The translations under genes were made by a program, and so were the position numbers. The notes beneath the pieces were generated by a model, which saw nothing but the letters and a program-made list of their open reading frames with translations, was not told the origin of the DNA and did not search any database. This document shows, piece by piece, positions 1-64,000 of a DNA stretch of 64,000 nt. The number at the start of each line of letters is the position of its first letter. Position 1 is the first letter of the stretch. Source of the DNA: Candidatus Multivoradales bacterium (lineage in GTDB: Bacteria > Acidobacteriota > Thermoanaerobaculia > Multivoradales > J023); NCBI GenBank assembly GCA_965248925.1, contig CBDFLE010000006.1, positions 2,816,001 to 2,880,000 on the forward strand, given 5' to 3'.

Positions 1-1430
1 TCACGCAAGCGTTCGGGCGCCACTAGCCGCACCGCGTGTTCGACAATCGGCACCGCTAGCAAGGCGTCTTGAGAGGCATGTTCGTTCAGCCATTCGAAGC
101 CTAAGCGGTAGCTCGTTCCCCAATAGTCCCCGGCTTGAGGCAGGCCGCGTTGGCGGGCTCCGTCCAACCCACCGGCGAACTCGTTCCAATAGGCGAGCTG
201 AAAAGGATGACTGCGCAGAGTCGCCCAGGCGCCGGGTAGCAAGAGCAGTAGCACGGCCACTGCCTTGAGACTCTCGGGGTGCCGGGCATGGCGCACGGCC
301 TTGCCAATCAACCACGAGCCACCCAAACCGGCCAATGCCGCCAGCGCCGGGAAGAGCTCCAGGAAGTGACGCACGCCATCGAAATTAACCGCTTGCGGCA
401 GCAGATAGCGCAGCATTGCCACTATCACCCAGACCCCCATCAGGCGAGCGGTGAGGTCCCCGGTCAGCGCCCGCCGAATGGCGATCACTGAACCCACCAG
501 GGCCAGGGCGAGCAACAGGGGCGGAGTGGTGAACCAGACGGCTTCGAGCACCGGGGCGATGCTCTCGGGCCGAGTGTGGCCTTGGCGAAAGCCGATGTAG
601 TCCAGGTGTTGCCACACCCGGTTCCAGGGATCGGCCCACAGATACGGCCAGCTGGCAAAAGTAGTCAGCAAGCCGAGCACTCCGCCGCCAACCAGGCTTC
701 CAATCAGCTGCCGGGTGCGGCCTCGCCAAGACACTGGCGGCCCACCGAGTAGCAGCATGCCGAGGGGAATGCCGGGCAGAAACAAAGCATTTGCTTTGCA
801 GCCGAGGGCCAGCCCCCACAGCACGCCGGTGAGCAACAGCCCGCGCACCGAACCCGATTCCCAGGCGCGCAAGAAGGCCATCAGGGTCAAGGCGTAGAGC
901 ACCAGCAGCGGAAAATCCTTGATGTTCGCCATCAGGTGGCCGAATACCCGCGGTGAACTGAGCAGTAGGACCACCGCCAGGGTTGCCGCCACCGCTCCCC
1001 AGCGAGTGGCCAAGAAGCGCCAGAAGACCCAGCTGAGGAGGGCCGCCAGCAGCGGTCCGAGGGCATGAAAACCATCGAAGGGATCGAGCCAGCCGAGGCT
1101 GCGCGAAAAGACCACCGAGCAGGCGGCCGCCAGGGTGTTGGCCACCGGGTAGTACTCCCACGGCCGGCCGCGAAAAGGCGACAGCCGTAGGTCGGGCCGG
1201 TGCTCGGCAGGATAAGGGTCGGCGGCGAAGTCCAGATAAGCCGGGTCTAGCGAAGTAAAGAACGACAGATAGCGCTGGCCAAAGAACAGATCGCCCAGAG
1301 CTTCGTCCCAGGTCACGTTATAGGATCCCAGGCTAGCGAAGCCGAGAACCAGTATGGCCAGTGCCAGCACCACGGGTAGCCAGCGTCGCCAGGACTCGCC
1401 TTCGGTCGCCGATCGCCGTTCTTTGCTCAG
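1..1430 (-). CDS. GT-C (ArnT/PMT-like) polytopic membrane glycosyltransferase, 3' end runs off window
   Basis: Not in ORF track. Hand translation from 1430: LSKERRS...WLPVVLALAILVLGFASLGSYNVTWDEALGDLFFGQRY...FGHLMANIKDFP; same frame at window edge reads LAVPIVEHAVRLVAPERLR. N-terminal TM helix followed by acidic WDE motif is typical of GT-C. Start uncertain (CTG overlapping upstream TGA, or a downstream GTG). Confidence 0.75.
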   Translation of the reverse strand, partial: MSKERRSATEGESWRRWLPVVLALAILVLGFASLGSYNVTWDEALGDLFFGQRYLSFFTSLDPAYLDFAADPYPAEHRPDLRLSPFRGRPWEYYPVANTLAAACSVVFSRSLGWLDPFDGFHALGPLLAALLSWVFWRFLATRWGAVAATLAVVLLLSSPRVFGHLMANIKDFPLLVLYALTLMAFLRAWESGSVRGLLLTGVLWGLALGCKANALFLPGIPLGMLLLGGPPVSWRGRTRQLIGSLVGGGVLGLLTTFASWPYLWADPWNRVWQHLDYIGFRQGHTRPESIAPVLEAVWFTTPPLLLALALVGSVIAIRRALTGDLTARLMGVWVIVAMLRYLLPQAVNFDGVRHFLELFPALAALAGLGGSWLIGKAVRHARHPESLKAVAVLLLLLPGAWATLRSHPFQLAYWNEFAGGLDGARQRGLPQAGDYWGTSYRLGFEWLNEHASQDALLAVPIVEHAVRLVAPERLR

Positions 1431-3316
1431 TGCAACTCCAACAGCAGATAGCCGCCGTCTGGGGACTTGTAGGTTGGCCGCACGCGGCTCGGGTCCCGCA
1501 CCAAGTCGAGCAGCTCTTGAGGGTAAGGGATGCCCCAATTCGCCTTGCGCAGCAGCAGGTGGGTGATGCCCTCGGCGGCCAAGTGCTGGTTGAGGGCCTT
1601 GGGGCCGTCTATATCCTGAAGCCAATCAACCAACTGCGAGGCTTCGAAGAAGCTATCGGCGATGTAGTCGCGCTCACAGAAGAAGGCTCGGTTGTAATCG
1701 ATCATCAACAGGCGGCTTTGCTCCGGCAGCTCATCGATGTGCAGCCACACCGGATCGATGACCGAGGCCAGCACTCGCTCGCCCTCTTCGCGCAGCAGGA
1801 TCTTGCTGGTCTGCCAGCCGCCGCGCAGCACTTTTTGTTGATCGACCACCGCCAGCAACGCCACCGAGCAGCCCAGCAACGCCCAGCCGGCTTGGCGCAT
1901 CCTGGCGTTGCGCAGCTTGCCCAGCAAATCGGCCAGTGCCAGCCCGGCGGCCAAGGCGGCCAGGGGCAGCAGGGGAACCAACAGCCGACTCTGCTGCGAA
2001 GTCAAACTCCAGAAGACAAAGCACAGGGCGACGACAAACAGTGCCCGGCGCACTGCTGGCAGTCGCCAGCCGGCGATCAAAGTCGCGGGCAGCAGTACCA
2101 GCCAGAAGGCACCTAGCCGGCCGTCGAAGTGCTCGTAACCCTGGCCGCCATTGAGCAAGACCCGAGGAATCAGCAGCAAATAATCGAGGGGCTCGCGGCC
2201 CATACCGATCGAGCTCTGCCAAGCGGCCAGTTGCTCCGCCAGCCGGGCGCTCCAACCGCTGCCGCCGAGAACCCCATAGAGCGCCGGGTACACTGGATTG
2301 CCGGTCCACCAAGCTGATTTCACCAACCACGGTGCCCACAGCACCGCCACCGGCAGGGCAAAGCGGGTGGCAAAGTCGCGGCGCAGCTCGGCACGGTGAT
2401 GTTCGGCACGGTGATGCCCGGTACCGCGCAGCAGACGCGGCAGGTAGAGCAGTGCCAGTATCGCCACGCCAACAATGCCGGTGAGCTTGGTCCCCGCCAC
2501 CATGCCGCCACAGAGGCCCGCCAGCAACAGCCAGCGTTGCCGCTCGCGGCGCTGCTCACTATCGAGCGCCTGACAGAGAAAGAGAAACGCACCGAGTAAG
2601 AAAAACGCGTGAGCCAGTTCGACATAGGCCGTCCGTAGCTCAAACATGACGACATCATTGGCGAGGAAGAACAGCGCCGCCAGCCAACCGACCCGACCGC
2701 CGCCGAGCCGCCGGCAGCCCACCACCAGGGCGTAAAGCACCGCCACTCCAAAGCCGAAGTGCAGCAGCTTGGCTAGCACATGGTCCTTGATTCCCAAGGC
2801 CAGGGCATAGAGCAGCTCGGTGTTCTGTGGCCAATGCGAATAGACATTCCACGGTAGCTCGACAAAGCCTCCATGGCGCAAGTAGATCTTCGGCAGAGTC
2901 AGATGGTAGACGCTGGCATCCCAAGAGACCGCCGGCCCCAGGGTGACCATCAAGACGGGAAGCAGATAGAGCCCCAGCAAGAGAGCCAGCACCAGCTCCC
3001 CACGGCCATAGCCCAAAGCCCCTGCGGAGTCGCTGCCGGGAGCAAGTCGTTGGCGCCAGATGGCTGCCAGGAGTAGCAAGCCCAGCATCGCCCCGGTCAG
3101 GCTCCAGGTACACAGCCAGCCCACCGCCGCCAGAGCGAAGAGCAGAGCCACCCAACAGACCAATCCCAGGCAGAGTTCGGCCAAGCCACGGTAGGCGCCC
3201 AATTCGCCGAGGCTGTAGCGAGTGCTGTTCAGGCCGCTCGCCAGCAGCCGGCCGGCGAGCCAGAAGCTCAGACCCAGGGCCAGAGCCAGCAAGCAATGCT
3301 CGAGGATGTAAAGCAT
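1427..3316 (-). CDS. GT-C superfamily membrane glycosyltransferase (629 aa)
   Basis: Many TM helices, SWDASVYHLTLPKIY first-loop motif, KLTG and GNPVYP motifs, soluble C-terminal domain. Confidence 0.75.
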   Translation of the reverse strand: MLYILEHCLLALALGLSFWLAGRLLASGLNSTRYSLGELGAYRGLAELCLGLVCWVALLFALAAVGWLCTWSLTGAMLGLLLLAAIWRQRLAPGSDSAGALGYGRGELVLALLLGLYLLPVLMVTLGPAVSWDASVYHLTLPKIYLRHGGFVELPWNVYSHWPQNTELLYALALGIKDHVLAKLLHFGFGVAVLYALVVGCRRLGGGRVGWLAALFFLANDVVMFELRTAYVELAHAFFLLGAFLFLCQALDSEQRRERQRWLLLAGLCGGMVAGTKLTGIVGVAILALLYLPRLLRGTGHHRAEHHRAELRRDFATRFALPVAVLWAPWLVKSAWWTGNPVYPALYGVLGGSGWSARLAEQLAAWQSSIGMGREPLDYLLLIPRVLLNGGQGYEHFDGRLGAFWLVLLPATLIAGWRLPAVRRALFVVALCFVFWSLTSQQSRLLVPLLPLAALAAGLALADLLGKLRNARMRQAGWALLGCSVALLAVVDQQKVLRGGWQTSKILLREEGERVLASVIDPVWLHIDELPEQSRLLMIDYNRAFFCERDYIADSFFEASQLVDWLQDIDGPKALNQHLAAEGITHLLLRKANWGIPYPQELLDLVRDPSRVRPTYKSPDGGYLLLELH

Positions 3317-3320
3317 CCGA

Positions 3321-4535
3321 TCAGTCTGCTTGAGCGATCGCCGTCCGCAGCTTGGCGGCGACCCGTTCGAGGTCCGCGAGAGTCATTTGATCAAACAATG
3401 GCAGCAAGATCGCCTGCTCCTGCGCCAGCTCCGACTCGACCAGCCGCCGGCAGCCATCGGCACCGCAGCTGCAACTGTGATCATTGGTGCGGCCGGTCCC
3501 AGGGGCACAAGACCAGGGCTGTTGCCGATAGGCCGGTTCACGATGAGCACACATGATGCCGCGACGACTGGCGACGCCTGCATCGAGCAAATGTTGCATC
3601 ACCCGGATTTGGTCACACCCCGGCGGCAGCCGCACGCAGAGGCTCTGCCAGTTAGTGCGCGCCCACGGTGGCTCGACCGGCAGCTCGAGACCAGGAATAT
3701 CACCGAGCAGCGCGAAGTACTGCTCGGCCAAAGCTCGGCGGCGCTGGACCACCGCAGGCAGGCGGCCCAGCTGCACCCTCCCCACCGCCGCCTGGATATC
3801 GGTCAGGCGGTAGTTGTAGGCCAGCTCGTCATAGGACTCGAAGACCACCTGGTGGGCGCCGTGGCGCACCGTGTCGGGCACCGTCATGCCGTGATGGCGC
3901 AGGCGGCGAAAGCGCGCATCCCAATCCGCGTCATGGGTCGTCAACATGCCGCCATCGCCGGTGGTCAGCAGTTTGCGAGGATGAAACGAGAAACACGCCA
4001 CCTTGCCATGCGGCCGGCCGATCTTCTGCCACTCGCCCCGCCAATCGATCTCCGAGCCAATCGCACAGGCGGCATCCTCGATCACCGGCAGGCCGTGTTT
4101 CTCGGCGATCGGCAGCAGCCGTGCCAGGTCGGCCGGCATGCCCATCTGGTGGACGGCCAGAATCGCCCGCGTGCGCTCGCCGATCAGTCCTTCGACCTTC
4201 GCTGGGTCCAGGTTGTAGGTCTGGCGTTCTATATCGATAAACACCGGCAGGGCATCGACAAAGCGGATGCAATTGGCGGTGGCGACAAAAGAGTGCGAAA
4301 CGGTGATCACCTCGTCACCCGGCCCCACCCCCGCCGCCAGCAGCGAGAGGTGCAGCGCTGCCGTGCAATTGGCCACCGCGCAAGCATGGCGGGCGCCGAC
4401 AAACGCGGCAAACTCCTCCTCGAACGCCAGCACCCGCGGCCCCTGGGTCACCCAACCCGAGCGCAGCGCCTCGGCCACTGCGTCGGCCTCCTCCTCACCT
4501 AGCAACGGCCGAATAATCGGCAGCGAGTCGCTCAC
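3321..4535 (-). CDS. DegT/DnrJ/EryC1/StrS PLP-dependent sugar aminotransferase
   Basis: SGWVTQGP, IEDAACAIGS, FSFHPRKLLTTGDGG (catalytic Lys), YNYRLTDIQAA; GTG start at 4535 overlaps the upstream stop. Confidence 0.93.
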   Translation of the reverse strand: MSDSLPIIRPLLGEEEADAVAEALRSGWVTQGPRVLAFEEEFAAFVGARHACAVANCTAALHLSLLAAGVGPGDEVITVSHSFVATANCIRFVDALPVFIDIERQTYNLDPAKVEGLIGERTRAILAVHQMGMPADLARLLPIAEKHGLPVIEDAACAIGSEIDWRGEWQKIGRPHGKVACFSFHPRKLLTTGDGGMLTTHDADWDARFRRLRHHGMTVPDTVRHGAHQVVFESYDELAYNYRLTDIQAAVGRVQLGRLPAVVQRRRALAEQYFALLGDIPGLELPVEPPWARTNWQSLCVRLPPGCDQIRVMQHLLDAGVASRRGIMCAHREPAYRQQPWSCAPGTGRTNDHSCSCGADGCRRLVESELAQEQAILLPLFDQMTLADLERVAAKLRTAIAQAD

Positions 4536-5512
4536 CGTCCAGCCTCCCCCGGCTTCGACGCCAGCACCCAATCCACCAGCTGGCGCAAACCCTCCCCCAG
4601 GCCCACCTCAGCTTCAAACCCCAGCACTCGGCGAGCCGCTTCGGTATCAGCTAGCCGGCGCGACACCGGATTCACCGCCCGTTCCTCGCGATACTCCACC
4701 CCCAGCGTAGAGCCCATCACGGCGAGCAGCGCCTCAGCCAGCTGCAGCAAACTGGTTTCAGTGCCCGAGGCGACATTGAACACCTGATCACCAGCCCGGC
4801 CCGCGGCCAGCGCCTTGGCGGCTAGCAAATTGGCGCGGGCGATGTCTTCGATAAAAACAAAGTCCATGGTCTGACAACCGTCGCCAAAGATCAGTGGCGG
4901 CAGGCCAGCACGAATCCGTTCGATCCAGCGGATCAGCACCTCGGTGTAGGCGCCAAAGATGTCCATCCGCGGGCCATAGACGTTGAAATAGCGCAACGCC
5001 ACATAGTCCAGGCCGTACATGTCATTGAAACTGCGCAGTAGGCCCTCGTTGAACACCTTGGCGGCGCCGTAGAGAGTGCGATTGGCATAGGGATGGTGAT
5101 CCTCGCGGGTAGGAAACTCCTCCGCCAGCCCATAGGCCGAGGCTGACGAAGCCGCCACCACCCCCCTCACCCCAGCCTCCACCGCCGCCTCGACGACGTT
5201 GAAGGTGCCATCCACCAGCACCTCGAGCGCCACCCGAGGCTCCTCGGCACAGCGGGTAATGCGGATCGCTGCCTGATGAAACACCAGGTCGATCCCCTCG
5301 GTGGTGCGCCGCAGTAGGTCACGATCGCAGATATTGCCCTCGACAACCGTCACCCGGCCATGGTCCATCGCCCAAGCCAGGTTCTCGCGCCGGCCGCGTG
5401 AGAAGTCGTCCAGGACCACCACTTCGGCGGCATCCTCGCGCATCAGCAGATCGGCAATATGCGAGCCGACCAGGCCCGCACCGCCGGTGATAAGAATTCT
5501 CTTGCCGCGCAT
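4532..5512 (-). CDS. NAD-dependent nucleotide-sugar epimerase/dehydratase (extended SDR)
   Basis: GGAGLVG Rossmann motif, ASSASAYG, YGAAK (YxxxK), RYFNVYGP. Confidence 0.93.
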   Translation of the reverse strand: MRGKRILITGGAGLVGSHIADLLMREDAAEVVVLDDFSRGRRENLAWAMDHGRVTVVEGNICDRDLLRRTTEGIDLVFHQAAIRITRCAEEPRVALEVLVDGTFNVVEAAVEAGVRGVVAASSASAYGLAEEFPTREDHHPYANRTLYGAAKVFNEGLLRSFNDMYGLDYVALRYFNVYGPRMDIFGAYTEVLIRWIERIRAGLPPLIFGDGCQTMDFVFIEDIARANLLAAKALAAGRAGDQVFNVASGTETSLLQLAEALLAVMGSTLGVEYREERAVNPVSRRLADTEAARRVLGFEAEVGLGEGLRQLVDWVLASKPGEAGR

Positions 5513-5726
5513 CTTTCTCCCCTCGCTGGGATTCTCTGGGTGGTTGTTCCGGAGGGGGGCAGTTTATACCTCTGGGGGGTTGGGGTGGTGGGTGCCTGGA
5601 TCATGAAAACGAAGCTCAAGCAGTGTCGACTGGTTCAGTTGCGGCAGTGGGCGGTCTCGGACTCAGATCTGGTGTTACATTTTCGGCTAACAGTGGTGCG
5701 TTGCTGCTGCCACTTGCGCTGTAACT

Positions 5727-5753
5727 GAGCATGAGCATCAGCATCAGCATCAG
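5727..5753 (+). repeat. Hexanucleotide tandem repeat (G/C)AGCAT x4.5
   Basis: gagcat gagcat cagcat cagcat cag just upstream of the RBS of the next gene. Confidence 0.7.
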
Positions 5754-5771
5754 ATGTTGGGAGGGGCACGG

Positions 5772-6626
5772 GTGCTGAAAAATATCCTGGTCCTCGGTGC
5801 CGGAACCTTGATCATTGGCCTCTTGATCTTGGATCTTCTAACAACCCTTGCCCCGAACGATTTCCAGACTTCCTGGCAAGAACCTCCGGGCGGCTCGACC
5901 TATCGTGCCGATGTCGAGATCCAGCGGCTTCGCTTTGACCAGATACACGGCACGCTGCGAGCGGTACTTGGACTTGTCTTGGTACGGTCGGCTCAAGATG
6001 ACGAGATTTCGAAGTTCAGTTTCAGTTTGCAGAGTTCCGGCAGCGAAGGGACCACTTACTGGTTGCCATATCCGGAAACCTGGCCGATGCCGGGTACTAC
6101 TTGGGAAGAGATTCGCGGCGAAGAGAGCTTCGACGTTCTCGAGGCCAGTCAGGAAATGACGCTGTTTGTCAACCAGAGAACTCGCCAAACGTTATATCCG
6201 TTTGATGATATTACTCTGCGATTTCTCCCCAGAGGATTCGTTGACGGCGGGGTACTTGATCCGGATCTGTGGGTCCACAGTTTTTCAGTTAGTCTTTCAG
6301 ACCCAAACTTCCACTTGCTCTGCTCGGTTGATGAGAGTGAGGTTGTTTGTCAACTGAAGCGAAGCGCCTTCGTTCGCATGATTAGCGTGGCATTGCTGGC
6401 CTGTGTGTTGGTGTTTTATTTCTATCTATTCCGACTGACCAGTCGTGACGAATTACTTGCCAAGACGTTGGGCTTCATGGGCGCACTCTGGGGTGTTCGC
6501 TCGGTGCTAGTTCCGCGCTCTTTGGCTGTTTTTCCCTCTTTGATCGATTACGTCGTGTTGATCCTTTTCTTTGTCTTGTTTCTAACCGTCATCGCAACTG
6601 TTCAGCCTGCCAGGCCTAACCCATAG
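5772..6626 (+). CDS. Membrane protein resembling DUF4436 / Pro-loop (pentameric ligand-gated) channel fold
   Basis: GGAGG RBS at 5760-5764, GTG start; N-terminal TM, beta-rich domain with LYPFD, LKR before three C-terminal TM helices, VPRSLAVFPSLIDY loop. Confidence 0.55.
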   Translation: MLKNILVLGAGTLIIGLLILDLLTTLAPNDFQTSWQEPPGGSTYRADVEIQRLRFDQIHGTLRAVLGLVLVRSAQDDEISKFSFSLQSSGSEGTTYWLPYPETWPMPGTTWEEIRGEESFDVLEASQEMTLFVNQRTRQTLYPFDDITLRFLPRGFVDGGVLDPDLWVHSFSVSLSDPNFHLLCSVDESEVVCQLKRSAFVRMISVALLACVLVFYFYLFRLTSRDELLAKTLGFMGALWGVRSVLVPRSLAVFPSLIDYVVLILFFVLFLTVIATVQPARPNP

Positions 6627-6636
6627 GAGGGAAAAC

Positions 6637-7170
6637 ATGAAGAATACGTCATTTTTTGTACTGCTGATTGCCTTAGCTGGGTGGGGCGTCAGCACCTTGG
6701 CTCAGGATCAGGAGATGCCCTTGGGCAAGACTTCGCTTGAGCTTCCCACAACCCTGGCGATCGAGTCCGAGGAAGTATCGAAGCTCCGGGTGGTCAGAGG
6801 CCGAGAAATCGCATTCGTGCAGAGGGACGATGGAGACTATGTGCTCAACAAAATGCTGCCCTACGGTGCGATTGTCGACGATCCGAAAACAAAGCGACCG
6901 CGCAACGGTCTAATTGTGGAGTATCAGATCTATGCCCAAGACGATCAAGCATTCTTCGTTGAGATAATTGTTCCGAGAATGCAACACAAAGGTCTAGCGG
7001 ATAGCGAATTCGAAGCGAGTCTCTCAGGTAACGCACTAGTTGATGACTTGGTCTCGGCTTTGGCACTCCAAGTAAGATCTGGTACGCACAGCTGCGCTAA
7101 CGGTCGGGTTTGTGTCAAGACCCGTAAAGTCGACGGGGTTGAAAAGTGTTGCCGATACAAATGTCGATGA
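6637..7170 (+). CDS. Secreted hypothetical protein with Cys-rich C-terminal tail
   Basis: AGGAGG RBS, signal peptide MKNTSFFVLLIALAGWGVSTLA, ends HSCANGRVCVKTRKVDGVEKCCRYKCR; 10 bp after previous gene. Confidence 0.75.
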   Translation: MKNTSFFVLLIALAGWGVSTLAQDQEMPLGKTSLELPTTLAIESEEVSKLRVVRGREIAFVQRDDGDYVLNKMLPYGAIVDDPKTKRPRNGLIVEYQIYAQDDQAFFVEIIVPRMQHKGLADSEFEASLSGNALVDDLVSALALQVRSGTHSCANGRVCVKTRKVDGVEKCCRYKCR

Positions 7171-7248
7171 ACGAGAGGGGTGCGGCTGATCATCTGTTGG
7201 AGCAGCCGACGGCAGACCTGGTGCCGCCGGCCTGACTGCCCGGACCAA

Positions 7249-7267
7249 GTGCCAGCCGATTCTCGGC
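7249..7267 (+). repeat. Island repeat copy R1 (5'-shortened)
   Basis: GTGCCAGCCGATTCTCGGC; degenerate GGTGCCGCCGG also at 7220-7230. Confidence 0.75.
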
Positions 7268-7364
7268 CATTGCGGCGAGTAGACCTGAAGCCGTCAGTGC
7301 AAACCCACGAAGCTTGCCGAGGGCGATCTATCCGCCCAAATGTCTCTGAAGAAGACGGCGGCAG

Positions 7365-7390
7365 GGAATAGGTACCAGCCGATTCGCAGC
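7365..7390 (+). repeat. Island repeat copy R2
   Basis: GGAATAGGTACCAGCCGATTCGCAGC, 11 bp beyond the antitoxin stop codon. Confidence 0.85.
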
Positions 7391-7401
7391 CACCTTGGTG
7401 G

Positions 7402-7791
7402 TCATTGGCCTGTAGCCGCGGAAACCGCCGCGGCAAGATCGGGTGAACGAGATCTACCGCGCCCACTTGCCGCCGTTCTCAGCGGATTACGAGGAACTTG
7501 CGCTGCCTTGCCCGGTGCCTCCGACGGAGTCAGTTGTATGCGAAGTTCTGCTCCGAGCGCCTTCGCCAGCCGGACCATGGTCATCAGGGTGAAGTTGGCG
7601 TTACCGCGCAGGATCTTGGTGATGTAGGCGGGGGAAGTACCAAGTCGGCGAGCCAACTCCGACCTCGACACCTCTTCCCGTTCCATCAGGCGGAAGATCT
7701 CCTCGGTGAATTCCTGCACGGTGCCGGCGAGCCAATAGTCGTCGTGTCCTTCGGCTCTTTTGTAGAGATCGTCGAAGTTCTTGGCTTTCAT
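7402..7791 (-). CDS. XRE-family HTH antitoxin (HigA-like)
   Basis: SRSELARRLGTSPAYITKILRGNANFTL helix-turn-helix; directly downstream of RelE-like toxin. Confidence 0.85.
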   Translation of the reverse strand: MKAKNFDDLYKRAEGHDDYWLAGTVQEFTEEIFRLMEREEVSRSELARRLGTSPAYITKILRGNANFTLMTMVRLAKALGAELRIQLTPSEAPGKAAQVPRNPLRTAASGRGRSRSPDLAAAVSAATGQ

Positions 7792-7796
7792 CGTCT

Positions 7797-8189
7797 CTAT
7801 CCTTTCATTTTGAGAGCGGCTTGCCCTTTTGCCAAGAAGTACTGGCGTCGGTACTCTTGCGCTCTTTCGATCTCGGTTGCCGGGGTCTTCTGGCGCTTTT
7901 TTACGAAGCCGTGACTACAAATCACCAGCTTGCCCTCGTCGTAGAACCAGAGTACCCGGACTCGGCCCTGGATGAACTCCCAGAGCCCAGGCCCGAGCTG
8001 ATGGGAGATCTCCGTATTGCGTGGCGGGCCGTGGTCAGCGACCCGATCAAGAAGCTTGAGCATCCGACGACCGTCTCTTGCGAGCCCGCCTTCAATTTCT
8101 GCCAGAAACTGCAGAAGCGGGCAGTCACCGCGATCGGTGCAGACCGCCAAGACTTGCCAACCTCCACTTCGGACCCGCCGTAACCTCAT
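7797..8189 (-). CDS. Type II toxin, RelE/HigB (Gp49-like) family
   Basis: ATG 8189 with GGAGG RBS; GLWEFIQGRVRVLWFY...HGFVKKRQKTPATEIERA signature; toxin-first order. Confidence 0.88.
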   Translation of the reverse strand: MRLRRVRSGGWQVLAVCTDRGDCPLLQFLAEIEGGLARDGRRMLKLLDRVADHGPPRNTEISHQLGPGLWEFIQGRVRVLWFYDEGKLVICSHGFVKKRQKTPATEIERAQEYRRQYFLAKGQAALKMKG

Positions 8190-8208
8190 TTTAACCTCCA
8201 GGTTCAAA
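8189..8208. promoter_or_regulatory. Imperfect palindrome over toxin RBS/start, candidate TA autoregulatory operator
   Basis: TTTTAACCT-CC-AGGTTCAAA, 9-bp arms with one mismatch. Confidence 0.5.
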
Positions 8209-8341
8209 CGGTGGCAAGCAGGATCTTGCTCATTGTCGATCCTGACCGCCCACGAGGGGTTCGCAACGTGCTGCGGCCCAGCCTCCTCAGCTGAGCCAGC
8301 CAAGCCGATATCGCGTATCCTAGAAGGTCTGGAGGTACTGT

Positions 8342-8371
8342 ATGGCGACGACAATCCAATACTACCCTGAG
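8342..8371 (+). pseudogene. 10-codon stub resembling a DUF2283-type antitoxin N-terminus, cut by repeat R3
   Basis: GGAGG RBS then ATG: MATTIQYYPE, similar to the IxY(Y/D)PE(T)D start of DUF2283 proteins; runs straight into the repeat. Confidence 0.4.
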
Positions 8372-8409
8372 ATAGGTGCCAGCCGATTCGCAGCTGCCGA
8401 TTCGCAGCT
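8369..8409 (+). repeat. Island repeat copy R3 with internal 14-bp tandem duplication
   Basis: GAGATAGGTGCCA GCCGATTCGCAGCT GCCGATTCGCAGCT. Confidence 0.88.
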
Positions 8410-8592
8410 ACTCGGACCTCCGGCCCCTTCGGCCAGGACCCTCTGCCTCCTCTGCACTCTATCCAGCGACCCGTCGCCGATCGTCGAGCTAGCAGAGAGC
8501 TTGTGCGAGAGTGATCGCGTGCGCACAGCCAGCATTGTCGAGAGCGTGGTAGATTGTCCCTCTCCAGGTAATATGCCCGGAGGACGATTCTC

Positions 8593-8874
8593 GTGAGTGG
8601 AGCGAGTACACCGAGCATTGAGTATCCGCCCGAGGTTCTTTGGGCTCTTCAGCAGGCCCCCGAAAAGTTTGCCGCCGAGGCTCGCCTGCTCCTTGCCCTC
8701 AAGCTCTATGAGATGGGCAAGCTGACCACCGGCATGGCGGCTCGGCTTGCTGGGATCCCACGCCTTCGCTTCATCTTCTTGGTGGGCGAACATGGCCTCT
8801 CCCCCTTCGGCGAGGCGCCCGAAGATCTCGAACAAGATCTCGCCGATGCCCGAAGGGCCTGTCGTTGCGAATAA
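8593..8874 (+). CDS. UPF0175 family antitoxin
   Basis: GGAGG RBS; EARLLLALKLYEMGKLTTGMAARLAGIPRLRFIFLVGEHGLSPF...EDLEQDL. Confidence 0.85.
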   Translation: MSGASTPSIEYPPEVLWALQQAPEKFAAEARLLLALKLYEMGKLTTGMAARLAGIPRLRFIFLVGEHGLSPFGEAPEDLEQDLADARRACRCE

Positions 8875-8948
8875 CACGCCCCTCGCGGCTCTCTGGGCGA
8901 TCGACCGTCTGGATCTACTGGAGTCTTTGTTCAGCGAGATCCTGATCC
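8846..8948 (+). pseudogene. Truncated PIN-domain (DUF3368-like) toxin
   Basis: MPEGPVVANNTPLAALWAIDRLDLLESLFSEILI matches the N-terminus of DUF3368-type PIN proteins that pair with UPF0175; similarity ends at repeat R4 where P..V..E is expected. Confidence 0.8.
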
Positions 8949-8973
8949 GAGATAGGTGCCAGCCGATTCTCGG
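8949..8973 (+). repeat. Island repeat copy R4
   Basis: GAGATAGGTGCCAGCCGATTCTCGG. Confidence 0.88.
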
Positions 8974-9110
8974 GAGCTTGGTTGAGGTTGTCGGCGGCAA
9001 AAGCCCTAAACGCAGCAGGGGCAGCCCGGCCTGGCCGGCAACTGCCCCGTCTTTCTTCTGCAAAGAAGGAGTGCGGCCCTCGCTAGAGCCGCACCGGGTC
9101 TGAGCGGGTC

Positions 9111-9947
9111 CTACTGACGCTTACCGCACACTGGATTGATGCAGTGGTCGTGGGGGGCGGTGCCGAAGGAGCTGTGGCAGCTCGTCAGAGCGGCGTTGGC
9201 AGTCCAGCAGTCGACGTCTTCAGTGTCGCAGGAGCGGCCTGGGAAGAAATTGGTCGTACCCGGCAGGACCAAGTCGGGGCGGCCATCGCAGTTGGTGTCC
9301 ACCTTGAACGGACTACTCACTTCGAGATCGCCAGGCCCTGCATTGGTGCAGAAACCCATGCCGTCGATGGCCAGGGTCACCGGGTGGGAAACCGGACCGC
9401 GAACTTCGCCAGTCGCAATATTGGTGAAGTTCAGGCATACATTGACCGACAGGTTGCCAGAGAACTTGCCGCAGTTCTCACACCCCAAATCGGCCTTGAT
9501 CTTGGTGGCATCTTGGCACTCACACAGACAGGCACTGACCCGCCAGCTGGTATCACCGGTTGCCGGGCAAAAGACGTTGATGACGTCGTTGCTGAACAGA
9601 TTGAGGGCGCGGATAACGATTGCAGAAGTTACATCGCCGGAGGCGAAGTCGATCGGATCGAGGCGTTCGACCACGGTATCCGCGTTGCCGAGGATGCCCG
9701 GAGGATCGGTCACCAAGGGCGCGCCCTGAAATGTCACCGAACCGGTGAAAGGGGGAGAGCCGGCGCAGAAGAAGCCGGCTGGAATGGGAACGGCGGAAAA
9801 ATCGGCCACGCTCGGCACGGTGCTCGAAGTCTGGAATGCGTCGATGCCGGGGACGATGTACGGGGGTTGGGCGATAGCCGGAGCGCAGAGCAAGGCCACC
9901 ACAGTCAGGCTAAAGCAAAGCCTAATCCAAGAATTTCTCATGAGCAT
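9111..9947 (-). CDS. Secreted Cys-rich hypothetical protein
   Basis: AGGAGG RBS, signal peptide ending APAIA, 15 Cys in the mature chain (CLCEC, CENC). Confidence 0.8.
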   Translation of the reverse strand: MLMRNSWIRLCFSLTVVALLCAPAIAQPPYIVPGIDAFQTSSTVPSVADFSAVPIPAGFFCAGSPPFTGSVTFQGAPLVTDPPGILGNADTVVERLDPIDFASGDVTSAIVIRALNLFSNDVINVFCPATGDTSWRVSACLCECQDATKIKADLGCENCGKFSGNLSVNVCLNFTNIATGEVRGPVSHPVTLAIDGMGFCTNAGPGDLEVSSPFKVDTNCDGRPDLVLPGTTNFFPGRSCDTEDVDCWTANAALTSCHSSFGTAPHDHCINPVCGKRQ

Positions 9948-10213
9948 ATCCTCCTAAATTTGTCGAAAAACAAAAGCATCCGCGAAGCTAGGCCTCGGGT
10001 CAGACGGATGCCGGTTCAGCAATCTGACCAGCGCGCATTGTAGAGATCTTTAGTGAACACCCACTTCTTTGAACTTGCGGAATGCAGAGCGTTATCATCT
10101 CAACTAATTGCCTGGAACCGGGCTGCTGGGGCTCGCCGCAGAGAGCCTCTGATCCCCCCTAGGAGGTGGCTGCCGAGGCTTTGTTAGAGACTAGGCGCGG
10201 ATTAGGTGCCGCC

Positions 10214-10240
10214 GGAATAGGTGCCAGCTGACTCGCGGCT
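10214..10240 (+). repeat. Island repeat copy R5 (diverged)
   Basis: GGAATAGGTGCCAGCTGACTCGCGGCT, preceded by partial TAGGTGCCGCCG at 10203. Confidence 0.75.
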
Positions 10241-10330
10241 ACCCTGGGAAGGGCAGCAGAAGCGGGGCGGTATAGTGTCGCCAGCTCGATTCCCAACCCG
10301 CTACCTGCAAGCGACCCGAGATCCTCGTTG

Positions 10331-11296
10331 ATGAACCAAGAGCCCCTCCCCCCGTCCTCGCCGGAGCTAACCCTCGTCACCCCGGCTTACGATGAAGAGC
10401 GCAATCTGCCGCTGCTCTACGAGCGCCTGTGCGTGGCGCTCGACGGCGTCGATTGGGAGTGGGTGGTGGTGGACGATCATTCCACCGATCGAACTTTCGC
10501 GGTGGTGCAATCACTGGCGGCGGCGGATCCGCGGGTGCGGGGAATTCGCCTGTCGCGCAATTGTGGTTCGCACAGCTCGGTTCAGTGTGGAATCGAGCAC
10601 GCCCGCGGGGCGGGTGTGGTGGTCATGGCCTCGGATCTACAGGATCCGCCGGAGTCGATTCCGCAGCTGCTGGTCGAATGGCGGGCGGGGGCGCAGGTGG
10701 TGTGGGCGGTGCGCGAGGAACGCCAGGGCGAATCGCTGGCCACCCGCGGTTCATCGCGGGTCTACCATTGGATGATGCGCCATGTGGTTGGGATGAAGGA
10801 GCTGCCGTCAACCGGCGCTGACTTCTTTCTGATCGACCGGCTAGTGGTCGATGCCTTAGCGAGATTCCAGGAGCGCAATGGCAGCATCTTCACCCTGATC
10901 ACCTGGCTTGGTTTCCGTCAGACCTCTATCTTCTACAGCAAGGCGGCGCGGGCTCACGGCAGCTCGAAGTGGACGCTCGAGAAGAAAGTCAAACTGGCGT
11001 TGGACTCGGTGTTGTCGTTCAGTTACCTGCCGATCCGGCTAATCTCCTACCTCGGCATCACGGTGGCCTTTTTCGGCTTGCTCTACGCCAGCGCGGTGAT
11101 TTACAACGCCCTGACCGGCGCCCCGGCCGATGGTTGGTCGTCGTTGATGGTGGTGGTGCTGGTACTCGGTGGCATGCAGATGACGATGATGGGAGTGCTC
11201 GGCGAGTATCTCTGGCGGGCGCTCGACGAGGCCCGCCGCCGCCCTCTCTACACTGTTGAAGCCACTACCCTTCTTCAGCGAGGGGGAGGTAGTTGA
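10331..11296 (+). CDS. GT2 polyprenyl-phosphate glycosyltransferase (GtrB/ArnC-like)
   Basis: PAYDEE, VDDHSTD, LSRNCG, SDLQDPP motifs and two C-terminal TM helices. Confidence 0.9.
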   Translation: MNQEPLPPSSPELTLVTPAYDEERNLPLLYERLCVALDGVDWEWVVVDDHSTDRTFAVVQSLAAADPRVRGIRLSRNCGSHSSVQCGIEHARGAGVVVMASDLQDPPESIPQLLVEWRAGAQVVWAVREERQGESLATRGSSRVYHWMMRHVVGMKELPSTGADFFLIDRLVVDALARFQERNGSIFTLITWLGFRQTSIFYSKAARAHGSSKWTLEKKVKLALDSVLSFSYLPIRLISYLGITVAFFGLLYASAVIYNALTGAPADGWSSLMVVVLVLGGMQMTMMGVLGEYLWRALDEARRRPLYTVEATTLLQRGGGS

Positions 11297-12221
11297 GTAG
11301 CAGACCGCCAGCGCAGGCCAGCGACAAGACCACGGTGACGGCCCGTGCCAGCATGACGGTCTCAGCACCACCACCGATTGCCAGCTGTTGGTAGAGCACC
11401 GCCGCTACCGAATCGGTCACTCCAAGGGCCATTGGCGTCGTCGGGATGCTGGATGCAAGTTGAATCGCTGGCGCTACCTGGAGCACTTGCCGTGGCGAAA
11501 CTCCTAAACCAAGGGCCGCGAATGCGCACCAGGAGGCGAAGAAGCTGAACAGATGGCCCACTAATGACAGCAGGAAGGCGAAGGTGAGGACACCGGGCTG
11601 CCGGCGATAGTCGGCAAGGGCCCGCGACAGGGAGTGCAACCAGCTGCCGGCCGGCGGGCGTCCAAGACGTTGGATCAACGCCAAGGCAATCACGGCGGCC
11701 AGCAGCGCCAGGGCGCTCCAGCTGAGAATCTGCCGGCCGAGCTGGCCGCCAAGACCAACCATGAGGCGGCTGGAGAGCACCGCCATCAGCAGCAGCAGGG
11801 CGCCGAGACCGAGCAGGCGGTCGATCACCAAGCTCGAAATCAGCCGCCCCTTGCGTTGCTTGGCTAGCGGCGCAAGGTAGTAGATCTTGGCGCCGTCCAG
11901 GCCCAGGCCAGAGGGCAGGAAGGTGTTGCTGAACATGCCGATCAAGCCGATCTGCAGAGCCGCTCCGGCGCTCAGCTCGAAGCCTTGGGCGCGCACTAAG
12001 CGCAACCAGCGCCAGACCTGGCAGACCACGGAGAGAATCAAGCCCGCCACCAAACCGGCCAACGGCCAGCCTGGGCGTAAGGCCAGCAAGGTGGCGAAAT
12101 CGAATCGGCTGCTGCTGACCAACCAGGCGATTAGGATCCCAGCCAAGACCAGCTTGAGTGCCGTGCCGAGCCAGCCCAAGCGTGTACCGGCCGGGGGACT
12201 TGGGGGCAGCGAAGCCCTCAC
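11265..12221 (-). CDS. Lysylphosphatidylglycerol synthase TM-domain (UPF0104) flippase-like membrane protein
   Basis: RW..L, IG.F.N.FLPSGLGLD..K, S..IDR..GL, IP.TP..LG motifs. Confidence 0.85.
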   Translation of the reverse strand: MRASLPPSPPAGTRLGWLGTALKLVLAGILIAWLVSSSRFDFATLLALRPGWPLAGLVAGLILSVVCQVWRWLRLVRAQGFELSAGAALQIGLIGMFSNTFLPSGLGLDGAKIYYLAPLAKQRKGRLISSLVIDRLLGLGALLLLMAVLSSRLMVGLGGQLGRQILSWSALALLAAVIALALIQRLGRPPAGSWLHSLSRALADYRRQPGVLTFAFLLSLVGHLFSFFASWCAFAALGLGVSPRQVLQVAPAIQLASSIPTTPMALGVTDSVAAVLYQQLAIGGGAETVMLARAVTVVLSLACAGGLLLNYLPLAEEG

Positions 12222-12258
12222 CCTGCCTCGATCATCGGCGATCGCCTGGGGGCGCCGA

Positions 12259-12741
12259 TCATTGATAGCGAGCCTCTCGAGCGTCGCCGGCCACCCGCGC
12301 CGGCACGCCGAGAACTACCGCATGCGCGGCGACGTCTTGGGTGACCACCGCGCCGGCCCCCACCAGCGCTCCTCGGCCGATCGCGATGCCTCCCAACAAG
12401 GTCGCGTTGGCGCCCAAGGAGGCGCCGAAACCCACTCGGGTGAGCAAAGCCCGCCAATCGTCGTCGGTCTGTAGGCGGCCGGCGAGGGTCGCTCGCGGGT
12501 GCAGGCCGTTGACGAACATCACCCCATGACCAACGAATACTTCGTCCTCGATCGTCACGCCCTCACAAATGAAGGCGTGGCTGCTGAGCTTGCAGCGACA
12601 GCCGATCTCGGCCCCCTTCTGGACCTCGACAAAGGGTCCGATCTGGGTGCCGGCGCCGATCCGGCAACCATAAAGGTTGACCAGCTGCGGGTGAGGAATG
12701 TGGACCCCTTCGCCGAGTTCAACGTCCTCAGCGATCGGCAT
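12259..12741 (-). CDS. Hexapeptide-repeat sugar N-acyltransferase (WbpD/WlbB-like), copy B
   Basis: VNLYGCRIG, GPFVEVQKG, GAGAVVTQDV, GVPAR left-handed beta-helix. Confidence 0.9.
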   Translation of the reverse strand: MPIAEDVELGEGVHIPHPQLVNLYGCRIGAGTQIGPFVEVQKGAEIGCRCKLSSHAFICEGVTIEDEVFVGHGVMFVNGLHPRATLAGRLQTDDDWRALLTRVGFGASLGANATLLGGIAIGRGALVGAGAVVTQDVAAHAVVLGVPARVAGDAREARYQ

Positions 12742-13813
12742 CCTCAGCCTCCGTGGCTGGAGTTTCGCTGTGGTTGAGGTCTCGTTCATGAAGGGTGGCC
12801 AGGCCCTCGTCCACGGCAGCTCGTTCGACGGTCTTGCAGTCGAGCCCGCGCCTGCGGCCGCGGGCGAGTACTTCGCCGACTTTCAAGCCCCCGGCCTGCA
12901 ATCGAGCCACCGGCTCGGGCCCGAGGTCGGAAGGCAGCACTCCCATGTGGCCGGGAACGTTGTTGAGGGGCCAAGTAGGTAGGGGCGGATCGCTGGGTAG
13001 GTCGCCCCAGAAGCGCACCAGCGGGGTACCCGGAAAACGCTCGGCAAAGGCTGCCAGCTCGGCCCCACCGAGCACCGGCTGCTGCCGTGGCTGCATCGCC
13101 ACCAGGATCGCGTCGGGAGCCAGCGGCAGATCCTGTGGTAGCTCGGCCACGATCGTGAGTCTCGCTCCGGCATTTTCCAAGCTCCGTTTTAAGTAGGGCT
13201 CGAAGGGGGTGTTCGACAGCAGTAGCAGCTGGCTGCCGTAAACCGCGACACCGGCGTCGAACAATAATTTCTGCGCCATCGGGCCGAGGTAGGAGAACAC
13301 GTCCACCGCCGGGTGGCGCTCGTTGGTACCGGCGATGGCGATGTGGTGGCGATAACAGGCTTGCAGGTCGACATCTTCAGGCCGCAGTTCCCAGGCCTCG
13401 TACATCAAGGTCACCACAGCGGTGGGCTTCATCCAGCTCACCAGGCGGGCGCCGATCGGCCGCAAATGACCGCTGTTGGTGATGATGTCGGCGCTACCTA
13501 CCTGCGCCGGGTCGAGTTCGAAGATCACTTGCAGCTGCTCCTCGACGCCTCCCATAGCGAGCAGCTGATGGGTCGCGGCGTGCACTTCACGGGCGCTACC
13601 CCAGCGGCTGTCGGCGGTGTATGCCAGCACTCTCTCGGCGCCGGCCAAGGCGGCGATCAAGGGGGTGATGGCGTAGGCGCCGCTGGCTGCTTCGGTGAGC
13701 ACCACTAGGCCGCGCAAGTCGAGCTTGCAGCGTTCGACGGCGGCTCGCGACAGACTCAGGAGTCGCTGGGGGTGAAGGCCCGGAAGGCTAGCGTTGGGCT
13801 TGGCCCTAGGCAC
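12728..13813 (-). CDS. Hypothetical protein, possible Rossmann-like enzyme in sugar pathway
   Basis: 361 aa overlapping both neighbours; VLTEAASGAY, ADIITNSGHLRP, LMYEAWELR; no family recognised. Confidence 0.7.
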   Translation of the reverse strand: MPRAKPNASLPGLHPQRLLSLSRAAVERCKLDLRGLVVLTEAASGAYAITPLIAALAGAERVLAYTADSRWGSAREVHAATHQLLAMGGVEEQLQVIFELDPAQVGSADIITNSGHLRPIGARLVSWMKPTAVVTLMYEAWELRPEDVDLQACYRHHIAIAGTNERHPAVDVFSYLGPMAQKLLFDAGVAVYGSQLLLLSNTPFEPYLKRSLENAGARLTIVAELPQDLPLAPDAILVAMQPRQQPVLGGAELAAFAERFPGTPLVRFWGDLPSDPPLPTWPLNNVPGHMGVLPSDLGPEPVARLQAGGLKVGEVLARGRRRGLDCKTVERAAVDEGLATLHERDLNHSETPATEAEDADR

Positions 13814-14834
13814 TGATTTCCACCGGCTGGCCGTTGTTGGCCAGTGATTTGTTGGCGGCTTCGAGGATCTTCACCACCCGCAGGCCGGCCTGACCGTCGC
13901 TGACCGCCGCGGTGTGGTGTTCGATGCGGTCGGCGAAGTGCTCGGCCTCTACCCCCAGGGCCTCGGCACGTTCCAGCTGCGGCGCCCACATGTCGCCGGT
14001 GCGGTAGCCCACCAGGCGTTCGTAGATTTGCTGCGGGTCGTCGACCCCATCGTCGCCCAAGGTCACTCCACTGTCGTAGAGCTTGACCTTCTCGCTGGGT
14101 TCCAGATCGTCGTAGATGATCATCCGACGGTCGCCGCCGATCAAGGTCTGGCGGATCTTCACCGGTGCCAGCCAATTGACATGGATGTGGGCGATCAGCC
14201 GGCTGTCACCGAACAGGCAAGTCAGGTAGGCGAGGTTCTCCAACTGACCGGGTATGTGGGCCATGCCGGTGGCCGACACCATGCTGGGAGGCTGGCCCAG
14301 CACGTAGTCCATGATCGATAGGTCGTGGACCGCCAGATCCCAGAGCACGTTGACATCGTGCTGGAAGAGCCCCAGATTGACCCGCACCGAATCGTAGTAG
14401 TAGAGTTCGCCGAGCTCGCCGTCGCGCACCAGCTGGCCGATCTTGCGCACCGCGCCGGTGTAGAGAAAAGTGTGGTCAACGTGCAGCACCAGGCCTTTGC
14501 TGGCGGCTAGCTCGATCAACCGCTCGGCTTGCTCGGTGGTGGCGGTCAGCGGCTTCTCCAACCAGACGTGCTTACCTGCCTCCAGGGCGGCTCGGGCGAG
14601 CTGGTAGTGGCTGGCGGTGGGGGTGGCGATGGCCACTGCGTCGACCGCCGGATCGGCGATCAGGCGGTTGGCGTCGGCGTAGGAGGTGAGGCCAGGATAG
14701 CGCCGGCCAGCGGCTGTCAATCGCCGCTCGTCGCGATCGGCCACCGCCCGCAGGTCGAGGCGCGGCGATTGGTTGAAATTGCGCACCAGGTTGGGGCCCC
14801 AATAGCCGTAGCCGATCACTCCAATACCAATCAT
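13806..14834 (-). CDS. Gfo/Idh/MocA family oxidoreductase (WbpB/WlbA-like)
   Basis: GVIGYGYWG, HVWLEKP, WDLAVHD. Confidence 0.92.
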   Translation of the reverse strand: MIGIGVIGYGYWGPNLVRNFNQSPRLDLRAVADRDERRLTAAGRRYPGLTSYADANRLIADPAVDAVAIATPTASHYQLARAALEAGKHVWLEKPLTATTEQAERLIELAASKGLVLHVDHTFLYTGAVRKIGQLVRDGELGELYYYDSVRVNLGLFQHDVNVLWDLAVHDLSIMDYVLGQPPSMVSATGMAHIPGQLENLAYLTCLFGDSRLIAHIHVNWLAPVKIRQTLIGGDRRMIIYDDLEPSEKVKLYDSGVTLGDDGVDDPQQIYERLVGYRTGDMWAPQLERAEALGVEAEHFADRIEHHTAAVSDGQAGLRVVKILEAANKSLANNGQPVEISA

Positions 14835-15337
14835 CCTCTCTCCTCCTCATTGTTCATACGGTAGCGTTCTTGGCGGGCATCACCCACCACCCGCGCCGGC
14901 ACGCCGAGCACCACCGCATAGTCGGGCACGTCACGGGTCACCACCGCTCCCGCGCCCACTAAAGCGCCGCGGCCAATGGTGATGCCGCCTAACAGGGTAG
15001 CCTTGGAGCCGATCGAGGCCCCGTGGCAAACGCGGGTCGGCAAGAGCTGCCAATCGTCCTCGCCCAGCAGCTGGCCGGCGGCGGCGGCGCGCGGGTGTTT
15101 ATCGTTGACGAACATCACCCCGTGGCCGATGAAGACCTCGTCTTCCAGGGTCACACCTGCACAAAGGAACGAGTGGCTGCTGACTTTGCACAGCCGGCCA
15201 ATCTCGGCCCCTTGCTGGATCTCTACGAAGGGTCCAATCTGTGAGCCATCGCCGATCCGGCAGCCGTAGAGATTGACCAGCTCGGGGTGGTGGATCTTGA
15301 CCTCAGCACCCAGCTCTACGTTGTCGCCGATCGGCAT
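14831..15337 (-). CDS. Hexapeptide-repeat sugar N-acyltransferase, copy A
   Basis: Same motifs as copy B; ATGA-coupled to the oxidoreductase. Confidence 0.9.
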   Translation of the reverse strand: MPIGDNVELGAEVKIHHPELVNLYGCRIGDGSQIGPFVEIQQGAEIGRLCKVSSHSFLCAGVTLEDEVFIGHGVMFVNDKHPRAAAAGQLLGEDDWQLLPTRVCHGASIGSKATLLGGITIGRGALVGAGAVVTRDVPDYAVVLGVPARVVGDARQERYRMNNEEERG

Positions 15338-15338
15338 T

Positions 15339-17087
15339 TCAGGGTTCCTCCGCAGCGATCGAGGATGCGGCCGGGGATTCCACCCACTGCAATCGCTCGA
15401 TCGACACTGGCTCGCCAGCTTCCTGGTAAGTCAGATGATAGTAGGCCCGGTCGGGGAAATGGGTGACCAACTGCGGTGCGTCGATCGACGGATAGACCAC
15501 CAGCACATCGTCGCGCAACCAAGGATCGGGATGAGGGAAACGTAATCTCCAAGAACGCACGTCTTCGTAGAGATCGGGTCGCTTTTCCCACAGCAAGTAA
15601 GGCGGTTCGGCGATTAGCAGCGCGGGCCGCACGGTCACTGCTTCAAGATCATTCAACGGCAACCGGGACAGGGCCGCCTGCGCTCGCAAGGTCAGTCCGT
15701 GGGTGGCGGTGAAGATCACCAAGCCCAAGCCATAGGCTACTAGCAAGCTGGCGCCCACGGTTCGTAGACGGCGATTCTTGGCCAACAGGTCGAAGAGGGC
15801 TAGCAGGCCCAGGGTGGCGATGAGGATCAAAGGCGCGGCGGCTTCTGAGTAGTGAATCGGGCCCACCAGGTGGATACCGGTGTCGTCATGGGCCAGAGCG
15901 ACCAGCAGGTTGAGTACCACTCCCCAGCCCAGGCTCACCGTTACCGCCGAGCACTTGGCCAGGCCGAGCCAAATCAATGCCCCGCCCAAGGGACCTAACA
16001 AGTAAACGCTCAACATGCCGACGTTGAAGCCCAAGTTCAAGCCCAATCGCTGAGCGATGTCCAATTGCTGCCCGGTCTGGCTGCTGGCGCCGCCGGCGAA
16101 TCTAGCCTGCAATAGCCAATGACCGGTGATCTGCTGGTTGTACCAAGCGAAGACTAAGGCCATGGCACCCCAGGCCAAGGCCGCCGCCAGCAAAGGCCGG
16201 CGACATTCCCGTCGCTGCCAAGCCATGGCGCCGAGGTGCAGGGCCGCCGGGGTCAGCAGGCAGGCCGCCTCGACCGGTCGGGTGAGAAAGGCGAGGCCGG
16301 CCAATAAACCGAGCAAACCCCCGGCCAGGGTCCGGCGGCGGCCCGCGTCGAGCGCCAGATAGAGGTAGCAAGGCAAGGCCATGGCGAGCAGCGAGCGCGA
16401 CAGCAGATGGCTGTGGTGGGTCATCGCCATCACTCCGACCATCGGTGACAGCAGCCAGAGGGCGGCACAACTCATAGCCCCGGCACGGCCGCCGAGGAGC
16501 GCCCCGGCCGCGGCTAGCGCGACCCCGGAGACGGCCACCAAGATGGCGTAGAGCACGTCGCCCGTGCCGCTCACCCGACTCAAGGCGTCGAAGAACAGAC
16601 CGCCGGGAAAGTCCATCGAACTAGTGTAGCCATCGCGCTCATAGACGAACAGCAGTTTCAGTGCTTCTCTGGGCTGCGGGGTGGGTACTCGCAGATGACC
16701 CTCGGCGATCATTCGACCGCCGAATGTGACCGCGCTTTCATCGTCGGTCAGCGGTTGATCGAGCAGCAAATAATGACGACCGCCCATCGCCACGGCGAAG
16801 AGCAGCAGGCCGTAGAACACAGCGGCAAGCTGCCACCGGTGTCGGCCAAGCCCGCTCAAGCCATGCCATAGGCGGCTCAGAAGCTGGCCCAGGTGCGGCG
16901 CCAAGCCATAAGCGATCAACAGCAGTCCGGGTACCGCCAGGACGTAGTGCGACATCCAGAACATCGCTTCGCGCCAGCTGACGAAGTGGAAGGCCAGGCC
17001 CAGCTGAGCCACGAAGCCGACCGTTTGGGCGAGGCTGAAGTGGGCTGCAAAGAGAACCAGCCCGGCAATGATGGGCTTGAGTCGCAA
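15339..17087 (-). CDS. GT-C superfamily membrane glycosyltransferase (582 aa)
   Basis: Multiple TMs, TDDE acidic loop motif, TRP.E motif. Confidence 0.7.
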   Translation of the reverse strand: MRLKPIIAGLVLFAAHFSLAQTVGFVAQLGLAFHFVSWREAMFWMSHYVLAVPGLLLIAYGLAPHLGQLLSRLWHGLSGLGRHRWQLAAVFYGLLLFAVAMGGRHYLLLDQPLTDDESAVTFGGRMIAEGHLRVPTPQPREALKLLFVYERDGYTSSMDFPGGLFFDALSRVSGTGDVLYAILVAVSGVALAAAGALLGGRAGAMSCAALWLLSPMVGVMAMTHHSHLLSRSLLAMALPCYLYLALDAGRRRTLAGGLLGLLAGLAFLTRPVEAACLLTPAALHLGAMAWQRRECRRPLLAAALAWGAMALVFAWYNQQITGHWLLQARFAGGASSQTGQQLDIAQRLGLNLGFNVGMLSVYLLGPLGGALIWLGLAKCSAVTVSLGWGVVLNLLVALAHDDTGIHLVGPIHYSEAAAPLILIATLGLLALFDLLAKNRRLRTVGASLLVAYGLGLVIFTATHGLTLRAQAALSRLPLNDLEAVTVRPALLIAEPPYLLWEKRPDLYEDVRSWRLRFPHPDPWLRDDVLVVYPSIDAPQLVTHFPDRAYYHLTYQEAGEPVSIERLQWVESPAASSIAAEEP

Positions 17088-17370
17088 GATTCTAGCTCCG
17101 GTTGGTTGGCTGAAGTCAGCATTCTAAGCCGGTCAGAGACCCCATGCGGCCAATCATCGGAACGGCGACAACAAAACGCTAAGAGGTTTTTCTGCGCCAC
17201 ATCTCGCCCTCTTGGGCAAGCACTGCTCGGACGACATCACCGCCGATCAGCTCGATGACATCCGCGAATTTGACTACCAATTCGGTTCCTTTATCGACCC
17301 AGGTATTGAGCTCGGGATCGATTCGGTCATCTTGCCGATCGACTGGTGATCTAGGTTGGAGGCAGGGCTC

Positions 17371-18954
17371 TCAGGGCTCGTCGCCGGCTTTCTCGCTCAA
17401 TGCTGGAAAACGACACCACGGGGTGCGCAGCACGGCCAGCTCGTCTCCGGCCATGGTTACGTTGTCGGGTACCGGAAAGCTGGCCAGGCGCTCGAAGTCC
17501 GGTTGGCCAGCGGTGAGTCGGGGGTAGGAGCTGGGAAACACCACCAGATAGTCAGGTTGTTGCTCGGCCAGAAAACGGGCCAGCCGCTCTTCCCAATGGA
17601 CCTTGGCCAACTCGCCGTCAGGGTGCAGGTAGGGGCCGACCTCCGGTGAGACGATGCCTGCTAGGTCGAGCACCGGGTTGGGCAGGTAGTACTTTAAGGC
17701 GCCGATATCTTGGACCGCCAACAACGCCTCCGGGTCGACCCGCTGGGCCAACCAGTGGGCGGCTTTTACATCGCTAGCGCGGACATTGGCGAGGGTCTGC
17801 ACGTAGCGCTCCATACCCTGCACCAGGCTCCAGAACTGCGGCATCAGCACGGCCGCCACCACCAATCCCCGCAACGGCAGCCGGCGTCCCGCCAAGTGGA
17901 GGTTGGACCAAGCGGCCCAGGCGCGTTGCAGGCCGACTGCGCCGAGCACCGCGGTGAGCGGCAGTAAGGGGAAGAAGTAGCGGCCAAAATTGCCCACTAG
18001 CACCGGCTCTCCCGCGGCACTGAGCAGCGAGTAAGCGAGCGGCAGGCCGAGTAGCCACATCGCCGGCAACAGTCCGCGGCTACGCTCGCTGCCGAGGCGT
18101 TCGGCCAGAACCAGCACGCCGGCGCCAGCGAAGATCGTCATCACCGGTTGCGAGTCGAACAGGATTCCCAGCACGGTTCTGAGATACCGCAGGCTGGGCA
18201 GCAGGTCGCCGGAGGCGCTGGCCTTGACGCCGAAGGTGCTAGGCAGTGGCGAACCGCCCACCCAGGTATAGAAGAGCGCTACCGGCAGTACCACCAGCGC
18301 CGCCAAGCCAACCGCGTAAGGCAAGCCGCGGAGCGGCTTCTCGCGCTGGCCGTGGAGGCTCTTGGCGAGCCAGCGATCGATCACGGCCAGCAGCCACAGC
18401 AGGGCGCCTTCGGGCCGTGCCAGGGTAGCCGCGGCCAGCACTACCAGGCTGGCTCGGGGGCGGCTCGCTTGGCGCAGCTCGCGCAGATGCAGGATCATGC
18501 CCCAGAGGCTCAGACAGATGAAGAGCGAGACTTCCATGGCCGACAACGCCGACCAGACCAGCCAAGATGAACTGGCGGTCACCGCGGCTGCCAGCCAACA
18601 AAGGCCACGGGCCAAGCCCAGCTCGCGCGCCAGTTTGGCGGTGGCGTCGACCGCCGCCAGTTGTAGGGCGATGCCGAGGGTCTTGGCCCACAGCAGTGGG
18701 CTGCCGGGCATCAAGAAGCCGAGGGTCAGGAGAGCGGTCCACAGAGGGGCGGTCGAACCGGTGACCCACTGACCGTCGTTGTAGGCTAAGCCCTGGCCGG
18801 CGGCCATTTGGCGGGCAAACTGGAGGTGGATCCAGCTATCGTCCAAAGGCAGGCCGAACTCGCCGCCGAAGACGTAGAGTTCGCTGGCCAGGTAGCAGGC
18901 GCAGGCCAAGGCGGCAAACGCCAGCGGTAGCACCGAGGGTCTTGTTCGGCTCAT
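17371..18954 (-). CDS. GT-C superfamily membrane glycosyltransferase
   Basis: N-terminal TM then LDDSWIHLQFARQM, YNDG..VTGSTAPLW, ME..LF, RPEG, RYFFP, DIGAL..D..G motifs. Confidence 0.78.
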   Translation of the reverse strand: MSRTRPSVLPLAFAALACACYLASELYVFGGEFGLPLDDSWIHLQFARQMAAGQGLAYNDGQWVTGSTAPLWTALLTLGFLMPGSPLLWAKTLGIALQLAAVDATAKLARELGLARGLCWLAAAVTASSSWLVWSALSAMEVSLFICLSLWGMILHLRELRQASRPRASLVVLAAATLARPEGALLWLLAVIDRWLAKSLHGQREKPLRGLPYAVGLAALVVLPVALFYTWVGGSPLPSTFGVKASASGDLLPSLRYLRTVLGILFDSQPVMTIFAGAGVLVLAERLGSERSRGLLPAMWLLGLPLAYSLLSAAGEPVLVGNFGRYFFPLLPLTAVLGAVGLQRAWAAWSNLHLAGRRLPLRGLVVAAVLMPQFWSLVQGMERYVQTLANVRASDVKAAHWLAQRVDPEALLAVQDIGALKYYLPNPVLDLAGIVSPEVGPYLHPDGELAKVHWEERLARFLAEQQPDYLVVFPSSYPRLTAGQPDFERLASFPVPDNVTMAGDELAVLRTPWCRFPALSEKAGDEP

Positions 18955-19027
18955 CGTGTGGGGGCGCCAGATCGCTGGTTCAAGAGGGTTGAGTTCACTG
19001 CTCTGGATGCTAACATCCACCCCCCTT

Positions 19028-20488
19028 ATGTGGCGCAAACCTCTTCTTCGTTGGAACAAAGTAGTAGCTCGCAGCGTGCTTTACGGCTCGGCGGCGATTC
19101 TGCTGGTGCTGTTGATCTGGGGGCCTGGTTGGGTGCGCCAGGCCAATCGGATTGGCATCGCTGTTGAATGGCGCAACACGGATTGGGAGGCTCTCGAGTC
19201 GGTGCAGTGGTTTCGCGATTTTCTGCGCATCGACAGCAGTGCTCCGGACGGCAATGAGGTGCCCGCGGCCGAGTTCTTGGCGCGCCAGCTGGAAGCGGCT
19301 GGCATCCCGGCCCATGTCGAGCGCATTGGCGACCGCAATGCCAACCTGTGGGCGATTATCGAAGGTGAGGAGCGCGGCGCGTTGGTGTTGCACAATCACC
19401 TGGATGTCGACCCAATCCGCTTTCCTGAACAGTGGTCCCACGAGCCCTTTGGAGCCGAGATCGAAGGTCCGTGGGTATTCGGTCGTGGTGCCTTCGATAT
19501 GAAGAGCGTCACCATTGCCCAGTTGAAGGCGATGATCGAGTTCAAGCGTGGTGGCCGCAAGCCGCAGCGCAGCGTCATTTTCCTCGCCACCGGCGATGAG
19601 GAAACCGGCAGCTGGTTGGGCACTCGTTGGATGCTTCGCAATCATCCGCGGCTGGTCGAGCGTTTTGAGCTGGTCTTGACTGAAGGTGGCGCGGTCGAAG
19701 CGACCGATTCCGCGGAGGTCGTCTATTGGGGAACAGAGTTTGCTCAGCGCCGCTACGTCGAGGTCTTCTTCTGCCATAGCAGTCGAGAACGCCTCGAAGG
19801 CATGAGAGTTGCGCTGGAGAGCTATGACTCGGAGCAGCTCAAATGGCGCCTGATACCGACGGTCGAGCAGTTCTTTGCGGTCTATGGTGAGCATCGCAGA
19901 TTTGCCCATCAGAGGGCGATCTTGAGAGATCCACGGGCCGCTTTCGCGACCCTCGGTTTCGACACCCTGCCACCCTACTTGCGGTCCATGTTACGCAATG
20001 AGGCCTATCCCTTTCCCATAGAGCAGCTGGATGATGGCAGTTTCGAACTGCGAGTCATCCTGCATTTGCTGCCCGGTGTCGAACTGCATGAGGCCTGGGA
20101 GCAGCTGTTGCCAGAGTGGATCGTCGAAGATTTGCCGCGGCGCATCGAAGAACCCCATCCCGTGCAGATTCCGAGTGGCGCTGATCACCCCCTCTTCGAG
20201 ATGCTCGAAGGGATGATTGAAGAGCGTTGGCCGGGCACCGCCAATGGCCCGCTGTTCGTGCCGCGCAATGCCACTGACGCGCGCTTCTTTCGCAGCGCTG
20301 GTATTCCCGCCTTTGGCTTCTCGCCGTTCCTGATCCTGTCGGTCGATACCCTACAGATGACCGGTGCCAACGAGCGCATGGCCTTGCCGGCCTTCGCCGA
20401 CGGGGTAGAGATGTACGTGGAGCTGGTACGCCGATTGGCCGCGGGCGAAGATCGATCGATAGCCGCCCAGCGGGCCAAATCCCAGTAG
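19028..20488 (+). CDS. M20/M25/M40 family metallopeptidase, N-terminally anchored
   Basis: HNHLDV, GRGAFDMK, GDEE, TEGG, TDARFFR motifs. Confidence 0.9.
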   Translation: MWRKPLLRWNKVVARSVLYGSAAILLVLLIWGPGWVRQANRIGIAVEWRNTDWEALESVQWFRDFLRIDSSAPDGNEVPAAEFLARQLEAAGIPAHVERIGDRNANLWAIIEGEERGALVLHNHLDVDPIRFPEQWSHEPFGAEIEGPWVFGRGAFDMKSVTIAQLKAMIEFKRGGRKPQRSVIFLATGDEETGSWLGTRWMLRNHPRLVERFELVLTEGGAVEATDSAEVVYWGTEFAQRRYVEVFFCHSSRERLEGMRVALESYDSEQLKWRLIPTVEQFFAVYGEHRRFAHQRAILRDPRAAFATLGFDTLPPYLRSMLRNEAYPFPIEQLDDGSFELRVILHLLPGVELHEAWEQLLPEWIVEDLPRRIEEPHPVQIPSGADHPLFEMLEGMIEERWPGTANGPLFVPRNATDARFFRSAGIPAFGFSPFLILSVDTLQMTGANERMALPAFADGVEMYVELVRRLAAGEDRSIAAQRAKSQ

Positions 20489-20647
20489 CTCACCCACGGC
20501 TGCGAATCTCAGCAGGGAGTATTTCTGCTGCCAACAATGACAAATAGTGTCGGTCAGAGGCTTTGCTGGTGCCGCGAATTGTTCTTGTCTTGTGGGTAGG
20601 GAGAATCGCAGGCCCTAGATCTGGGGTCTGCCGCCAATCGTAGGACT

Positions 20648-20663
20648 TGGCACGATCGATGCA
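20648..20663 (+). promoter_or_regulatory. Sigma54 (-24/-12) promoter of major pilin
   Basis: TGGCACG-ATCG-ATGCA, GG and GC at canonical spacing. Confidence 0.8.
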
Positions 20664-20725
20664 AGAGGGTCAGAAGTAGCTCTTGTGGAATGCTTTTGCG
20701 AGAGTTCGCCAGAAGGAGAAGGCTT

Positions 20726-21262
20726 ATGATGTTTCGCAACCGCCAACGGGGTTTCACCCTGATCGAGTTGCTCATTGTTATCGCGATCATCGGCATCATC
20801 GCCGCGATTCTGATCCCCAACCTGCTGGACGCCCTCCAGAAGGCGAAACAGAAGCGGACGGTCGCGGACGAACGTAACGTAGGTACGGCGCTGATGTCGT
20901 ACATCATCGACGAGGTGGGTGCCGCCTCAGCTGGTGCGACCAAGATCTACCAGGGCTCGACCCACACCGCTCAAACCTACTCGGCGGTCTACCAGATACT
21001 TCACCCGAGCAACACTTTCTTCTATATGCAGGAAGTGGCTCAGTTCGATGGTTGGGGCTACGACCTCACCTTCGCGCTGGCTAGCAACTTCGTGCAGTCC
21101 GCGGTTGTGGCGGTGTGCAGTGGCGGCCGTGACGCTGGCCAGGCGGGTATTACCTGCAATGCAGACCACGACGTCTACCCGTTCCCCACCACCGACTACG
21201 ACCAGGACATCATCTGGGCCGACGGTTACTTCGTACGGTGGCCCGACAAGGTCGCCAATTAA
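20726..21262 (+). CDS. Major type IV pilin / GspG-like pilin
   Basis: AAGGAG RBS; class III signal RQRG|FTLIELLIVIAIIGIIAAILIP; own promoter and terminator. Confidence 0.9.
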   Translation: MMFRNRQRGFTLIELLIVIAIIGIIAAILIPNLLDALQKAKQKRTVADERNVGTALMSYIIDEVGAASAGATKIYQGSTHTAQTYSAVYQILHPSNTFFYMQEVAQFDGWGYDLTFALASNFVQSAVVAVCSGGRDAGQAGITCNADHDVYPFPTTDYDQDIIWADGYFVRWPDKVAN

Positions 21263-21279
21263 GTCCGAGCTAGTTGGCT

Positions 21280-21308
21280 AAAGGCGCCGCTTTCAAGCGG
21301 CGCCTTTT
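21280..21308 (+). terminator. Rho-independent terminator after pilin
   Basis: AAAGGCGCCGCTT-TC-AAGCGGCGCCTTTT. Confidence 0.85.
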
Positions 21309-21345
21309 CCAATTCTAGGGATGTTCGACGTAGAATCGAGCCATC

Positions 21346-22143
21346 TTGTCGAGTTCACTACCCGTCCTCGGTCCGCTACTGCTCGCCTATGCCGGCTTTG
21401 CCGGAGTGGTGATTGGCAGCTATCTGAACGTTGTCGTTTACCGTCTGCCGCGCAGTCACTCCACCGTGCTGCCACGCTCGCGTTGCCCCCACTGCGATGC
21501 TCTGATCAGCGCCCGCGACAACATTCCCGTTCTCAGTTTCCTCTTGCTGCGCGGCAAATGCCGTAGCTGCGCGGCACCGATCTCTTGGCGCTATCCAGCC
21601 GTGGAGCTGCTGACTGGCGGGCTCTTCATGACGGTTTTGCTGCGCTTTGGCTGGTCAGTCGAGAGCCTGGTTGTGGCGGCTTTCTGTGCCGCGATGTTGG
21701 TGTTAGCGCTGATTGACGCAGAGCACTACCTGCTACCTGATGCGATCACCCTGCCGGGGATTGTCCTGGGGCTGGCATTGCAGCACTGGTTGCCGTGGTC
21801 TAGCTTGGGTCAAGCATTGATCGGTGCATTCCTGGTCGCTGGCACCCTGTTGGCGCTGACCTTGGCCTGGCGCGCTCTGCGCGGGGTGGACGGTCTCGGT
21901 CTTGGTGACGTCAAGATGCTAGCGTTGGTGGGCGCCTTCTTCGGCTGGCGGGGAGCCATGGCCACCCTGTTGGTGGCGGCATTGGTAGGTTCGACCTTCG
22001 GTTTAGCGATGATGGCGCGAGGACGCATGAGGCTTGACTCGAGACTACCGTTCGGCCTGTTCCTCGCCCTTGCTGCCGTGTTGGTGTTGTTTTGGGGCCT
22101 GCCGCTCGAGCCGCGAGCCGCCAGTTGGGCCGGGCTACCTTGA
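21346..22143 (+). CDS. pilD: Prepilin peptidase/N-methyltransferase
   Basis: GSYLNVVVYRLP, RSRCPHC, DNIP..S..LLRGKCRSC, ID..HYLLPD, GLGDVK. Confidence 0.95.
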   Translation: MSSSLPVLGPLLLAYAGFAGVVIGSYLNVVVYRLPRSHSTVLPRSRCPHCDALISARDNIPVLSFLLLRGKCRSCAAPISWRYPAVELLTGGLFMTVLLRFGWSVESLVVAAFCAAMLVLALIDAEHYLLPDAITLPGIVLGLALQHWLPWSSLGQALIGAFLVAGTLLALTLAWRALRGVDGLGLGDVKMLALVGAFFGWRGAMATLLVAALVGSTFGLAMMARGRMRLDSRLPFGLFLALAAVLVLFWGLPLEPRAASWAGLP

Positions 22144-23912
22144 GCGCGCCGTCACCCAGTGCGCGGAGTGAACGCTGGCGCCGCCTTGGGTTTCGCCACG
22201 ACAGCCTGATCCTGCTGCCAGCGGCCTTGCTGACTCTGGCGGCTCTTTCGACTTTCTTACTATTTGCCTATCGCAGCACCGTCGAATTGCTGATCGAGCA
22301 ACGCCAGGCGGAAGCCGACCTGCTCGCTCGGCAGGTGGCCGCTAGCGGCGGTGGCGGCCGCTCGGCGATCGAGCGCCTGATTCGTCTCGCCCCGCAGGCC
22401 CGAGGCGTCGCGGTGGTGGATGAGAAAGGACGGATCATTGTTTCTTATGGCGATGTGGCGACCGCTTCGTCGGTCGGGGAGGATCGCCGTCTCTTTACCT
22501 GGTGGGGCGTCGCGCCCGAGTTGCCCGGCGTGGTGCGAGGCCGGGCGAGGCGGCAGACCGCAGCTGGCAGTCAGCAGATTTGGATCGACCTGCCAGCTGC
22601 GATTTTGCACTCCCGGGTCCGTAGCCTGGCGATCTTGACCTGGGTGGTTCTGGGCACCAGCGCGGCGGTGGTGTTGTTGGCGCTGATCTCTCTGCGCCAC
22701 CTGCTGAGCCCCATCGAGAAGCTAATCGAAGGCGCACGCGATCTTGGCCAAACGCCCGAGGACGACGAGGTCAGCTTCTTGCTCCATGCTTTTGAGCGCG
22801 CCACGCAACTGCTGACAGATCGCGAGCAAGCGCGTGAGACCGAGGAGATGGAAGTCATCGAGCGCACTTTGGCCCGCAGTCTAGAGAGCGGCGTGATGTT
22901 GCTCGATCGCCAGGCACGGGTGCTGTCCCTGAATACCATCGGCGCTGCCTTCCTGGGAGTAGCGGAGCCGGCAACCGCGGGAATCCCGGTCCGCGACCTG
23001 CTGGCGGTTCATCCAGAGCTGCTCGAGAAGGTTTATGACAGCAGCCTGCGAGGACGGGCGTTGAAGCGCTTGGAGTGCAGCCTGGAAGTCGCCGGGGAAA
23101 GCCGTACCCTGGGCTTCAGTCTGCATCCGCTGCGCCGCGATGACGGCTCCTTCCGCGGCACCTTGATGCTCTTCGCCGATCTCACTGCCAGTCAGCAGGA
23201 AAGCGAGCGCCGATTGCTGGCCGAGAACCTGGCTCGGGTGGGCGAGATGGCGGCCGGCATTGCTCACGAGATGCGCAACAGCTTGGCCACCCTGGGAGGG
23301 TACCTAACCCTGGTGGAGCGTGGTGGCGAGGCTGAATCGATGGCGGATTACGTGCGAGAGATCCGGCATGAGACCGACCATATTCAACGGGTGGTGGAAG
23401 ATTTTCTGTCTTTTGCTCGACCTGGAACCGCGCGCATGGAGCGGCTAGATCTCGAGCCGCTGTTGCATCGTGCCGCGGTCGATCCGGCGTTGGCTGGATT
23501 TCCGGTGCGGGTTCGTCGGCAGCAGGAAGAGACCCTGCCGTGGGTCGATGGCGACCCCCAGCTGCTCGAGCGGGCCCTGCGAAACCTGCTGCACAACGCC
23601 GTTCGAGCGCAGCGTGAAAACTGCTGTAAGGAGCCGCTGCTGGTGACCTTGGAAGTTGTTGCAGAGCAGTTGGTGGTGAACATCGAAGATCGCGGTGTCG
23701 GTCTCAGCGAAGAGGTGCGCGTTCGTCTCTTCCATCCCTTTTCCTCCGGCCACCCACAAGGAGTTGGATTGGGCCTGGCGCTTACCCATCGGATCGTCGA
23801 GCTGCACGGGGGCACGGTGTCTCTCGAGGATAGGGCAGGTGGTGGCACCCGGGCCAGAGTTGCCCTGCCGGTTGTCAAGATTGTTACGAAAGGTAGCAAA
23901 AACGCACTCTAG
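22140..23912 (+). CDS. Membrane sensor histidine kinase (PilS/NtrB-like) with PAS-like domain
   Basis: Two TMs, AHEMRNSL H-box, NLLHNA, EDRGVG, GVGLGLA; TTG start overlaps pilD stop. Confidence 0.9.
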   Translation: MSAPSPSARSERWRRLGFRHDSLILLPAALLTLAALSTFLLFAYRSTVELLIEQRQAEADLLARQVAASGGGGRSAIERLIRLAPQARGVAVVDEKGRIIVSYGDVATASSVGEDRRLFTWWGVAPELPGVVRGRARRQTAAGSQQIWIDLPAAILHSRVRSLAILTWVVLGTSAAVVLLALISLRHLLSPIEKLIEGARDLGQTPEDDEVSFLLHAFERATQLLTDREQARETEEMEVIERTLARSLESGVMLLDRQARVLSLNTIGAAFLGVAEPATAGIPVRDLLAVHPELLEKVYDSSLRGRALKRLECSLEVAGESRTLGFSLHPLRRDDGSFRGTLMLFADLTASQQESERRLLAENLARVGEMAAGIAHEMRNSLATLGGYLTLVERGGEAESMADYVREIRHETDHIQRVVEDFLSFARPGTARMERLDLEPLLHRAAVDPALAGFPVRVRRQQEETLPWVDGDPQLLERALRNLLHNAVRAQRENCCKEPLLVTLEVVAEQLVVNIEDRGVGLSEEVRVRLFHPFSSGHPQGVGLGLALTHRIVELHGGTVSLEDRAGGGTRARVALPVVKIVTKGSKNAL

Positions 23913-23996
23913 GGAAATCTGGAAACGATCTACTAACTATCGCTTAAAGACTGTAAATAAATGGCTTGTGCTTGCCTCCGCAAGTGGGTTGGCGAA

Positions 23997-24012
23997 TGGC
24001 ACGAGCATTGCT
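23997..24012 (+). promoter_or_regulatory. Sigma54 promoter of minor-pilin operon
   Basis: Consensus TGGCACG-AGCA-TTGCT preceded by an AT-rich tract. Confidence 0.88.
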
Positions 24013-24027
24013 CTACCAGGAAGTGCG

Positions 24028-24738
24028 ATGCAAATTCGAAAAGGACATCACCCCGAAAAGGGGTTCAATCTGTTGGAGCTGTTGGTAGTGCTGGCGGTGG
24101 CCGGCATCGTGCTCGTGACGGTGTTCCGTTTCTTCGACAACTGGCGTCCGGTTTTCCAGCTCGAAAGCGCTACCCGGCGGGCCTCGGCACTGATCGCCAG
24201 GGCGCGGTTGGAGGCCTTGCGGCGCAACACCACGGCGGTGATCGAAGCGGACATCGTCAACGGCACCTTCTTCGCCTATGCCGACATCAATGGCAATTCG
24301 AGCCCGGCTTCGCCCGAATTCTCCAGTTATCTGGTTTTCGATCCGACAGATGCAGACCTGTCCGAGCGCCGCTTGGACGACTATTTGATTGGCGAAGCGA
24401 CAATCCCGGCGGGGGTCTTTTTCGGCGATCCGACCAATGGCATCCATGGGGTCGACTCGGTTTGGAAGCTGACCCCTCGCCCTGCCCACGCCGACCCAGG
24501 CGCCAACCTCATGGTTTTCGATCCGAGTGGCCGACTGCTGGATATCGGCACCTATCGATTCACTCGCCTGAACGACAACCACTTGGAAGTTGCCGTGACC
24601 TCTGTGGGTGGCGCGGTTGAGATTCGCAAGTTCTTGAAGATGGCTGATCGGCCCACCAACGGTGTTGACGAAAACGAAGGTTTCTTTGCCCGCGGCAACA
24701 TCGATGGAAATAGCAATCAGATCTGGGTTTGGTATTGA
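24028..24738 (+). CDS. FimT/FimU/GspH-like minor pilin
   Basis: EKG|FNLLELLVVLAV, ARLEALRRN, F.PSG motifs. Confidence 0.85.
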   Translation: MQIRKGHHPEKGFNLLELLVVLAVAGIVLVTVFRFFDNWRPVFQLESATRRASALIARARLEALRRNTTAVIEADIVNGTFFAYADINGNSSPASPEFSSYLVFDPTDADLSERRLDDYLIGEATIPAGVFFGDPTNGIHGVDSVWKLTPRPAHADPGANLMVFDPSGRLLDIGTYRFTRLNDNHLEVAVTSVGGAVEIRKFLKMADRPTNGVDENEGFFARGNIDGNSNQIWVWY

Positions 24739-24772
24739 GCCGATGAGCCTGGACGACGAGGAGAAATCCACT

Positions 24773-25456
24773 ATGTCTTCTATCCCCCAAGCCAAAGTCC
24801 GGCGTCGAGACCGGCGGCGCTCGCTGCCCACCGCGGCAGGCGTCACGCTGATTGAGACGCTGGTTGCCGCCGCCTTGTTGTTGGTCGTTGCGGTCATGCT
24901 GTTGCCGATGTTCATCCAGTCGACACTGAACAACGTCAAAGGTGCCGACTCCACCGAGATGACAAACTTCTCCGTCGCCGCGATGGAGGAATTCTGGCAG
25001 CTGTCGATCGATGAAGAAGAGTTCAAGATGGGTGATGCCGAGACCGGCGATATCGAGGCCATCCCCGATACCATCCCCGAGTTCTCCCTCACCACCGCAG
25101 AGCAGCTAGTGTTGCGACAAGAGGTCTGGCGTCTCTCGGCCAAGACCGCTTCTTTGGAGCATTTCAAGCTCAACGACGGGGCTTGGATCGAGGCCAGGGA
25201 CTTCGTGGAAGACGACGATGTCTTCCGCCGCAAAGTGGTCATGCGCCAGTTTCGCTACGGCGATATTTTCGACGGTTTGCTGAGCATCGATGGCTCGACG
25301 ATCATCACCGAGGGCGACCCGTTCCTGTTTGACAGCCCCTTGGCCAACGGCACCCGCGAAGAAGCAATCCAGCTGCGCGAGCTGGAGGTCGAGATAGAGA
25401 GCGCCCGACAGCCTGGCAAGGGCACCCAGCGGCAACGCCTGTTCCGGATTTTCTAA
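24773..25456 (+). CDS. PilV-like minor pilin
   Basis: GAGGAG RBS; AG|VTLIETLVAAALL; second position in operon. Confidence 0.78.
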   Translation: MSSIPQAKVRRRDRRRSLPTAAGVTLIETLVAAALLLVVAVMLLPMFIQSTLNNVKGADSTEMTNFSVAAMEEFWQLSIDEEEFKMGDAETGDIEAIPDTIPEFSLTTAEQLVLRQEVWRLSAKTASLEHFKLNDGAWIEARDFVEDDDVFRRKVVMRQFRYGDIFDGLLSIDGSTIITEGDPFLFDSPLANGTREEAIQLRELEVEIESARQPGKGTQRQRLFRIF

Positions 25457-25466
25457 AGGGGTCAGC

Positions 25467-26876
25467 ATGCTCGACAAACTCATTCATCCGTCAACCTTTG
25501 TGGGTCGCGCCAGCCACCTGCCGCGGCGCGGGTTCAGCCTTATCGAGACCCTGGTGGCCTTGGTGGTGATGGTGCAAGTAGCGTTCGCCATCATGGTGCT
25601 GTTCAACCAGACCAATAACCTGTCGCGAGCGCAGAACAATGTCGCGATGATGCAGCAGCAGCATCGCATGGCCCAACATGAGATCGCCACATTCACCCGC
25701 ATGGCTGGAGCCGGCGGCTTGCCCCAGGGAGTGCCAGTGCAGATTGCTGCCACCGGTGGCTATGAGATTCACCAGCCCGGTGCGACCAACAGCCTTGGTG
25801 CCGCGCCGCGAGGTCTCGGGGTTGCCGTGATCAATAACATGGCGGTTTCTCAGCGGGCTTACACCGCTGCCGGTCCCATGGTTCGCAACTTCATCCAACC
25901 GGGCACCGATGTACTAGTTCTGCGCGGTCAGATTTCTGAGCAGACCTATTACGTCAACTCGCAACAGCTGGTCGATGGCGATGGTGACGGCACTTTCTTG
26001 GTGCAAATTCCCACCGCCAGTCCCGGTGGCGTGCCGCAAGATTTAGAAGGGCTCCGTTCGACTCTGGCCGAGGTGCTGTCGAGCGGCGATGCCTATCCCG
26101 AAGCGATCATCATTCGCGACACCCAGAACCCTTCCGCCTACGCGGTCATGCAGTTAGACCTCGGCAACTCAACCGTCGGCACGGTGGGTCAGCCAATGAC
26201 CCTGGGAATCAAATTGGATGGCGCCACGCCCCAGGCCAGGGCCTATGGCCAGCTAACCCGCGGCACTTCCCTACTCCTCGGTTCGGGGGGGGTCACTCTA
26301 AACCCGGGAGAAGGACCGAATGTACAGCTACCGGCCAATGTGGGGGCAATCGGAATTCTCGAAGAATACCGCTACTTCGTGCGCCAGGAGTTCGACATTG
26401 CCGGTGACGACACCAGCCGGCCCACCCCGTCGCTGAGTCGGGCGCGAGTCTATCCCGGCACCAACGTCCTGCATCGCGAAGGCTCGGTGACCATTGCCGA
26501 CAATATCATCGACCTCCAATTGGCACTCGGCGTCGACCACTTGCTCGATGGTCTGGCTGCCGATGGGGTGACCGCGGCGCTCAACGGACTGATCACCGAC
26601 GATGGCAGCGAGACGGATGAAGTGCTCTACAACAATACCGCCGACGTTGATGGCCTCGCCAACCCGCTGGTCAGTCCGTGGGCAGGAAACGGCGCAGCCC
26701 TGGGTTTTCTCCGTTTCAGCACCCTTGCCCAGACCGACCGCATGGACCGACATTTTGCGGTGCCGGAGCTTTCGCCCTTAGAAGATCGGACCTACGATGC
26801 GAGCAGCGACTTGATGAAATACCCGACCCGTAAACGAGTACTTACCACCGTGATCGACTTCAGGAATATCCCGTGA
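25467..26876 (+). CDS. PilW-like minor pilin
   Basis: RRG|FSLIETLVAL, RMAG, IADNIIDLQLALGVD. Confidence 0.82.
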   Translation: MLDKLIHPSTFVGRASHLPRRGFSLIETLVALVVMVQVAFAIMVLFNQTNNLSRAQNNVAMMQQQHRMAQHEIATFTRMAGAGGLPQGVPVQIAATGGYEIHQPGATNSLGAAPRGLGVAVINNMAVSQRAYTAAGPMVRNFIQPGTDVLVLRGQISEQTYYVNSQQLVDGDGDGTFLVQIPTASPGGVPQDLEGLRSTLAEVLSSGDAYPEAIIIRDTQNPSAYAVMQLDLGNSTVGTVGQPMTLGIKLDGATPQARAYGQLTRGTSLLLGSGGVTLNPGEGPNVQLPANVGAIGILEEYRYFVRQEFDIAGDDTSRPTPSLSRARVYPGTNVLHREGSVTIADNIIDLQLALGVDHLLDGLAADGVTAALNGLITDDGSETDEVLYNNTADVDGLANPLVSPWAGNGAALGFLRFSTLAQTDRMDRHFAVPELSPLEDRTYDASSDLMKYPTRKRVLTTVIDFRNIP

Positions 26877-27454
26877 ATAAAACCCCCAGCCAACGACACT
26901 CACAGCAGGGTGGTACCTTCATCCTGGTTCTCATGGCCATCTTGGTGTTTACTTTCCTAGGTCTTTCCTTAGCAGTGGTAACTGAGACCGAGATGACTCT
27001 GGGAGCCAACATGCAGAGCATCAATCGTACTTACTTCAGTGCCGAGTCCGGCTTGGCTGCCGCGGTGGCCGCGGTGATGACTACCAACGATTGGTCGGGC
27101 GAGAGCTTCCTGGTCACGGAGCGGGAAATTGGCAATCCCAGTGCGTCCGATAATCTGGTGATCGGCTATCGAGTGCAATCCACTCCCGTAGAACTCATCG
27201 GCCGCTCGCAGCCACCCCTTTCCAATGCCAATTGGGGAGAGCGAACCCACAACACCTTCTTCGTCCGCACGTCGGCGAGCGCCCAGCGCGTCGCTTACCA
27301 GGAATCCGAGGGGGCAAGGGATGTCGTCAATGGCACGACTGCGGGCGACCTGACTTTCGAGTCGCAGCGTGTCGCCACTACCTCCATGCTGCTCTCGCCG
27401 CTCGAAGATCCACCCCTGCAGCAGCTCGATCTCGCCCGCGACGGAGTGCCCTAG
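26873..27454 (+). CDS. PilX-like minor pilin
   Basis: QGG|TFILVL lacking Glu5, YFSAESGL PilX N-terminal motif. Confidence 0.82.
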   Translation: MNKTPSQRHSQQGGTFILVLMAILVFTFLGLSLAVVTETEMTLGANMQSINRTYFSAESGLAAAVAAVMTTNDWSGESFLVTEREIGNPSASDNLVIGYRVQSTPVELIGRSQPPLSNANWGERTHNTFFVRTSASAQRVAYQESEGARDVVNGTTAGDLTFESQRVATTSMLLSPLEDPPLQQLDLARDGVP

Positions 27455-27482
27455 GCGTTATCTAGGAGCGGGAGGAAGAGAG

Positions 27483-30400
27483 ATGATTTTCATGCACGTA
27501 AACAACCCGAGGACCGTAATGTTCACCATCCCAGAAAGTCCCTACCGTCGAGGGTGGCGCCCGGCCGCGATCGCCGGAGTCCTCGCGCTGCTCTTACTGG
27601 CTGCAACATCCGTCTCGGCAGACGACCGTTCCTTGCTGCGTGATTCGGCTGGAGAGCCCTATGTCTTCATCATCTTCGACACCTCCGGATCGATGCATTG
27701 GACGCCCCGTTGCCCGCTAGCGGATTTCAGCCGCCCGCCCGGAGATCCCGAGAAATGCAACCAACTCTGCGCGCCGGGCGACTGCTTTGCTCCAATGCAA
27801 GGAGACGATCCGAACTCAAAGTTGTATATCGCCAAAGAAGCGCTCTACGAAATCATCGATCAAGTAGACGATATGCACTTTGGCTTTGCGACCTACAATC
27901 AGGATGAGCTGAGGGTGCGCCACAAGCATTGGCTGTACGAGGTTGCCGAACATCAGCCCACCGGACCTGACAATCGGGGTATTGAACTGGTGAACGGCGA
28001 GCGTTTTCCCTGCGACCCGATCTCGCAAGCAGCGGGTGATTGTGCAACCGTAGCGCAAGAAGTCTTTGGCTACGGTCCCGGTAGTGATGAAGATTGGGAT
28101 TGTGACAATGGCAGCGGTTTCAATGACCGGGGCTGCAAGGGGTCGAACCCCTCGGACACCAATGATCCGGTCGAGCTGATGCGGGTGCATCGGTATCCCA
28201 AGTTGGGGCGTTTCCGCACCACCACCACGCGACTCTATATTCGCTCCTCTGACGGTTTGCACTACCGCGCCACCTACACTCAGGGGGCGACCGCCGACCT
28301 GTTCGGCAACCCGACCTTCAGCGCCACGATCAGGGTGGATCGTTGCAATAACAGCAGCTGTTCCGACCGCACCTACAGAGATCAGAAGCAGATCCACTAC
28401 GAATTGGTCGACGAATTCCTGGCTTGGGACTTTCAGCCCAACACGTCCGAGAGCAAGCGCGGTTTCTTCAGCCAGGGAGAGGCTTCCGACAGCCCCGCCG
28501 ATGGCGGCAGCAGCTGCAACGGCTGGGATAGTAACGACGATACTAGTGCCGACAAGTACCCCAACAGTTCGGGTTACAACATCCGTTTCCCGACCCTCGG
28601 CAGCGATCCCCGCGGACCGGCCTTCAATACTGGCGATGTCATTCCGCTCGATTGGCGCGCCAAACAACGCAGCGCAATCAAAGAGCGCTTGGCTCCCAAC
28701 TTAGTGGGTAGTCCGTCCGCCGCCCCTGATTTCAGCAGCGCTGGTTATTTCGCCGACAGCCGGACTTCTAGCAACGACTTCCTGCTCCTGAAACAGCCGA
28801 ACGAGCGACCGATCCTAGCCTTTGGCGCGACCCCGCTAGGTGGATCGCTGGCAAACTTCGAGACTTGGTTCACGGACTTCGCCGCGGTTGCCGCGGTGCA
28901 GGATCCGCTGTTCAACTGCCGGGCCAAGTATGTGCTTTTCCTCACTGACGGTGACGCATCCGGTTGCGATCCGGTCGATGCTTGCACCGCGGCGACTAAC
29001 CTGCGCTCTCAGCTGGTTAAGACTTTTGTCGTCGCCTTCGGGGTGCAAGGCGGCGGTAACAAGCTGGGCTGTATGGCTACCAACGGCGGCACCGGTGAAC
29101 CGGTGTTCCCGCAGAACAAGCAACAGTTGGTGGAGTCCTTGGGACAGATCTTCAATGAGATCCGTGCCGAGACCAAAGCATTTTCAGCGGCCTCCGTACC
29201 CACCGTTCAGCGTGAAACCGCCGATAAGATCTATCTCTCGAGCTTCACGCCGCTTCCTGGCGAGAGCTTCTGGAGCGGGTCCCTACAGGCATTCCGCAAG
29301 CAAATTCCCCTGACCGATGACAATCGTCCAGATTCCTCGAAAGTGTGCTCCAGCAGTGTTCAATCCAGTTGTTTGCTGTGGGAGGCTGGGGCCAATCTCT
29401 ATGACCAAGCGCCGACCCAAAGTCAAGTAGATGCTGGCAATTACCGACTCAGTATCTCAGCCAATGAGCGGCGAGTGTTCTATCCCCGGCAAAGTCTCAC
29501 CGGCGAGGTGCCAGGTTCGTTGCGGCTGTTCGAGCCGCCGACACCGGCTAGCGGTCCGGTGATCACGGCTGAGGAAGCGGACTTCTGGAATGCTTTGGAC
29601 CTGGATCCCGATCCCCTCGATGCGCCGAGCAACCGAACCCGCGCGACCACAGTGGTGAAGAAAGTGCTGCGGCAGAAAACGGCTTCGATCATCAATCTCG
29701 ATGGCATGCAGACGGAAGTCAACTACGTGTTGGGCGACATCTTCCATGCTGACCCGCGGGTTCTCAGCGCACCGAGCACGGTGGAGTACTACATCAATGA
29801 CGTGTGCGGCAGCGGGGCGGTGGTTGGGATTCCGAACAATTGTCCAGCGGGCATTGACGACCGGGGCTACAAGGACTTTGCCGACCGCCACCAATTCCGC
29901 CGCCGGATGCTTGCGATCGGTGCCAACGATGGCCAGATGCACTTCTTCAACGCGGGTGTGCGGCGTAAAGTTGGCGGTACCAACTTTGTTGACGATGGCA
30001 CCGGGAAAGAGCTGTTCTCCGTCATGCCGCGGTTGTCGATGCCAGCTCTAACGCGGCAGGTGGAAGACGTTTTCGACCGCCATGTGTTTACGGTCGACGG
30101 TAGTGTTTCGACCGGCGATGTGATGATCGATCCGGTGCACAACGGTAGTCCTGTGGCCGCCGATCGGGAGTGGCGCACAGTGCTTGTGGGTGGCTTGCGG
30201 GAATCAGGTTTTGTCCTCGGTGCCGATCGCTTAGAAAAGGTCAATGGCTATTACGCTTTGGACATTACTCTGCCCGATCCGACGGTCACCGACAACGGTG
30301 TTATCGTTCCGGCATCTTCGAACGAAGTGCCAGCTTGCTTGCTCCTCGCCGGATCCGGCCAGGGTATCAACGCGTCCTGCGAAACCCTGTCTAGCGAGGG

Positions 30401-31859
30401 TTTGCCATTCCCTGCACAGATGTGGTCATGGTCGGATCGAGAGGTCAACCCGGGCGCTCTTGGTAACCCGGCAACCGGTCCAGACTTCTTCTATCTAGAT
30501 GAAGAGGATGTCAACGGTGATGGTAACCCCGACGGTAATGGCGAGCCCGATCTTGGTGACGGTTGGTCAGTGCCGGTCATCGGCCAGATTCGCATTTGCC
30601 GCGGACCCGATTGTGACCCCAGTGGTAACGGCGGAGATATAAGGACCGTCTTTGTGTCGATCTTCGGTGGTGGCCTCGACCCGGAGCACAAGACCGATCC
30701 CCGCCGCGGCCAGTTCATTTACATGGTCGATATCGAAACCGGGCGGACGATCTATAAGCGGCAGGTCGATGGCGCCGTACCGGCAACCCCAGCGGCGCTC
30801 GACATCGATCAGAACGGCGTCCTCGATCGTGTTTACTTCGGTACTACTGAAGGTTCGGTCTATAAAATCGATTTGCAGGCACTGAATAGCTCGGGGCAGG
30901 TTCCTGGCTTGGTGTCGTTCGGCATCGACAATTCGCGCTTGGACGGCTCGCCATTGGCAGTGGGCATTTCCATCCCGACAGAGAGAGTTCTAGACCCAGC
31001 CTGGGAGCCGCTTGAGATCTTCCAGACCGGTGAAGACACCTTTATCAACGCAATTGGCGACACCGTAAGCGTCGGTCGTCGGCCGATCTATCAAGCGATC
31101 ACAACCTTGTTCGTGCCTGACCTGTCACAGTACGCGCTCACCTTCGGTACTGGAGACCGGGAGAATCTGTGGGAGCAATCGCGCTTCACGGGCCGGCAGT
31201 ACTTGATCGTCGACCAGGGCTTTGAGCCTCTAAGCTCTGGTCTGCCCAGACAGGAGGACGATTACGAGAAGATCGCCTTCGACGCGTCCACTTCCGGTGG
31301 GGATTTCATCCTCAATCCCACCGCCGCCAGTCGTGGATGGGTATTGCAGCTGGAGAAGGAAGACCGTTTGATTACTCAGACCTTTGCTTTGGTCGGAGTG
31401 CTGGTCTTTACCGTCTTTGAGCCGCAGATCGATGTCAACAGCGCTGACGATGTAGATGGTGACGGTATTCCCGACACGCTCTGTGCTTTCTCAGGGGTGA
31501 GTAAGGCCTTCGTCATTGCCGCTGACAACGCGGATCCGGTGGCGAATCTCGAGGCGCTTACAACCTCCGCCATCGAAGGCGGGCGAGGTTTGAAGATCAA
31601 CGACTTCACGACCTCTCCCTTTGTCGATCAGACAGCCACCAAGAACCCTGAGGATCCTTCTCAGAGCACCCTCAACAGTGCGTTGCAGGAGCAGATCCAG
31701 CGCGAGATTCGCGAGTCACTGAAGCGTTTCTTCCCCAAAGGCTGTCGCTACAGTGACGCCTACAATTTGACCGTTAATGCAAGTCAGTCAAACACCGGCT
31801 TGGTGCGCTACGCGACCATACCGATTGCCATGTGTCCAGTAGATTGGGTTGATCGGTAG
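27483..31859 (+). CDS. pilY1: PilY1/PilC tip adhesin (vWA domain plus beta-propeller)
   Basis: Signal peptide, DTSGSM MIDAS, TPL, LTDG, LGDIFHADP, GANDGQMH, TGKELF, WRTVLVGGLR, YALDIT, FGTGD; start uncertain (27483 or 27519). Confidence 0.9.
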   Translation: MIFMHVNNPRTVMFTIPESPYRRGWRPAAIAGVLALLLLAATSVSADDRSLLRDSAGEPYVFIIFDTSGSMHWTPRCPLADFSRPPGDPEKCNQLCAPGDCFAPMQGDDPNSKLYIAKEALYEIIDQVDDMHFGFATYNQDELRVRHKHWLYEVAEHQPTGPDNRGIELVNGERFPCDPISQAAGDCATVAQEVFGYGPGSDEDWDCDNGSGFNDRGCKGSNPSDTNDPVELMRVHRYPKLGRFRTTTTRLYIRSSDGLHYRATYTQGATADLFGNPTFSATIRVDRCNNSSCSDRTYRDQKQIHYELVDEFLAWDFQPNTSESKRGFFSQGEASDSPADGGSSCNGWDSNDDTSADKYPNSSGYNIRFPTLGSDPRGPAFNTGDVIPLDWRAKQRSAIKERLAPNLVGSPSAAPDFSSAGYFADSRTSSNDFLLLKQPNERPILAFGATPLGGSLANFETWFTDFAAVAAVQDPLFNCRAKYVLFLTDGDASGCDPVDACTAATNLRSQLVKTFVVAFGVQGGGNKLGCMATNGGTGEPVFPQNKQQLVESLGQIFNEIRAETKAFSAASVPTVQRETADKIYLSSFTPLPGESFWSGSLQAFRKQIPLTDDNRPDSSKVCSSSVQSSCLLWEAGANLYDQAPTQSQVDAGNYRLSISANERRVFYPRQSLTGEVPGSLRLFEPPTPASGPVITAEEADFWNALDLDPDPLDAPSNRTRATTVVKKVLRQKTASIINLDGMQTEVNYVLGDIFHADPRVLSAPSTVEYYINDVCGSGAVVGIPNNCPAGIDDRGYKDFADRHQFRRRMLAIGANDGQMHFFNAGVRRKVGGTNFVDDGTGKELFSVMPRLSMPALTRQVEDVFDRHVFTVDGSVSTGDVMIDPVHNGSPVAADREWRTVLVGGLRESGFVLGADRLEKVNGYYALDITLPDPTVTDNGVIVPASSNEVPACLLLAGSGQGINASCETLSSEGLPFPAQMWSWSDREVNPGALGNPATGPDFFYLDEEDVNGDGNPDGNGEPDLGDGWSVPVIGQIRICRGPDCDPSGNGGDIRTVFVSIFGGGLDPEHKTDPRRGQFIYMVDIETGRTIYKRQVDGAVPATPAALDIDQNGVLDRVYFGTTEGSVYKIDLQALNSSGQVPGLVSFGIDNSRLDGSPLAVGISIPTERVLDPAWEPLEIFQTGEDTFINAIGDTVSVGRRPIYQAITTLFVPDLSQYALTFGTGDRENLWEQSRFTGRQYLIVDQGFEPLSSGLPRQEDDYEKIAFDASTSGGDFILNPTAASRGWVLQLEKEDRLITQTFALVGVLVFTVFEPQIDVNSADDVDGDGIPDTLCAFSGVSKAFVIAADNADPVANLEALTTSAIEGGRGLKINDFTTSPFVDQTATKNPEDPSQSTLNSALQEQIQREIRESLKRFFPKGCRYSDAYNLTVNASQSNTGLVRYATIPIAMCPVDWVDR

Positions 31860-31875
31860 ATCGAGGAGAAAGGCG

Positions 31876-32637
31876 ATGAACCGGGCAAGCAAGAAGCTGA
31901 TGGTCGTCCTTGCCGGAGTGCTGGCTTTGCCGGCGGGCGCGGACTGGTTGGTCACTCGAGATGGTGCCAGGGTCGAAACCAAAGGACCCTGGAGGGTGCA
32001 GGGCTCTTCAGTGGTTTTTACTTTGCCCAGTGGCACACTCTCGTCACTGCGGCTGGCCGACATCGATCTCGATGCCAGTTCGCTAGCAACCGCTGAGGCG
32101 CGACGGCCCCAACTGACGCCGCAAATGCCTCCCCCGGTCAAGCGGCGGGCCAAATGGGTGCTGAGCGATAAGGACATTCCCCAGGCGGCACCGCTGCCGG
32201 CGCCGCCGGCCGTGCCCGACAGTGCCTCGGCCGACACCGCCTCGCCGGTTGCCGAAGAGCAGGAGCAAGCCCCCCAGGCACAGCTTGAGGTGAGTTCCTG
32301 GGAAATGGTGGAGAACGTCGATATCGGCGGCTTGGAGATCGTCGGTGAGCTTCAAAACTCCGGCGAGGATCTAGCCTTTGGTGTCCGTGTTGTAGTGACT
32401 CTGCTCGACCAGAATGGGGTTCAGATTGGCACCAGCGACGGCTTTGTCGCTGAGAAGTCACTAGCTCCGCGCACCCGCTCGAGGTTCCGCGCCCTGTTTC
32501 CGGGGGTCTATCAGTTAGAGGCCGATCCGAGCTTCGAGCTAGCAGCGGAGAACATCCGCATCGGCTTACCGGGAGCAGAAGGCGCAGCGGCCGAGGGCGA
32601 GGAGCCGGCCGGCGAGCCGGAGCGCGGTGACGGCTGA
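31876..32637 (+). CDS. Secreted protein with C-terminal FxLYD-like domain
   Basis: Signal peptide, Pro/Ala linker, GELQNSG..V.V.VTLLDQNG..IG. Confidence 0.65.
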   Translation: MNRASKKLMVVLAGVLALPAGADWLVTRDGARVETKGPWRVQGSSVVFTLPSGTLSSLRLADIDLDASSLATAEARRPQLTPQMPPPVKRRAKWVLSDKDIPQAAPLPAPPAVPDSASADTASPVAEEQEQAPQAQLEVSSWEMVENVDIGGLEIVGELQNSGEDLAFGVRVVVTLLDQNGVQIGTSDGFVAEKSLAPRTRSRFRALFPGVYQLEADPSFELAAENIRIGLPGAEGAAAEGEEPAGEPERGDG

Positions 32638-32717
32638 GAACCCGCGGCGCGATCTCTACTTCTTCAACAGCACAGCTTGAGCGGCACGGTTGCACCAACA
32701 CAAGTCCCCCAAGAGCC

Positions 32718-34040
32718 CTAGTTACGGTATCTCGGAAACCCCTGCAGATCGTGCTGCTGCACCTTGCGTTGCAGAGTACGGTAGCTCCATCCAAGGGCCG
32801 CCGCCGCGGCTTTCTTGTTGCCGCCACTTTCTCGCAGGGCGTCGCGCAGGCGCTCTTCTTCTGGCACTTCTGACGCTGTTTCACGGGGTAGCAGGCGGGC
32901 GAAGTCGCTGCCGCTCAAGCGACCACTCTCGTCGAGGATGACGGCGCGCTCGATCAGGTTGGCTAGCTGCCGGACATTCCCCGGCCAGGGGGCCTCGCTC
33001 AGGTTTTCTAGGGCTTCTTTGCTCAGCTCTGGTGGGGTCTTGGCGTGGCGTTCGGCGATTTGTCGGCAGAGGTGGCGCGCTAGTAGGGGAATGTCGCTAC
33101 GACGTTCATCTAGGGTCGGCAATTCGATGGGGAAGACGTCCAGGCGGTAGAAGAGATCCTGGCGAAAACTGCCGCTGGCGACCATCTCTCCCAGGTCGCG
33201 GTTGGTCGCCGCCACCACCCGGGCGTCGGAGCGCAGCGAGCGACCGCCGCCAACTCGCTCGAAGGTGCGCTCTTCGAGTACCCGCAGAACTTTACCTTGC
33301 ATTGACAGGCCGATCTCGCCGATCTCGTCAAGGAAGATGGTGCCACTTGCCGCTAGCTCGAAGCGCCCCGCCTGACGGCGGTTGGCACCGGTGAAGGCTC
33401 CCTTCTCGTGGCCGAAGAGCTCATTCTCCATCAAAGTCTCGGGAATGGCGGCACAGTTGACTGCCACGAATGGCCCGGCGGCCCGGCGTGACAAGCCGTG
33501 TAGGGTGCGGGCAAAGAGCTCTTTGCCAGTGCCGCTCTGACCCGTCAGTAGCACCGTGCTATCGGTGGGGGCAACCTTGCGTAGCAAGCGCAGCGCCGCT
33601 CGTAGGGTGGGATGACGGCCGACTATCGGCGGTCCTCCGAGGCATTGGAAGACCGTGCTGCTGTCGTCGGTCCCTAGCAGGCCGCGAACCAGCTCGAGCA
33701 ATTCGTCGAGTTCTAGCGGCTTTTCCAGGAAGTCGGCCGCGCCCAGCTTCATTGCATCGACCGCGGTGGCAACGGTGCCGAAGGCGGTCAGCACGACTAC
33801 CGGCACTTCGGGCTGGCACTGGCGACTGGCGGCCAACACCTGCAAGCCATCAGCGCCGGGAAGTCGCAAATCGCTGAGCACCAGAGCAAAGCGCTCGCCC
33901 CTCATCAGGCGGCCAATCGCTTCGTCACCAGCGGCGGCGGTGGTGACTTGGTGGCCAGCGCTTTCCAGTGTGTGGCGCATTAGTTTACGCAGCGCGTCAC
34001 GGTCTTCGACCACTAGAATGGTCTCCTGCGTAGCGCTCAA
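32718..34040 (-). CDS. Sigma54-dependent response regulator (PilR/NtrC-like)
   Basis: REC (VVED, LSD, KP), GQSGTGKE, GAFTGA, FLDEIGE, WPGNVRQL, Fis HTH; TTG start with GGAGG. Confidence 0.93.
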   Translation of the reverse strand: MSATQETILVVEDRDALRKLMRHTLESAGHQVTTAAAGDEAIGRLMRGERFALVLSDLRLPGADGLQVLAASRQCQPEVPVVVLTAFGTVATAVDAMKLGAADFLEKPLELDELLELVRGLLGTDDSSTVFQCLGGPPIVGRHPTLRAALRLLRKVAPTDSTVLLTGQSGTGKELFARTLHGLSRRAAGPFVAVNCAAIPETLMENELFGHEKGAFTGANRRQAGRFELAASGTIFLDEIGEIGLSMQGKVLRVLEERTFERVGGGRSLRSDARVVAATNRDLGEMVASGSFRQDLFYRLDVFPIELPTLDERRSDIPLLARHLCRQIAERHAKTPPELSKEALENLSEAPWPGNVRQLANLIERAVILDESGRLSGSDFARLLPRETASEVPEEERLRDALRESGGNKKAAAAALGWSYRTLQRKVQQHDLQGFPRYRN

Positions 34041-34204
34041 CCAGACCTCCAGGCGAGAGTTTGCCGGGTTGCTTGGACCCGAGCCGGGCGGCTTCCGTAT
34101 AATTCCATGTGCATGTAAGGCCGGGCCTACGTGGTGCAAGCCAGCATTGCGCGCTATTGTAGCGTGCGACCCGCGATCGCCTCGATGATCTAGAGTAATC
34201 AGCC

Positions 34205-34801
34205 GTGAGCCCAAAAACCATATCGCCTTCGTCTTTGGCGCTCGAGCGCCAGGCGCAGCAGAGAGACCTCGACCGTCTGGCTGCCGATATTCAGCAGTAC
34301 CGAGTCGACTATCTGCGTTTCTTTGCCGGCGACCGCAAGTTACCGCCCTATGAACTGCGGGATCGACTGAATGCCGGACTGCGGCAGCTGCGAAGTCAGC
34401 GCGGGCTGGGTGCGGCGGGACAGTTTCGCCTCACGACTCTGGAATCTCAGTTCAACAGCTTTTGTGACCTCTTTGGTCGGCGCGAACGCGAGCGGGAAAA
34501 GTCTGCCGTAGCTAGGCCGCTGGTGAAGAGTCCACAGTACGACTCAGAGAGCGGTGTGATCATCGGCCATCGGCCAGCCGACGGCACCGTTGAAGCCCTC
34601 TACAAACGACTGTACCTCCGTCGGCAAACCCCCAATCCGAAGATGGATGTCGAGCGATTTCGTTCCTATCTGGCCCGCCAGGCGGATGCGATCCGCGGCA
34701 AGACCGGCTGCGCTGACATCAAATTTCGGGTGGTGGTGGAAGACGGCAAGACGAAGCTCAAGGCTAAGCCCATGCGGCGTACCGCTGCCAAGTTGGGCTA
34801 G
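34205..34801 (+). CDS. MXAN_5187 C-terminal-domain-like protein
   Basis: Y..FF.G..K.PP N-terminal part and IKFRVVVEDGKTKLKAKP C-terminus. Confidence 0.65.
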   Translation: MSPKTISPSSLALERQAQQRDLDRLAADIQQYRVDYLRFFAGDRKLPPYELRDRLNAGLRQLRSQRGLGAAGQFRLTTLESQFNSFCDLFGRREREREKSAVARPLVKSPQYDSESGVIIGHRPADGTVEALYKRLYLRRQTPNPKMDVERFRSYLARQADAIRGKTGCADIKFRVVVEDGKTKLKAKPMRRTAAKLG

Positions 34802-34823
34802 CTCAACCGACGAGGAGACGAAC

Positions 34824-35984
34824 GTGGTCAAACCCACGCGCTGGATCTGGCTGCCGATCGTGATCGCCGCCGTGGCGACTTTGGTCGGCGCAATGCCTAA
34901 CTTGGACATGGCGCTCGAAACGCAGAAGGAAATGGTGGCGAGCTACCCTGACGACGCCAGCGTCCACAACGACTTGGCCAACCTATTCGTCCTTGCCGGC
35001 CAAAATGAATCGGCAGAGATGGCTTACCAAAGGGCGCTCGAACTAGCCCCGGCCGATCCTGCCGCGCTGTTCAATCTGGCGTTGTTGAAGCAGCAGGATG
35101 GACGGCTCGACGATGCTGCGCAGCTCTACCAGCAGGTGCTAGAAATCGACCCGCGCAATGCCTGGAGCTACTACCAACTCGGAATTCTCTATGCCTCGCG
35201 CGGCCAAGACGACAAGGCGGTCGACCACTACGCCCACGCTTTCGGCCTCAACACCATGCTGTCGCTTGCCAGCCACAACCCGCACATCATCGACAATGAG
35301 TTCACTACCCAGGCACTGATCGCGGCCGCCAAATATGTGCCGATGGCGAGCGCCGAAACACCCCTGGTGTTTGGCGAAGGCAGCCGTCTGCGCGGTTTGC
35401 TGGTCCCCGAGGAAGGAGCCGACGAAGACTCTGCGGAGGGTTCCCCGGCGATGGCGACCGAGGAGGGTGAATCAGGGACTGGCACCAGCATGCAGCAGGG
35501 TGCTGCGGAGAGCAGCGGCTCTGGGTCCTCGTCGGCTTGGGTCGACGAAGATATTGTCAAGGACGAGACCACCGGCAATCGGGTGTTGACCAGTGATTCC
35601 CTCGACCGCGGAAGCCAGCTCGGCAAGGTGAGCGGTGGCTCGGCGGCCGCTCGTGGCGGCTCGAACCGCTTTCGTCCCGGCAACTCTGCCCGCCGACCGG
35701 TTCGGCAGCCCCAAACCCGGCAGCCGACCGCCCGTCCTCGAACTCCACCGGCGGGGCATCCGGCGGCGCGGCCAGCAGTCAAGAACGAGAAGGAAGAGCA
35801 GGTCAGGCGGCAGCGCATCCCCGTCGCGACGGTCCAGCGGCCGCTTCGTAGCAACCCTACGGTGCGCTTCCGACCCGGTGTGCGCAGCACCAGCCGGCTG
35901 GAACTGGAGCTGTTAGCACCTTCGAGTCAGGCCCCGGAACGTTGGGCGAAGCTCGACCAGAGCGGGGGGTTGAAGAGACGCTGA
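34824..35984 (+). CDS. Exported TPR protein with disordered C-terminus
   Basis: GAGGAG RBS, GTG start, signal/anchor, about 3 TPR units, then acidic and Arg/Pro-rich tail. Confidence 0.8.
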   Translation: MVKPTRWIWLPIVIAAVATLVGAMPNLDMALETQKEMVASYPDDASVHNDLANLFVLAGQNESAEMAYQRALELAPADPAALFNLALLKQQDGRLDDAAQLYQQVLEIDPRNAWSYYQLGILYASRGQDDKAVDHYAHAFGLNTMLSLASHNPHIIDNEFTTQALIAAAKYVPMASAETPLVFGEGSRLRGLLVPEEGADEDSAEGSPAMATEEGESGTGTSMQQGAAESSGSGSSSAWVDEDIVKDETTGNRVLTSDSLDRGSQLGKVSGGSAAARGGSNRFRPGNSARRPVRQPQTRQPTARPRTPPAGHPAARPAVKNEKEEQVRRQRIPVATVQRPLRSNPTVRFRPGVRSTSRLELELLAPSSQAPERWAKLDQSGGLKRR

Positions 35985-35996
35985 GATCCTTGCTCT

Positions 35997-37067
35997 TTAG
36001 ATGTTGAAGCGGAAGTGCGCGACCTCGCCGTCGTGCATGGTGTATTCCTTACCTTCTAGCCGCAGGATCCCCTGTTCGCGACATTTGGCCATGCTGCCAA
36101 GGCGCAATAGATCCTGCCAGGGGATGACTTCGGCGCGGATAAAACCACGGGCGATGTCAGAGTGGATGGCATCGGCCGCTTGGCGGGCCGAGGAGCCGCG
36201 GCGCAGAGTCCAGGCTCGCACCTCGTCCTCACCGACGGTAAAGAACGAGATCAACCCCAGCAACTCGTAGCTGGCGCGCAGCACGCGGTCCAAGCTGGCT
36301 TCTTCGAGTCCAAGTTCGGCGAGGAACTCGTGCTGCTCCTCTTCTCCCAGTTGGGAGATCTCGGCCTCGATAGGCGCACTCACCACCACCCCGCGGCAGT
36401 TTGGGCCGATCTTGATGCCGGCGTCTTCCAAGCTGGTGGAGGCAACCCTTTCTTCACCGACGTTGAGTACCACCAGCAAGGGCTTGGCCGACAATAACTG
36501 AAAGCCTCGCAGGCGCTTTTCGTCGTCGTCACCGACTTCTACCTCGCGCAGCGGGCGCTCGTTCTCGAGGGCCGGTAGTAGCACCTCACTCAGTAGCTCT
36601 TGCTCCCGCTTTTCGTCGGTCGACAAACCGCGCTTGGTTGCTTTGGCCAGCCGCTCCAGGCGCCGCTCGACCAGTTCCATATCGGCTAGCACCAATTCTA
36701 GGTCGATGGTTTCGACATCGCGTTGTGGATCGACCGAGCCGTCGCTGTGCAGGAGCTCAGGATCTTCAAAATCGCGCACGACGTGCACCAGGGCGTCGAC
36801 GTTGCGCAACTCGCCGAGATCGAGGCTCTCTGGCCCGCCGCCTTTCTGAATACCGGGAATGTCGACGTATTGCACCGTCGCCGGAACATAGCGCTTGGGC
36901 TTGTACATGTCGCGCATCTTGGCCAGGCGCGGATCGGGTACCTTGGCGATGGCGACGTGGGTTTTCTTGGAAGTTGAAAACTTGCCAGTTTCCTTCTCCG
37001 AGGCGGTTAGCAGGTTGAATAGCGTGGTCTTGCCGGCTTTGGGCAGGCCGAGGATGCCGAGTTGCAT
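35997..37067 (-). CDS. ychF: Redox-regulated ATPase YchF
   Basis: GLPKAGKTT, VPDPRL, DIPG, FFTVGEDEVRAW, IHSD..RGFIRAE, FRFN. Confidence 0.95.
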   Translation of the reverse strand: MQLGILGLPKAGKTTLFNLLTASEKETGKFSTSKKTHVAIAKVPDPRLAKMRDMYKPKRYVPATVQYVDIPGIQKGGGPESLDLGELRNVDALVHVVRDFEDPELLHSDGSVDPQRDVETIDLELVLADMELVERRLERLAKATKRGLSTDEKREQELLSEVLLPALENERPLREVEVGDDDEKRLRGFQLLSAKPLLVVLNVGEERVASTSLEDAGIKIGPNCRGVVVSAPIEAEISQLGEEEQHEFLAELGLEEASLDRVLRASYELLGLISFFTVGEDEVRAWTLRRGSSARQAADAIHSDIARGFIRAEVIPWQDLLRLGSMAKCREQGILRLEGKEYTMHDGEVAHFRFNI

Positions 37068-37206
37068 GATTCTAGGGTCTCCGTGGTTCTCGCCGAGGCA
37101 TCGAGCCCGACGCGGCTGCATTCTGCCATGTTGGCAGGGGGGGACAACAGAGCCCGGCCGAACTAAGGCGGCCGCGTTAACACAGCCAATCTAGCGCGAC
37201 CGAATC

Positions 37207-38541
37207 CTAGATCTGCGCCCGCAACTCCAAGCCCTTGACCAACACGCTCGGGGCGCCTACCAGGCCGCCGGCCAGAGGAGTGAAAGTCAAATCGCGAGCC
37301 GCCGCCAGTAGTCCATGCAGCAGGCTTTGCACCGTGCCGGTTAGCCAGGCTCCGGCAACCGCGCCGGTGGGGCGGCCGGACTCGACCGAGAATCCGCAGA
37401 CCGGTACCGCAAAGCGGCCACTGGCCAGGTCCAGCCGCGGACCCCCTTCCACATCCAACAAGTAATAGCCGCGGCGGATGTCGGCCAGTAGCTGGGCCAC
37501 CGACACCGCCGGATCGGGTTGCAGATAGAGATGGGTGGCGCCAGGTCGCGGCAGATCGCGCCAGCTGGCTCGCCGCAAGCAGCCCGAAGAGTGCCCGAGC
37601 TTGCCGCGGCGAGCTTCCCACCAGGCGAGCAGGGGTTGGCGAAAGGCGCCTTCCTCGATCAGGGTTACTGCTCGGGTCGGCATGCCCTCGCCGTCGACCG
37701 GAGCGGCGCTAATACCGCATTCGAGTCGGCCGTTGTCGATCAGGGTGAGCACGCCGCTGCCCAATTTGCCTTGGCGGTCGGCCCAACTCTGCGCCAGTTT
37801 GATGGCTTCGGGACTGCGCCATAGCGGCTGCAAAGCGGCGAGCAAAGCGGCCATCAATGGCGGTGCGAGGAGAAAGTCACCCCGGTCTCGCGGTGGGGCG
37901 GTGCCCTTTTCAGCTATCAACAAGCGGTCGGCGAGTCGTCGCGCCAAACTTTGGGGATGAAACTGGCGTGCTTGGCGCTGGGGAACCAGCAGGCTGACCG
38001 CGCGGCCGCCGCGGCTGGTGGCCTGCAAGTAAAGGACCGCGGCTCGCTGGCGAACTTGCACTTCGATCTGCTGGCTAGAGATCAGCTGACTCTCGCTCGA
38101 GCCGTCTTCGAGCTCGGCACGCAGCAGACGGGCTTGGGGTAGCTCTGCCTGCAACTGCATGGCGATGGCTTCGACCAAGGCCTGTGCTTCGCTCTCACCG
38201 ACCAGCGGGGAGTCGAGATCCGAGGGTGCCGCCCAGGTGGGCACGCCGGTGGCCGAGGGCAGCCGCAGAGCCCGTCCATCGGCGCTTGGCCAGGGGCCAT
38301 CGGCGGTTGGCTCGCCGGTCTGGGCGTAGAAGAAGGAGCGTCGCGGATCGCCGGCCCGCACGGCCCATCCTTCTTCGCGGCGCAGCGAAGTGACGCTGCT
38401 GCCGGTTTCGAAAACCAATTGACGCGAGCGCCCTCGCTTGTGGTAAACCTCGACATCTTTCCAGCCCTCGGCGACCAGCGCCTCGAGGGTTTCGGAGAGC
38501 GCTGCGGCGACCACCGGACGATGACCAGAACCCCATCTCAA
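37207..38541 (-). CDS. TldE/PmbA family protein
   Basis: DGEG.PT, LIEEG C-terminal domain without HExxH; TTGA-coupled to tldD. Confidence 0.82.
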   Translation of the reverse strand: MRWGSGHRPVVAAALSETLEALVAEGWKDVEVYHKRGRSRQLVFETGSSVTSLRREEGWAVRAGDPRRSFFYAQTGEPTADGPWPSADGRALRLPSATGVPTWAAPSDLDSPLVGESEAQALVEAIAMQLQAELPQARLLRAELEDGSSESQLISSQQIEVQVRQRAAVLYLQATSRGGRAVSLLVPQRQARQFHPQSLARRLADRLLIAEKGTAPPRDRGDFLLAPPLMAALLAALQPLWRSPEAIKLAQSWADRQGKLGSGVLTLIDNGRLECGISAAPVDGEGMPTRAVTLIEEGAFRQPLLAWWEARRGKLGHSSGCLRRASWRDLPRPGATHLYLQPDPAVSVAQLLADIRRGYYLLDVEGGPRLDLASGRFAVPVCGFSVESGRPTGAVAGAWLTGTVQSLLHGLLAAARDLTFTPLAGGLVGAPSVLVKGLELRAQI

Positions 38542-39851
38542 GGGCCTACCTCCAGACCTTTCAGCAGCAGCGCCGGGGTGGTGGCCCACACTGGCAGCCT
38601 GATGCCTCCTTTGGCACACCAGCCAGCACCGGCAGAGCGCACTTCGCTACCGACACCGACCACCGCATGCAGCAGATCGCTGACGTGGCCGCGCAGCCGG
38701 CTTCCACCCACTGGTGTCGCCAAGGCGCCGTCTTTGATGCGGTAGCCGAAAGGAAACGCGAGCTGGAATTCACCAGAAATCGGATCCAGGCGACCGTGGC
38801 AAGCTGCGGGCAGGTAGAGGCCGCCCTCGGCGCCAGCCAGCAGCTCGCCTGGGCTGAGATCGCCAGCGGCCAAGACCAAGTGGGTCGAGCGGGGTCCCGG
38901 GGCCAGATGGCGGTTGCCGCGCCGCGCGGCGCCGGGTAGCAAGCGTTCCGAGCGCCTGCCCCAACGGCTGTCGCACAGCGGCTGTTCGACCTTGCCGCCG
39001 CGCAGCAGCAGTCGCCGGGCGGCGGGAAATCCCTCGTCGTCGCTACGCCGCCGCACCGATTCGGGAGCTGAACCGGGGTCGTCGAAAACGTCGAGCAGCG
39101 GGGAGCCGAATTCGACCCCAATGGCCGCTTCCGGGTGACCGCCGAGGGCCAACGTATCGGCTTCCAGGGCGTGAGCCACCGCTTCGTGCAGGAGTACGGC
39201 GGTGGCGTCGCTGCCCAGCACGAAGGCGCCCCGCCAGGGTTCCGGCGGCGGTTGGCCATGGGCCTTGTGGGCCCGCACCATGCCGTCGGCGATGCGCCGG
39301 GCGTTCGCCGCACTGGCACTGTCGAGCAGGCCGCCCCAGCGACCCCAGGGGGCTTTTACATCGTAGCTGTAGAAGGCTTCGCGCTCGGTTGCCGAATTCA
39401 GTTGGTTGCCCACCACTCGCGTCCAGCGGCGGTGGCGGCGGACGGTGAGGCGAGGCTCGAACTTGGCCCCGTGCTCGCTGAGTGCGTGTCGTACCGCTGC
39501 CGGCAGAGAGAGCAACTCGTTGGCCTCGATTGGCTGGCGCCAGGGCATGTTGTTCAACTGTGGGCGAGGGTAGGATGCTCGCGGCATCGCTCGGGCGACC
39601 CGGCGCAGGGCTTCGTCGAAGGTCTCCGAGGAGATCCGGTCGCGGCCGGCCAGCCAGGTTTGATCGCCGCGGGTCAGGCGTATGGCCAGCCCAGACTCGC
39701 GCCGGGCGCGGAAACCGGGCCCGACATCATCCGGTGGCAGCTCGAGATCTTCACGGCGTTCAAAGAAGACATCGCAGAGGTCTTCCGGGCGATCGGCGAT
39801 CTGCTGCAGAGCGCGGACAATGGCGGCTGTGTCGATGTTGGAGAACGGCAC
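38538..39851 (-). CDS. tldD: TldD family metalloprotease
   Basis: LLHEAVAHALEAD, DDEG, WCAKGG motifs. Confidence 0.88.
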   Translation of the reverse strand: MPFSNIDTAAIVRALQQIADRPEDLCDVFFERREDLELPPDDVGPGFRARRESGLAIRLTRGDQTWLAGRDRISSETFDEALRRVARAMPRASYPRPQLNNMPWRQPIEANELLSLPAAVRHALSEHGAKFEPRLTVRRHRRWTRVVGNQLNSATEREAFYSYDVKAPWGRWGGLLDSASAANARRIADGMVRAHKAHGQPPPEPWRGAFVLGSDATAVLLHEAVAHALEADTLALGGHPEAAIGVEFGSPLLDVFDDPGSAPESVRRRSDDEGFPAARRLLLRGGKVEQPLCDSRWGRRSERLLPGAARRGNRHLAPGPRSTHLVLAAGDLSPGELLAGAEGGLYLPAACHGRLDPISGEFQLAFPFGYRIKDGALATPVGGSRLRGHVSDLLHAVVGVGSEVRSAGAGWCAKGGIRLPVWATTPALLLKGLEVGP

Positions 39852-40140
39852 TTGAGCAATCCTTTCGGAACACCGCCGGGCGGCCCGTCTGGGGTTGCCC
39901 ACAAGGTCATTGGCGGGGGCTCATTGTACGCGGGCGGTGGTTCTTCCGGGGTCGTTTTCTCGTTTCGTAAGGGTAACTCGCGTCTTGACCGAAGGGTGGT
40001 GGGCCGCAACCTGGCGAGCGACCCGTTTTTCAGCCAGGGTTGCGATACGATGCAGAGCCTCCGCGGCCGAGCCCGAAAACCCGAATCGAAGCCGCCTGCG
40101 CCCAGCGGGTGGCCGATCGCAGGATGAGTGAGCAAAATCG

Positions 40141-41733
40141 ATGAGCGAGCAGACCCCCGCAAAGTTGTCGCCCCAGGCTTCGGCCCTCGGCGAGCTCGAG
40201 ATTCGTTTGCAGGCCGCCCGGTTGGGGGGCGGAAAGCAGCGCATCGAGCGCCAGCATGCTGCCGGCAAGCTGACCGCCCATGAACGCGTCGAGCTGCTGC
40301 TCGACAGCTGTTCGTGGGTCGAGATCGATGCCCTTGTCAGCCACCGCTGCCAAGACTTCGGCATGGGCAAACGACAGATTCCTGGCGACGGCCTGGTGGC
40401 GGGCTACGGCACCATCGAGGGTCGGTTGGTCTACGTCTTTGCTCAGGATTTCACCGTCTTTGGCGGTTCCTTGTCGGAAACCAACGCCAAGAAGATCTGC
40501 AAGGTGATGGATCTGGCGGTGGAGAATGGCGCACCGGTGATCGGCCTTAACGATTCGGGCGGTGCGCGGATCCAAGAAGGAGTGGTGTCGCTGGGTGGCT
40601 ATTCCGATATCTTCCTGCGCAATACCTTGGCTTCGGGAGTGGTGCCACAGATCAGCGCCATCATGGGTCCCTGCGCTGGTGGCGCGGTCTACTCACCGGC
40701 GATCACCGATTTTATTTTCATGGTTGAAGGGACCAGCTACATGTTTGTCACCGGTCCCGACGTGATCAAGACGGTGACCCACGAGGAAGTCACCAAGGAA
40801 GAACTCGGTGGCGCTAGCACTCACAGCTCGAAAAGCGGCGTCGCCCACTTCACGGTGGCCAATGATGCCGCCTGCCTGATGGCGATTCGCGAGCTGCTGT
40901 CGTTCTTGCCGTCGAACAACATTGATGCGCCGCCGCTAGGCAACAGTGAGGACGACCCGGGCCGCGAGGACGAATCCCTCGACCAACTGGTGCCGGCGGA
41001 CCCGAACAAGCCCTACGACATCAAGAAGTTGATCCAGACGGTGGTCGACGACGGTCATTTTTTCGAGGTGCAGGCGAACTACGCCAAGAACCTGGTGGTT
41101 GGCTTCGCCCGCTTGGCCAATCAGAGCGTCGGTATAGTCGCCAACCAACCGGCCTACCAGGCTGGGGTGCTGGATATCAATGCCTCGCTCAAGGGCGCGC
41201 GCTTCGTGCGCTTCTGCGACGCCTTCAACATTCCGCTGATCACCTTCGAGGACGTTCCCGGGTTCTTGCCGGGCACCCAACAGGAGTTTGGTGGCATCAT
41301 CAAGCATGGCGCCAAGCTGCTCTACGCCTTCGCCGAAGCTACCGTGCCGAAGATCACCGTCATCACCCGCAAGGCTTACGGCGGCGCTTATTGTGTGATG
41401 GCTTCTAAGCATTTGCGCACCGACGTCAACTTCGCCTATCCGATGGCTGAAATCGCGGTGATGGGCCCAGAAGGGGCAGTCAACGTCCTCTACCGCCGCC
41501 AACTCGCCGCCGCTGCCGAGCAGGGGGAATCGGCGGTGGCCGAGCTGCGTGCCGCCAAAGTGCGGGAGTATCGCGAGAAGTTTTCCAATCCCTATGTAGC
41601 CGCTGAGCGGGGGTTTATCGATGCCATTATCGAGCCTCGGCAAACCCGCTCTCAGATCATCCGGGCACTGCGCCAGCTGGCCAGCAAGCGCGCCAGCGTG
41701 CCGCCCAAAAAGCATGGCAATATGCCATTGTGA
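40141..41733 (+). CDS. pccB: Acyl-CoA (propionyl-CoA-like) carboxylase carboxyltransferase beta subunit
   Basis: [55 protein letters not shown]. Confidence 0.92.
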
Positions 41734-41867
41734 GGTGGCGAGCGAGAGCATCAGACCCGAAATCCGCCACGCTGGACGGCCCCCCTTGACAGAGGTCGCG
41801 CCGGTCGGGCAAGCTGACCCCCCCTTTCGGCCACCGGCCGGGAGTTTCAGTCGACTCGAGGAAAAGC

Positions 41868-42278
41868 ATGCGAGAAAAAGATAGAGAGCTTCGCCGTCGG
41901 CGGCATCGCCGCATGAAGCGCCTCAAGAAAAGGCACCAGGAAGAGCAAGCGGCAAAAGAGCGCCAGGAGCGTTCGGCGCGCCGCGCCGCCACCAAGAAGA
42001 AGACCGCAGCCAAGCCCAAGGCCACCAAGGCGAAGGCTACTAAGGCGAAGGCTACTAAGGCCACTACCAAGACCAAGGCCGCGGCATCCAAGACCGGGCC
42101 AAAGAAAGCCGCGGTGGCTGAGGCAGCTGCCGACGATAAGACGGTAGAGGCCGAGGCAGCAGCAGAGGCCGATTCCAAGCCCAAGCCGAAGGCAAAAGCC
42201 AAGCCAAAAGCAAAGGCGAAGCCCAAGGCAAAGGCCGAAGCGAAGCCTAAGGCAAAAGCTGAGGAAGCTGACGATTAG
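41868..42278 (+). CDS. Very basic protein with Lys/Ala/Pro histone-H1-like repeats
   Basis: DRELRRRRHRR N-terminus (DUF6800-like), KATKA and KPKAKA repeats. Confidence 0.72.
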   Translation: MREKDRELRRRRHRRMKRLKKRHQEEQAAKERQERSARRAATKKKTAAKPKATKAKATKAKATKATTKTKAAASKTGPKKAAVAEAAADDKTVEAEAAAEADSKPKPKAKAKPKAKAKPKAKAEAKPKAKAEEADD

Positions 42279-42294
42279 CCTGGAGGGAGTCGAT

Positions 42295-42732
42295 TTGCAC
42301 GTTGCCTTCGGTGCGGATCACGCGGGTTTCGAGCTCAAGAACAAACTACTTGAGTTTGTCGAGGGTCTTGGTCACGAGACTGTGGACCTGGGCACCTCTG
42401 CCGCCGCTAGCGTCGATTATCCGGACTATGCGACCGCGGTCGCTCGGGCGGTGAGCGAGGGGCGGGCTCGGCTCGGCATCTTGGTCTGTGGCACGGGCCT
42501 CGGCATGGCGATTACCGCGAACAAGTTTCGCGATGTGCGGGCGGTAACTTGCAGTGAGCCGTTCTCGGCCCGCATGGCTCGCGAACACAACGACGCCAAC
42601 GTGCTGGCTCTAGGGGCTCGGGTGGTTGGTGTGGGCCTTGCTCGTGAGGTCGTTCAGGTTTTTCTGGAGACTGCATTCGCCGCCGGTCGCCATGGTCCCC
42701 GGGTCGATCTGATCCGCGCCTTGGATTGCTGA
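42295..42732 (+). CDS. rpiB: Ribose 5-phosphate isomerase B
   Basis: [34 protein letters not shown]. Confidence 0.95.
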
Positions 42733-42802
42733 GAAATTGGGTCATCGAAGAGGATTTGGCCCACTGTCGGGGCATTTCGTAGGAAGTGACTCTGGAGTAA
42801 CT

Positions 42803-44056
42803 ATGCCAACCTACGACGCGGTGCAAGCCGCCGATCCCGAGATCTACCGCATCTTGTCCGCTGAGCGTCAGCGCCAATCCCAGGGGTTGGAGCTGATCGC
42901 CTCGGAGAATTTCGTCAGCGAAGCGGTCTTGGAGACCGCTGGCAGCGTGCTGACCAACAAATATGCCGAGGGATATCCAGGGCGTCGCTACTACGGAGGC
43001 TGCGAGCATGTCGACGAGGCCGAGCAGTTGGCCATCGACCGCGCCAAGAAACTCTTTTCTGCCGAGCACGCCAACGTCCAACCCCACTCGGGTACGACCG
43101 CCAACATGGCGGTGTATTTCGCCTTCCTAAGACCCGGTGATGTGCTGATGGGCATGGACCTTTCCTGCGGCGGTCATTTGACCCACGGCCATCGGCTGTC
43201 CTACTCCGGTCGCGATTTCCAGGTGGTGAGCTATGGCGTTGACCGCGACAGCGAGTTGATCGACTATGACGAGGTGGAGCGGTTGGCGCTGGAACGGCGG
43301 CCCAAGATCTTGGTGGCCGGAGCCAGCGCCTATAGCCGACAGCTCGATTTTGGCCGTTTCCGCGCCATCGCCGATGCCGCGGGCGCTTTGTTGATGGTTG
43401 ATATTGCGCATATCGCCGGCCTGGTGGCGACCGGTCTCCATCCGTCACCGGTGCCCTTTGCAGATGTCGTCACGACGACCACTCACAAGACTCTGCGCGG
43501 TCCTCGGGGTGGGCTGATCTTGTGCAGAGAAGAGCACAAGAAAATGCTCGATCGGGCTCTCTTTCCGGGCCTCCAAGGCGGGCCGCTGATGCATGTGATC
43601 GCTGCCAAGGCGGTGGCTCTTCGCGAAGCCGCCAGCGAGCAGTTCGCGGCCTATCAAGAGCAGGTGATAGCCAACGCCGCGTGCCTGGCGGCCAAGCTCC
43701 AGCAGCGCGGCCTGCGAATCGTCTCTGGTGGCACCGACAATCACCTCATGCTGGTCGATGTATTTGCCGCTGGAATCACCGGCAAGGTGGCCGAGAAAGC
43801 TCTCGGCCAGGCGGCGATTACTTGCAACAAGAACACCATCCCCTACGACCGTAACCCGCCGCTGGTAGCTTCGGGAATCCGTCTCGGCACCCCCGCTTTG
43901 ACCAGTCGTGGCATGGCGGAAGCAGAGATGGAGCAAGTTGGCGAAGTGATCGCCGATGCGATGCAGGCGGCCGACGACGACCAGGCCTTGGCGGCGATCA
44001 AGGGGCGGGTGATGGAACTCTGCGAGCGTTTCCCGCTCTACGCCGACCTGACTTGA
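42803..44056 (+). CDS. glyA: Serine hydroxymethyltransferase
   Basis: [34 protein letters not shown]. Confidence 0.97.
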
Positions 44057-45375
44057 GTAGACGCGGCCTGGCCAACTCGCGGCGGCACGCCGAATCGCTG
44101 TCGCAGAAGTCCGCGGACTTCGCCGATCAAGTACAGCGAGCCGCAGATCAGCAGGCGGTCGGCACAGCCTTCTAGCGCTTGCCACAGAGCGTCAGCTACT
44201 CGCGGCTCCAGCCCCTGGGCGCGGTCGCCGAGCAGCTTGGCGGCTAGGGCCATACCGCCGCCGCGGCTGTGGCTTGTGGGCTCGGTAAGCCACAGCTTGC
44301 GGCAGCGCTTGGCCAAGGGGGGTAACATCCGCTCGATCTCCTTGTCGGCAAGGGCGCCGAACAGCAGGTCGATAGGCTGCTTGAGGGTGTCCAAGTAGCT
44401 TGCCAAGACCTTGCTGGCGGCGGGGTTGTGAGCGCCATCGAGCAAGACTCGGGGTCCCCCAGGGAGGTCGACCCATTCCAGTCGGCCCGGCCAGCGGCAA
44501 TCATGGCTACCGGTGTCGATAGCGGTCGGGCCGAGGGCCGAGAAACCGCTTTCGGCCAGCCGTTCGCCGGTAGCTACGGCCAGTGCCAGGTTGTTCAGCT
44601 GGTGCCGTCCCAACAGGTTCAAGACTAGTGGATAGGTGGCTCGCGAGGTGTGCAAGGTGGCTCTTTGGGCCAGGCTCGCTGGAGCGCCTTCGCTTTCGAT
44701 CCTGACCTCTTGGTCGACCCGCACCAGCTCGCTGCCCAACTCCTCAGCTCGCTGCTTGAGAACCGCCGCGACTTCGGCCTGCGGCGCCCACACTAGAGCG
44801 GGCCTGCCGGCGCGCAGAATACCGGCCTTCTCGCTGGCAACTTGCGCCAAGGTGGCCCCCAGACTCTCTCGGTGGTCGAGGGCGATCGAGGAAATCACCG
44901 AGATCTGAGGCTCGCTCAGGTTAGTGGTGTCGAGGCGGCCACCGAGGCCGACTTCGAGCACGGCCAAGTCGACTTGGCGGCGCTGGAAATATAGCAAGGC
45001 GGCCAGGGTCAAGGCTTCAAAATAAGTCGGCGGGCGCCGCGGGTCGATGGCTGAGCTGTGGTCGAGCACCTCGCGCAGCAGGTCGGCCAGGTGCGGGTCT
45101 TCGATCAGCCGACCATCGATCCTCAGCCGTTCACTGACCTGTTCGAGGTGGGGCGAGGTGTAGAGCCCGCAGCGATAGCCGGCGGCGCTGGCTATCGCTG
45201 CGATCAGAGCGGCGGTCGACCCCTTGCCATTGGTGCCAGCGACCAAGACGGTTGGCAAGCCGGCCTGTGGATTGCCCAGGGCGGCTAGCAAGGGGCGGCT
45301 GTGCCGCAACCCTGGCCGGATGCCAAACATCGCCAGCTGGGCAAGTATCTGCTCGCTGGTCTGGTCATTGGGCAC
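44038..45375 (-). CDS. folC: Folylpolyglutamate/dihydrofolate synthase
   Basis: [43 protein letters not shown]. Confidence 0.95.
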
Positions 45376-45402
45376 AGTCAGGGTGCGGCGTCGGCCGCGG
45401 AC

Positions 45403-46248
45403 TCAGAGGAAATGCCGCAGGCAGCGGGCGACGGTGGCTTTCATCTCGCCGCGGCTGACCACCATGTCGAGAAAGCCCTTGTCGAGCAGGAACTCACTGC
45501 GCTGGAAACCATCCGGCAAGCTCTCGCGGATGGTCTGCTCGATCACCCGGGGTCCGGCGAAGCCGATCAAGGCGCCGGGTTCGGCGATGTTGATGTCGCC
45601 CAGCATCGAGAACGAAGCGGTCACGCCACCGGTGGTGGGGTCGGTGAGGATCGAGATGTAAGGCAGGCCGCGCTCGCGCAGCTGAGCTAGGGCAGCGGAG
45701 ATCTTGGCCATCTGCATCAGCGACAGAACACCCTCTTGCATGCGCGCCCCGCCGGAGGCAGAAACCACGATCAAGGGCACCTGGCGGCGGGTGGCTTCTT
45801 CCACCGCGCGGGTGATCTTCTCACCGACTACCGATCCCATCGAGCCGCCCATGAAGCGGTAGTCCATCACCGCCAGCACCACCTCGATGCCTTCGAGGGC
45901 TCCGGTCAGCACCATCACCGCGTCACCCGCGCCGGTCTTCTTGCGGTAGGTCTCCAGGCGGTCCTTGTAGGGCTGCGTGTCGGTGAAGTTCAGCGGGTCG
46001 ATGGCGGTGATGTTGTCGAACAGCTCCTGGCCGCTGCCCTCGTCGAGCAGCAGCTCGATTCGCTCGTGCGGTCCTATACGGAAGTGATAGCCGCACTTTG
46101 GGCAGATTCTGCGACTGCGGCGCAGTTCCTTGGAGTAGACGATCTCCTTGCAGGAGACGCACTTGACCCACAGGCCTTCCGGCACGGTGCTGCGCGGCCG
46201 ATCTCCGCGGACCGGCTTGGGTTTCTTGGCTTTCTTGAACCAGGCCAC
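45403..46248 (-). CDS. accD: Acetyl-CoA carboxylase carboxyltransferase beta
   Basis: WVKC..C...CPKC zinc finger, GGSMGSVVGEK, SGGARMQEG, GFAGPRVIEQT. Confidence 0.97.
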   Translation of the reverse strand: MAWFKKAKKPKPVRGDRPRSTVPEGLWVKCVSCKEIVYSKELRRSRRICPKCGYHFRIGPHERIELLLDEGSGQELFDNITAIDPLNFTDTQPYKDRLETYRKKTGAGDAVMVLTGALEGIEVVLAVMDYRFMGGSMGSVVGEKITRAVEEATRRQVPLIVVSASGGARMQEGVLSLMQMAKISAALAQLRERGLPYISILTDPTTGGVTASFSMLGDINIAEPGALIGFAGPRVIEQTIRESLPDGFQRSEFLLDKGFLDMVVSRGEMKATVARCLRHFL

Positions 46249-46353
46249 GGCTGAAATCTCGGCCAGCAGGCAGCAGTCTGCTCTACTGCCAGTCTACAAG
46301 GCGGAAGAACTCAGCTCAGGCCACCGCAGGTGGCGGCCGGAGCGCTGAGTCTC

Positions 46354-46590
46354 TTAGACGTCGTCGTCGCCCTCGGCTTCTTCGAGTTCGTTGGGCACGT
46401 TAAGTCGCAAACAAGCCGCGTCGTACATTTGCCGGGCGGCCTTCTTGCTGGTTTGTAACTCAGCTAGCCGGTCCTTGACCTTGGCTAGCTCTGCCTCGAT
46501 CTGCTGATCGAGTTCAAGGATGTCTTCTTTTGTTCTGGTGAGAGTGCTCTCGTAGAACGTTCTTTGGTCGTCGGTCAGGCTCATGGCCAT
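46354..46590 (-). CDS. Small coiled-coil hypothetical protein
   Basis: GGAGG RBS, heptad pattern, coding-like codon use; start 46590 or 46584. Confidence 0.7.
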   Translation of the reverse strand: MAMSLTDDQRTFYESTLTRTKEDILELDQQIEAELAKVKDRLAELQTSKKAARQMYDAACLRLNVPNELEEAEGDDDV

Positions 46591-46742
46591 CCTCCATGAA
46601 AACTTCGCTCTCGGGCGCTAGTTCGCAGATATTCGGCCCCAAGCCCCCGCGAAGGGTCTGTCGGGCAAAGGTTGGGTGAGAATACTCGGCTTCGTCGAAG
46701 CTGACAAGCGACAGGTCGTCGGTACTTCGGCCGGTAGCCGAC

Positions 46743-49052
46743 TCAACTGCCGCCAGCACCACCCTGAGATCCATCCGTCGAAGCTTCGTCGTGGGCTGAT
46801 GTCTCGCTTTGGCGGGCCGCTTCGAGTTCTTGCTGCAGTCGACGACGCTCGCTTTCGAAACTTCGCTGGAGTTCGTCGGCTCGTCGTTTGAGTTCGTCGT
46901 CGACCTGCTTTTCGACCGGCTCCGGTTGCTCTTCCACCGTGGCGGCGGTGCTGGGTGAGGCCTCCGCCGGCAGGTCGGCAGCGTCTGGAGCAGACAGTGG
47001 TTGCGGCTGGGGAGCCCGGCTCTGCTCGTTGTCCACGGCCGGTGGTGGGACGGGTCGATTGGGGTGGCTCCTCCACCAGGCGAAGGCAGCCACCGCCACC
47101 GCCACCGCCAGCAGGGCGGCAATCCACCAGCCGAAGGCTCGACGACGAGGCTGCCGAGGGGGAGTTTCCGCCGCCGTGGTCAGCGGCAGGTCGAGATCTG
47201 CTGCAGTGGGCGCTGCGGGTGCGGGGGGCAACTCTGGGGCAGGCTCGAAGACCACCTCCCTGGCTGCGTCATGTCCTGCTTTCGAGTTCTCGCCAGCAGG
47301 GTCAACGGGCACTGCCGCCACCGCCGGTGATTCTGGCGCGGCGGGTTCGGTCGATTCAAAGGCGTCCGAATCTCTTCCAAAGAGGCTGTTGACATAGCGT
47401 GTCAAGTCCCCCTGCCCGGCGGCCAGCTGTAAGTTGCTGCGGGTGGTTTCTAACTCGGCGGCCAGCTCCCCCGCCGAGCCGTGGCGTCGACCTGGGTCTT
47501 TGGCTAACGCCCGGCTCACAACCTGTTCGATCTCCTCTGCCAACTCCGGCGCCAAGTCACGGGGTGCTGAGTGGCGGCATTCACGCACTGCATCGAGCAC
47601 CGCCATCTCGCTGTCGGCGGTGAATAGTTTGTGGCCGGTGAGCATCTCGAACAGCACCGAGCCGAGAGAGAACAAATCTGAGCTGGCGTCCACCGGTTGT
47701 CCCGAGGCTTGCTCTGGGGACATGTACTGGAGCTTTCCCTTGAGTGCTCCCATCTGCGTGGTGCTGGCCTTGACCACAGCTTTGACGATGCCGAAATCGC
47801 ACAGCTTGATGTCGCCGTCCCAGCTGATTAGCACGTTCTGCGGCGAGACATCGCGATGTACCAGGCCGAGGGGGCGATCTTCGAAATCACGCTGGCGGTG
47901 GGCATGATCGAGGGCCTGAGCCAGGCGCATACCGATCAGCAAAGCCAAGCCGGGCGGCATTTTCTGGCCGCTGTCGTCCGCCCGCCGCAGCAGGGTGCGC
48001 AAGTCTGTTCCTTCGACATACTCCATGGCGATGAAGTAGTCCTGGTCGACTTTGCCGAGATCGTAGATCTGGATGATGTGGTTGTGGCTCAGCTGCGCCG
48101 CCAGCTTAGCTTCGTCGATGAACATGCTGACGAAGTCCTGGTTGCTGGTCAGGTGCGACAGAATCTTCTTGATCGCCACGGTTTTCTCGAAGCCTTCGAC
48201 CCCGCTGCGGCGAGCTTTCCAGACCTCGGCCATACCGCCGACTGCAATCTTCTGCAGCAGCCGATAGTCGCCAAAGCGGAGGTCGCTCTCGGCTTTTCGG
48301 GCCGCTGGGACCTCCAGGAGGGGATCGCTTGGAGCCTCTTCCAGGTGCGCTTTGGGGATCAACTGCCTGGCTGCAAGAGGCGCTGCCGGGGGCTGGATTT
48401 CGAGAGCTGAAATGGATTCCTTGAGCAACTGATCGAAGTCGTCGTCAGGGCCCGTGCCGGCGCTTTTGGCCGCAGTCTGGGGGCTTGGCGTGGCCGCAGG
48501 CGCGGCTGAGGAGGTGGTGTCGAGAAGCCCAGGGAACGTCTGTTCAAGCTTGCGGTCGAGTTCCGCCTCGAATTCCGTATCGGGCATTTCTTCAAGTTCT
48601 CGCCGGGCCGCCCCTTCGGCTTCCACCTCGGCTAGAAGATCACCGAAAATATCGGCGGATGTCAGCAACTCCCCGTCGTCCGCGGCCGCCGGGGAGGCGG
48701 TGGGAGAGTGCAGAAAAATGCCCACCTGCTGAGCCAGGCCGGCCTCTGACAACGGTTTGGTGATCACCTGGTCGGCGGCAAAGTCGAGGGCCGAGATATG
48801 ACCGGCCAAGGTCGCCGGTACCAAAACCATGGCCCCCGGGCCGCCGCCGTGGCGAGCAAAGCTGCGCAGTAGATCCTTCGCTCCGGGCAGTGAGCCGCTA
48901 GCGATCAACAAGTCTGGCGCGTGAGTGGCGATGCTGCGCAAGGCGGCTTCGCGGCTGTCGGTCAGAACCACGTCCCAGCCGTCCGGCCGTAAGGCGGAGG
49001 CAATAAGCTCGGCGCAATGAGTATCCGGTTCAACGACCAGGATCAGTAACAT
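46743..49052 (-). CDS. Receiver-like domain / Hanks Ser-Thr kinase / TM hybrid protein
   Basis: N-terminal REC fold, kinase [27 protein letters not shown], then TM helix and short C-terminal tail. Confidence 0.9.
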
Positions 49053-49205
49053 CTTGGCCCTCCAGGCACGACAATGGGCGAGATCCTAGCACCGACCGCA
49101 GATCCAGTCAGCCGTCGCCTCTTCCCTCCGCCGCACGCTCCGCTAGAATGGACAGCGAAGGCGAGTCCGCGACCGTATTCAACTCAAAAACCGAGGAAGA
49201 TTCGA

Positions 49206-49955
49206 ATGTCTGGTCATAGTAAGTGGAGCACGATCAAGCGTAAGAAAGGGGCGATTGACGCCAAGCGTGGCAAGGTCTTCACCCGCATCCTGCGCGAGGT
49301 GACGGTTGCCGCCAAACTCGGCGGCGGTGACCCCAGCGCCAATCCCCGTCTGCGGTCCGCGGTGCAAGATGCCAAAGCCAACAATCTGCCCAAGGACAAG
49401 TTGGAACGGGCGATCAAGAAAGGCACCGGCGAACTCGAAGGGGAAACCTACGAGGAAATCACCTACGAAGGCTATGGTCCAGGAGGAGTCGCCGTTCTGG
49501 TGCAGACCATGACCGACAACAAGAATCGGACCGTCGGCGAGGTTCGCCACCTGTTTGGCCGGCATGGTGGCAACCTGGGAGAGAACGGCTGTGTCAGCTG
49601 GAAGTTCGACCAGCGAGGCTATCTTGCCATCGATCCCGGTGAGATGGACGAAGACGCCTTCATGGAACTCGCTCTGGAACTCGGCGCTGAGGACATCGCC
49701 ACTGAGAAGGGTGCCTACGAGATCTTCACCGCCCCTGCCGACTACAACGGCATCAAAGAGGCTCTAGAAGAGCGCGAAATCACCGTCGCCTTGGCCGAAT
49801 TGGCAATGATTCCGCAGACCACCATGGAGCTGGATCAGAAAGCTCTTGGCAAAGTCCTGCGGCTGCTCGAAGCTCTTGAGGACCAAGACGATGTTCAGCA
49901 CGTCTGGGCTGATTTCGACGCCGATGAGAGCGCTCTGGAAAGCGCCGCGAGTTGA
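49206..49955 (+). CDS. yebC: YebC/PmpR family protein
   Basis: [36 protein letters not shown]. Confidence 0.96.
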
Positions 49956-49969
49956 ACCGGCGCTCCGCG

Positions 49970-50485
49970 ATGCGAATCCTCGGCATCGATCCAGGCAGCC
50001 TGCACACCGGCTATGGTGTGGTTGATCGGCAAGGCTCAAAGCTGCAAACCGTGGCGCATGGCAGGATCTCTTGCTCCCGTGGCCAGCCGCTGGCCGAGCG
50101 CCTGTGCCGCCTCAGCCGCCAGCTCGACCAGTTGCTCACCCAGCACCAGCCAGACGCCGTCGTTCTGGAGGCCCTCTTCCATGGCGTCAATCCGCGTTCG
50201 CTGATCGTTCTGGCGCAGGCCAGAGGAGCCCTGCTGGTTACCCTGGCGCTTGCTGGACTGGAAGTCACCGAATACTCGCCGGCAGAGATCAAGATGGCCG
50301 TGACCGGCAACGGTCGGGCCGACAAGGGGCAAGTGGAGCAGATGGTGAAGCTGGTGCTGGGACTGGGCACTAGCCAGCTGGCGCCAGACGCCAGCGATGC
50401 TTTGGCGGCGGCCATCTGTTTCGCTCAGCGATTTCGAGTGGATCGCTTGCAGCGCCGGGTGGGAAGGCCGAGCACCCAGCCATAA
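49970..50485 (+). CDS. ruvC: Holliday junction resolvase
   Basis: ILGIDPG, QARG, K.AVTGNG.A.K.QV, DA.DALA.A. Confidence 0.95.
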   Translation: MRILGIDPGSLHTGYGVVDRQGSKLQTVAHGRISCSRGQPLAERLCRLSRQLDQLLTQHQPDAVVLEALFHGVNPRSLIVLAQARGALLVTLALAGLEVTEYSPAEIKMAVTGNGRADKGQVEQMVKLVLGLGTSQLAPDASDALAAAICFAQRFRVDRLQRRVGRPSTQP

Positions 50486-50524
50486 ACACTGCAATCAAAC
50501 AACTTGTGATCCACGAGGAGATTC

Positions 50525-50554
50525 TTGACCGGTCATTTTCGCCTATGCTAAGCT
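50525..50554 (+). promoter_or_regulatory. Candidate sigma70 promoter of exbB operon with palindrome over -35
   Basis: TTGACC-N18-TAAGCT with extended TG; TGACCGGTCA palindrome at 50526-50535. Confidence 0.55.
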
Positions 50555-50589
50555 GCGGGAAGTTTAAGGCAAGAGAAGCTCCAAGAGAA

Positions 50590-50676
50590 ACTGGGAACAG
50601 GACCCGCGTCACGCGGGTCTAAGTAGCTCAGACACTGGGAACGAGACCCGCGCCACGCGGGGCTAACTGGCTCAGA
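50590..50676 (+). repeat. Two tandem 43-bp hairpin-containing direct repeats in exbB leader
   Basis: ACTGGGAACAGGACCCGCGTCACGCGGGTCTAAGTAGCTCAGA and ACTGGGAACGAGACCCGCGCCACGCGGGGCTAACTGGCTCAGA, 37/43 identical. Confidence 0.9.
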
Positions 50677-50688
50677 GGAGGAAGAAGG

Positions 50689-51369
50689 TTGGAAATTGGC
50701 GGAACATTGATGGGTTACGTGAAGCAAGGAGGCTTGTTCATGTGGCCTCTACTGATTTTCTCCGTCGTCGCCCTGGCGGTAATCTTCGAGCGCTGGTTTG
50801 CTCTGCGCAAGGCAAACATTAACGTCAACGAGTTTCTGGGCAAGATCCGGAAGTCGTTGGTGGTCAATAAGTCTGTGCGGGACGCCATCAAGGTCTGCGA
50901 GCAGTATCGCGGACCGGTTGCCTCGATCATGAAGGCCGGCCTTCTCAAGTACGGCCAGCCCAGGGAAGACATCGAGAAAAGCATCGAAAATGCCGCACTG
51001 TACGAGATGAGTCGTCTCGAGCGAGGCTTGGTGGTCCTGGCGACCATTGCCAACGTCGCGCCGTTGATCGGCTTCCTCGGCACGGTGACAGGCATGATCC
51101 GTTCCTTCGACGCTCTGTCGCAGGCGGGTCTGACGAATCCGGGTTTGGTGGCCGAGGGTATCTCCGAGGCCCTCATTACTACGGCTGCCGGTCTCATCGT
51201 GGCTGTTCCCACCCAGATCGCCTACAACTACTTCATGGCCAACATCAACAAGAAGGTGCGGGATATCGAAACCTCCACCAACATGTTGTTGGAGACCTTT
51301 GGTGAGATGGAGCGTGACGGGATTGCGGCTGACACGGCTGCCGGCGGAAGCGCCGCGGCTAGAAAGTAA
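50689..51369 (+). CDS. exbB: MotA/TolQ/ExbB proton channel protein
   Basis: APLIGFLGTVTGMI..F, GISEALITTAAGL. Confidence 0.92.
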   Translation: MEIGGTLMGYVKQGGLFMWPLLIFSVVALAVIFERWFALRKANINVNEFLGKIRKSLVVNKSVRDAIKVCEQYRGPVASIMKAGLLKYGQPREDIEKSIENAALYEMSRLERGLVVLATIANVAPLIGFLGTVTGMIRSFDALSQAGLTNPGLVAEGISEALITTAAGLIVAVPTQIAYNYFMANINKKVRDIETSTNMLLETFGEMERDGIAADTAAGGSAAARK

Positions 51370-51390
51370 CGGACCACGGGGCAAGGCGAC

Positions 51391-51819
51391 ATGCGTCTAA
51401 GAGCACGACACCAGCAAGGGGCAGTGGTCCCGACATCTTCGATGGCCGACATCGCTTTTCTTCTGATCGTCTTCTTCATGGTGACGATCACCTTCGAAAA
51501 GGATAAGACCCAGGTATCGCTGCCACGCACCGACCTGCGGTATGAAATCCCCAAGGAGGCCGCCTACATCTCGGTGACTGCGAATCGCCAGATCCGAGTG
51601 ACCGACGGCGAAGAGATGAGTATTGCGGTTGATCTCGCGGATGTCGTATCGTTCGCTGCCAATCTGGTGTCGCGCTTCCCCGACCGTCCGGTAGTGCTCA
51701 AGGCTGATGCCGACGTGCCCTACGAGCAAGTCGACAAAATCATAGACTCGCTGAAGCAGGCCAAGGTCGAGCTGATCTACTTGCTTTCCGAGCAGAAAAC
51801 GGTCGACAACCCAGGCTGA
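51391..51819 (+). CDS. exbD: ExbD/TolR family protein 1
   Basis: SSMADIAFLLIVFFMV TM with essential Asp, KAD..V.Y..V..IID.LK. Confidence 0.92.
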   Translation: MRLRARHQQGAVVPTSSMADIAFLLIVFFMVTITFEKDKTQVSLPRTDLRYEIPKEAAYISVTANRQIRVTDGEEMSIAVDLADVVSFAANLVSRFPDRPVVLKADADVPYEQVDKIIDSLKQAKVELIYLLSEQKTVDNPG

Positions 51820-51832
51820 GGAAGAGGCACGG

Positions 51833-52351
51833 ATGAAACTGAAGAAAGAAAGCCCCGATGCCGAAATCCCGGCCTCCTCGATGGCGGACATCGCCTTCTT
51901 GCTGATCGTCTATTTCATGGTCACCACCACCTTCGCGGCAACTCGCGGTCTCGACTTCGCGCTGCCGAAGGACGACGACACACCGCCGATTATCGAGAAG
52001 GAAGATTCGGTCTTGGTCGAGATCGACAGCAACGGTCAGTTGATAGTTGACCAGAAGCCCATGGAGCTCAAGGAGATCCTCGGCTACCTGGCCCCCAAGC
52101 TGGAGACGAATCCGAAAAAACCGGTGATCATCAGGCCCGAAAGCAACGCGCCCTACGGCAAGATGGTGCAGGTCTTCGACAAACTCAGGCAAGGAAAGGT
52201 GATCGATTCCAAAGAAGAAGAAGGGGTCAAGAAGCTGGTTTGGTTAGACGAGCAGGTGCACCCCGGAGTGACCAAGGAACTGCTAGAGGAAGGGAAAGAC
52301 ATCAATGTCACGATTCCCACTCAGCGTGAGATAGACGCATTCTGGTTCTGA
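51833..52351 (+). CDS. exbD: ExbD/TolR family protein 2
   Basis: SSMADIAFLLIVYFMV, Y..MV.VFD.L. Confidence 0.9.
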   Translation: MKLKKESPDAEIPASSMADIAFLLIVYFMVTTTFAATRGLDFALPKDDDTPPIIEKEDSVLVEIDSNGQLIVDQKPMELKEILGYLAPKLETNPKKPVIIRPESNAPYGKMVQVFDKLRQGKVIDSKEEEGVKKLVWLDEQVHPGVTKELLEEGKDINVTIPTQREIDAFWF

Positions 52352-52442
52352 CGCCGCACGAGTTAGGCGCTGTCTGATTCTGATGTTGCTTCGCTTAAGT
52401 ACTGCCCGCTGCTGCTACTCTGCTACCTGGAGATGATCGCAA

Positions 52443-53153
52443 ATGGCTGATAAGACATCCCCCAGCTCTTCGCTCAAGGACGATCTCGAGCAGGGTGAGT
52501 TCGTTACCTTCGCTCACGAAGAAGAAGAGGACACCAAGAATCGCAAGGTGTTTTATGCCGTAGCGATTATCTTCCACTTTGCTTTTCTCATCTGGAATTT
52601 CCCCGAATTCAACTCCGCGGCTGAGGTCGTAGCTGACAAGAAGAAAGTCTACGTGGTCCAGCAGGTGCGCTTTCAGCCGCCACCGCCGAAGCAAAAGCAG
52701 GAGATTCCGAAGCAGAAGTCGAAGAAAGTGCCGATCCCTGACCCGACTCCGGACGAGCCCGAGCCGATTCGCCTGGACGAGCCCGAGCCAGAACTCGATC
52801 TGCCGCAGCTCGACGACATAGTCTTTGGAATTCCCGATGCGCCGCCGATAGCCGAGCCCGAAGGGCCGATCCACGTCGGTGGTGATGTCAGAGCGCCGGA
52901 CAAGCTCGAATCCCCGCAGCCGCAGTACACGGAGATCGCCCGCAAAGCACGCATCCAAGGGGTAGTGATCGTTCAGGCGATCATCGACAAGCAGGGCGAG
53001 GTCACCAACGTCAAGGTTCTCAAGGGCCTGCCGATGGGCCTCTCTGAGGAAGCGGTCAAGGCGATCAAGCGCTGGAAATTCAAGCCGGCTACGCTCAACG
53101 GCAAGCCCGTCGACGTCTACTACAACCTGACGGTGAACTTCCGTCTGCAGTAG
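52443..53153 (+). CDS. tonB: TonB family energy transducer
   Basis: TM with His, Pro/Glu-rich linker, [16 protein letters not shown]...WKFKPA..NG.PV. Confidence 0.92.
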
Positions 53154-53194
53154 ACGACTCAATAAAGACGCTTGAGACTCCAAGAGCAGAACCG

Positions 53195-54016
53195 ATGGCC
53201 TTTCAAGGGTCGCTGAAAGAGCTCCCGCTGCCGGACATCATCCAACTGGTGTCGGTTTCCGGTAAGACGGGGGTTTTCGCGCTAGAGACTGGAGACCAGA
53301 CGGGAGAGATTTATCTCGTCGACGGAGCCATCGTAGATGCCCGAGTGGGGGATGTGCGGGGGGAAGAAGCGATCTACGAACTAGCCATCTGGCAAGAAGG
53401 CGAGTTCCTCTTCAATCCCGGAATTAAGGCCGAAGAGCGTACGGTCAGCAAGACCAACACCAACCTCTTGATGGAGGCGGCCCGCCGCATCGATGAGTGG
53501 CAGGTGCTGTCGAAGCGCATCCCGTCGACGCGGGTCGTACCGGTGTTTACCAGTCAGGGTTCAACAAGCTCGGTTTCCTTTACTCCTCGTGAGTGGTCGG
53601 TGATTTGCAAGATTGATGAACGGCGGACCATTGAACAGCTAGCGGTTGTGCTCGGCATGAGCGCTTTTGATGTCTGCAAGTTGCTCTACGGATTGGTCAC
53701 TGCAGGACTGGTAGAACTGCAAGAAAGCAGCAGCGGAGTGCCAGCAGAGCGTCTCGAGAGCTTGGCGACAGCCGAATTGGTTGATGTTGCCGGCAAGATC
53801 TATGAGCAGGCTAAAACCCTTTTGGCCGCCAACCCGGAGAAGCTGCCAGAGATCGAGGCGGCTTCGCGTCGCACTCAAACAGAAATGGAATCCGGGCGTG
53901 GCGCTCAGGCGGTTCTTGACCTGATCAATTCGCTCGAGAAAGTGGTTTCGGCCGCGCTGGGGCCCAATCAATCCCAGCTATTCGTCGATCGAGTCAATCA
54001 ACTGCTGAGCGGTTGA
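53195..54016 (+). CDS. DUF4388 (PATAN-like) domain protein
   Basis: MAFQGSLKELPLPDIIQL..SGKTG, W.EGEF.F, LLMEAARRIDEW. Confidence 0.85.
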   Translation: MAFQGSLKELPLPDIIQLVSVSGKTGVFALETGDQTGEIYLVDGAIVDARVGDVRGEEAIYELAIWQEGEFLFNPGIKAEERTVSKTNTNLLMEAARRIDEWQVLSKRIPSTRVVPVFTSQGSTSSVSFTPREWSVICKIDERRTIEQLAVVLGMSAFDVCKLLYGLVTAGLVELQESSSGVPAERLESLATAELVDVAGKIYEQAKTLLAANPEKLPEIEAASRRTQTEMESGRGAQAVLDLINSLEKVVSAALGPNQSQLFVDRVNQLLSG

Positions 54017-54104
54017 GGCTCCGCGGGCTCTCCCCTTTCCCTAACCCCGCCAATCGGGTTCTGGGCCACGGACTTCAGCGAGCTGCGTCGAAAGGAGTTA
54101 AGAA

Positions 54105-55259
54105 ATGCGTAAGTCATCCTTGATTTGGGTTCTTCTCTGGTTGTTGGCCTTGCCTGCCTGGGCAGGTTGGGACGAGGGTGTAGCAGCCTTCAAGGCGGGA
54201 GATTTCAAAGCTGCAGAACAGCAATTTCGGGGCGTTGTCAAGCAGAGTCCCGATGGCTATCAAAGCCACTACATGCTCGGTCTCAGCTTGCAGCGGATCA
54301 ATCGCAAGGAAGAGGCCTTGGCCAGCTTGCGTAAAGCCTACGACCTGAATCCCAACGATCTACCGGTGAAGATGGCGCTTGGCCAGTCCTACCGTGCGAT
54401 GCGCCGGTTTGGCGACGCTGCCCAGCTGTTGGCGAAGATTGATGCCTCGACAGTGCCCAGCAATCAGCGCCAACAGTTCTACCAGATGCGGGCCGAGGCA
54501 TACTTCCGCAGCAACAACATGCCGAGAGCTCTCGCGGACTTCAAGCAACGAGCCGCCCTACTGCCCAACGATGCCCAGGCGCAGTACACCTATGGCTCGA
54601 CGGCCCTCAGTCAAGGGCAATCGTCGGCGGGCCTGGCGGCACTCAAGAAAGCTAACTCGCTGGCGCCCTCTGACAGCAAGATCGCCAAGATCTACGTCAA
54701 AGGGCTGATCAAGCAGGGGCAGGTACCCGGAGATAAGGCATCCAAGAAGCGCTTCTATATGCAGGCTGCCAGTATTGCCAAGAAGTTGGCAGCTGCCAGC
54801 CCGACCTACGACCACCTGATGCTCCAACTCTCAGCCGAACTCGGAGCAGGCCTCTATGGCCGAGCAGCTGAGACGGGCAAGGTGGCGATCTCTAAGAATG
54901 GTGCAGACTGGCTACCGCACTACTACGTCGGCCAAGCCTTCACTTCCATCGGTCAGTTTAGCGAAGCGCTGACGCCGCTGCAGACCGCGCTGGCCAAAGT
55001 AGGATCGACCAAAGACAAGAATAGAGTCTACCTCCAACTGGGCTACATGTTCTCGAAGCAGAAAGACTATGCCAAGTCAATCGAGGCATACAATCGCGGC
55101 GGTCATGGTGAGAGGGCTGCTAAAGTTCTGGAGATTCAGGAGACAGATAAATACAACTCCAAGGTGGAGGAAGAGAACAAAGTCATCCAGGAGATGAAGG
55201 CTGAAGCGGCTCGCTTGGAAGCGGAGATGGCAGCCTTAGAGGGTGGCGGCGGCCGTTGA
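54105..55259 (+). CDS. Secreted TPR protein
   Basis: Signal peptide ending AWA, multiple TPR repeats, coiled-coil tail. Confidence 0.85.
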   Translation: MRKSSLIWVLLWLLALPAWAGWDEGVAAFKAGDFKAAEQQFRGVVKQSPDGYQSHYMLGLSLQRINRKEEALASLRKAYDLNPNDLPVKMALGQSYRAMRRFGDAAQLLAKIDASTVPSNQRQQFYQMRAEAYFRSNNMPRALADFKQRAALLPNDAQAQYTYGSTALSQGQSSAGLAALKKANSLAPSDSKIAKIYVKGLIKQGQVPGDKASKKRFYMQAASIAKKLAAASPTYDHLMLQLSAELGAGLYGRAAETGKVAISKNGADWLPHYYVGQAFTSIGQFSEALTPLQTALAKVGSTKDKNRVYLQLGYMFSKQKDYAKSIEAYNRGGHGERAAKVLEIQETDKYNSKVEEENKVIQEMKAEAARLEAEMAALEGGGGR

Positions 55260-55285
55260 TCGCTAAGGCCTTGTCGGATCGGCAC

Positions 55286-55311
55286 GAGCAGGGGGTTAGG
55301 CCCCCTGTTCT
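55286..55311 (+). terminator. Possible terminator hairpin
   Basis: GAGCAGGGGG-TTAGG-CCCCCTGTTC, weak U-tract. Confidence 0.45.
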
Positions 55312-55348
55312 CATATGTGGCTGGAACATGACGCGGTAGTATAGGAGC

Positions 55349-56599
55349 ATGCACCATCCACTGGCTCGGCCACTCTTGCGCAGGCTTCTGCTGCTAGCCC
55401 TGCTGGCCGGTTTGCATTCTTGCCAGACTTCAGCGGCGCCCGCTGTAGACTTGGCAGAGCCCGCTGAGGCGGCAGCTCAGGTGGCTGAGGAGCGCGCCGA
55501 AACGGCCGCCGGCCCGAACACTGAGCCGGAAAGGCGTGACCAGCTTCTACCACAACTCGACATCTACGTGCCCGAAGGCCGGCTCGATCTTCGTCTCGGT
55601 CGCCTGGTGAAGAACTCACTCTTCGAGGGGCAAATCAAGTACGACTTCGTTGGTGGCGATATCTCGGCATTTCTACGCTATCGCTACTATGGCTATCGCG
55701 CGATCTATCAATTGGGGTTGTTCGATTCAGTGGAATTCTCGGATCTTGGCGAGTTGGACAACGATTTTGAGCGAGTGCGGGGCATCCTCTTCCTGACCGA
55801 GTTTCCACACAGTTATCACTATCGGACCTTCTGTCTAGTAGAAGTCGACCGCTTGCAGAGCAGCAAGGAGGAACTGCGATTCTCCAACGAGCGCACAAAC
55901 ACCTTCGTCCGCCTCGGCTTCCAGCGCGGCACACCCGACGACGAGCGCTCCAACTCGATCGCTGGCGAAACGCGTGCACGGGCTGAGAACCTGCTCACCG
56001 CTCACCGCAAGATTGGCCCTTCACAAGCTGGCTTTACCGCCGCTTTAACCTACTCTTTCGACTTCATCGGCGCTGATTTCGACTACCTTAGATTCGAGTT
56101 CGAAGCCCTCAAGCGATTCGATCTCAGCCCCAGGGTGTTCGCCATAGCGAGAGCCCACGGCGGCTCGTTCCTGACCAAGAAACAGGTCCGAGAAGGCACC
56201 GACATCCCCTTGCCTGACCGATTCTCGATTCCCCGCAGCGAGCTCTTTCGCCTCGACGGCCGGGAAAACCTGAAAGGGGTTGAACAGAAGATCTTCGGCA
56301 CCGAGGAGTTTCACACCACCTTAGAGCTCTTCGTGCCGTGGTTCATTGACCGCTCCCGGAGCTTCTTGGGCCTCGATTGGCAAAACTTCTATTGGGTGCT
56401 CTATGGTGGCGCTGGTATTGCGGGATTTGACAGCGAAGTGTTCAGCGACTTCGACAACTACATCCCAGATGCGGGGCTTGGGTTCGAAGCCTCGTTCAAG
56501 CTCCGCGATTACACCTTCTTTCTCGGTGCCATCGTTGCTGAGGCGCTGCGTGGAGCGGGCGGTGTGGAAACTCACCTGGTGTTGAAGTCCTATCACTGA
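55349..56599 (+). CDS. Probable outer-membrane beta-barrel lipoprotein (Omp85 C-terminal-like)
   Basis: Lipobox-like LHSC, amphipathic beta strands, F.LDG..NL.G loop resembling Omp85 loop 6, G.G...F terminal strands. Confidence 0.55.
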   Translation: MHHPLARPLLRRLLLLALLAGLHSCQTSAAPAVDLAEPAEAAAQVAEERAETAAGPNTEPERRDQLLPQLDIYVPEGRLDLRLGRLVKNSLFEGQIKYDFVGGDISAFLRYRYYGYRAIYQLGLFDSVEFSDLGELDNDFERVRGILFLTEFPHSYHYRTFCLVEVDRLQSSKEELRFSNERTNTFVRLGFQRGTPDDERSNSIAGETRARAENLLTAHRKIGPSQAGFTAALTYSFDFIGADFDYLRFEFEALKRFDLSPRVFAIARAHGGSFLTKKQVREGTDIPLPDRFSIPRSELFRLDGRENLKGVEQKIFGTEEFHTTLELFVPWFIDRSRSFLGLDWQNFYWVLYGGAGIAGFDSEVFSDFDNYIPDAGLGFEASFKLRDYTFFLGAIVAEALRGAGGVETHLVLKSYH

Positions 56600-56636
56600 G
56601 AATTTCTCAGCCCCCCGGCAGACCGGGCCGGTGCAA

Positions 56637-57560
56637 CTAATCCGCGTCAGCCTTGTCATCGACGCTACCGAGATCCTCGCGGTGCAGGGATGCCACCGCG
56701 CCCACCAAGCCGGCCAAGCCGCCGAGGCCGATCAAGGCCATCGATTGTAGTGGGCGGAGGAACTCAGTGGCCATGACCGAAGCCATCGCTCGGCCCTCTG
56801 TTTGGCCAAGAAGCGCCAGGTGACCGCTCCACAAGGCGATCAGCGCCAGCACCGCGCCGGCCAGCCCCTGCAGCAGGCCTTCAGCATAGAAGGGGCCACG
56901 AATGAAAAACTCGGTGGCGCCTACCAACCGCATGACCGCGATCTCCTCCCGATACAGATAAACCGTCAAGCGAATGACGCTGGCAATAGTGAAAACGGCC
57001 GTGCCGAGCAGAATTCCGCCCAGCAACAAGCCCAGTCCCCGCAACACCAGAATGACGGCTTGCAGCTGCGCCAACCAATCGCGATCATCGTCTACCATCG
57101 ACACTGCAGGGTCCGCTCGCAGGTCGCCCAGCCAGGCAGCTAGGGCGGCCGGTTCGACCTCTGCCCAGTGCAGCCGAGCCTCGAACGATGGCGGCAGCGG
57201 CTCATCGCTCCAGCCATCCAGCAGATCCGCCATACTGGGGAAGGTCTGACGAAAGCGCTCTCCCGCCTCCTCGGCGCTGACTGCTCTGAGTTCAACCACC
57301 CACGGAGGCTGGCTCGCCTGCGCGTGGACGCGATCGAAAGCGTCCAAGTCAGTATCTGGCTGTAGATAGACCACGATCCGGCTCTTCCCCTGCCAGTGGT
57401 CGATCTGCCGCTGTAGGTTGGTGCTGATAAGAAGAAAAACGCCCGCCAGAAAGATGCTGACCGTGATCGTCAGCAGCGCCAGCAGGCTGATTCTCCAGCC
57501 TCGGACCAAGCTGAGCAGGGCCTCGCGAGCGAAGTAGGCAAGGGCCTGAGAAAAACTCAA
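56637..57560 (-). CDS. ftsX: Cell division permease FtsX
   Basis: PLP.S, IRL.VY.YREEI.VMRLVGAT..FIRGPF..EG. Confidence 0.92.
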   Translation of the reverse strand: MSFSQALAYFAREALLSLVRGWRISLLALLTITVSIFLAGVFLLISTNLQRQIDHWQGKSRIVVYLQPDTDLDAFDRVHAQASQPPWVVELRAVSAEEAGERFRQTFPSMADLLDGWSDEPLPPSFEARLHWAEVEPAALAAWLGDLRADPAVSMVDDDRDWLAQLQAVILVLRGLGLLLGGILLGTAVFTIASVIRLTVYLYREEIAVMRLVGATEFFIRGPFYAEGLLQGLAGAVLALIALWSGHLALLGQTEGRAMASVMATEFLRPLQSMALIGLGGLAGLVGAVASLHREDLGSVDDKADAD

Positions 57561-58321
57561 GAATCGGCCCCTGCGTCGACCGCCTCCGTTTCAGAGTCGG
57601 CCTGTGAGCGCTCGCCGCCTGCGGTGGAGGCGTGAAGAGAAAGTCCAGGCCTTGCTCGTTCCGCGTCGTCGGCCGCCAACCTACCTCGGTGAAGGGTCAG
57701 TACTCGCTTGCCCAGACGCTCAATTATGCTGCGGTCATGGGTTGCTAGCACCACCGTACTCCCCTGGCTTTGAATCTCCAGTAGCAGCTTGAGGATCTCG
57801 ATCGACAACTGTGGGTCGAGGTTGCCTGTAGGCTCGTCGGCAAGCAGGATGTCAGGGCTGTTGATCAGCGCGCGCGCAATCGCCACTCGCTGTTGCTCAC
57901 CTCCCGACAGCTGCCGCGGATAGGCGCTCATGCGATGGGCGAGCCCTACCCGGCGCAGGGTCTGGTAAGCCAACTGCTTCTGCTTGCGCGAGTTCAGCCC
58001 AAGCACTTTTGGCAAATAGCCAACATTCTCGAAAACCGTTTTTCGCGGAATCAAGCGAAAGTCCTGGAAGATCACGCCAATGGTGCGGCGCAGGTAGGGG
58101 ATCTTGCGCCTTGGGAGCGAGGATACGTTGCGGCCGTTGACGAGGATGTGCCCCGAGCTTGGTACCTCTTCTCGATAGATCAACTTGAGAAAAGTCGACT
58201 TGCCCGCACCACTCGGACCGGTCAAGAAGACCAACTGTCCACGCGGAATCTTCAGGGTGACATCGGCGAGACCAACTTGCCCTCCGGGGTAGCGCTTAGA
58301 AATGTTGAAGAACTCGATCAA
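57557..58321 (-). CDS. ftsE: Cell division ATP-binding protein FtsE
   Basis: [33 protein letters not shown]; adjacent to ftsX. Confidence 0.95.
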
Positions 58322-58349
58322 GACTGCCTGCAACTTTCCCCAGACAGCC

Positions 58350-59810
58350 TTAGTCGCCACTCTGAGCGAGTAGCTCGCGCACCAACTGCTGTACCGTCTG
58401 TGGCTCGGCGCGGCCGCGAGAAAGCCTCATCACTTGGCCCACAAAGAAGCTCTGCAACTTCTCTTTGCCGGCGCGAAAATCCGTTGCTTGCTGGGGATTG
58501 TCAGAGATCGCTTGCTCCACCCAAGAGCGCAACTGTGGCACATCGCTGACCTGCAGCAGCCCCAGCCGCTGCGCGGCTGCTAGCGGTTCTTCGCCACTAC
58601 CCCACAATGCCGCCAACACCTGCTTGCCGGCGCTCGAAGAGAGCTTGCCGTCCCCTACCAACTCCACCAGCGCGACCAGGCGGGGAGTGTCGATCGCTTG
58701 CTCGACGCCGATTCTGCGGTCCTTGAGCTCACGCAAGATCTCGGTCTTGATCCAGTTGGCGATACTTCCGGAACGCTCAGGAAGCAACCCCGCCGCACGT
58801 TCGAAATAGTCGCCCAAGGGCCGACTGCTGCTCAGCAGCCGAGCATCTTCGGCACTGAGGCCAAACCCTTCGCGATAGCGCTGCCGCCGAACCCACGGTA
58901 GCTCTGGCAGCGCACTCCTCATGGCCTCGATCTGGGCTTGATCAAGCCGCAGCGGTGGTAGATCAGGCTCGGGGAAGTAGCGATAGTCGTGGGCCTCTTC
59001 CTTGCTGCGCATCGGAAAGGTCAGATTGCGCACCGAATCGTAGGTCCGAGTCTCCTGAATCACCCTGCCGCCACTCTCCAACAGCTCGACCTGGCGCTCG
59101 ATCTCGTACTCGATTGCTTTGGCGACGAAGCGGAAGGAGTTCAGATTCTTCACCTCTGAGCGGGTACCCAGGGTCTCGTCGCCGAGTCGCCGCACGGAGA
59201 TATTGGCATCACACCGCAAGCTGCCCTCTTCCATGTTGCCGTCGCTGGTCTCGGTGTAGAACAACACCTGGCGCAGAGTTTGAAGATAGTCCTGAGCCTC
59301 ACCGGCACTACGCAAGTCGGGCTCGGACACGATCTCGGCCAATGGCACTCCACAGCGGTTGAAGTCCACCAGGCTGGTGCCCGGCAGCGCCCCTCCCCCT
59401 GGAGCCTCGTGCAGCAGCTTGCCAGCATCCTCCTCCAGATGCAGGCGGGTGATCCGCACCGTCTTGTCGTGCTCGCTCAGCGGCAGCAGGCCATGCTCGG
59501 CCAAAGGGCGATCAAACTGACTGATCTGGTAGCCCTTGGGCAGGTCGGGGTAGAAGTAGTTCTTGCGCGCGAAAACAGAGGTCAGGTGCACCTGGGTGCC
59601 CAACGCCAGGGCGAGCCTAATGCCGAGACTTACGGCTTCACCATTCAGTACCGGCAGCGTTCCGGGGTAGCCCAGGCAGATCGGGCACACCAAGGTGTTT
59701 GCCGCCGCACCGAATCGGTTTGGGCAGCGGCAGAAGATCTTGGTCCTGGTGCCCAGCTGAACGTGGACTTCAAGGCCAATGACCGCCTGCCAATCATCTT
59801 GACGCTCCAT
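58350..59810 (-). CDS. gatB: Asp/Glu-tRNA amidotransferase subunit B
   Basis: IGLEVHVQL, RKNYFYPDLPKGYQISQ, EEDAGK, RSKEEAHDYRYFPEPDLP. Confidence 0.97.
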   Translation of the reverse strand: MERQDDWQAVIGLEVHVQLGTRTKIFCRCPNRFGAAANTLVCPICLGYPGTLPVLNGEAVSLGIRLALALGTQVHLTSVFARKNYFYPDLPKGYQISQFDRPLAEHGLLPLSEHDKTVRITRLHLEEDAGKLLHEAPGGGALPGTSLVDFNRCGVPLAEIVSEPDLRSAGEAQDYLQTLRQVLFYTETSDGNMEEGSLRCDANISVRRLGDETLGTRSEVKNLNSFRFVAKAIEYEIERQVELLESGGRVIQETRTYDSVRNLTFPMRSKEEAHDYRYFPEPDLPPLRLDQAQIEAMRSALPELPWVRRQRYREGFGLSAEDARLLSSSRPLGDYFERAAGLLPERSGSIANWIKTEILRELKDRRIGVEQAIDTPRLVALVELVGDGKLSSSAGKQVLAALWGSGEEPLAAAQRLGLLQVSDVPQLRSWVEQAISDNPQQATDFRAGKEKLQSFFVGQVMRLSRGRAEPQTVQQLVRELLAQSGD

Positions 59811-59865
59811 GATGGACCCAGTTTAACGTGAATAAGACCGCTTAACCGCCGATCCTTGGGGCAGC

Positions 59866-60981
59866 TCAGAGGCTGAGGTTGCTGCGGCGAAAACCGCGAG
59901 GGTCACGATTCGCCGCGCGCAGCTGGCCACAGGCGGCGCTGACATCGTCGCCGCGCTGCTTGCGCACCGTCGCCAACATCCCCCGCCGTCGCAGGCGATC
60001 GCGAAAAGCGGTGATGCGCGGGCCGGCTGGGCGCTTCATCCAGTCCTCAAGCACCGGATCCGGGTTGAGCGGAATCAGATTGACCTTGGCCCTCAGGCCC
60101 GCCAACAATCTGACCAACAAATCCGCATCGGCAAGGCTGTCGTTGAACTCCTCGATCAAGATGTACTCAAAAGTGATCCGCTGCTTGGTGGCCAACGGGT
60201 AGCGGGCCAGCGCCGGCAGCAGCCTCGCCAGCGGATACTTACGGTTGATCGGCATCAGCCGGTCGCGTCGCTGCTCGTCGGGAGCGTGCAAAGAAATCGC
60301 TAGTTGGGGACGCTTGGGCCAGCGGGCCATGGCTTCAATGCCGGGGATGACGCCAGCGGTCGAGACAGTGATGCGGCGCCAGGAGATCTGCTCCATCAAG
60401 ATCTCCATGGCGGTGCCGAGATGCTCAATATTCAGCAGCGGCTCGCCCATGCCCATGAAAACCAGATTGACCCCCCCACCTTCGGTACCCAGGCCGTCGA
60501 GAGCTAGCACTTGAGAGATGATCTCCCCGGCGCTGAGGTTGCGACCGGAGCCCCAGAAGCCGGTGACGCAGAAGCGACAGGCCAAGGCACAGCCAGCTTG
60601 GCTCGACAGGCAGAGGGTGCGCCGTTCGCCATCAGGTATATCGACGGTCTCGATGGTGGCGCCGTCGTCGAGTTTGAACAGGTGCTTGGCCGTGCCGTCC
60701 TGCGATCGGTGCACCTCAGTAGCCGTCGGTCGGTCGATTCTGAAGCTCTTGCTGAGCCGCTGCCGTAGCTCCTTGCTGAGGTCGGTCATTTGGCCAAAGC
60801 CAGTGACCTGGCGGTGATAGAGGGCGCGGTAGATCTGCTCACAGCGAAAGGGCTGGTCGACGTGGTCAGACAGGGTCTCGGTCAGCTCGCGGCGGCAGAG
60901 ACCGAGGAGCTGAACACGGATGCCCGCCACACCGGTCGCTGCGGTACCGGCTGGGGTTGGCTGAATAGTGGGAAGAGGCAT
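59866..60981 (-). CDS. rlmN: Dual-specificity RNA methyltransferase RlmN
   Basis: CALACRFC radical SAM motif, MGMGEP, SLHA, AACGQL. Confidence 0.95.
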   Translation of the reverse strand: MPLPTIQPTPAGTAATGVAGIRVQLLGLCRRELTETLSDHVDQPFRCEQIYRALYHRQVTGFGQMTDLSKELRQRLSKSFRIDRPTATEVHRSQDGTAKHLFKLDDGATIETVDIPDGERRTLCLSSQAGCALACRFCVTGFWGSGRNLSAGEIISQVLALDGLGTEGGGVNLVFMGMGEPLLNIEHLGTAMEILMEQISWRRITVSTAGVIPGIEAMARWPKRPQLAISLHAPDEQRRDRLMPINRKYPLARLLPALARYPLATKQRITFEYILIEEFNDSLADADLLVRLLAGLRAKVNLIPLNPDPVLEDWMKRPAGPRITAFRDRLRRRGMLATVRKQRGDDVSAACGQLRAANRDPRGFRRSNLSL

Positions 60982-61050
60982 GTCTCGCTGTGTGGAGTAG
61001 GACTTGCGGAAGCAGGCCGGCTGTTTCTCAAGCTACTGTGAGAAGCTCTC

Positions 61051-61092
61051 AGTCAGGAACTCGCAATCAGGAACTCGCAGTCAGGAGCTGCG
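61051..61092. repeat. 14-bp tandem repeat x3 overlapping a stop codon
   Basis: agtcaggaactcgc aatcaggaactcgc agtcaggagctgcg. Confidence 0.6.
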
Positions 61093-61386
61093 TTGACGCT
61101 TGCCGCGGCGGGTCGGATCGATACCGACCGATCTGAGGAAAGTGACATCCTCGCCGCCAAGGACGAAAACCGGTTCTTGGACCACAGGCCTGCTCCGCGT
61201 CTTGAGTTCGATCTGGGCCCCCTTCTCACCCGCTTGCTTGGGATCGAGCACTAAGAAGATCGAAAAATCCAGCTCCCGAATACGCCGCACCGCCTTGCTG
61301 ACTTCGGCCGAAGAGGCCACCGCATCAACCAGAGCTCGGCTGAGTTCCTGCAACATACGGCGGGCTTGGTTGTCTGCGGGTTTCAT
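61081..61386 (-). CDS. Hypothetical protein
   Basis: 101 aa, coding-like; C-terminal D..FLRSVGID.T motif. Confidence 0.7.
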   Translation of the reverse strand: MKPADNQARRMLQELSRALVDAVASSAEVSKAVRRIRELDFSIFLVLDPKQAGEKGAQIELKTRSRPVVQEPVFVLGGEDVTFLRSVGIDPTRRGKRQRSS

Positions 61387-61630
61387 GGTTTTGTGAACTG
61401 CTCGTACAAGTACATGGCGTCAACACTTACCGTAAGTGAACCCACCCAAATCGAGCGGAATTCGGCGACCGAAACTCAGTCGCTATTATCCCGCTTGCCT
61501 GATGAGGGTGTCAAACAGACCTATTTGCTGCCGTTTTGGCGTCACGGGAAGGTGAGTTGTCGGCTGCAGGGACTGCTCGCTCTTCTGCTAAGCTGTCAAC
61601 AGAGGCATTGGTAGACAGGAGGAAAATGCA

Positions 61631-61810
61631 ATGGGTCTCGGATTAGGTGTCCCAGAACTAGTGGTAATTCTGTTGATCGTAGTTGTTCTTTTCGGCGCCA
61701 CTCGCTTACCGCAGCTCGGTCGTGGTTTGGGCGAAGGCATTCGCAACTTCAAGGGTGGATTGAAGGACGACGGTCAGACAGCTGTCGAATCGGGCAAGAA
61801 AAACAGCTAG
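61631..61810 (+). CDS. tatA: Twin-arginine translocase TatA/E subunit (59 aa)
   Basis: Below ORF-track cutoff; AGGAGG RBS; [46 protein letters not shown]. Confidence 0.93.
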
Positions 61811-61857
61811 TAGAGAGGGAGGCGGCGAAGTCGACCTATGACCCCACCGCTTTATGC

Positions 61858-62619
61858 TCAGCCCCTGAATTCGCGAACCAGGGCAGAGGCTTGCTCGGCG
61901 CTGGCCAGCATCTCCCTTTCCTCGCTCGCCTGCCACAGCCCTCGGTGGTGGCCGATGTAGATCCCCAACACTCGGTCGACAAACTGACGTGTTTCGCGGA
62001 AGGGCGGCAAGCCGCCGAACTTGCGTACGTTGCCGGGACCAGCGTTGTAGGCCGCCAGGGTCAGCTCCAAATCTCCCTCGTATTGGCGTAGCAGCTGGCT
62101 CAAGTAGCGTACGCCGTGGGTCAGGTTGAACCGCGGGTCGGTCAGCTGATCGCGGCCTTCCTCGGCGATATTCCCTGGCATCAACTGCATCAGACCGGTC
62201 GCACCCTTGCCCGACACGGCGGTCGGATTGAAGCCTGATTCCACCTCGACAATCGCGGCGATCAGCAGGGCGTCTATGTCGTAGCGCTCGGCTACCAGGC
62301 GGATCTCGTGGCCGAAAGGCAGACCGCTTAAGGGGCTGCTAGAGCGGTCGCTGTGGCGCAAGCGGAAGACATCGAAGCTGGTAGAACGAGCGCGGATGAT
62401 CTCGCCCAGCGAGCCAGTTGCGAGAACGTCCTCGCCCTCATTTTCGTAGCCCACCCATTGGGCCAGCTCCTCTAGCAGGGCGATCTCCTCCGCTGCCGGC
62501 GGGTTGGCGGCTGGCCGCCTATCGGCATCGTCGTGAGGTGGAGTGCTGACGCTCAGCGCTAGCAACAGGGTCAATATCAACAGAATGCCCTTCATTGGTG
62601 GGGCTTTCGTATAGGTCAT
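61858..62619 (-). CDS. Exported lytic transglycosylase (SLT domain)
   Basis: Signal peptide, VES.FNP.AVS.KGA.GLMQL, AAYNAG, PPFRET. Confidence 0.92.
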   Translation of the reverse strand: MTYTKAPPMKGILLILTLLLALSVSTPPHDDADRRPAANPPAAEEIALLEELAQWVGYENEGEDVLATGSLGEIIRARSTSFDVFRLRHSDRSSSPLSGLPFGHEIRLVAERYDIDALLIAAIVEVESGFNPTAVSGKGATGLMQLMPGNIAEEGRDQLTDPRFNLTHGVRYLSQLLRQYEGDLELTLAAYNAGPGNVRKFGGLPPFRETRQFVDRVLGIYIGHHRGLWQASEEREMLASAEQASALVREFRG

Positions 62620-62826
62620 GGTTTGTAACTCTCAAGGCGCGGCCCAGGCACACGGCATCTTTCTAGTGAGTGACGAGGGGGTGAACAGCCGCTGAAGGTG
62701 ATGGGCCGGCCGGGTTTGTCGGGAACCCCGAATGCCTGAACGGCGGGGTTCATTTCAACGATTCAGCGCTAACGCTGCATCCAAGGAACTACCTTCTAAC
62801 AAGGTGGCACTACCCCAGGGCAAACC

Positions 62827-62842
62827 TGCAAGCGCGGTGCCA
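62827..62842 (-). promoter_or_regulatory. Sigma54 promoter upstream of lytic transglycosylase
   Basis: Minus strand TGGCACC-GCGC-TTGCA. Confidence 0.75.
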
Positions 62843-62888
62843 AGTGGCCGGGGTGGGCTTCTTGGTAACCGGGCGGGGCAAAGGGGCC

Positions 62889-63170
62889 TCAGGGCTTGCC
62901 GAAGGTGCGACGACTACGGCGGCCGAGCTTTAGCCGGAATTCCTCGACCGCGATTCCCAGATTGCTGACCTTGTTGCGCAAGGTGTTGCGATGTACGCCG
63001 AGTGAACGAGCTGACCGGCAGAGATTGCCATCGTTGGAGCGAATCGAAGCTACGATGAACTGCTTTTCGAACTCTTTGCGAGCCTGCTCCAGGGTCACGC
63101 CCTGGTTGACCAGCTCGTCAACTATCTGGGTCAGTTGCCCATTGAGGTTTCTATGTCGCATCTTGGCCAA
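62889..63170 (-). CDS. Stand-alone Fis-family HTH protein
   Basis: FEKQFI...GN..AR.LGVHRNTLR.K. Confidence 0.85.
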   Translation of the reverse strand: MAKMRHRNLNGQLTQIVDELVNQGVTLEQARKEFEKQFIVASIRSNDGNLCRSARSLGVHRNTLRNKVSNLGIAVEEFRLKLGRRSRRTFGKP

Positions 63171-63258
63171 ATCTCCCGCTGCTGATCGCTCCCCTCAGCC
63201 GTGCAGGCTAACACAGACAACCGCCGGTCCAGCAAGGCCGGTGGCCAAAAAACTGCAC

Positions 63259-64000
63259 TCATTTAATCTGCAAAACGTCACCCAGGAAGACAGTGTATCG
63301 GGAGCGCAGGATTCGCGCCAAGGAGGCGTTCTCGTGCACCGAGAGGATGCCGAGTTCGCCCAGGACGATTGGCGGGAATCCTTGCCGGCCTTGGCGATAG
63401 ATGGTGAAGATGTCTCCGGCGGCCGCATTGTCGTTGCTGCCGCGATCGATGTACACCAGATGGCCCATGCCGAGAGCGACGATGTCGTTTTCGCTGAAGA
63501 TAATCGACGGGCTGTCGACCAGTTCCTCAGGCTTCGCCGGATAGTTGACCGGCCGCAAGGCGGTCAACCGGCGCAGTGGTACTGGCTCGGGTTCGAACAG
63601 GCGCAAGGCCGTACCGACCGGCATTGGGTAGCAAGAGAGGATAATCTCACCAATGGATGTGTTCTCTTGCACGGACAGCAAGCGAACTCGGCCCAAGTAG
63701 CGGTTTAGGCGCCCGAACTTGTTGCCGGTTCGTGGGTGTTCGACCAGTTGCGAAGGCTCGATGCCGGTGAGCATCTCCCCCGCTGACAGTCCGTCTGCCC
63801 GGCCACCTTCGAGATAGACGATGTCGCCTAGTCCGAGGCCGTACTTCTGCGTGTTCGACTTGCCGTAGAGGCCCTTTATCTCGGAATCTCGCTGTGGATC
63901 GAGAGTCGGGGTGAGAAACTCGTACTCCGAACCGGCGATCTTGAATGGGAAGCTCTCGCCGTCGTCCCCGATGTACCCGCTACAGTAGATATCTGCTTCG
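63259..64000 (-). CDS. C-terminal part of TsaP-like (probably LysM) protein, 5' end off window
   Basis: Frame open to window edge (ADIYCSGYIG...GDIVYLEGG); two repeated VY.D.G...G..F.IYR...LG beta domains and HP.TG motif; LysM itself not in window. Confidence 0.6.
   Translation of the reverse strand, partial: EADIYCSGYIGDDGESFPFKIAGSEYEFLTPTLDPQRDSEIKGLYGKSNTQKYGLGLGDIVYLEGGRADGLSAGEMLTGIEPSQLVEHPRTGNKFGRLNRYLGRVRLLSVQENTSIGEIILSCYPMPVGTALRLFEPEPVPLRRLTALRPVNYPAKPEELVDSPSIIFSENDIVALGMGHLVYIDRGSNDNAAAGDIFTIYRQGRQGFPPIVLGELGILSVHENASLARILRSRYTVFLGDVLQIK

Follow-up and report, generated by a model that had tools for sequence, protein, structure and literature searches.

Five short repeats, all in one orientation, stand between small unrelated genes in the middle of a glycan locus. 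Are they the borders of captured gene cassettes, or the traces of something else? The question was raised by an earlier note on this DNA, which proposed a gene-capture hotspot built at a novel repeat by an enzyme acting in trans. We examined the repeats, their surroundings and their relatives elsewhere, starting from the 64-kb stretch that was analysed (the window). As a whole, that earlier reading is partly supported.

Five repeats in a low-GC island

A 23-nt repeat with the core GGTGCCAGCCGATTC occurs five times in the window, always on the + strand. The 23-mer search covered both strands at up to 3 mismatches and found no sixth copy on either, which bears out the earlier count, although the coordinates then given were off by -4 or +3 bases. 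Dinucleotide-shuffled controls gave 0 matches in 100 shuffles, so none is expected by chance. R1 (7245..7267; CCAAGTGCCAGCCGATTCTCGGC) is the most degenerate, with 3 mismatches to the 23-mer and 1 in the 15-nt core. R2 (7368..7390; 1 mismatch) lies 12 nt past the stop of an opposite-strand HigA-like gene. R3 (8372..8394) matches the consensus with 0 mismatches, sits in the divergent gap between the HigB and UPF0175 genes, and is directly followed by a 14-nt partial duplication, GCCGATTCGCAGCT. R4 (8952..8974) has 1 mismatch. R5 (10217..10239; 2 mismatches) occupies the divergent gap between a Cys-rich protein gene and a family-2 glycosyltransferase (GT2) gene. Five copies in 3 kb in a single orientation are a denser group than any other in the genome.

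The island that holds the repeats consists of accessory DNA low in GC, placed where synteny within the glycan locus breaks. GC content is 50-54% at 5.5-7.25 kb, compared with 62-68% in the flanks. This part contains the gene for a 290-aa four-TM membrane protein (5754..6626, +; no Pfam family, a DUF4436-like Atlas lead). Next to it lies the gene for a 177-aa secreted protein (6637..7170, +; no Pfam family); the two make up the pair that the earlier note called channel-like. Then follow genes for a HigA-type antitoxin (7402..7791, -; HTH_3/HTH_31), a HigB/RelE-type toxin (7797..8189, -; Gp49, PF05973), a UPF0175 antitoxin-like protein (8593..8874, +) and a 278-aa secreted Cys-rich protein from an Acidobacteriota-only hypothetical family (9111..9947, -; no Pfam match). 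The flanks are an NAD-dependent epimerase gene of the glycan locus on the left (4532..5512, -) and the GT2 gene on the right (10328..11296, +). In 17 of 31 metagenome loci of at least 6 kb (counted by hand from the listing), epimerase, DegT and GT2 genes are adjacent and co-directional; here, the island stands between an inverted epimerase-DegT pair and GT2. We read the stretch at 5.6-10.25 kb as a patchwork of foreign, dispensable genes at a rearranged point: two toxin-antitoxin modules, a Cys-rich protein and a further two proteins, secreted or in the membrane.

The modules described earlier are indeed HigBA, UPF0175 and a secreted Cys-rich protein, but the supposed PIN gene is only a 33-residue stump. 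This N-terminal remnant (8849..8950, +; ~33 aa), left from a DUF3368/PIN-like toxin gene, is cut off at R4 and gets no Pfam recognition by itself. UPF0175 genes and an ORF form four paralogous pairs in the genome; one such paralogue, L154:606-1088, encodes a DUF3368 protein of 160 aa, to which the stump is 45% identical over 29 aa (E = 2e-6). R4 lies where the frame loses its likeness to the full-length paralogues. By this alignment, the repeat falls exactly at the break point of the PIN gene, cutting a gene rather than bounding a module. A single insertion or deletion event at R4 would have removed most of the toxin gene.

Neither a tyrosine recombinase gene (PF00589) nor a RAYT-like gene or coding remnant is present in the 64 kb, in agreement, for these two families, with the earlier statement that no recombinase or transposase is visible. 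The attC-like pair RYYYAAC...GTTRRRY, already reported as lacking, is absent throughout 5500-10400. The description of the repeats as short hairpins did not hold. Window copies fold no better than shuffles (z 0.00 to -1.53, 10 folds), and the downstream flank of the repeat folds no better than shuffled sequence across 156 copies (p = 0.34).

The motif at the ends of transposase units

An enzyme was found by clustering ORFs within 1.5 kb of motif copies, drawn from hand-picked Acidobacteriota-titled loci and 11 neighbourhoods in the genome itself. The largest cluster, from 14 loci, was a RAYT-like protein. Transposases of this family are widespread in these soil Acidobacteria. The genome carries 12 full-length genes and 7 fragments for such HUH/Y1 proteins of ~305 aa, all of which lie outside the window. 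The full-length genes form about 5 subfamilies, and some pairs are 93-100% identical; these near-identical multiple copies suggest that the gene itself may still be moving. Residues H62, H64 and Y123 are invariant in 40 RAYT-like sequences, and the Tyr aligns with residue 132 of ISDra2 TnpA, which is mutated in 2XO6 (‘Y132F’). Matches to NCBIfam REP_Tyr_transpos (E = 7.6e-8, score 32.4) and Pfam Y1_Tnp (E = 4e-4, score 20.9) fall below the curated cut-offs of 80 and 23, respectively. An AF2 model (pLDDT 89.9) has as its best PDB match 4ER8_A, the E. coli RAYT bound to REP (E = 3.8e-6, target TM 0.69), and many of the 915 homologues at E <= 1e-5 are called RayT by JGI. These data show an enzyme of RAYT fold, with the HUH motif and a Tyr that does not vary. 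It also carries a C-terminal extension of ~150 aa.

The motif frames genes for the clustered protein. In a set of 12 such genes, 10 have a same-strand copy (<=3 mismatches) upstream, at 12-651 nt from the chosen start or, for one ORF called too long at its 5′ end, within that extra part. An inverted copy lies 213-277 nt downstream of 6 of the set, and 5 of the set have both ends; for two of the 12 loci the sequence in view did not reach downstream. Subfamily B has five copies in the genome. Compared with the reference copy, three of the others match at 89.6-93.6% DNA identity over a stretch that starts some -52 to -158 ahead of the gene and runs to about +290 to +342 past it; for the remaining, more distant copy blastn gave nothing. 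The shared stretch opens at GGTGCCACCC... and closes at its inverse, and the flanks beyond are unrelated. As far as sequence can show, the 15-mer forms both terminal inverted repeats of RAYT-like units in this genome and in relatives. The earlier guess of a trans-acting HUH enzyme of the RAYT type behind the repeat has gained substance, with inverted 15-mers bracketing such genes and 12 full-length genes elsewhere in the genome.

Dispersal of the repeat and origin of the window copies

How widely is the repeat distributed? The 22-mer consensus has 16 copies in the genome at <=3 mismatches, 4 of them in the window, and the reversed control has 0. Of 12 genomes from the same order, 4 carry the exact 15-mer in multiple copies; it occurs in 0 of 15 from other orders of the class, and gives a single match in 5 of 274 from the rest of the phylum (control: 0 in all 301 genomes). 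The motif family is shown to be dispersed as singlets, direct tandems (47 among 156 copies) and a few inverted pairs (14 doublets) within a single order of Thermoanaerobaculia. Among relatives, G002 (93% complete, 640 contigs) combines 21 motif matches with no RAYT-like gene found even at E <= 1e-3; many of its copies sit in paralogous NRPS-like modules with homologous flanks and may be explicable by module duplication. Two others, G009 and G016, have 24 and 28 RAYT-like matches and 0 copies of the exact motif. Both patterns count against the reading favoured below. The repeat is not private to the island. As a family it spans the order and is of a type already described, namely the REP/TIR families that go with RAYT/TIRYT genes (PMC3733652), and the label ‘novel’ has to be dropped.

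Across the families of the order the 15-mer is conserved base for base, which might instead point to a site that the host maintains for protein binding or regulation, such as an operator of one of the XRE-type HTH proteins often encountered next to the repeat, with the transposase link secondary. Several copies do lie just past the 3′ ends of HTH genes (R2 after HigA, C4:253171 and the copies of an 8-kb element). But the motif makes up the inverted termini of duplicated units, turns up in frame within coding sequence and in ragged tandem arrays with partial iterations, lacks dyad symmetry of its own and varies erratically from 0 to 21 copies per genome among 41 relatives. A host-kept site is extremely improbable.

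Could the modules be cassettes after all, excised and integrated as single-strand circles at co-oriented HUH sites, in an array that needs no integrase? Y1 enzymes of IS608 and ISDra2 cleave at two sites and release the DNA between them as circles. Co-oriented repeats stand in every gap between the unrelated modules, whose GC content differs, and a second small group, at C6:2609016-2610039, places three co-oriented copies round one 148-aa ORF beside an RHS gene. But R4 runs through a gene, no island module has a second occurrence in the genome, and none of the six island proteins was found at E <= 1e-5 in 80 metagenome loci with an orthologous GT2. The island takes a single form, with no new joint or structural variant, in contigs of 4 runs from the one sample that contains this DNA. 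In relatives, the motif lies between housekeeping genes, in some cases in frame inside them, and within operons and genes of core metabolism. We consider such an array very unlikely, and the proposed gene-capture hotspot was not borne out. The repeat largely proved to be the genome-wide intergenic element that the earlier note had set against its own proposal; but 4 of 8 other loci examined in the genome adjoin RHS genes, a lean towards accessory DNA.

The five repeats are probably TIRtron outer ends standing alone (we put this at about 0.75), and nothing shows integron-style gene capture. A TIRtron is a ~1.4-kb unit with the RAYT-like single-strand DNA transposase gene between inverted motif copies, its 15-nt terminal inverted repeat lengthened in this genome to about 22-28 nt (GARATAGGTGCCAGCCGATTCGCAGCYAC). 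We infer that the Y1 enzymes act in trans. They would nick single-stranded DNA at or beside the GGTGCC terminus and insert short end-units at sites that resemble the motif or tolerate insertion, leaving singlets, micro-duplications and occasional deletions. The best candidate enzyme is encoded at C6:4208580-4209521, because its 3 adjoining copies fit the window's 22-mer within 2 mismatches. Against this, these copies lie upstream in the orientation opposite to the canonical one, and the 5′ flank is not common to the gene's 90%-identical paralogue. Foreign, dispensable DNA tolerates insertions, so repeats would gather in its gaps and come to resemble cassette borders. ‘Tolerant DNA’ alone does not fully explain the copy density in the window.

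Alternatively, the five copies could be end relics of full TIRtrons that inserted here and were later deleted or overwritten. Decay does occur, as the 7 partial genes attest, and one subfamily-B copy has its left end truncated inside the motif. All five window copies are left-end-like and face one direction, and R5 is preceded by an outward partial GGTGCC iteration (10205-10210) like that at the ends of subfamily-B elements. However, the window has no RAYT-like coding remnant, and beyond about 22-28 nt of repeat the island matches nothing elsewhere in the genome. In relatives, motif-bearing insertions of 45-70 nt lie in frame inside intact housekeeping genes such as hemL; insertion of a whole element and its later deletion would break the frame, which speaks against relics. 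Relics are therefore an unlikely source, and short end-units pasted in trans remain our preferred reading.

Relation to known mobile systems

Integron attC arrays share with the island co-oriented repeats between unrelated small modules rich in toxin-antitoxin genes. Unlike them, the island has no intI, no R''/R' ends and no hairpin; its repeats fall short of attC length, and one boundary runs through a gene. The fold (HUH/Y1) and the catalytic residues agree with those of IS200/IS605 transposases (IS608, ISDra2 TnpA). In IS200/IS605 elements the ends are subterminal hairpins with no terminal inverted repeats, whereas the ends here are inverted repeats of 10-15 nt. No TnpB partner was seen among ORF listings around the RAYT-like genes.

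In structure the modelled enzyme comes closest to the protein of the E. coli REPtron (TnpA-REP, RayT/YafM, 4ER8), and the REPtron likewise combines a gene between inverted repeats with dispersed repeat copies. Intragenic copies are also known for REPs, and PMC3733652 lists an additional file on them. Unlike the REPtron, copies of the window family lack GTAG-plus-palindrome and a hairpin, direct tandems outnumber inverted doublets (47 versus 14 of 156), the genome has 12 gene copies rather than about 1, and the protein bears its ~150-aa C-terminal extension. Among TnpAY1 classes, in the portion of Quentin et al. 2018 (PMC6006769) available to us, the HuH motif belongs to the NHYH type found in subclasses 2.1, 2.3 and 2.8, and subclass 2.3 is further brought to mind by a long C-terminal domain and by a copy number >5 per genome. 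With its Tyr motif, YLLSHGxKE, the family matches none of the Y---NP and Y----Q signatures of Table 1 in that portion, neither Y---NP (class 2) nor those of classes 1 and 3. The same portion equates subclass 2.1 with TIRYTs and reports subclasses 2.1 and 2.3 without associated repeats.

Finally, TIRtrons and their TIRYTs (terminal-inverted-repeat-associated tyrosine transposases) were described by Di Nocera et al. 2013 (PMC3733652), who in the available text include an Acidobacteria-specific TIRYT group and a survey outside which Thermoanaerobaculia fall. Differences are the absence here of the GGGGWSAS motif given in that text for many TIRs, and genes that are multi-copy, with pairs 93-100% identical. 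As in the TIRtrons of that text, a RAYT-like Y1 gene lies between inverted repeats that are not REP hairpins, and the repeats form a moderately abundant family of singles, dimers and groups. The window system is an ordinary REP/TIR-type repeat of the TIRtron/TIRYT kind, locally dense.

Repeats and genes of the island

The low-GC island at ~5.6-10.25 kb, between an epimerase gene (4532..5512, - strand) and a GT2 gene (10328..11296, + strand), carries five copies of one repeat, R1 to R5. A 23-mer search of both strands with up to 3 mismatches returned exactly five copies, all on the + strand, and 100 dinucleotide shuffles of the window gave no match at the same threshold. The five co-oriented copies described in the earlier note are therefore real, and it was also right that the 64-kb window contains no further full copy. 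Its positions were 3-4 bases off; the copies lie at 7245, 7368, 8372, 8952 and 10217. R5 is preceded by a partial copy of the repeat terminus.

Between the copies lie a HigA-type HTH gene and a Gp49/HigB gene, both on the - strand, and a UPF0175 gene on the + strand, which is followed by a gene for a Cys-rich secreted protein of 278 aa without a Pfam family. The modules proposed earlier thus stand, except that the supposed PIN gene is a stump only. The reading frame of this DUF3368/PIN stump opens at 8849, overlaps the UPF0175 end, and continues for 33 residues before running into R4. Pfam gave no match to the stump (34 and 84 aa) at E <= 10, and its identity was settled by comparison with paralogues. 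A UPF0175 gene together with an ORF with a stump-like N-terminus occurs in four other places in the genome, and one of these four paralogues is a DUF3368 protein of 160 aa with 45% identity to the stump over 29 residues.

The left part of the island (5754-7170) encodes a 290-aa protein with four predicted transmembrane segments and a 177-aa secreted protein, both without a match in Pfam. GC content is 50-54% at 5.5-7.25 kb, 56-62% from there to 10.25 kb, and 62-68% outside. In the Atlas, the 290-aa protein resembles DUF4436-like clusters, which are commonest in Pseudomonadota. Judged from sequence, there are hints that these two genes may be of foreign origin. At blastn sensitivity, the interval 5400-10400 has no match elsewhere in the genome, and none of six island proteins was found (E <= 1e-5) in 80 metagenome loci with a GT2 52-66% identical to the one here.

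The surrounding glycan locus is rearranged. Epimerase, DegT and GT2 genes are adjacent on one strand in 17 of the 31 metagenome loci of at least 6 kb (manual count), whereas here epimerase-DegT (3321-5512) is inverted relative to GT2 (10328-11296), with the island at the break; the LbH and 361-aa genes are found on the opposite side. Among 24 species-level relatives the best GT2 match has 44% identity, and in JGI metagenomes the identity does not exceed 66%; neither set contains a conspecific locus of the epimerase-GT2 interval. The four runs with this DNA, all of one sample from one study, were compared with 4800-10900 and show an unbroken island without any junction at the repeats; these are contigs, which drop rare variants, and probably derive from the source sample, so the single form does not bear on excision. 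One contig of 146 nt also aligned at R2 and R3 but represents the tandem array at C6:4208366-4208455 (C4, C5 and C6 are contigs of this genome, the window being C6:2816001-2880000).

Searching all Rfam families (E <= 10) over 5000-11000 gave three chance-level matches, none at a repeat, and a tRNA scan of window positions 1-20000 found none. Several candidate identities for the repeat were dropped: a sigma-54 promoter, a tRNA 3' end and complementarity to the 16S 3' end, all judged by eye against consensus sequences, and CRISPR, type III antitoxin RNA and plasmid iterons, which do not fit the irregular spacing and for which no partner genes stood out in ORF listings.

Distribution and neighbourhoods of the motif

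The earlier note took the repeat to be novel; copies in fact occur outside the island, both in this genome and in others of the order. In this genome (7.98 Mb, 62% GC), the 15-nt core GGTGCCAGCCGATTC has 9 exact copies and 27 at <=1 mismatch. A genome-specific 22-mer consensus (ATAGGTGCCAGCCGATTCGCAG) with <=3 mismatches occurs 16 times, four of them in the window, R1 being too degenerate to be counted; the reversed control gave 0. As a 17-mer with 1 mismatch allowed, the core was found in 18 of the 41 genomes that represent the family and order (control, 0 or 1 per genome). A 16-mer search of 185,579 species genomes yielded at least 112 stretches. Among 80 titles listed, 25 were Thermoanaerobaculia and 12 more were Acidobacteria/Acidobacteriota (manual count); among the matches listed, multi-copy stretches all fell in these titles, and the remaining matches were single, as chance predicts. 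The exact 15-mer is multi-copy in just 4 of 301 Acidobacteriota genomes, with 9, 12, 4 and 2 copies, and these four belong to the same order as the window. It is absent from 15 genomes of other orders of the class, and of 274 genomes elsewhere in the phylum 5 have one copy each; the control was zero in all 301.

Elsewhere in this genome, four of eight loci examined adjoin RHS-repeat genes and one adjoins an HTH gene and two SymE-like genes; among the eight, one also lies by an IS21 helper gene and one by an ISL3 fragment. Copies in this genome thus lean to accessory DNA. The RHS-adjacent copies (C5:687925, C5:710328, C6:2544398 and C6:2609016-2610039) sit just past RHS 3' ends, and at the last of these three co-oriented copies surround one 148-aa ORF. 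About 130 nt on from the motif copy at C6:2958665 is a tRNA- or tmRNA-like 3' end (GGTTCGAATCC...CACCA).

Relatives show no accessory lean. There, copies lie between haem-operon genes and beside MetH, pullulanase, sensor kinases and permeases, and the motif also occurs in frame within coding DNA. The hemL gene of a Thermoanaerobaculia MAG (locus L068:6031-6100) has a 21-residue insertion relative to hemL of this genome, which begins directly after a native GGTGCCACC, encoding VVPP. NRPS-like modules of another relative, G002 (loci L018, L019, L020 and L098), carry 1-3 EVPADS units, 21 or 27 nt apart. Such in-frame entry into essential genes, at sites resembling the first ten bases of the motif, hints at the cut position. 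The G002 assembly (93% complete, 640 contigs) has 21 motif matches, many in paralogous NRPS-like modules with homologous flanks.

These contexts bear on the earlier proposal of a gene-capture hotspot, in which the island modules would be cassettes. R4 cuts through a gene, no module is duplicated in the genome, and relatives carry the motif in housekeeping contexts. A cassette mechanism for the modules is accordingly very unlikely.

RAYT-like units and their enzyme

ORFs within 1.5 kb of motif copies were clustered in a set of hand-picked Acidobacteriota-titled loci and 11 neighbourhoods from this genome. The largest cluster is a ~305-aa protein from 14 loci, here called RAYT-like. A same-strand upstream motif (<=3 mismatches) precedes 10 of 12 genes, 12-651 nt from the start used, with one of the ten copies inside an over-long 5' end of the ORF call. 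An inverted downstream copy follows six of the 12 at 213-277 nt, the downstream side being invisible in two whose loci end at the gene. Both sides are present in 5/12 and at least one canonical side in 11/12; one gene has three upstream copies in reverse orientation. The involvement of a RAYT-type enzyme anticipated earlier is thus supported, as the motif flanks RAYT-like genes in inverted orientation.

A family profile has 19 matches in this genome (12 full-length, 7 partial), all of them outside the window, and the one closest to R5 (C6:2885839-2886750) is 59.6 kb away. The 12 full-length genes form ~5 subfamilies, with some pairs 93-100% identical and others just 37-63%. Subfamily B has units at C6:892183, 1750449, 2885839, 3751762 and 3366266. 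Aligned to the reference copy, three of the other four are 89.6-93.6% identical in DNA over a stretch with its left limit at about -52 to -158, ahead of the gene, and its right limit at about +290 to +342, past the gene; the remaining, more distantly related copy has no blastn match to the reference. The shared stretch opens with GGTGCCACCC... and closes with the inverse of the same ten bases, and the flanks beyond are unrelated. The motif is therefore the terminal inverted repeat of a ~1.4-kb unit. At both unit ends the terminal GGTGCC, along with 6-7 flanking bases, is iterated outward in ragged fashion and variable copy number, which may reflect recurrent cutting and rejoining at this point.

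The motif variant differs between subfamilies (AGCCGATTC, AGCCAATTC, ACCCGATTC and ACCCAAGTC). For this reason, motif counts against RAYT-like gene counts are uninformative across the 41 relatives, 35 of which have the family. Three copies by the gene at C6:4208580-4209521, which is 1.38 Mb off, fit the window consensus within 2 mismatches.

Other multi-copy DNA occurs in this genome. The RAYT-like genes at C5:709130 and C5:1438300 are 100% identical and that at C6:3632741 is 97% identical. Their common sequence continues for 0.5-1.3 kb upstream of the gene, and the copies may belong to a larger duplicated segment. At least 14 near-identical genes for a 372-aa tyrosine recombinase lie at C5:923200-976003, C4:72331, C6:1348660, C6:3501654-3517752 and C6:3627729, several in a row ~7.5-12 kb apart. 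Some of them have, at a distance of ~5 kb, a motif-like GGTGCCAACCGTTTC with a GC-rich hairpin beside an HTH gene and a pair of SymE-like genes. As a whole, the recombinase copies and the motif-like sequence look like a large multi-copy mobile element.

The core fold of the RAYT-like protein is predicted to be of the HUH/Y1 transposase type. Its AlphaFold (AF2) model (pLDDT 89.9) has as best Foldseek match 4ER8_A, the E. coli RAYT-REP complex (E = 3.8e-6, target TM 0.69), followed by ISDra2 and IS608 TnpA. Against the PDB, a profile of eight members matches ISDra2 TnpA, and both the HUH histidines and the C-terminal tyrosine line up. H62 and H64 of the HUH motif NH(Y/F/M)HLL are invariant in 40 sequences and align with HVHLL of ISDra2 TnpA. 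Y123, in the C-terminal helix of the core, is likewise invariant in the 40 and aligns with residue 132 of ISDra2 TnpA, the residue mutated in PDB entry 2XO6 ('Y132F'); conservation and alignment make it the putative catalytic tyrosine. Family scores are below curated cut-offs, both for Pfam Y1_Tnp (PF01797; E = 4e-4, 20.9 bits, cut-off 23) and for the NCBIfam REP-associated tyrosine transposase (NF047646; E = 7.6e-8, 32.4 bits over nearly the whole model, cut-off 80). At least 915 homologues were found at E <= 1e-5. Many carry a precomputed PF01797 match, and for many the name given at the source is 'REP element-mobilizing transposase RayT' or 'transposase'. The ~150-aa C-terminal part gave no match.

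Our reading, with a probability of roughly 75%, is that the window repeats are solo ends that belong to a RAYT-like/TIRYT system, a type of element already well known. By analogy with REP/RAYT, a Y1 enzyme would copy the repeat ends in trans and would cut at the GGTGCC terminus. The outward iterations, the partial copy before R5 and the hemL insertion by a native look-alike all point to this terminus. Such elements survive in non-coding and in dispensable DNA, which would account for a repeat in every island gap. Four observations weigh against solo ends: the cognate-looking gene at C6:4208580-4209521 has its copies reversed, G002 has its motif matches and no gene of the family detected even at E <= 1e-3, the family scores under curated cut-offs, and the five copies are dense and uniformly oriented. 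Alternatively, the co-oriented solo ends could be working recombination sites of an 'HUH integron' without an integrase. Y1 enzymes would cut the GGTGCC terminus of two copies and free the intervening single strand as a circle with one repeat, which would re-insert at another copy; the broken PIN gene would be a capture error. If true, toxin-antitoxin and RHS-associated modules would be shuffled and accumulated in this way. We regard this whole scheme as very unlikely.

Comparison with known systems

Integrons have intI beside the array. Here, 37 PF00589 matches in the genome include none in the window (nearest C6:2916262), in line with the earlier report of no recombinase. The attC site has RYYYAAC...GTTRRRY ends and a folded bottom strand, which are absent here. 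As also reported earlier, the repeats lack attC-type ends: a search of both strands of 5500-10400 found no such pair (spacer 40-130 nt), and there is no RYYYAAC or GTTRRRY within 60 nt of any repeat. With the repeats read as solo ends, the 'integron without integrase' comes down to a selfish repeat of a familiar type, a REP/TIR family with a RAYT-like gene, in disposable DNA.

REP/REPIN systems share the inverted copies around a transposase gene; their imperfect palindrome, 5' GTAG-type tag and inverted doublets are not matched. The short hairpins claimed earlier did not hold up, as on neither strand does any of the five window copies, folded with its flanks, do better than shuffles (z 0.00 to -1.53). 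For the 45 nt that follow the motif, 156 distinct copies taken from this genome and from related loci give an MFE of -13.39 vs -13.17 shuffled (p = 0.34), and partners within 90 nt are inverted for 14 copies and direct for 47, the rest being alone. A GCAG/GTAG tag and stem after the motif, seen by eye at R2, R3, R5, C6:2609016, 2610025 and 4208366, is not general over the 156. Several families of one order share the 15-nt element end base for base, yet it is hairpin-less.

Class 2 TnpA-REP proteins have Y---NP after the catalytic tyrosine (PMC6006769). The consensus here is RLRYLLSHGxKEGLV (40 sequences), and its YLLSHGxKE fits no signature tabulated in that paper. A multi-copy enzyme subfamily with a tyrosine motif outside published signatures and a large C-terminal domain may be of interest to the REP/RAYT field.

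The closest likeness is to TIRtrons or TIRYTs. Di Nocera et al. (PMC3733652) describe RAYT-like genes between non-REP inverted repeats, which are also dispersed as singles, dimers and groups, a sharply defined acidobacterial TIRYT group, and GGGGWSAS in some TIRs only; according to the account in PMC6006769, TIRYTs largely equal subclass 2.1. GGGGWSAS is absent from the 15-mer and its 28-nt extension here. The RAYT-like gene, the non-REP terminal inverted repeats and the dispersed family are all matched, and Thermoanaerobaculia may offer a test bed for the copying of hairpin-less TIR families.

Follow-up and report, generated by a model that had tools for sequence, protein, structure and literature searches.

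In the genome of a Candidatus Multivoradales bacterium, two toxin–antitoxin operons are truncated at copies of a repeat that also makes up the ends of a Y1/HUH transposase family; counted from a fixed point in the repeat, GGTGC^C, the breaks lie 17 and 11 bases upstream. In the 64,000-nt stretch of contig CBDFLE010000006.1 analysed here (the window), five copies of the repeat (R1–R5), all on the forward strand, are found between positions 7240 and 10238, and three toxin–antitoxin loci are interleaved with them within 3 kb (Table 1). It is observed where the operons break and at what offsets, that their downstream parts are lost, that the repeat sits at transposase gene ends, that joints across the genome have an 11–17-nt band in common, and that the 3′ side of the repeat behaves alike. 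With moderate confidence, we favour a mechanism in which both operons were broken by a nick at the fixed point, an extension of 11–17 bases and rejoining of the extended end to DNA cut within the gene.

Table 1 Features of the repeat array and interleaved genes, in window coordinates
Feature	Position	Strand	Description
R1, repeat copy	7240..7266	+	Fixed point GTGC^C after 7252; 3′ arm in common with R4
R2, repeat copy	7363..7389	+	Fixed point after 7375
XRE-type HTH antitoxin, intact	7402..7791	-	129 aa; homologues 94–141 aa
Gp49-like (DUF891) toxin	7797..8189	-	Pairing with the HTH gene kept in relatives
Operon A remnant	8304..8362	+	Upstream region, RBS (8331–8335) and first 7 UPF0175 codons (8342–8362)
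R3, 5′ arm	8363..8379	+	Gene break to GGTGC^C, 17 nt (or 14, should TAC be a local doubling); source of the apparent YPE codons
R3, 3′ part	8380..8409	+	Exact 14-nt tandem duplication (8382–8395, 8396–8409), starting 2 nt past the fixed point
Operon B UPF0175 antitoxin, intact	8593..8874	+	93 aa, the length of the closest homologues
Operon B DUF3368 PIN toxin stub	8846..8948	+	First 34 codons and one base
R4	8949..8973	+	11-nt 5′ arm (8949–8959), fixed point after 8959, then 3′ arm
278-aa ORF between R4 and R5	9111..9947	-	No Pfam match; relatives in own and other genomes
R5	10195..10238	+	Fixed point after 10224; 5′ arm duplicated (15 nt, decayed)

The second gene of operon B had been read in the initial annotation as a DUF3368 PIN toxin cut at the repeat, and comparison with relatives, which extend to ~162 residues, bears this out. 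Of 87 loci examined, 57 were alignable, with proline at residue 35 in 50 of them, and 33 of the 50 homologues with a stop codon in range are 161–168 aa long. The stub is 68–79% identical to the starts of four full-length toxins. Identity to the 20 closest homologues falls from 0.9 at position 8948 to 0.0 at 8949, and a 327-nt DNA alignment likewise stops at 8948. Foreign DNA begins at 8949 with GAGATAGG, where the initial annotation had placed it, 11 nt 5′ of GGTGC^C in R4. The CC at 8947–8948 may belong to the gene and the repeat alike, since R4 can be folded as a weak hairpin spanning 8947–8973. The frame reads through the repeat to a stop at 9103, giving 85 aa without a Pfam match. Because the conserved acidic residues that lie further along in the homologues are missing, the truncated toxin is probably inactive. 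The upstream antitoxin (PF03683, E 5.3e-19) overlaps the toxin gene, which identifies the pair as a UPF0175–DUF3368 operon. A search of the genome for the missing remainder of the toxin gene gave nothing of matching identity. An insertion that had moved it elsewhere was rejected, as the other genomic DUF3368 copies match the full-length homologues at 31–52%, against 68–79% for the stub; a partly matched PIN gene at C6:924.5–924.8 kb (40–52%) is probably too distant to be this remainder.

The second break lies in R3. The stub that runs into it, an RBS-led MATTIQYYPE, had been assigned to DUF2283; it is a real gene start, with a different identity and a different break position. Two relatives match positions 8304–8362 at 84–88% over 58 nt, non-coding upstream DNA included, and read on into a UPF0175 antitoxin and then a DUF3368 toxin; in the intact homologue L023, the matches to PF03683 (E 5.7e-25) and PF11848 (E 1.2e-12) define the same type of operon. 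None of the 23 homologous starts shown has Tyr-Pro-Glu at this position, and DUF2283 (PF10049) has no match in the genome, so that this assignment was discarded. Judged by these homologues, the stub is the predicted promoter, the RBS and the first seven codons of a second UPF0175–DUF3368 operon, and its YPE is supplied by the repeat rather than derived from the gene. Homology ends at 8362, which is 17 nt 5′ of GGTGC^C; should the second TAC have arisen by local duplication, the end moves to 8365 and the distance shrinks to 14 nt. The break falls 3–6 nt short of GAGATAGG. The sequence CCCTGA in the R3 gap also occurs in repeat copies at C4:253162 and C5:710342. The closest homologues of both stubs are only 73–88% identical, and the true ancestral alleles are not among them. 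The initial annotation had placed both cuts at the 5′ edge of the repeat. The truncations are real, and the edge is not fixed: the two joints, 3–6 nt apart relative to the repeat, fall 11–17 nt before GGTGC^C.

Chance does not account for the repeat: its 15-nt core has nine exact copies in the genome, against 0.09 expected under a sixth-order Markov model; a 16-nt core has 16 exact copies, with none of its reverse. The genome contains 11 matches to Y1_Tnp (PF01797), and a search with a family alignment returned 18 matches here and members in 48 of 61 related genomes searched. Most transposase gene ends in this genome carry inward-pointing variants of the motif, and exact copies point inward, at most about 300 nt from the gene, in six other genomes (on both gene sides in G005 and G039, and on a single side in four more). 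An exception is found at C6:4208580, where three exact copies face away from the transposase gene. Among 84 motif loci from relatives, nine contain the transposase gene, three of these being the same gene. The repeat is the end repeat of this family, and R3 and R4 are stray copies; the window holds no family transposase gene, and the nearest lies ~62 kb from R3. Across the 61 genomes the association is weak, the exact motif being present in 15 of 48 with the family and in 2 of 13 without it.

The transposases comprise ~313 residues, with H62, H64 and Y123 invariant in 41 sequences and a catalytic tyrosine motif of consensus YLLSHG. The predicted structure (pLDDT 91) has as its best fold match the E. 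coli TnpA-REP protein (4er8, E 8.3e-6). A strong hairpin or co-varying arms were considered for the repeat and found unsupported: folding is no better than for shuffled sequences, and arm complementarity is weak (z 1.9, best of six registers). A GC-rich hairpin with a short conserved tail, itself also dispersed, follows several copies (C6:4208340–4208380, C6:2609000–2609030, C5:710260–710340 and C4:253175–253240).

The offsets of the two window joints recur across the genome. Tandem duplications ending exactly at GGT[AG]C^C number 54, some of them copies of one event, and 52 are 11–17 nt long; their rate is 4.84 per 1000 sites, against 0–1.38 in nine control contexts. Paralogue breakpoints picked without regard to the motif lie 11–17 nt before it in 11 of 1491 cases, against 0.37 expected, after de-replication, which was applied because multi-copy insertion sequences swamped the raw count. 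At 382 motif sites, which include chance matches, 15 of 24 joints on the 5′ side fall in the band (one of the 15 being an arm duplication relative to a sister copy), compared with 3 of 36 joints at 3000 control sites. Host DNA ends in C at 14 of these 15 banded joints, and both window joints share the band and the C. In duplications, by comparison, the first copy follows a C in only 14 of the 32 cases that are informative, which fits a sequence-specific host end and a variable arm end. For at least 5 of the 16 genomic events considered, 1–2 nt of microhomology can explain the junction C in place of base specificity; the arms of 130 copies are C-rich at the junction positions.

A motif was flagged beyond the far end of only 6 of 32 copied segments, so one-ended events dominate in the genome. 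This agrees with the initial annotation, which had proposed one-ended joining of DNA next to the repeat without regard to gene boundaries, and the latter part was borne out as well. Two further rearrangements were observed. A 2845-nt segment at C5:1440544–1443388, 96% identical to C5:702410–705254, carries arm-plus-motif joints at both ends in direct orientation, like the window units, and a 1.03-kb tandem duplication at C5:2057006–2059070 runs from 12 nt ahead of the fixed point to a similar pentamer.

Strict polarity towards the left end of the repeat, as first proposed, proved to be a bias and not a rule: the tally of junctions at other genomic copies confirmed the band on the 5′ side and also revealed joints on the 3′ side, with 15 and 8 in-band joints, respectively, at the 382 sites. 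On the 3′ side, a band 12–18 nt past the fixed point takes in 8 of 22 joints (4 of 19 at control sites), and 3′ duplications of the R3 type, 15 and 17 nt long and with the same start base, are found in two other genomes. The left-sided appearance of the window arises because the recognisable genes happen to sit left of the repeats. No usable homologue was found for the 3′ flanks 8410–8592 (among 201 genomes) and 8974–9110, and the 33 open frames scanned, out of 40 listed on the 3′ sides of R1–R5, have no Pfam match above noise that would identify a cut gene.

Copies of the motif also lie inside genes. Of 117 exact copies from 16 other genomes, 116 were examined, and in 27 a protein of the genome studied here aligns across the motif, in distant alignments (35–65% identity, one 30%); 8 of the 27 have no gap within 30 nt, and others show in-frame gains of 5–16 residues. 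Coding-like flanks stay open across the motif for at least 60 codons in 69 of 86 cases, a count to be read against the greater ease of open frames by chance in high-GC DNA. Pfam domains resume past the motif, as in 3HCDH_N (1–54, then 70–179) and CHAT (2–90, then 100–289). No close orthologue of two in-gene copies was found in 10 genomes each, and no clean two-ended patch was found relative to a close paralogue in the genome studied here, all 19 spanning cases being background matches. Exact cores lie in conserved genes at L226, L227, L210, L198, L229, L223, L240 and L190 (genomes G310, G002, G027, G026 and G024), in several frames and on both strands, several of them gapless relative to homologues. 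In G002, variable tandem runs of the repeat itself, with a ~21-nt period, sit in frame at one loop of NRPS condensation domains (L251, L254–L258). Copies within long open frames of the genome studied here are found at C6:372999, C5:904859, C6:3660812, C6:1695871 and C6:1711673–1711706, one of them with a 33-nt duplication.

Operon B has kept its antitoxin, and operon A has lost both genes. Both operons are antitoxin-first and oriented towards the repeat, so the toxin is lost first. The orphan antitoxin, which had been proposed as a survivable outcome, is indeed present in operon B; the survival argument carries little weight, as homologous toxins are also short elsewhere (17 of 50). The orphan is a consequence of gene order and is common in the UPF0175–DUF3368 family. 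UPF0175 (COG2886) and DUF3368 (COG2405) form predicted toxin–antitoxin pairs, described as potential toxins by Matelska et al. (2017, PMC5499597), and both cut operons belong to these pairs, whose toxicity and neutralisation are predictions in that account and here. In relatives, UPF0175–DUF3368 loci (L019 in G010, L031 in G005, L119 in G011, L040, L043 and L116) are often broken or replaced by pairs labelled HicAB-like from their translations, and the repeat lies near two of them.

The third locus, a Gp49–HTH pair beside the array, appears intact, and a sigma-70-like site (10/12 match, positions 8188–8217, reverse strand) lies immediately 5′ of its toxin gene. The 278-aa protein encoded at 9111–9947 on the reverse strand is Cys-rich and probably secreted; it has paralogues in the genome, and a query spanning 8940–10340 has relatives in 41 of 201 genomes. 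Around the array, between window positions 1427 and 19059, is a glycan-type gene cluster with aminotransferase, epimerase, glycosyltransferase and acetyltransferase-like ORFs, named from their translations. Most likely, the toxin–antitoxin genes belong to an accessory region and are bystanders there.

In the favoured mechanism, the transposase, as the presumed enzyme, would nick what is presumably the lower strand at G^GCAC, opposite GGTGC^C. On the simplest reading, a lower-strand G would hold the enzyme, at G^GCAC as well as at looser sites further away. A host polymerase would extend the free 3′ end by 11–17 nt from the nick, and this extension would set the length of the arm. Rejoining of the extended end at the same nick would give an arm micro-duplication, and rejoining at a distant nick would give a deletion or a copied segment. 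In HUH chemistry as described for TnpA-REP, the enzyme keeps the 5′ end from its own cut and any 3′-OH may attack (PMC3333891). The same source describes low-specificity C^T cleavage that can take place at a distance, cutting inside the complement of the guide tetranucleotide, the transfer of strands and a nick–extend–rejoin amplification model, and the mechanism proposed here is close to that BIME model.

Single one-ended events are insufficient to explain the in-gene copies, because most coding flanks stay open across the motif and overwriting codons needs two joints. It is possible, and we suggest it tentatively, that the unclassified YLLSHG Y1 clade is a two-armed DNA editor, in which 11–17-nt arms of the clade's own end repeat would be fused to host cytosines from either side to yield micro-duplications, gene-cutting deletions, copied segments and, where the arms land close together, length-neutral overwriting of codons in functional genes; the window array would then be a stack of enzyme-made arm joints. 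A related proposal, which we regard as unlikely, is that the repeat itself moves as a two-armed patch of ~25–35 nt that replaces host DNA of any length, so that R3 and R4 were written in at the deletion, short patches sparing genes and long ones truncating them. Divergence between repeat copies sets in 11–17 nt left and 13–15 nt right of the fixed point, both sides show an excess of joints, and the 27 alignable in-gene copies, 8 of them gapless, and the domains that carry on across the motif all suit such a patch. A motif-like site also lies 7 nt past the R3 break in two operon A homologues, at 9/11 and 10/11 (null 1.8% and 0.2%; 7/11 in a third homologue), and may have drawn the enzyme to the gene, this being one case spotted after the fact. 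However, no such site marks the targets of the 32 other genomic events (best 8/11), the motif is at one end only in most copied segments, the complementarity between the arms is weak, and the searches against close paralogues and orthologues yielded no clean patch.

Quite unlikely, too, is an account in which the enzyme or a stalled fork only nicks and host repair switches template through 1–3 nt of microhomology, with no strand transfer by the transposase. The CC that suits both the toxin gene and the R4 hairpin and the TAC doubled at R3 would fit this, as would the junction C that is also present in sibling copies in at least 5 of 16 events and the many joint partners within 1–12 kb. Yet R3, the only full sibling of the R4 arm, has T and not C before the arm, and the narrow band, with duplications ending exactly at GGTGC^C, requires resealing at the nick. 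That the array is a programmed, integron-like cassette system capturing or silencing toxin–antitoxin modules is very improbable. Five same-strand copies among three such loci, and similar repeats near toxin–antitoxin clusters in two relatives, recall a cassette array, in which whole genes lie between sites; here genes are cut internally at 2 of 5 copies, at variable offsets, and insertion sequences and transposase genes are cut by these joints as well. Moreover, only ~3 credible motif copies (8 matches) occur in 293 kb of homologous loci, and short toxins are common without the repeat. Still harder to credit are assembly errors at the repeat. The genome apparently comes from a mixed sample and the evidence consists of contigs, not raw reads; against this, R3 and R4 have only 21 identical nt in common, and the offsets fit the genome-wide pattern. 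For the spanning check raised with the initial annotation, single contigs of 37–67 kb from four of four separately assembled runs, all of one sample that is probably the source of the genome and not an independent one, cover 7100–10400 with no other letters, gaps or joints. Mis-assembly of both joints is unlikely. A scan of GTDB contigs returned distant relatives only.

Transposases of the Y1 type flanked by terminal inverted repeats (TIRs) were described over ten years ago as TIRtrons (TIRYT; Di Nocera et al. 2013, PMC3733652), and the present family resembles them in combining a RAYT-like Y1 HUH gene with inverted terminal repeats, one outward-facing case excepted, that are also dispersed singly or in clusters. 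The consensus GGGGWSAS, given there for most but not all TIRs, differs from the motif here, which begins GGTGCCAG and was not found in the text supplements of that study. No description of a cut site, arm, duplication or gene break was found there. More broadly, we found no published account of the cut site or joint products of TIR-flanked Y1 transposases in the texts, as distinct from the figures and non-text supplements of PMC3733652 and PMC6006769, which could list the repeat.

With TnpA-REP and the REP–BIME system of E. coli (Ton-Hoang et al. 2012, PMC3333891), the family shares the HUH-Y1 fold and, at the level of models, nick–extend–rejoin amplification; low-specificity cuts both close to the bound repeat and far away, and on either side, are described there together with strand transfer, and match the enzyme activity inferred here. 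Unlike in that system, the gene is multi-copy and encodes ~313 aa, the repeat does not form a stable hairpin, GGTGC^C takes the place of C^T, and joints that cut genes at 11–17 nt are among the products. Within the TnpA-Y1 classes of Quentin et al. (2018, PMC6006769), the HUH-Y core is shared, and GGTG(C) is the 5′ foot of acidobacterial and planctomycete TnpA-REP REPs in Table S1; in-frame repeat insertions within genes are also known there, for subclass 2.4. The GGTGC REPs listed have long stems, in contrast to the repeat here. The motif YLLSHG matches neither Y---NP (class 2, Table 1 of PMC6006769) nor Y---Q, and no C-terminal match to Bac_DnaA_C, HTH_23 or HTH_28 was found by Pfam at E up to 1 in either of two proteins, which sets the family apart from subclass 2.1. 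Scores against the RAYT model of NCBIfam (NF047646) are 32 and 45 bits, below its cut-off of 80. Compared with the RAYT/REPtron hairpin and its GTAG/GTGG-type foot, the repeat here has a GGTGC foot, like the listed acidobacterial REPs, and folds no better than shuffles.

One-ended transposition of IS91/ISCR and adjacent deletion by insertion sequences (PMC11708052) likewise join a fixed element end to variable host positions without target duplication. In the present case, unlike in IS91/ISCR, the joint is variable, 11–17 nt outside the fixed point, and occurs on both sides without strict polarity to one end or the need for an adjacent transposase gene. IS91 is itself a Y2 enzyme with a four-base target. 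DNA uptake sequences (PMC2817400) are similar as short motifs placed in coding DNA in several frames, but these number hundreds to thousands, whereas the repeat here has tens of copies and is tied to transposase ends. The toxin–antitoxin setting is ordinary, and the value of the window lies in its cleanly mapped joints and the corrected gene call. The joints predict a lower-strand nick at G^GCAC, arms of 11–17 nt, a host end at C and activity on both sides of the repeat; if true, the process would be one way in which a widespread group of bacteria loses genes, copies segments and replaces codons. Although they fail the sequence tests for subclass 2.1 and RAYT, the transposase and its repeat behave like TIRtron and TnpA-REP.
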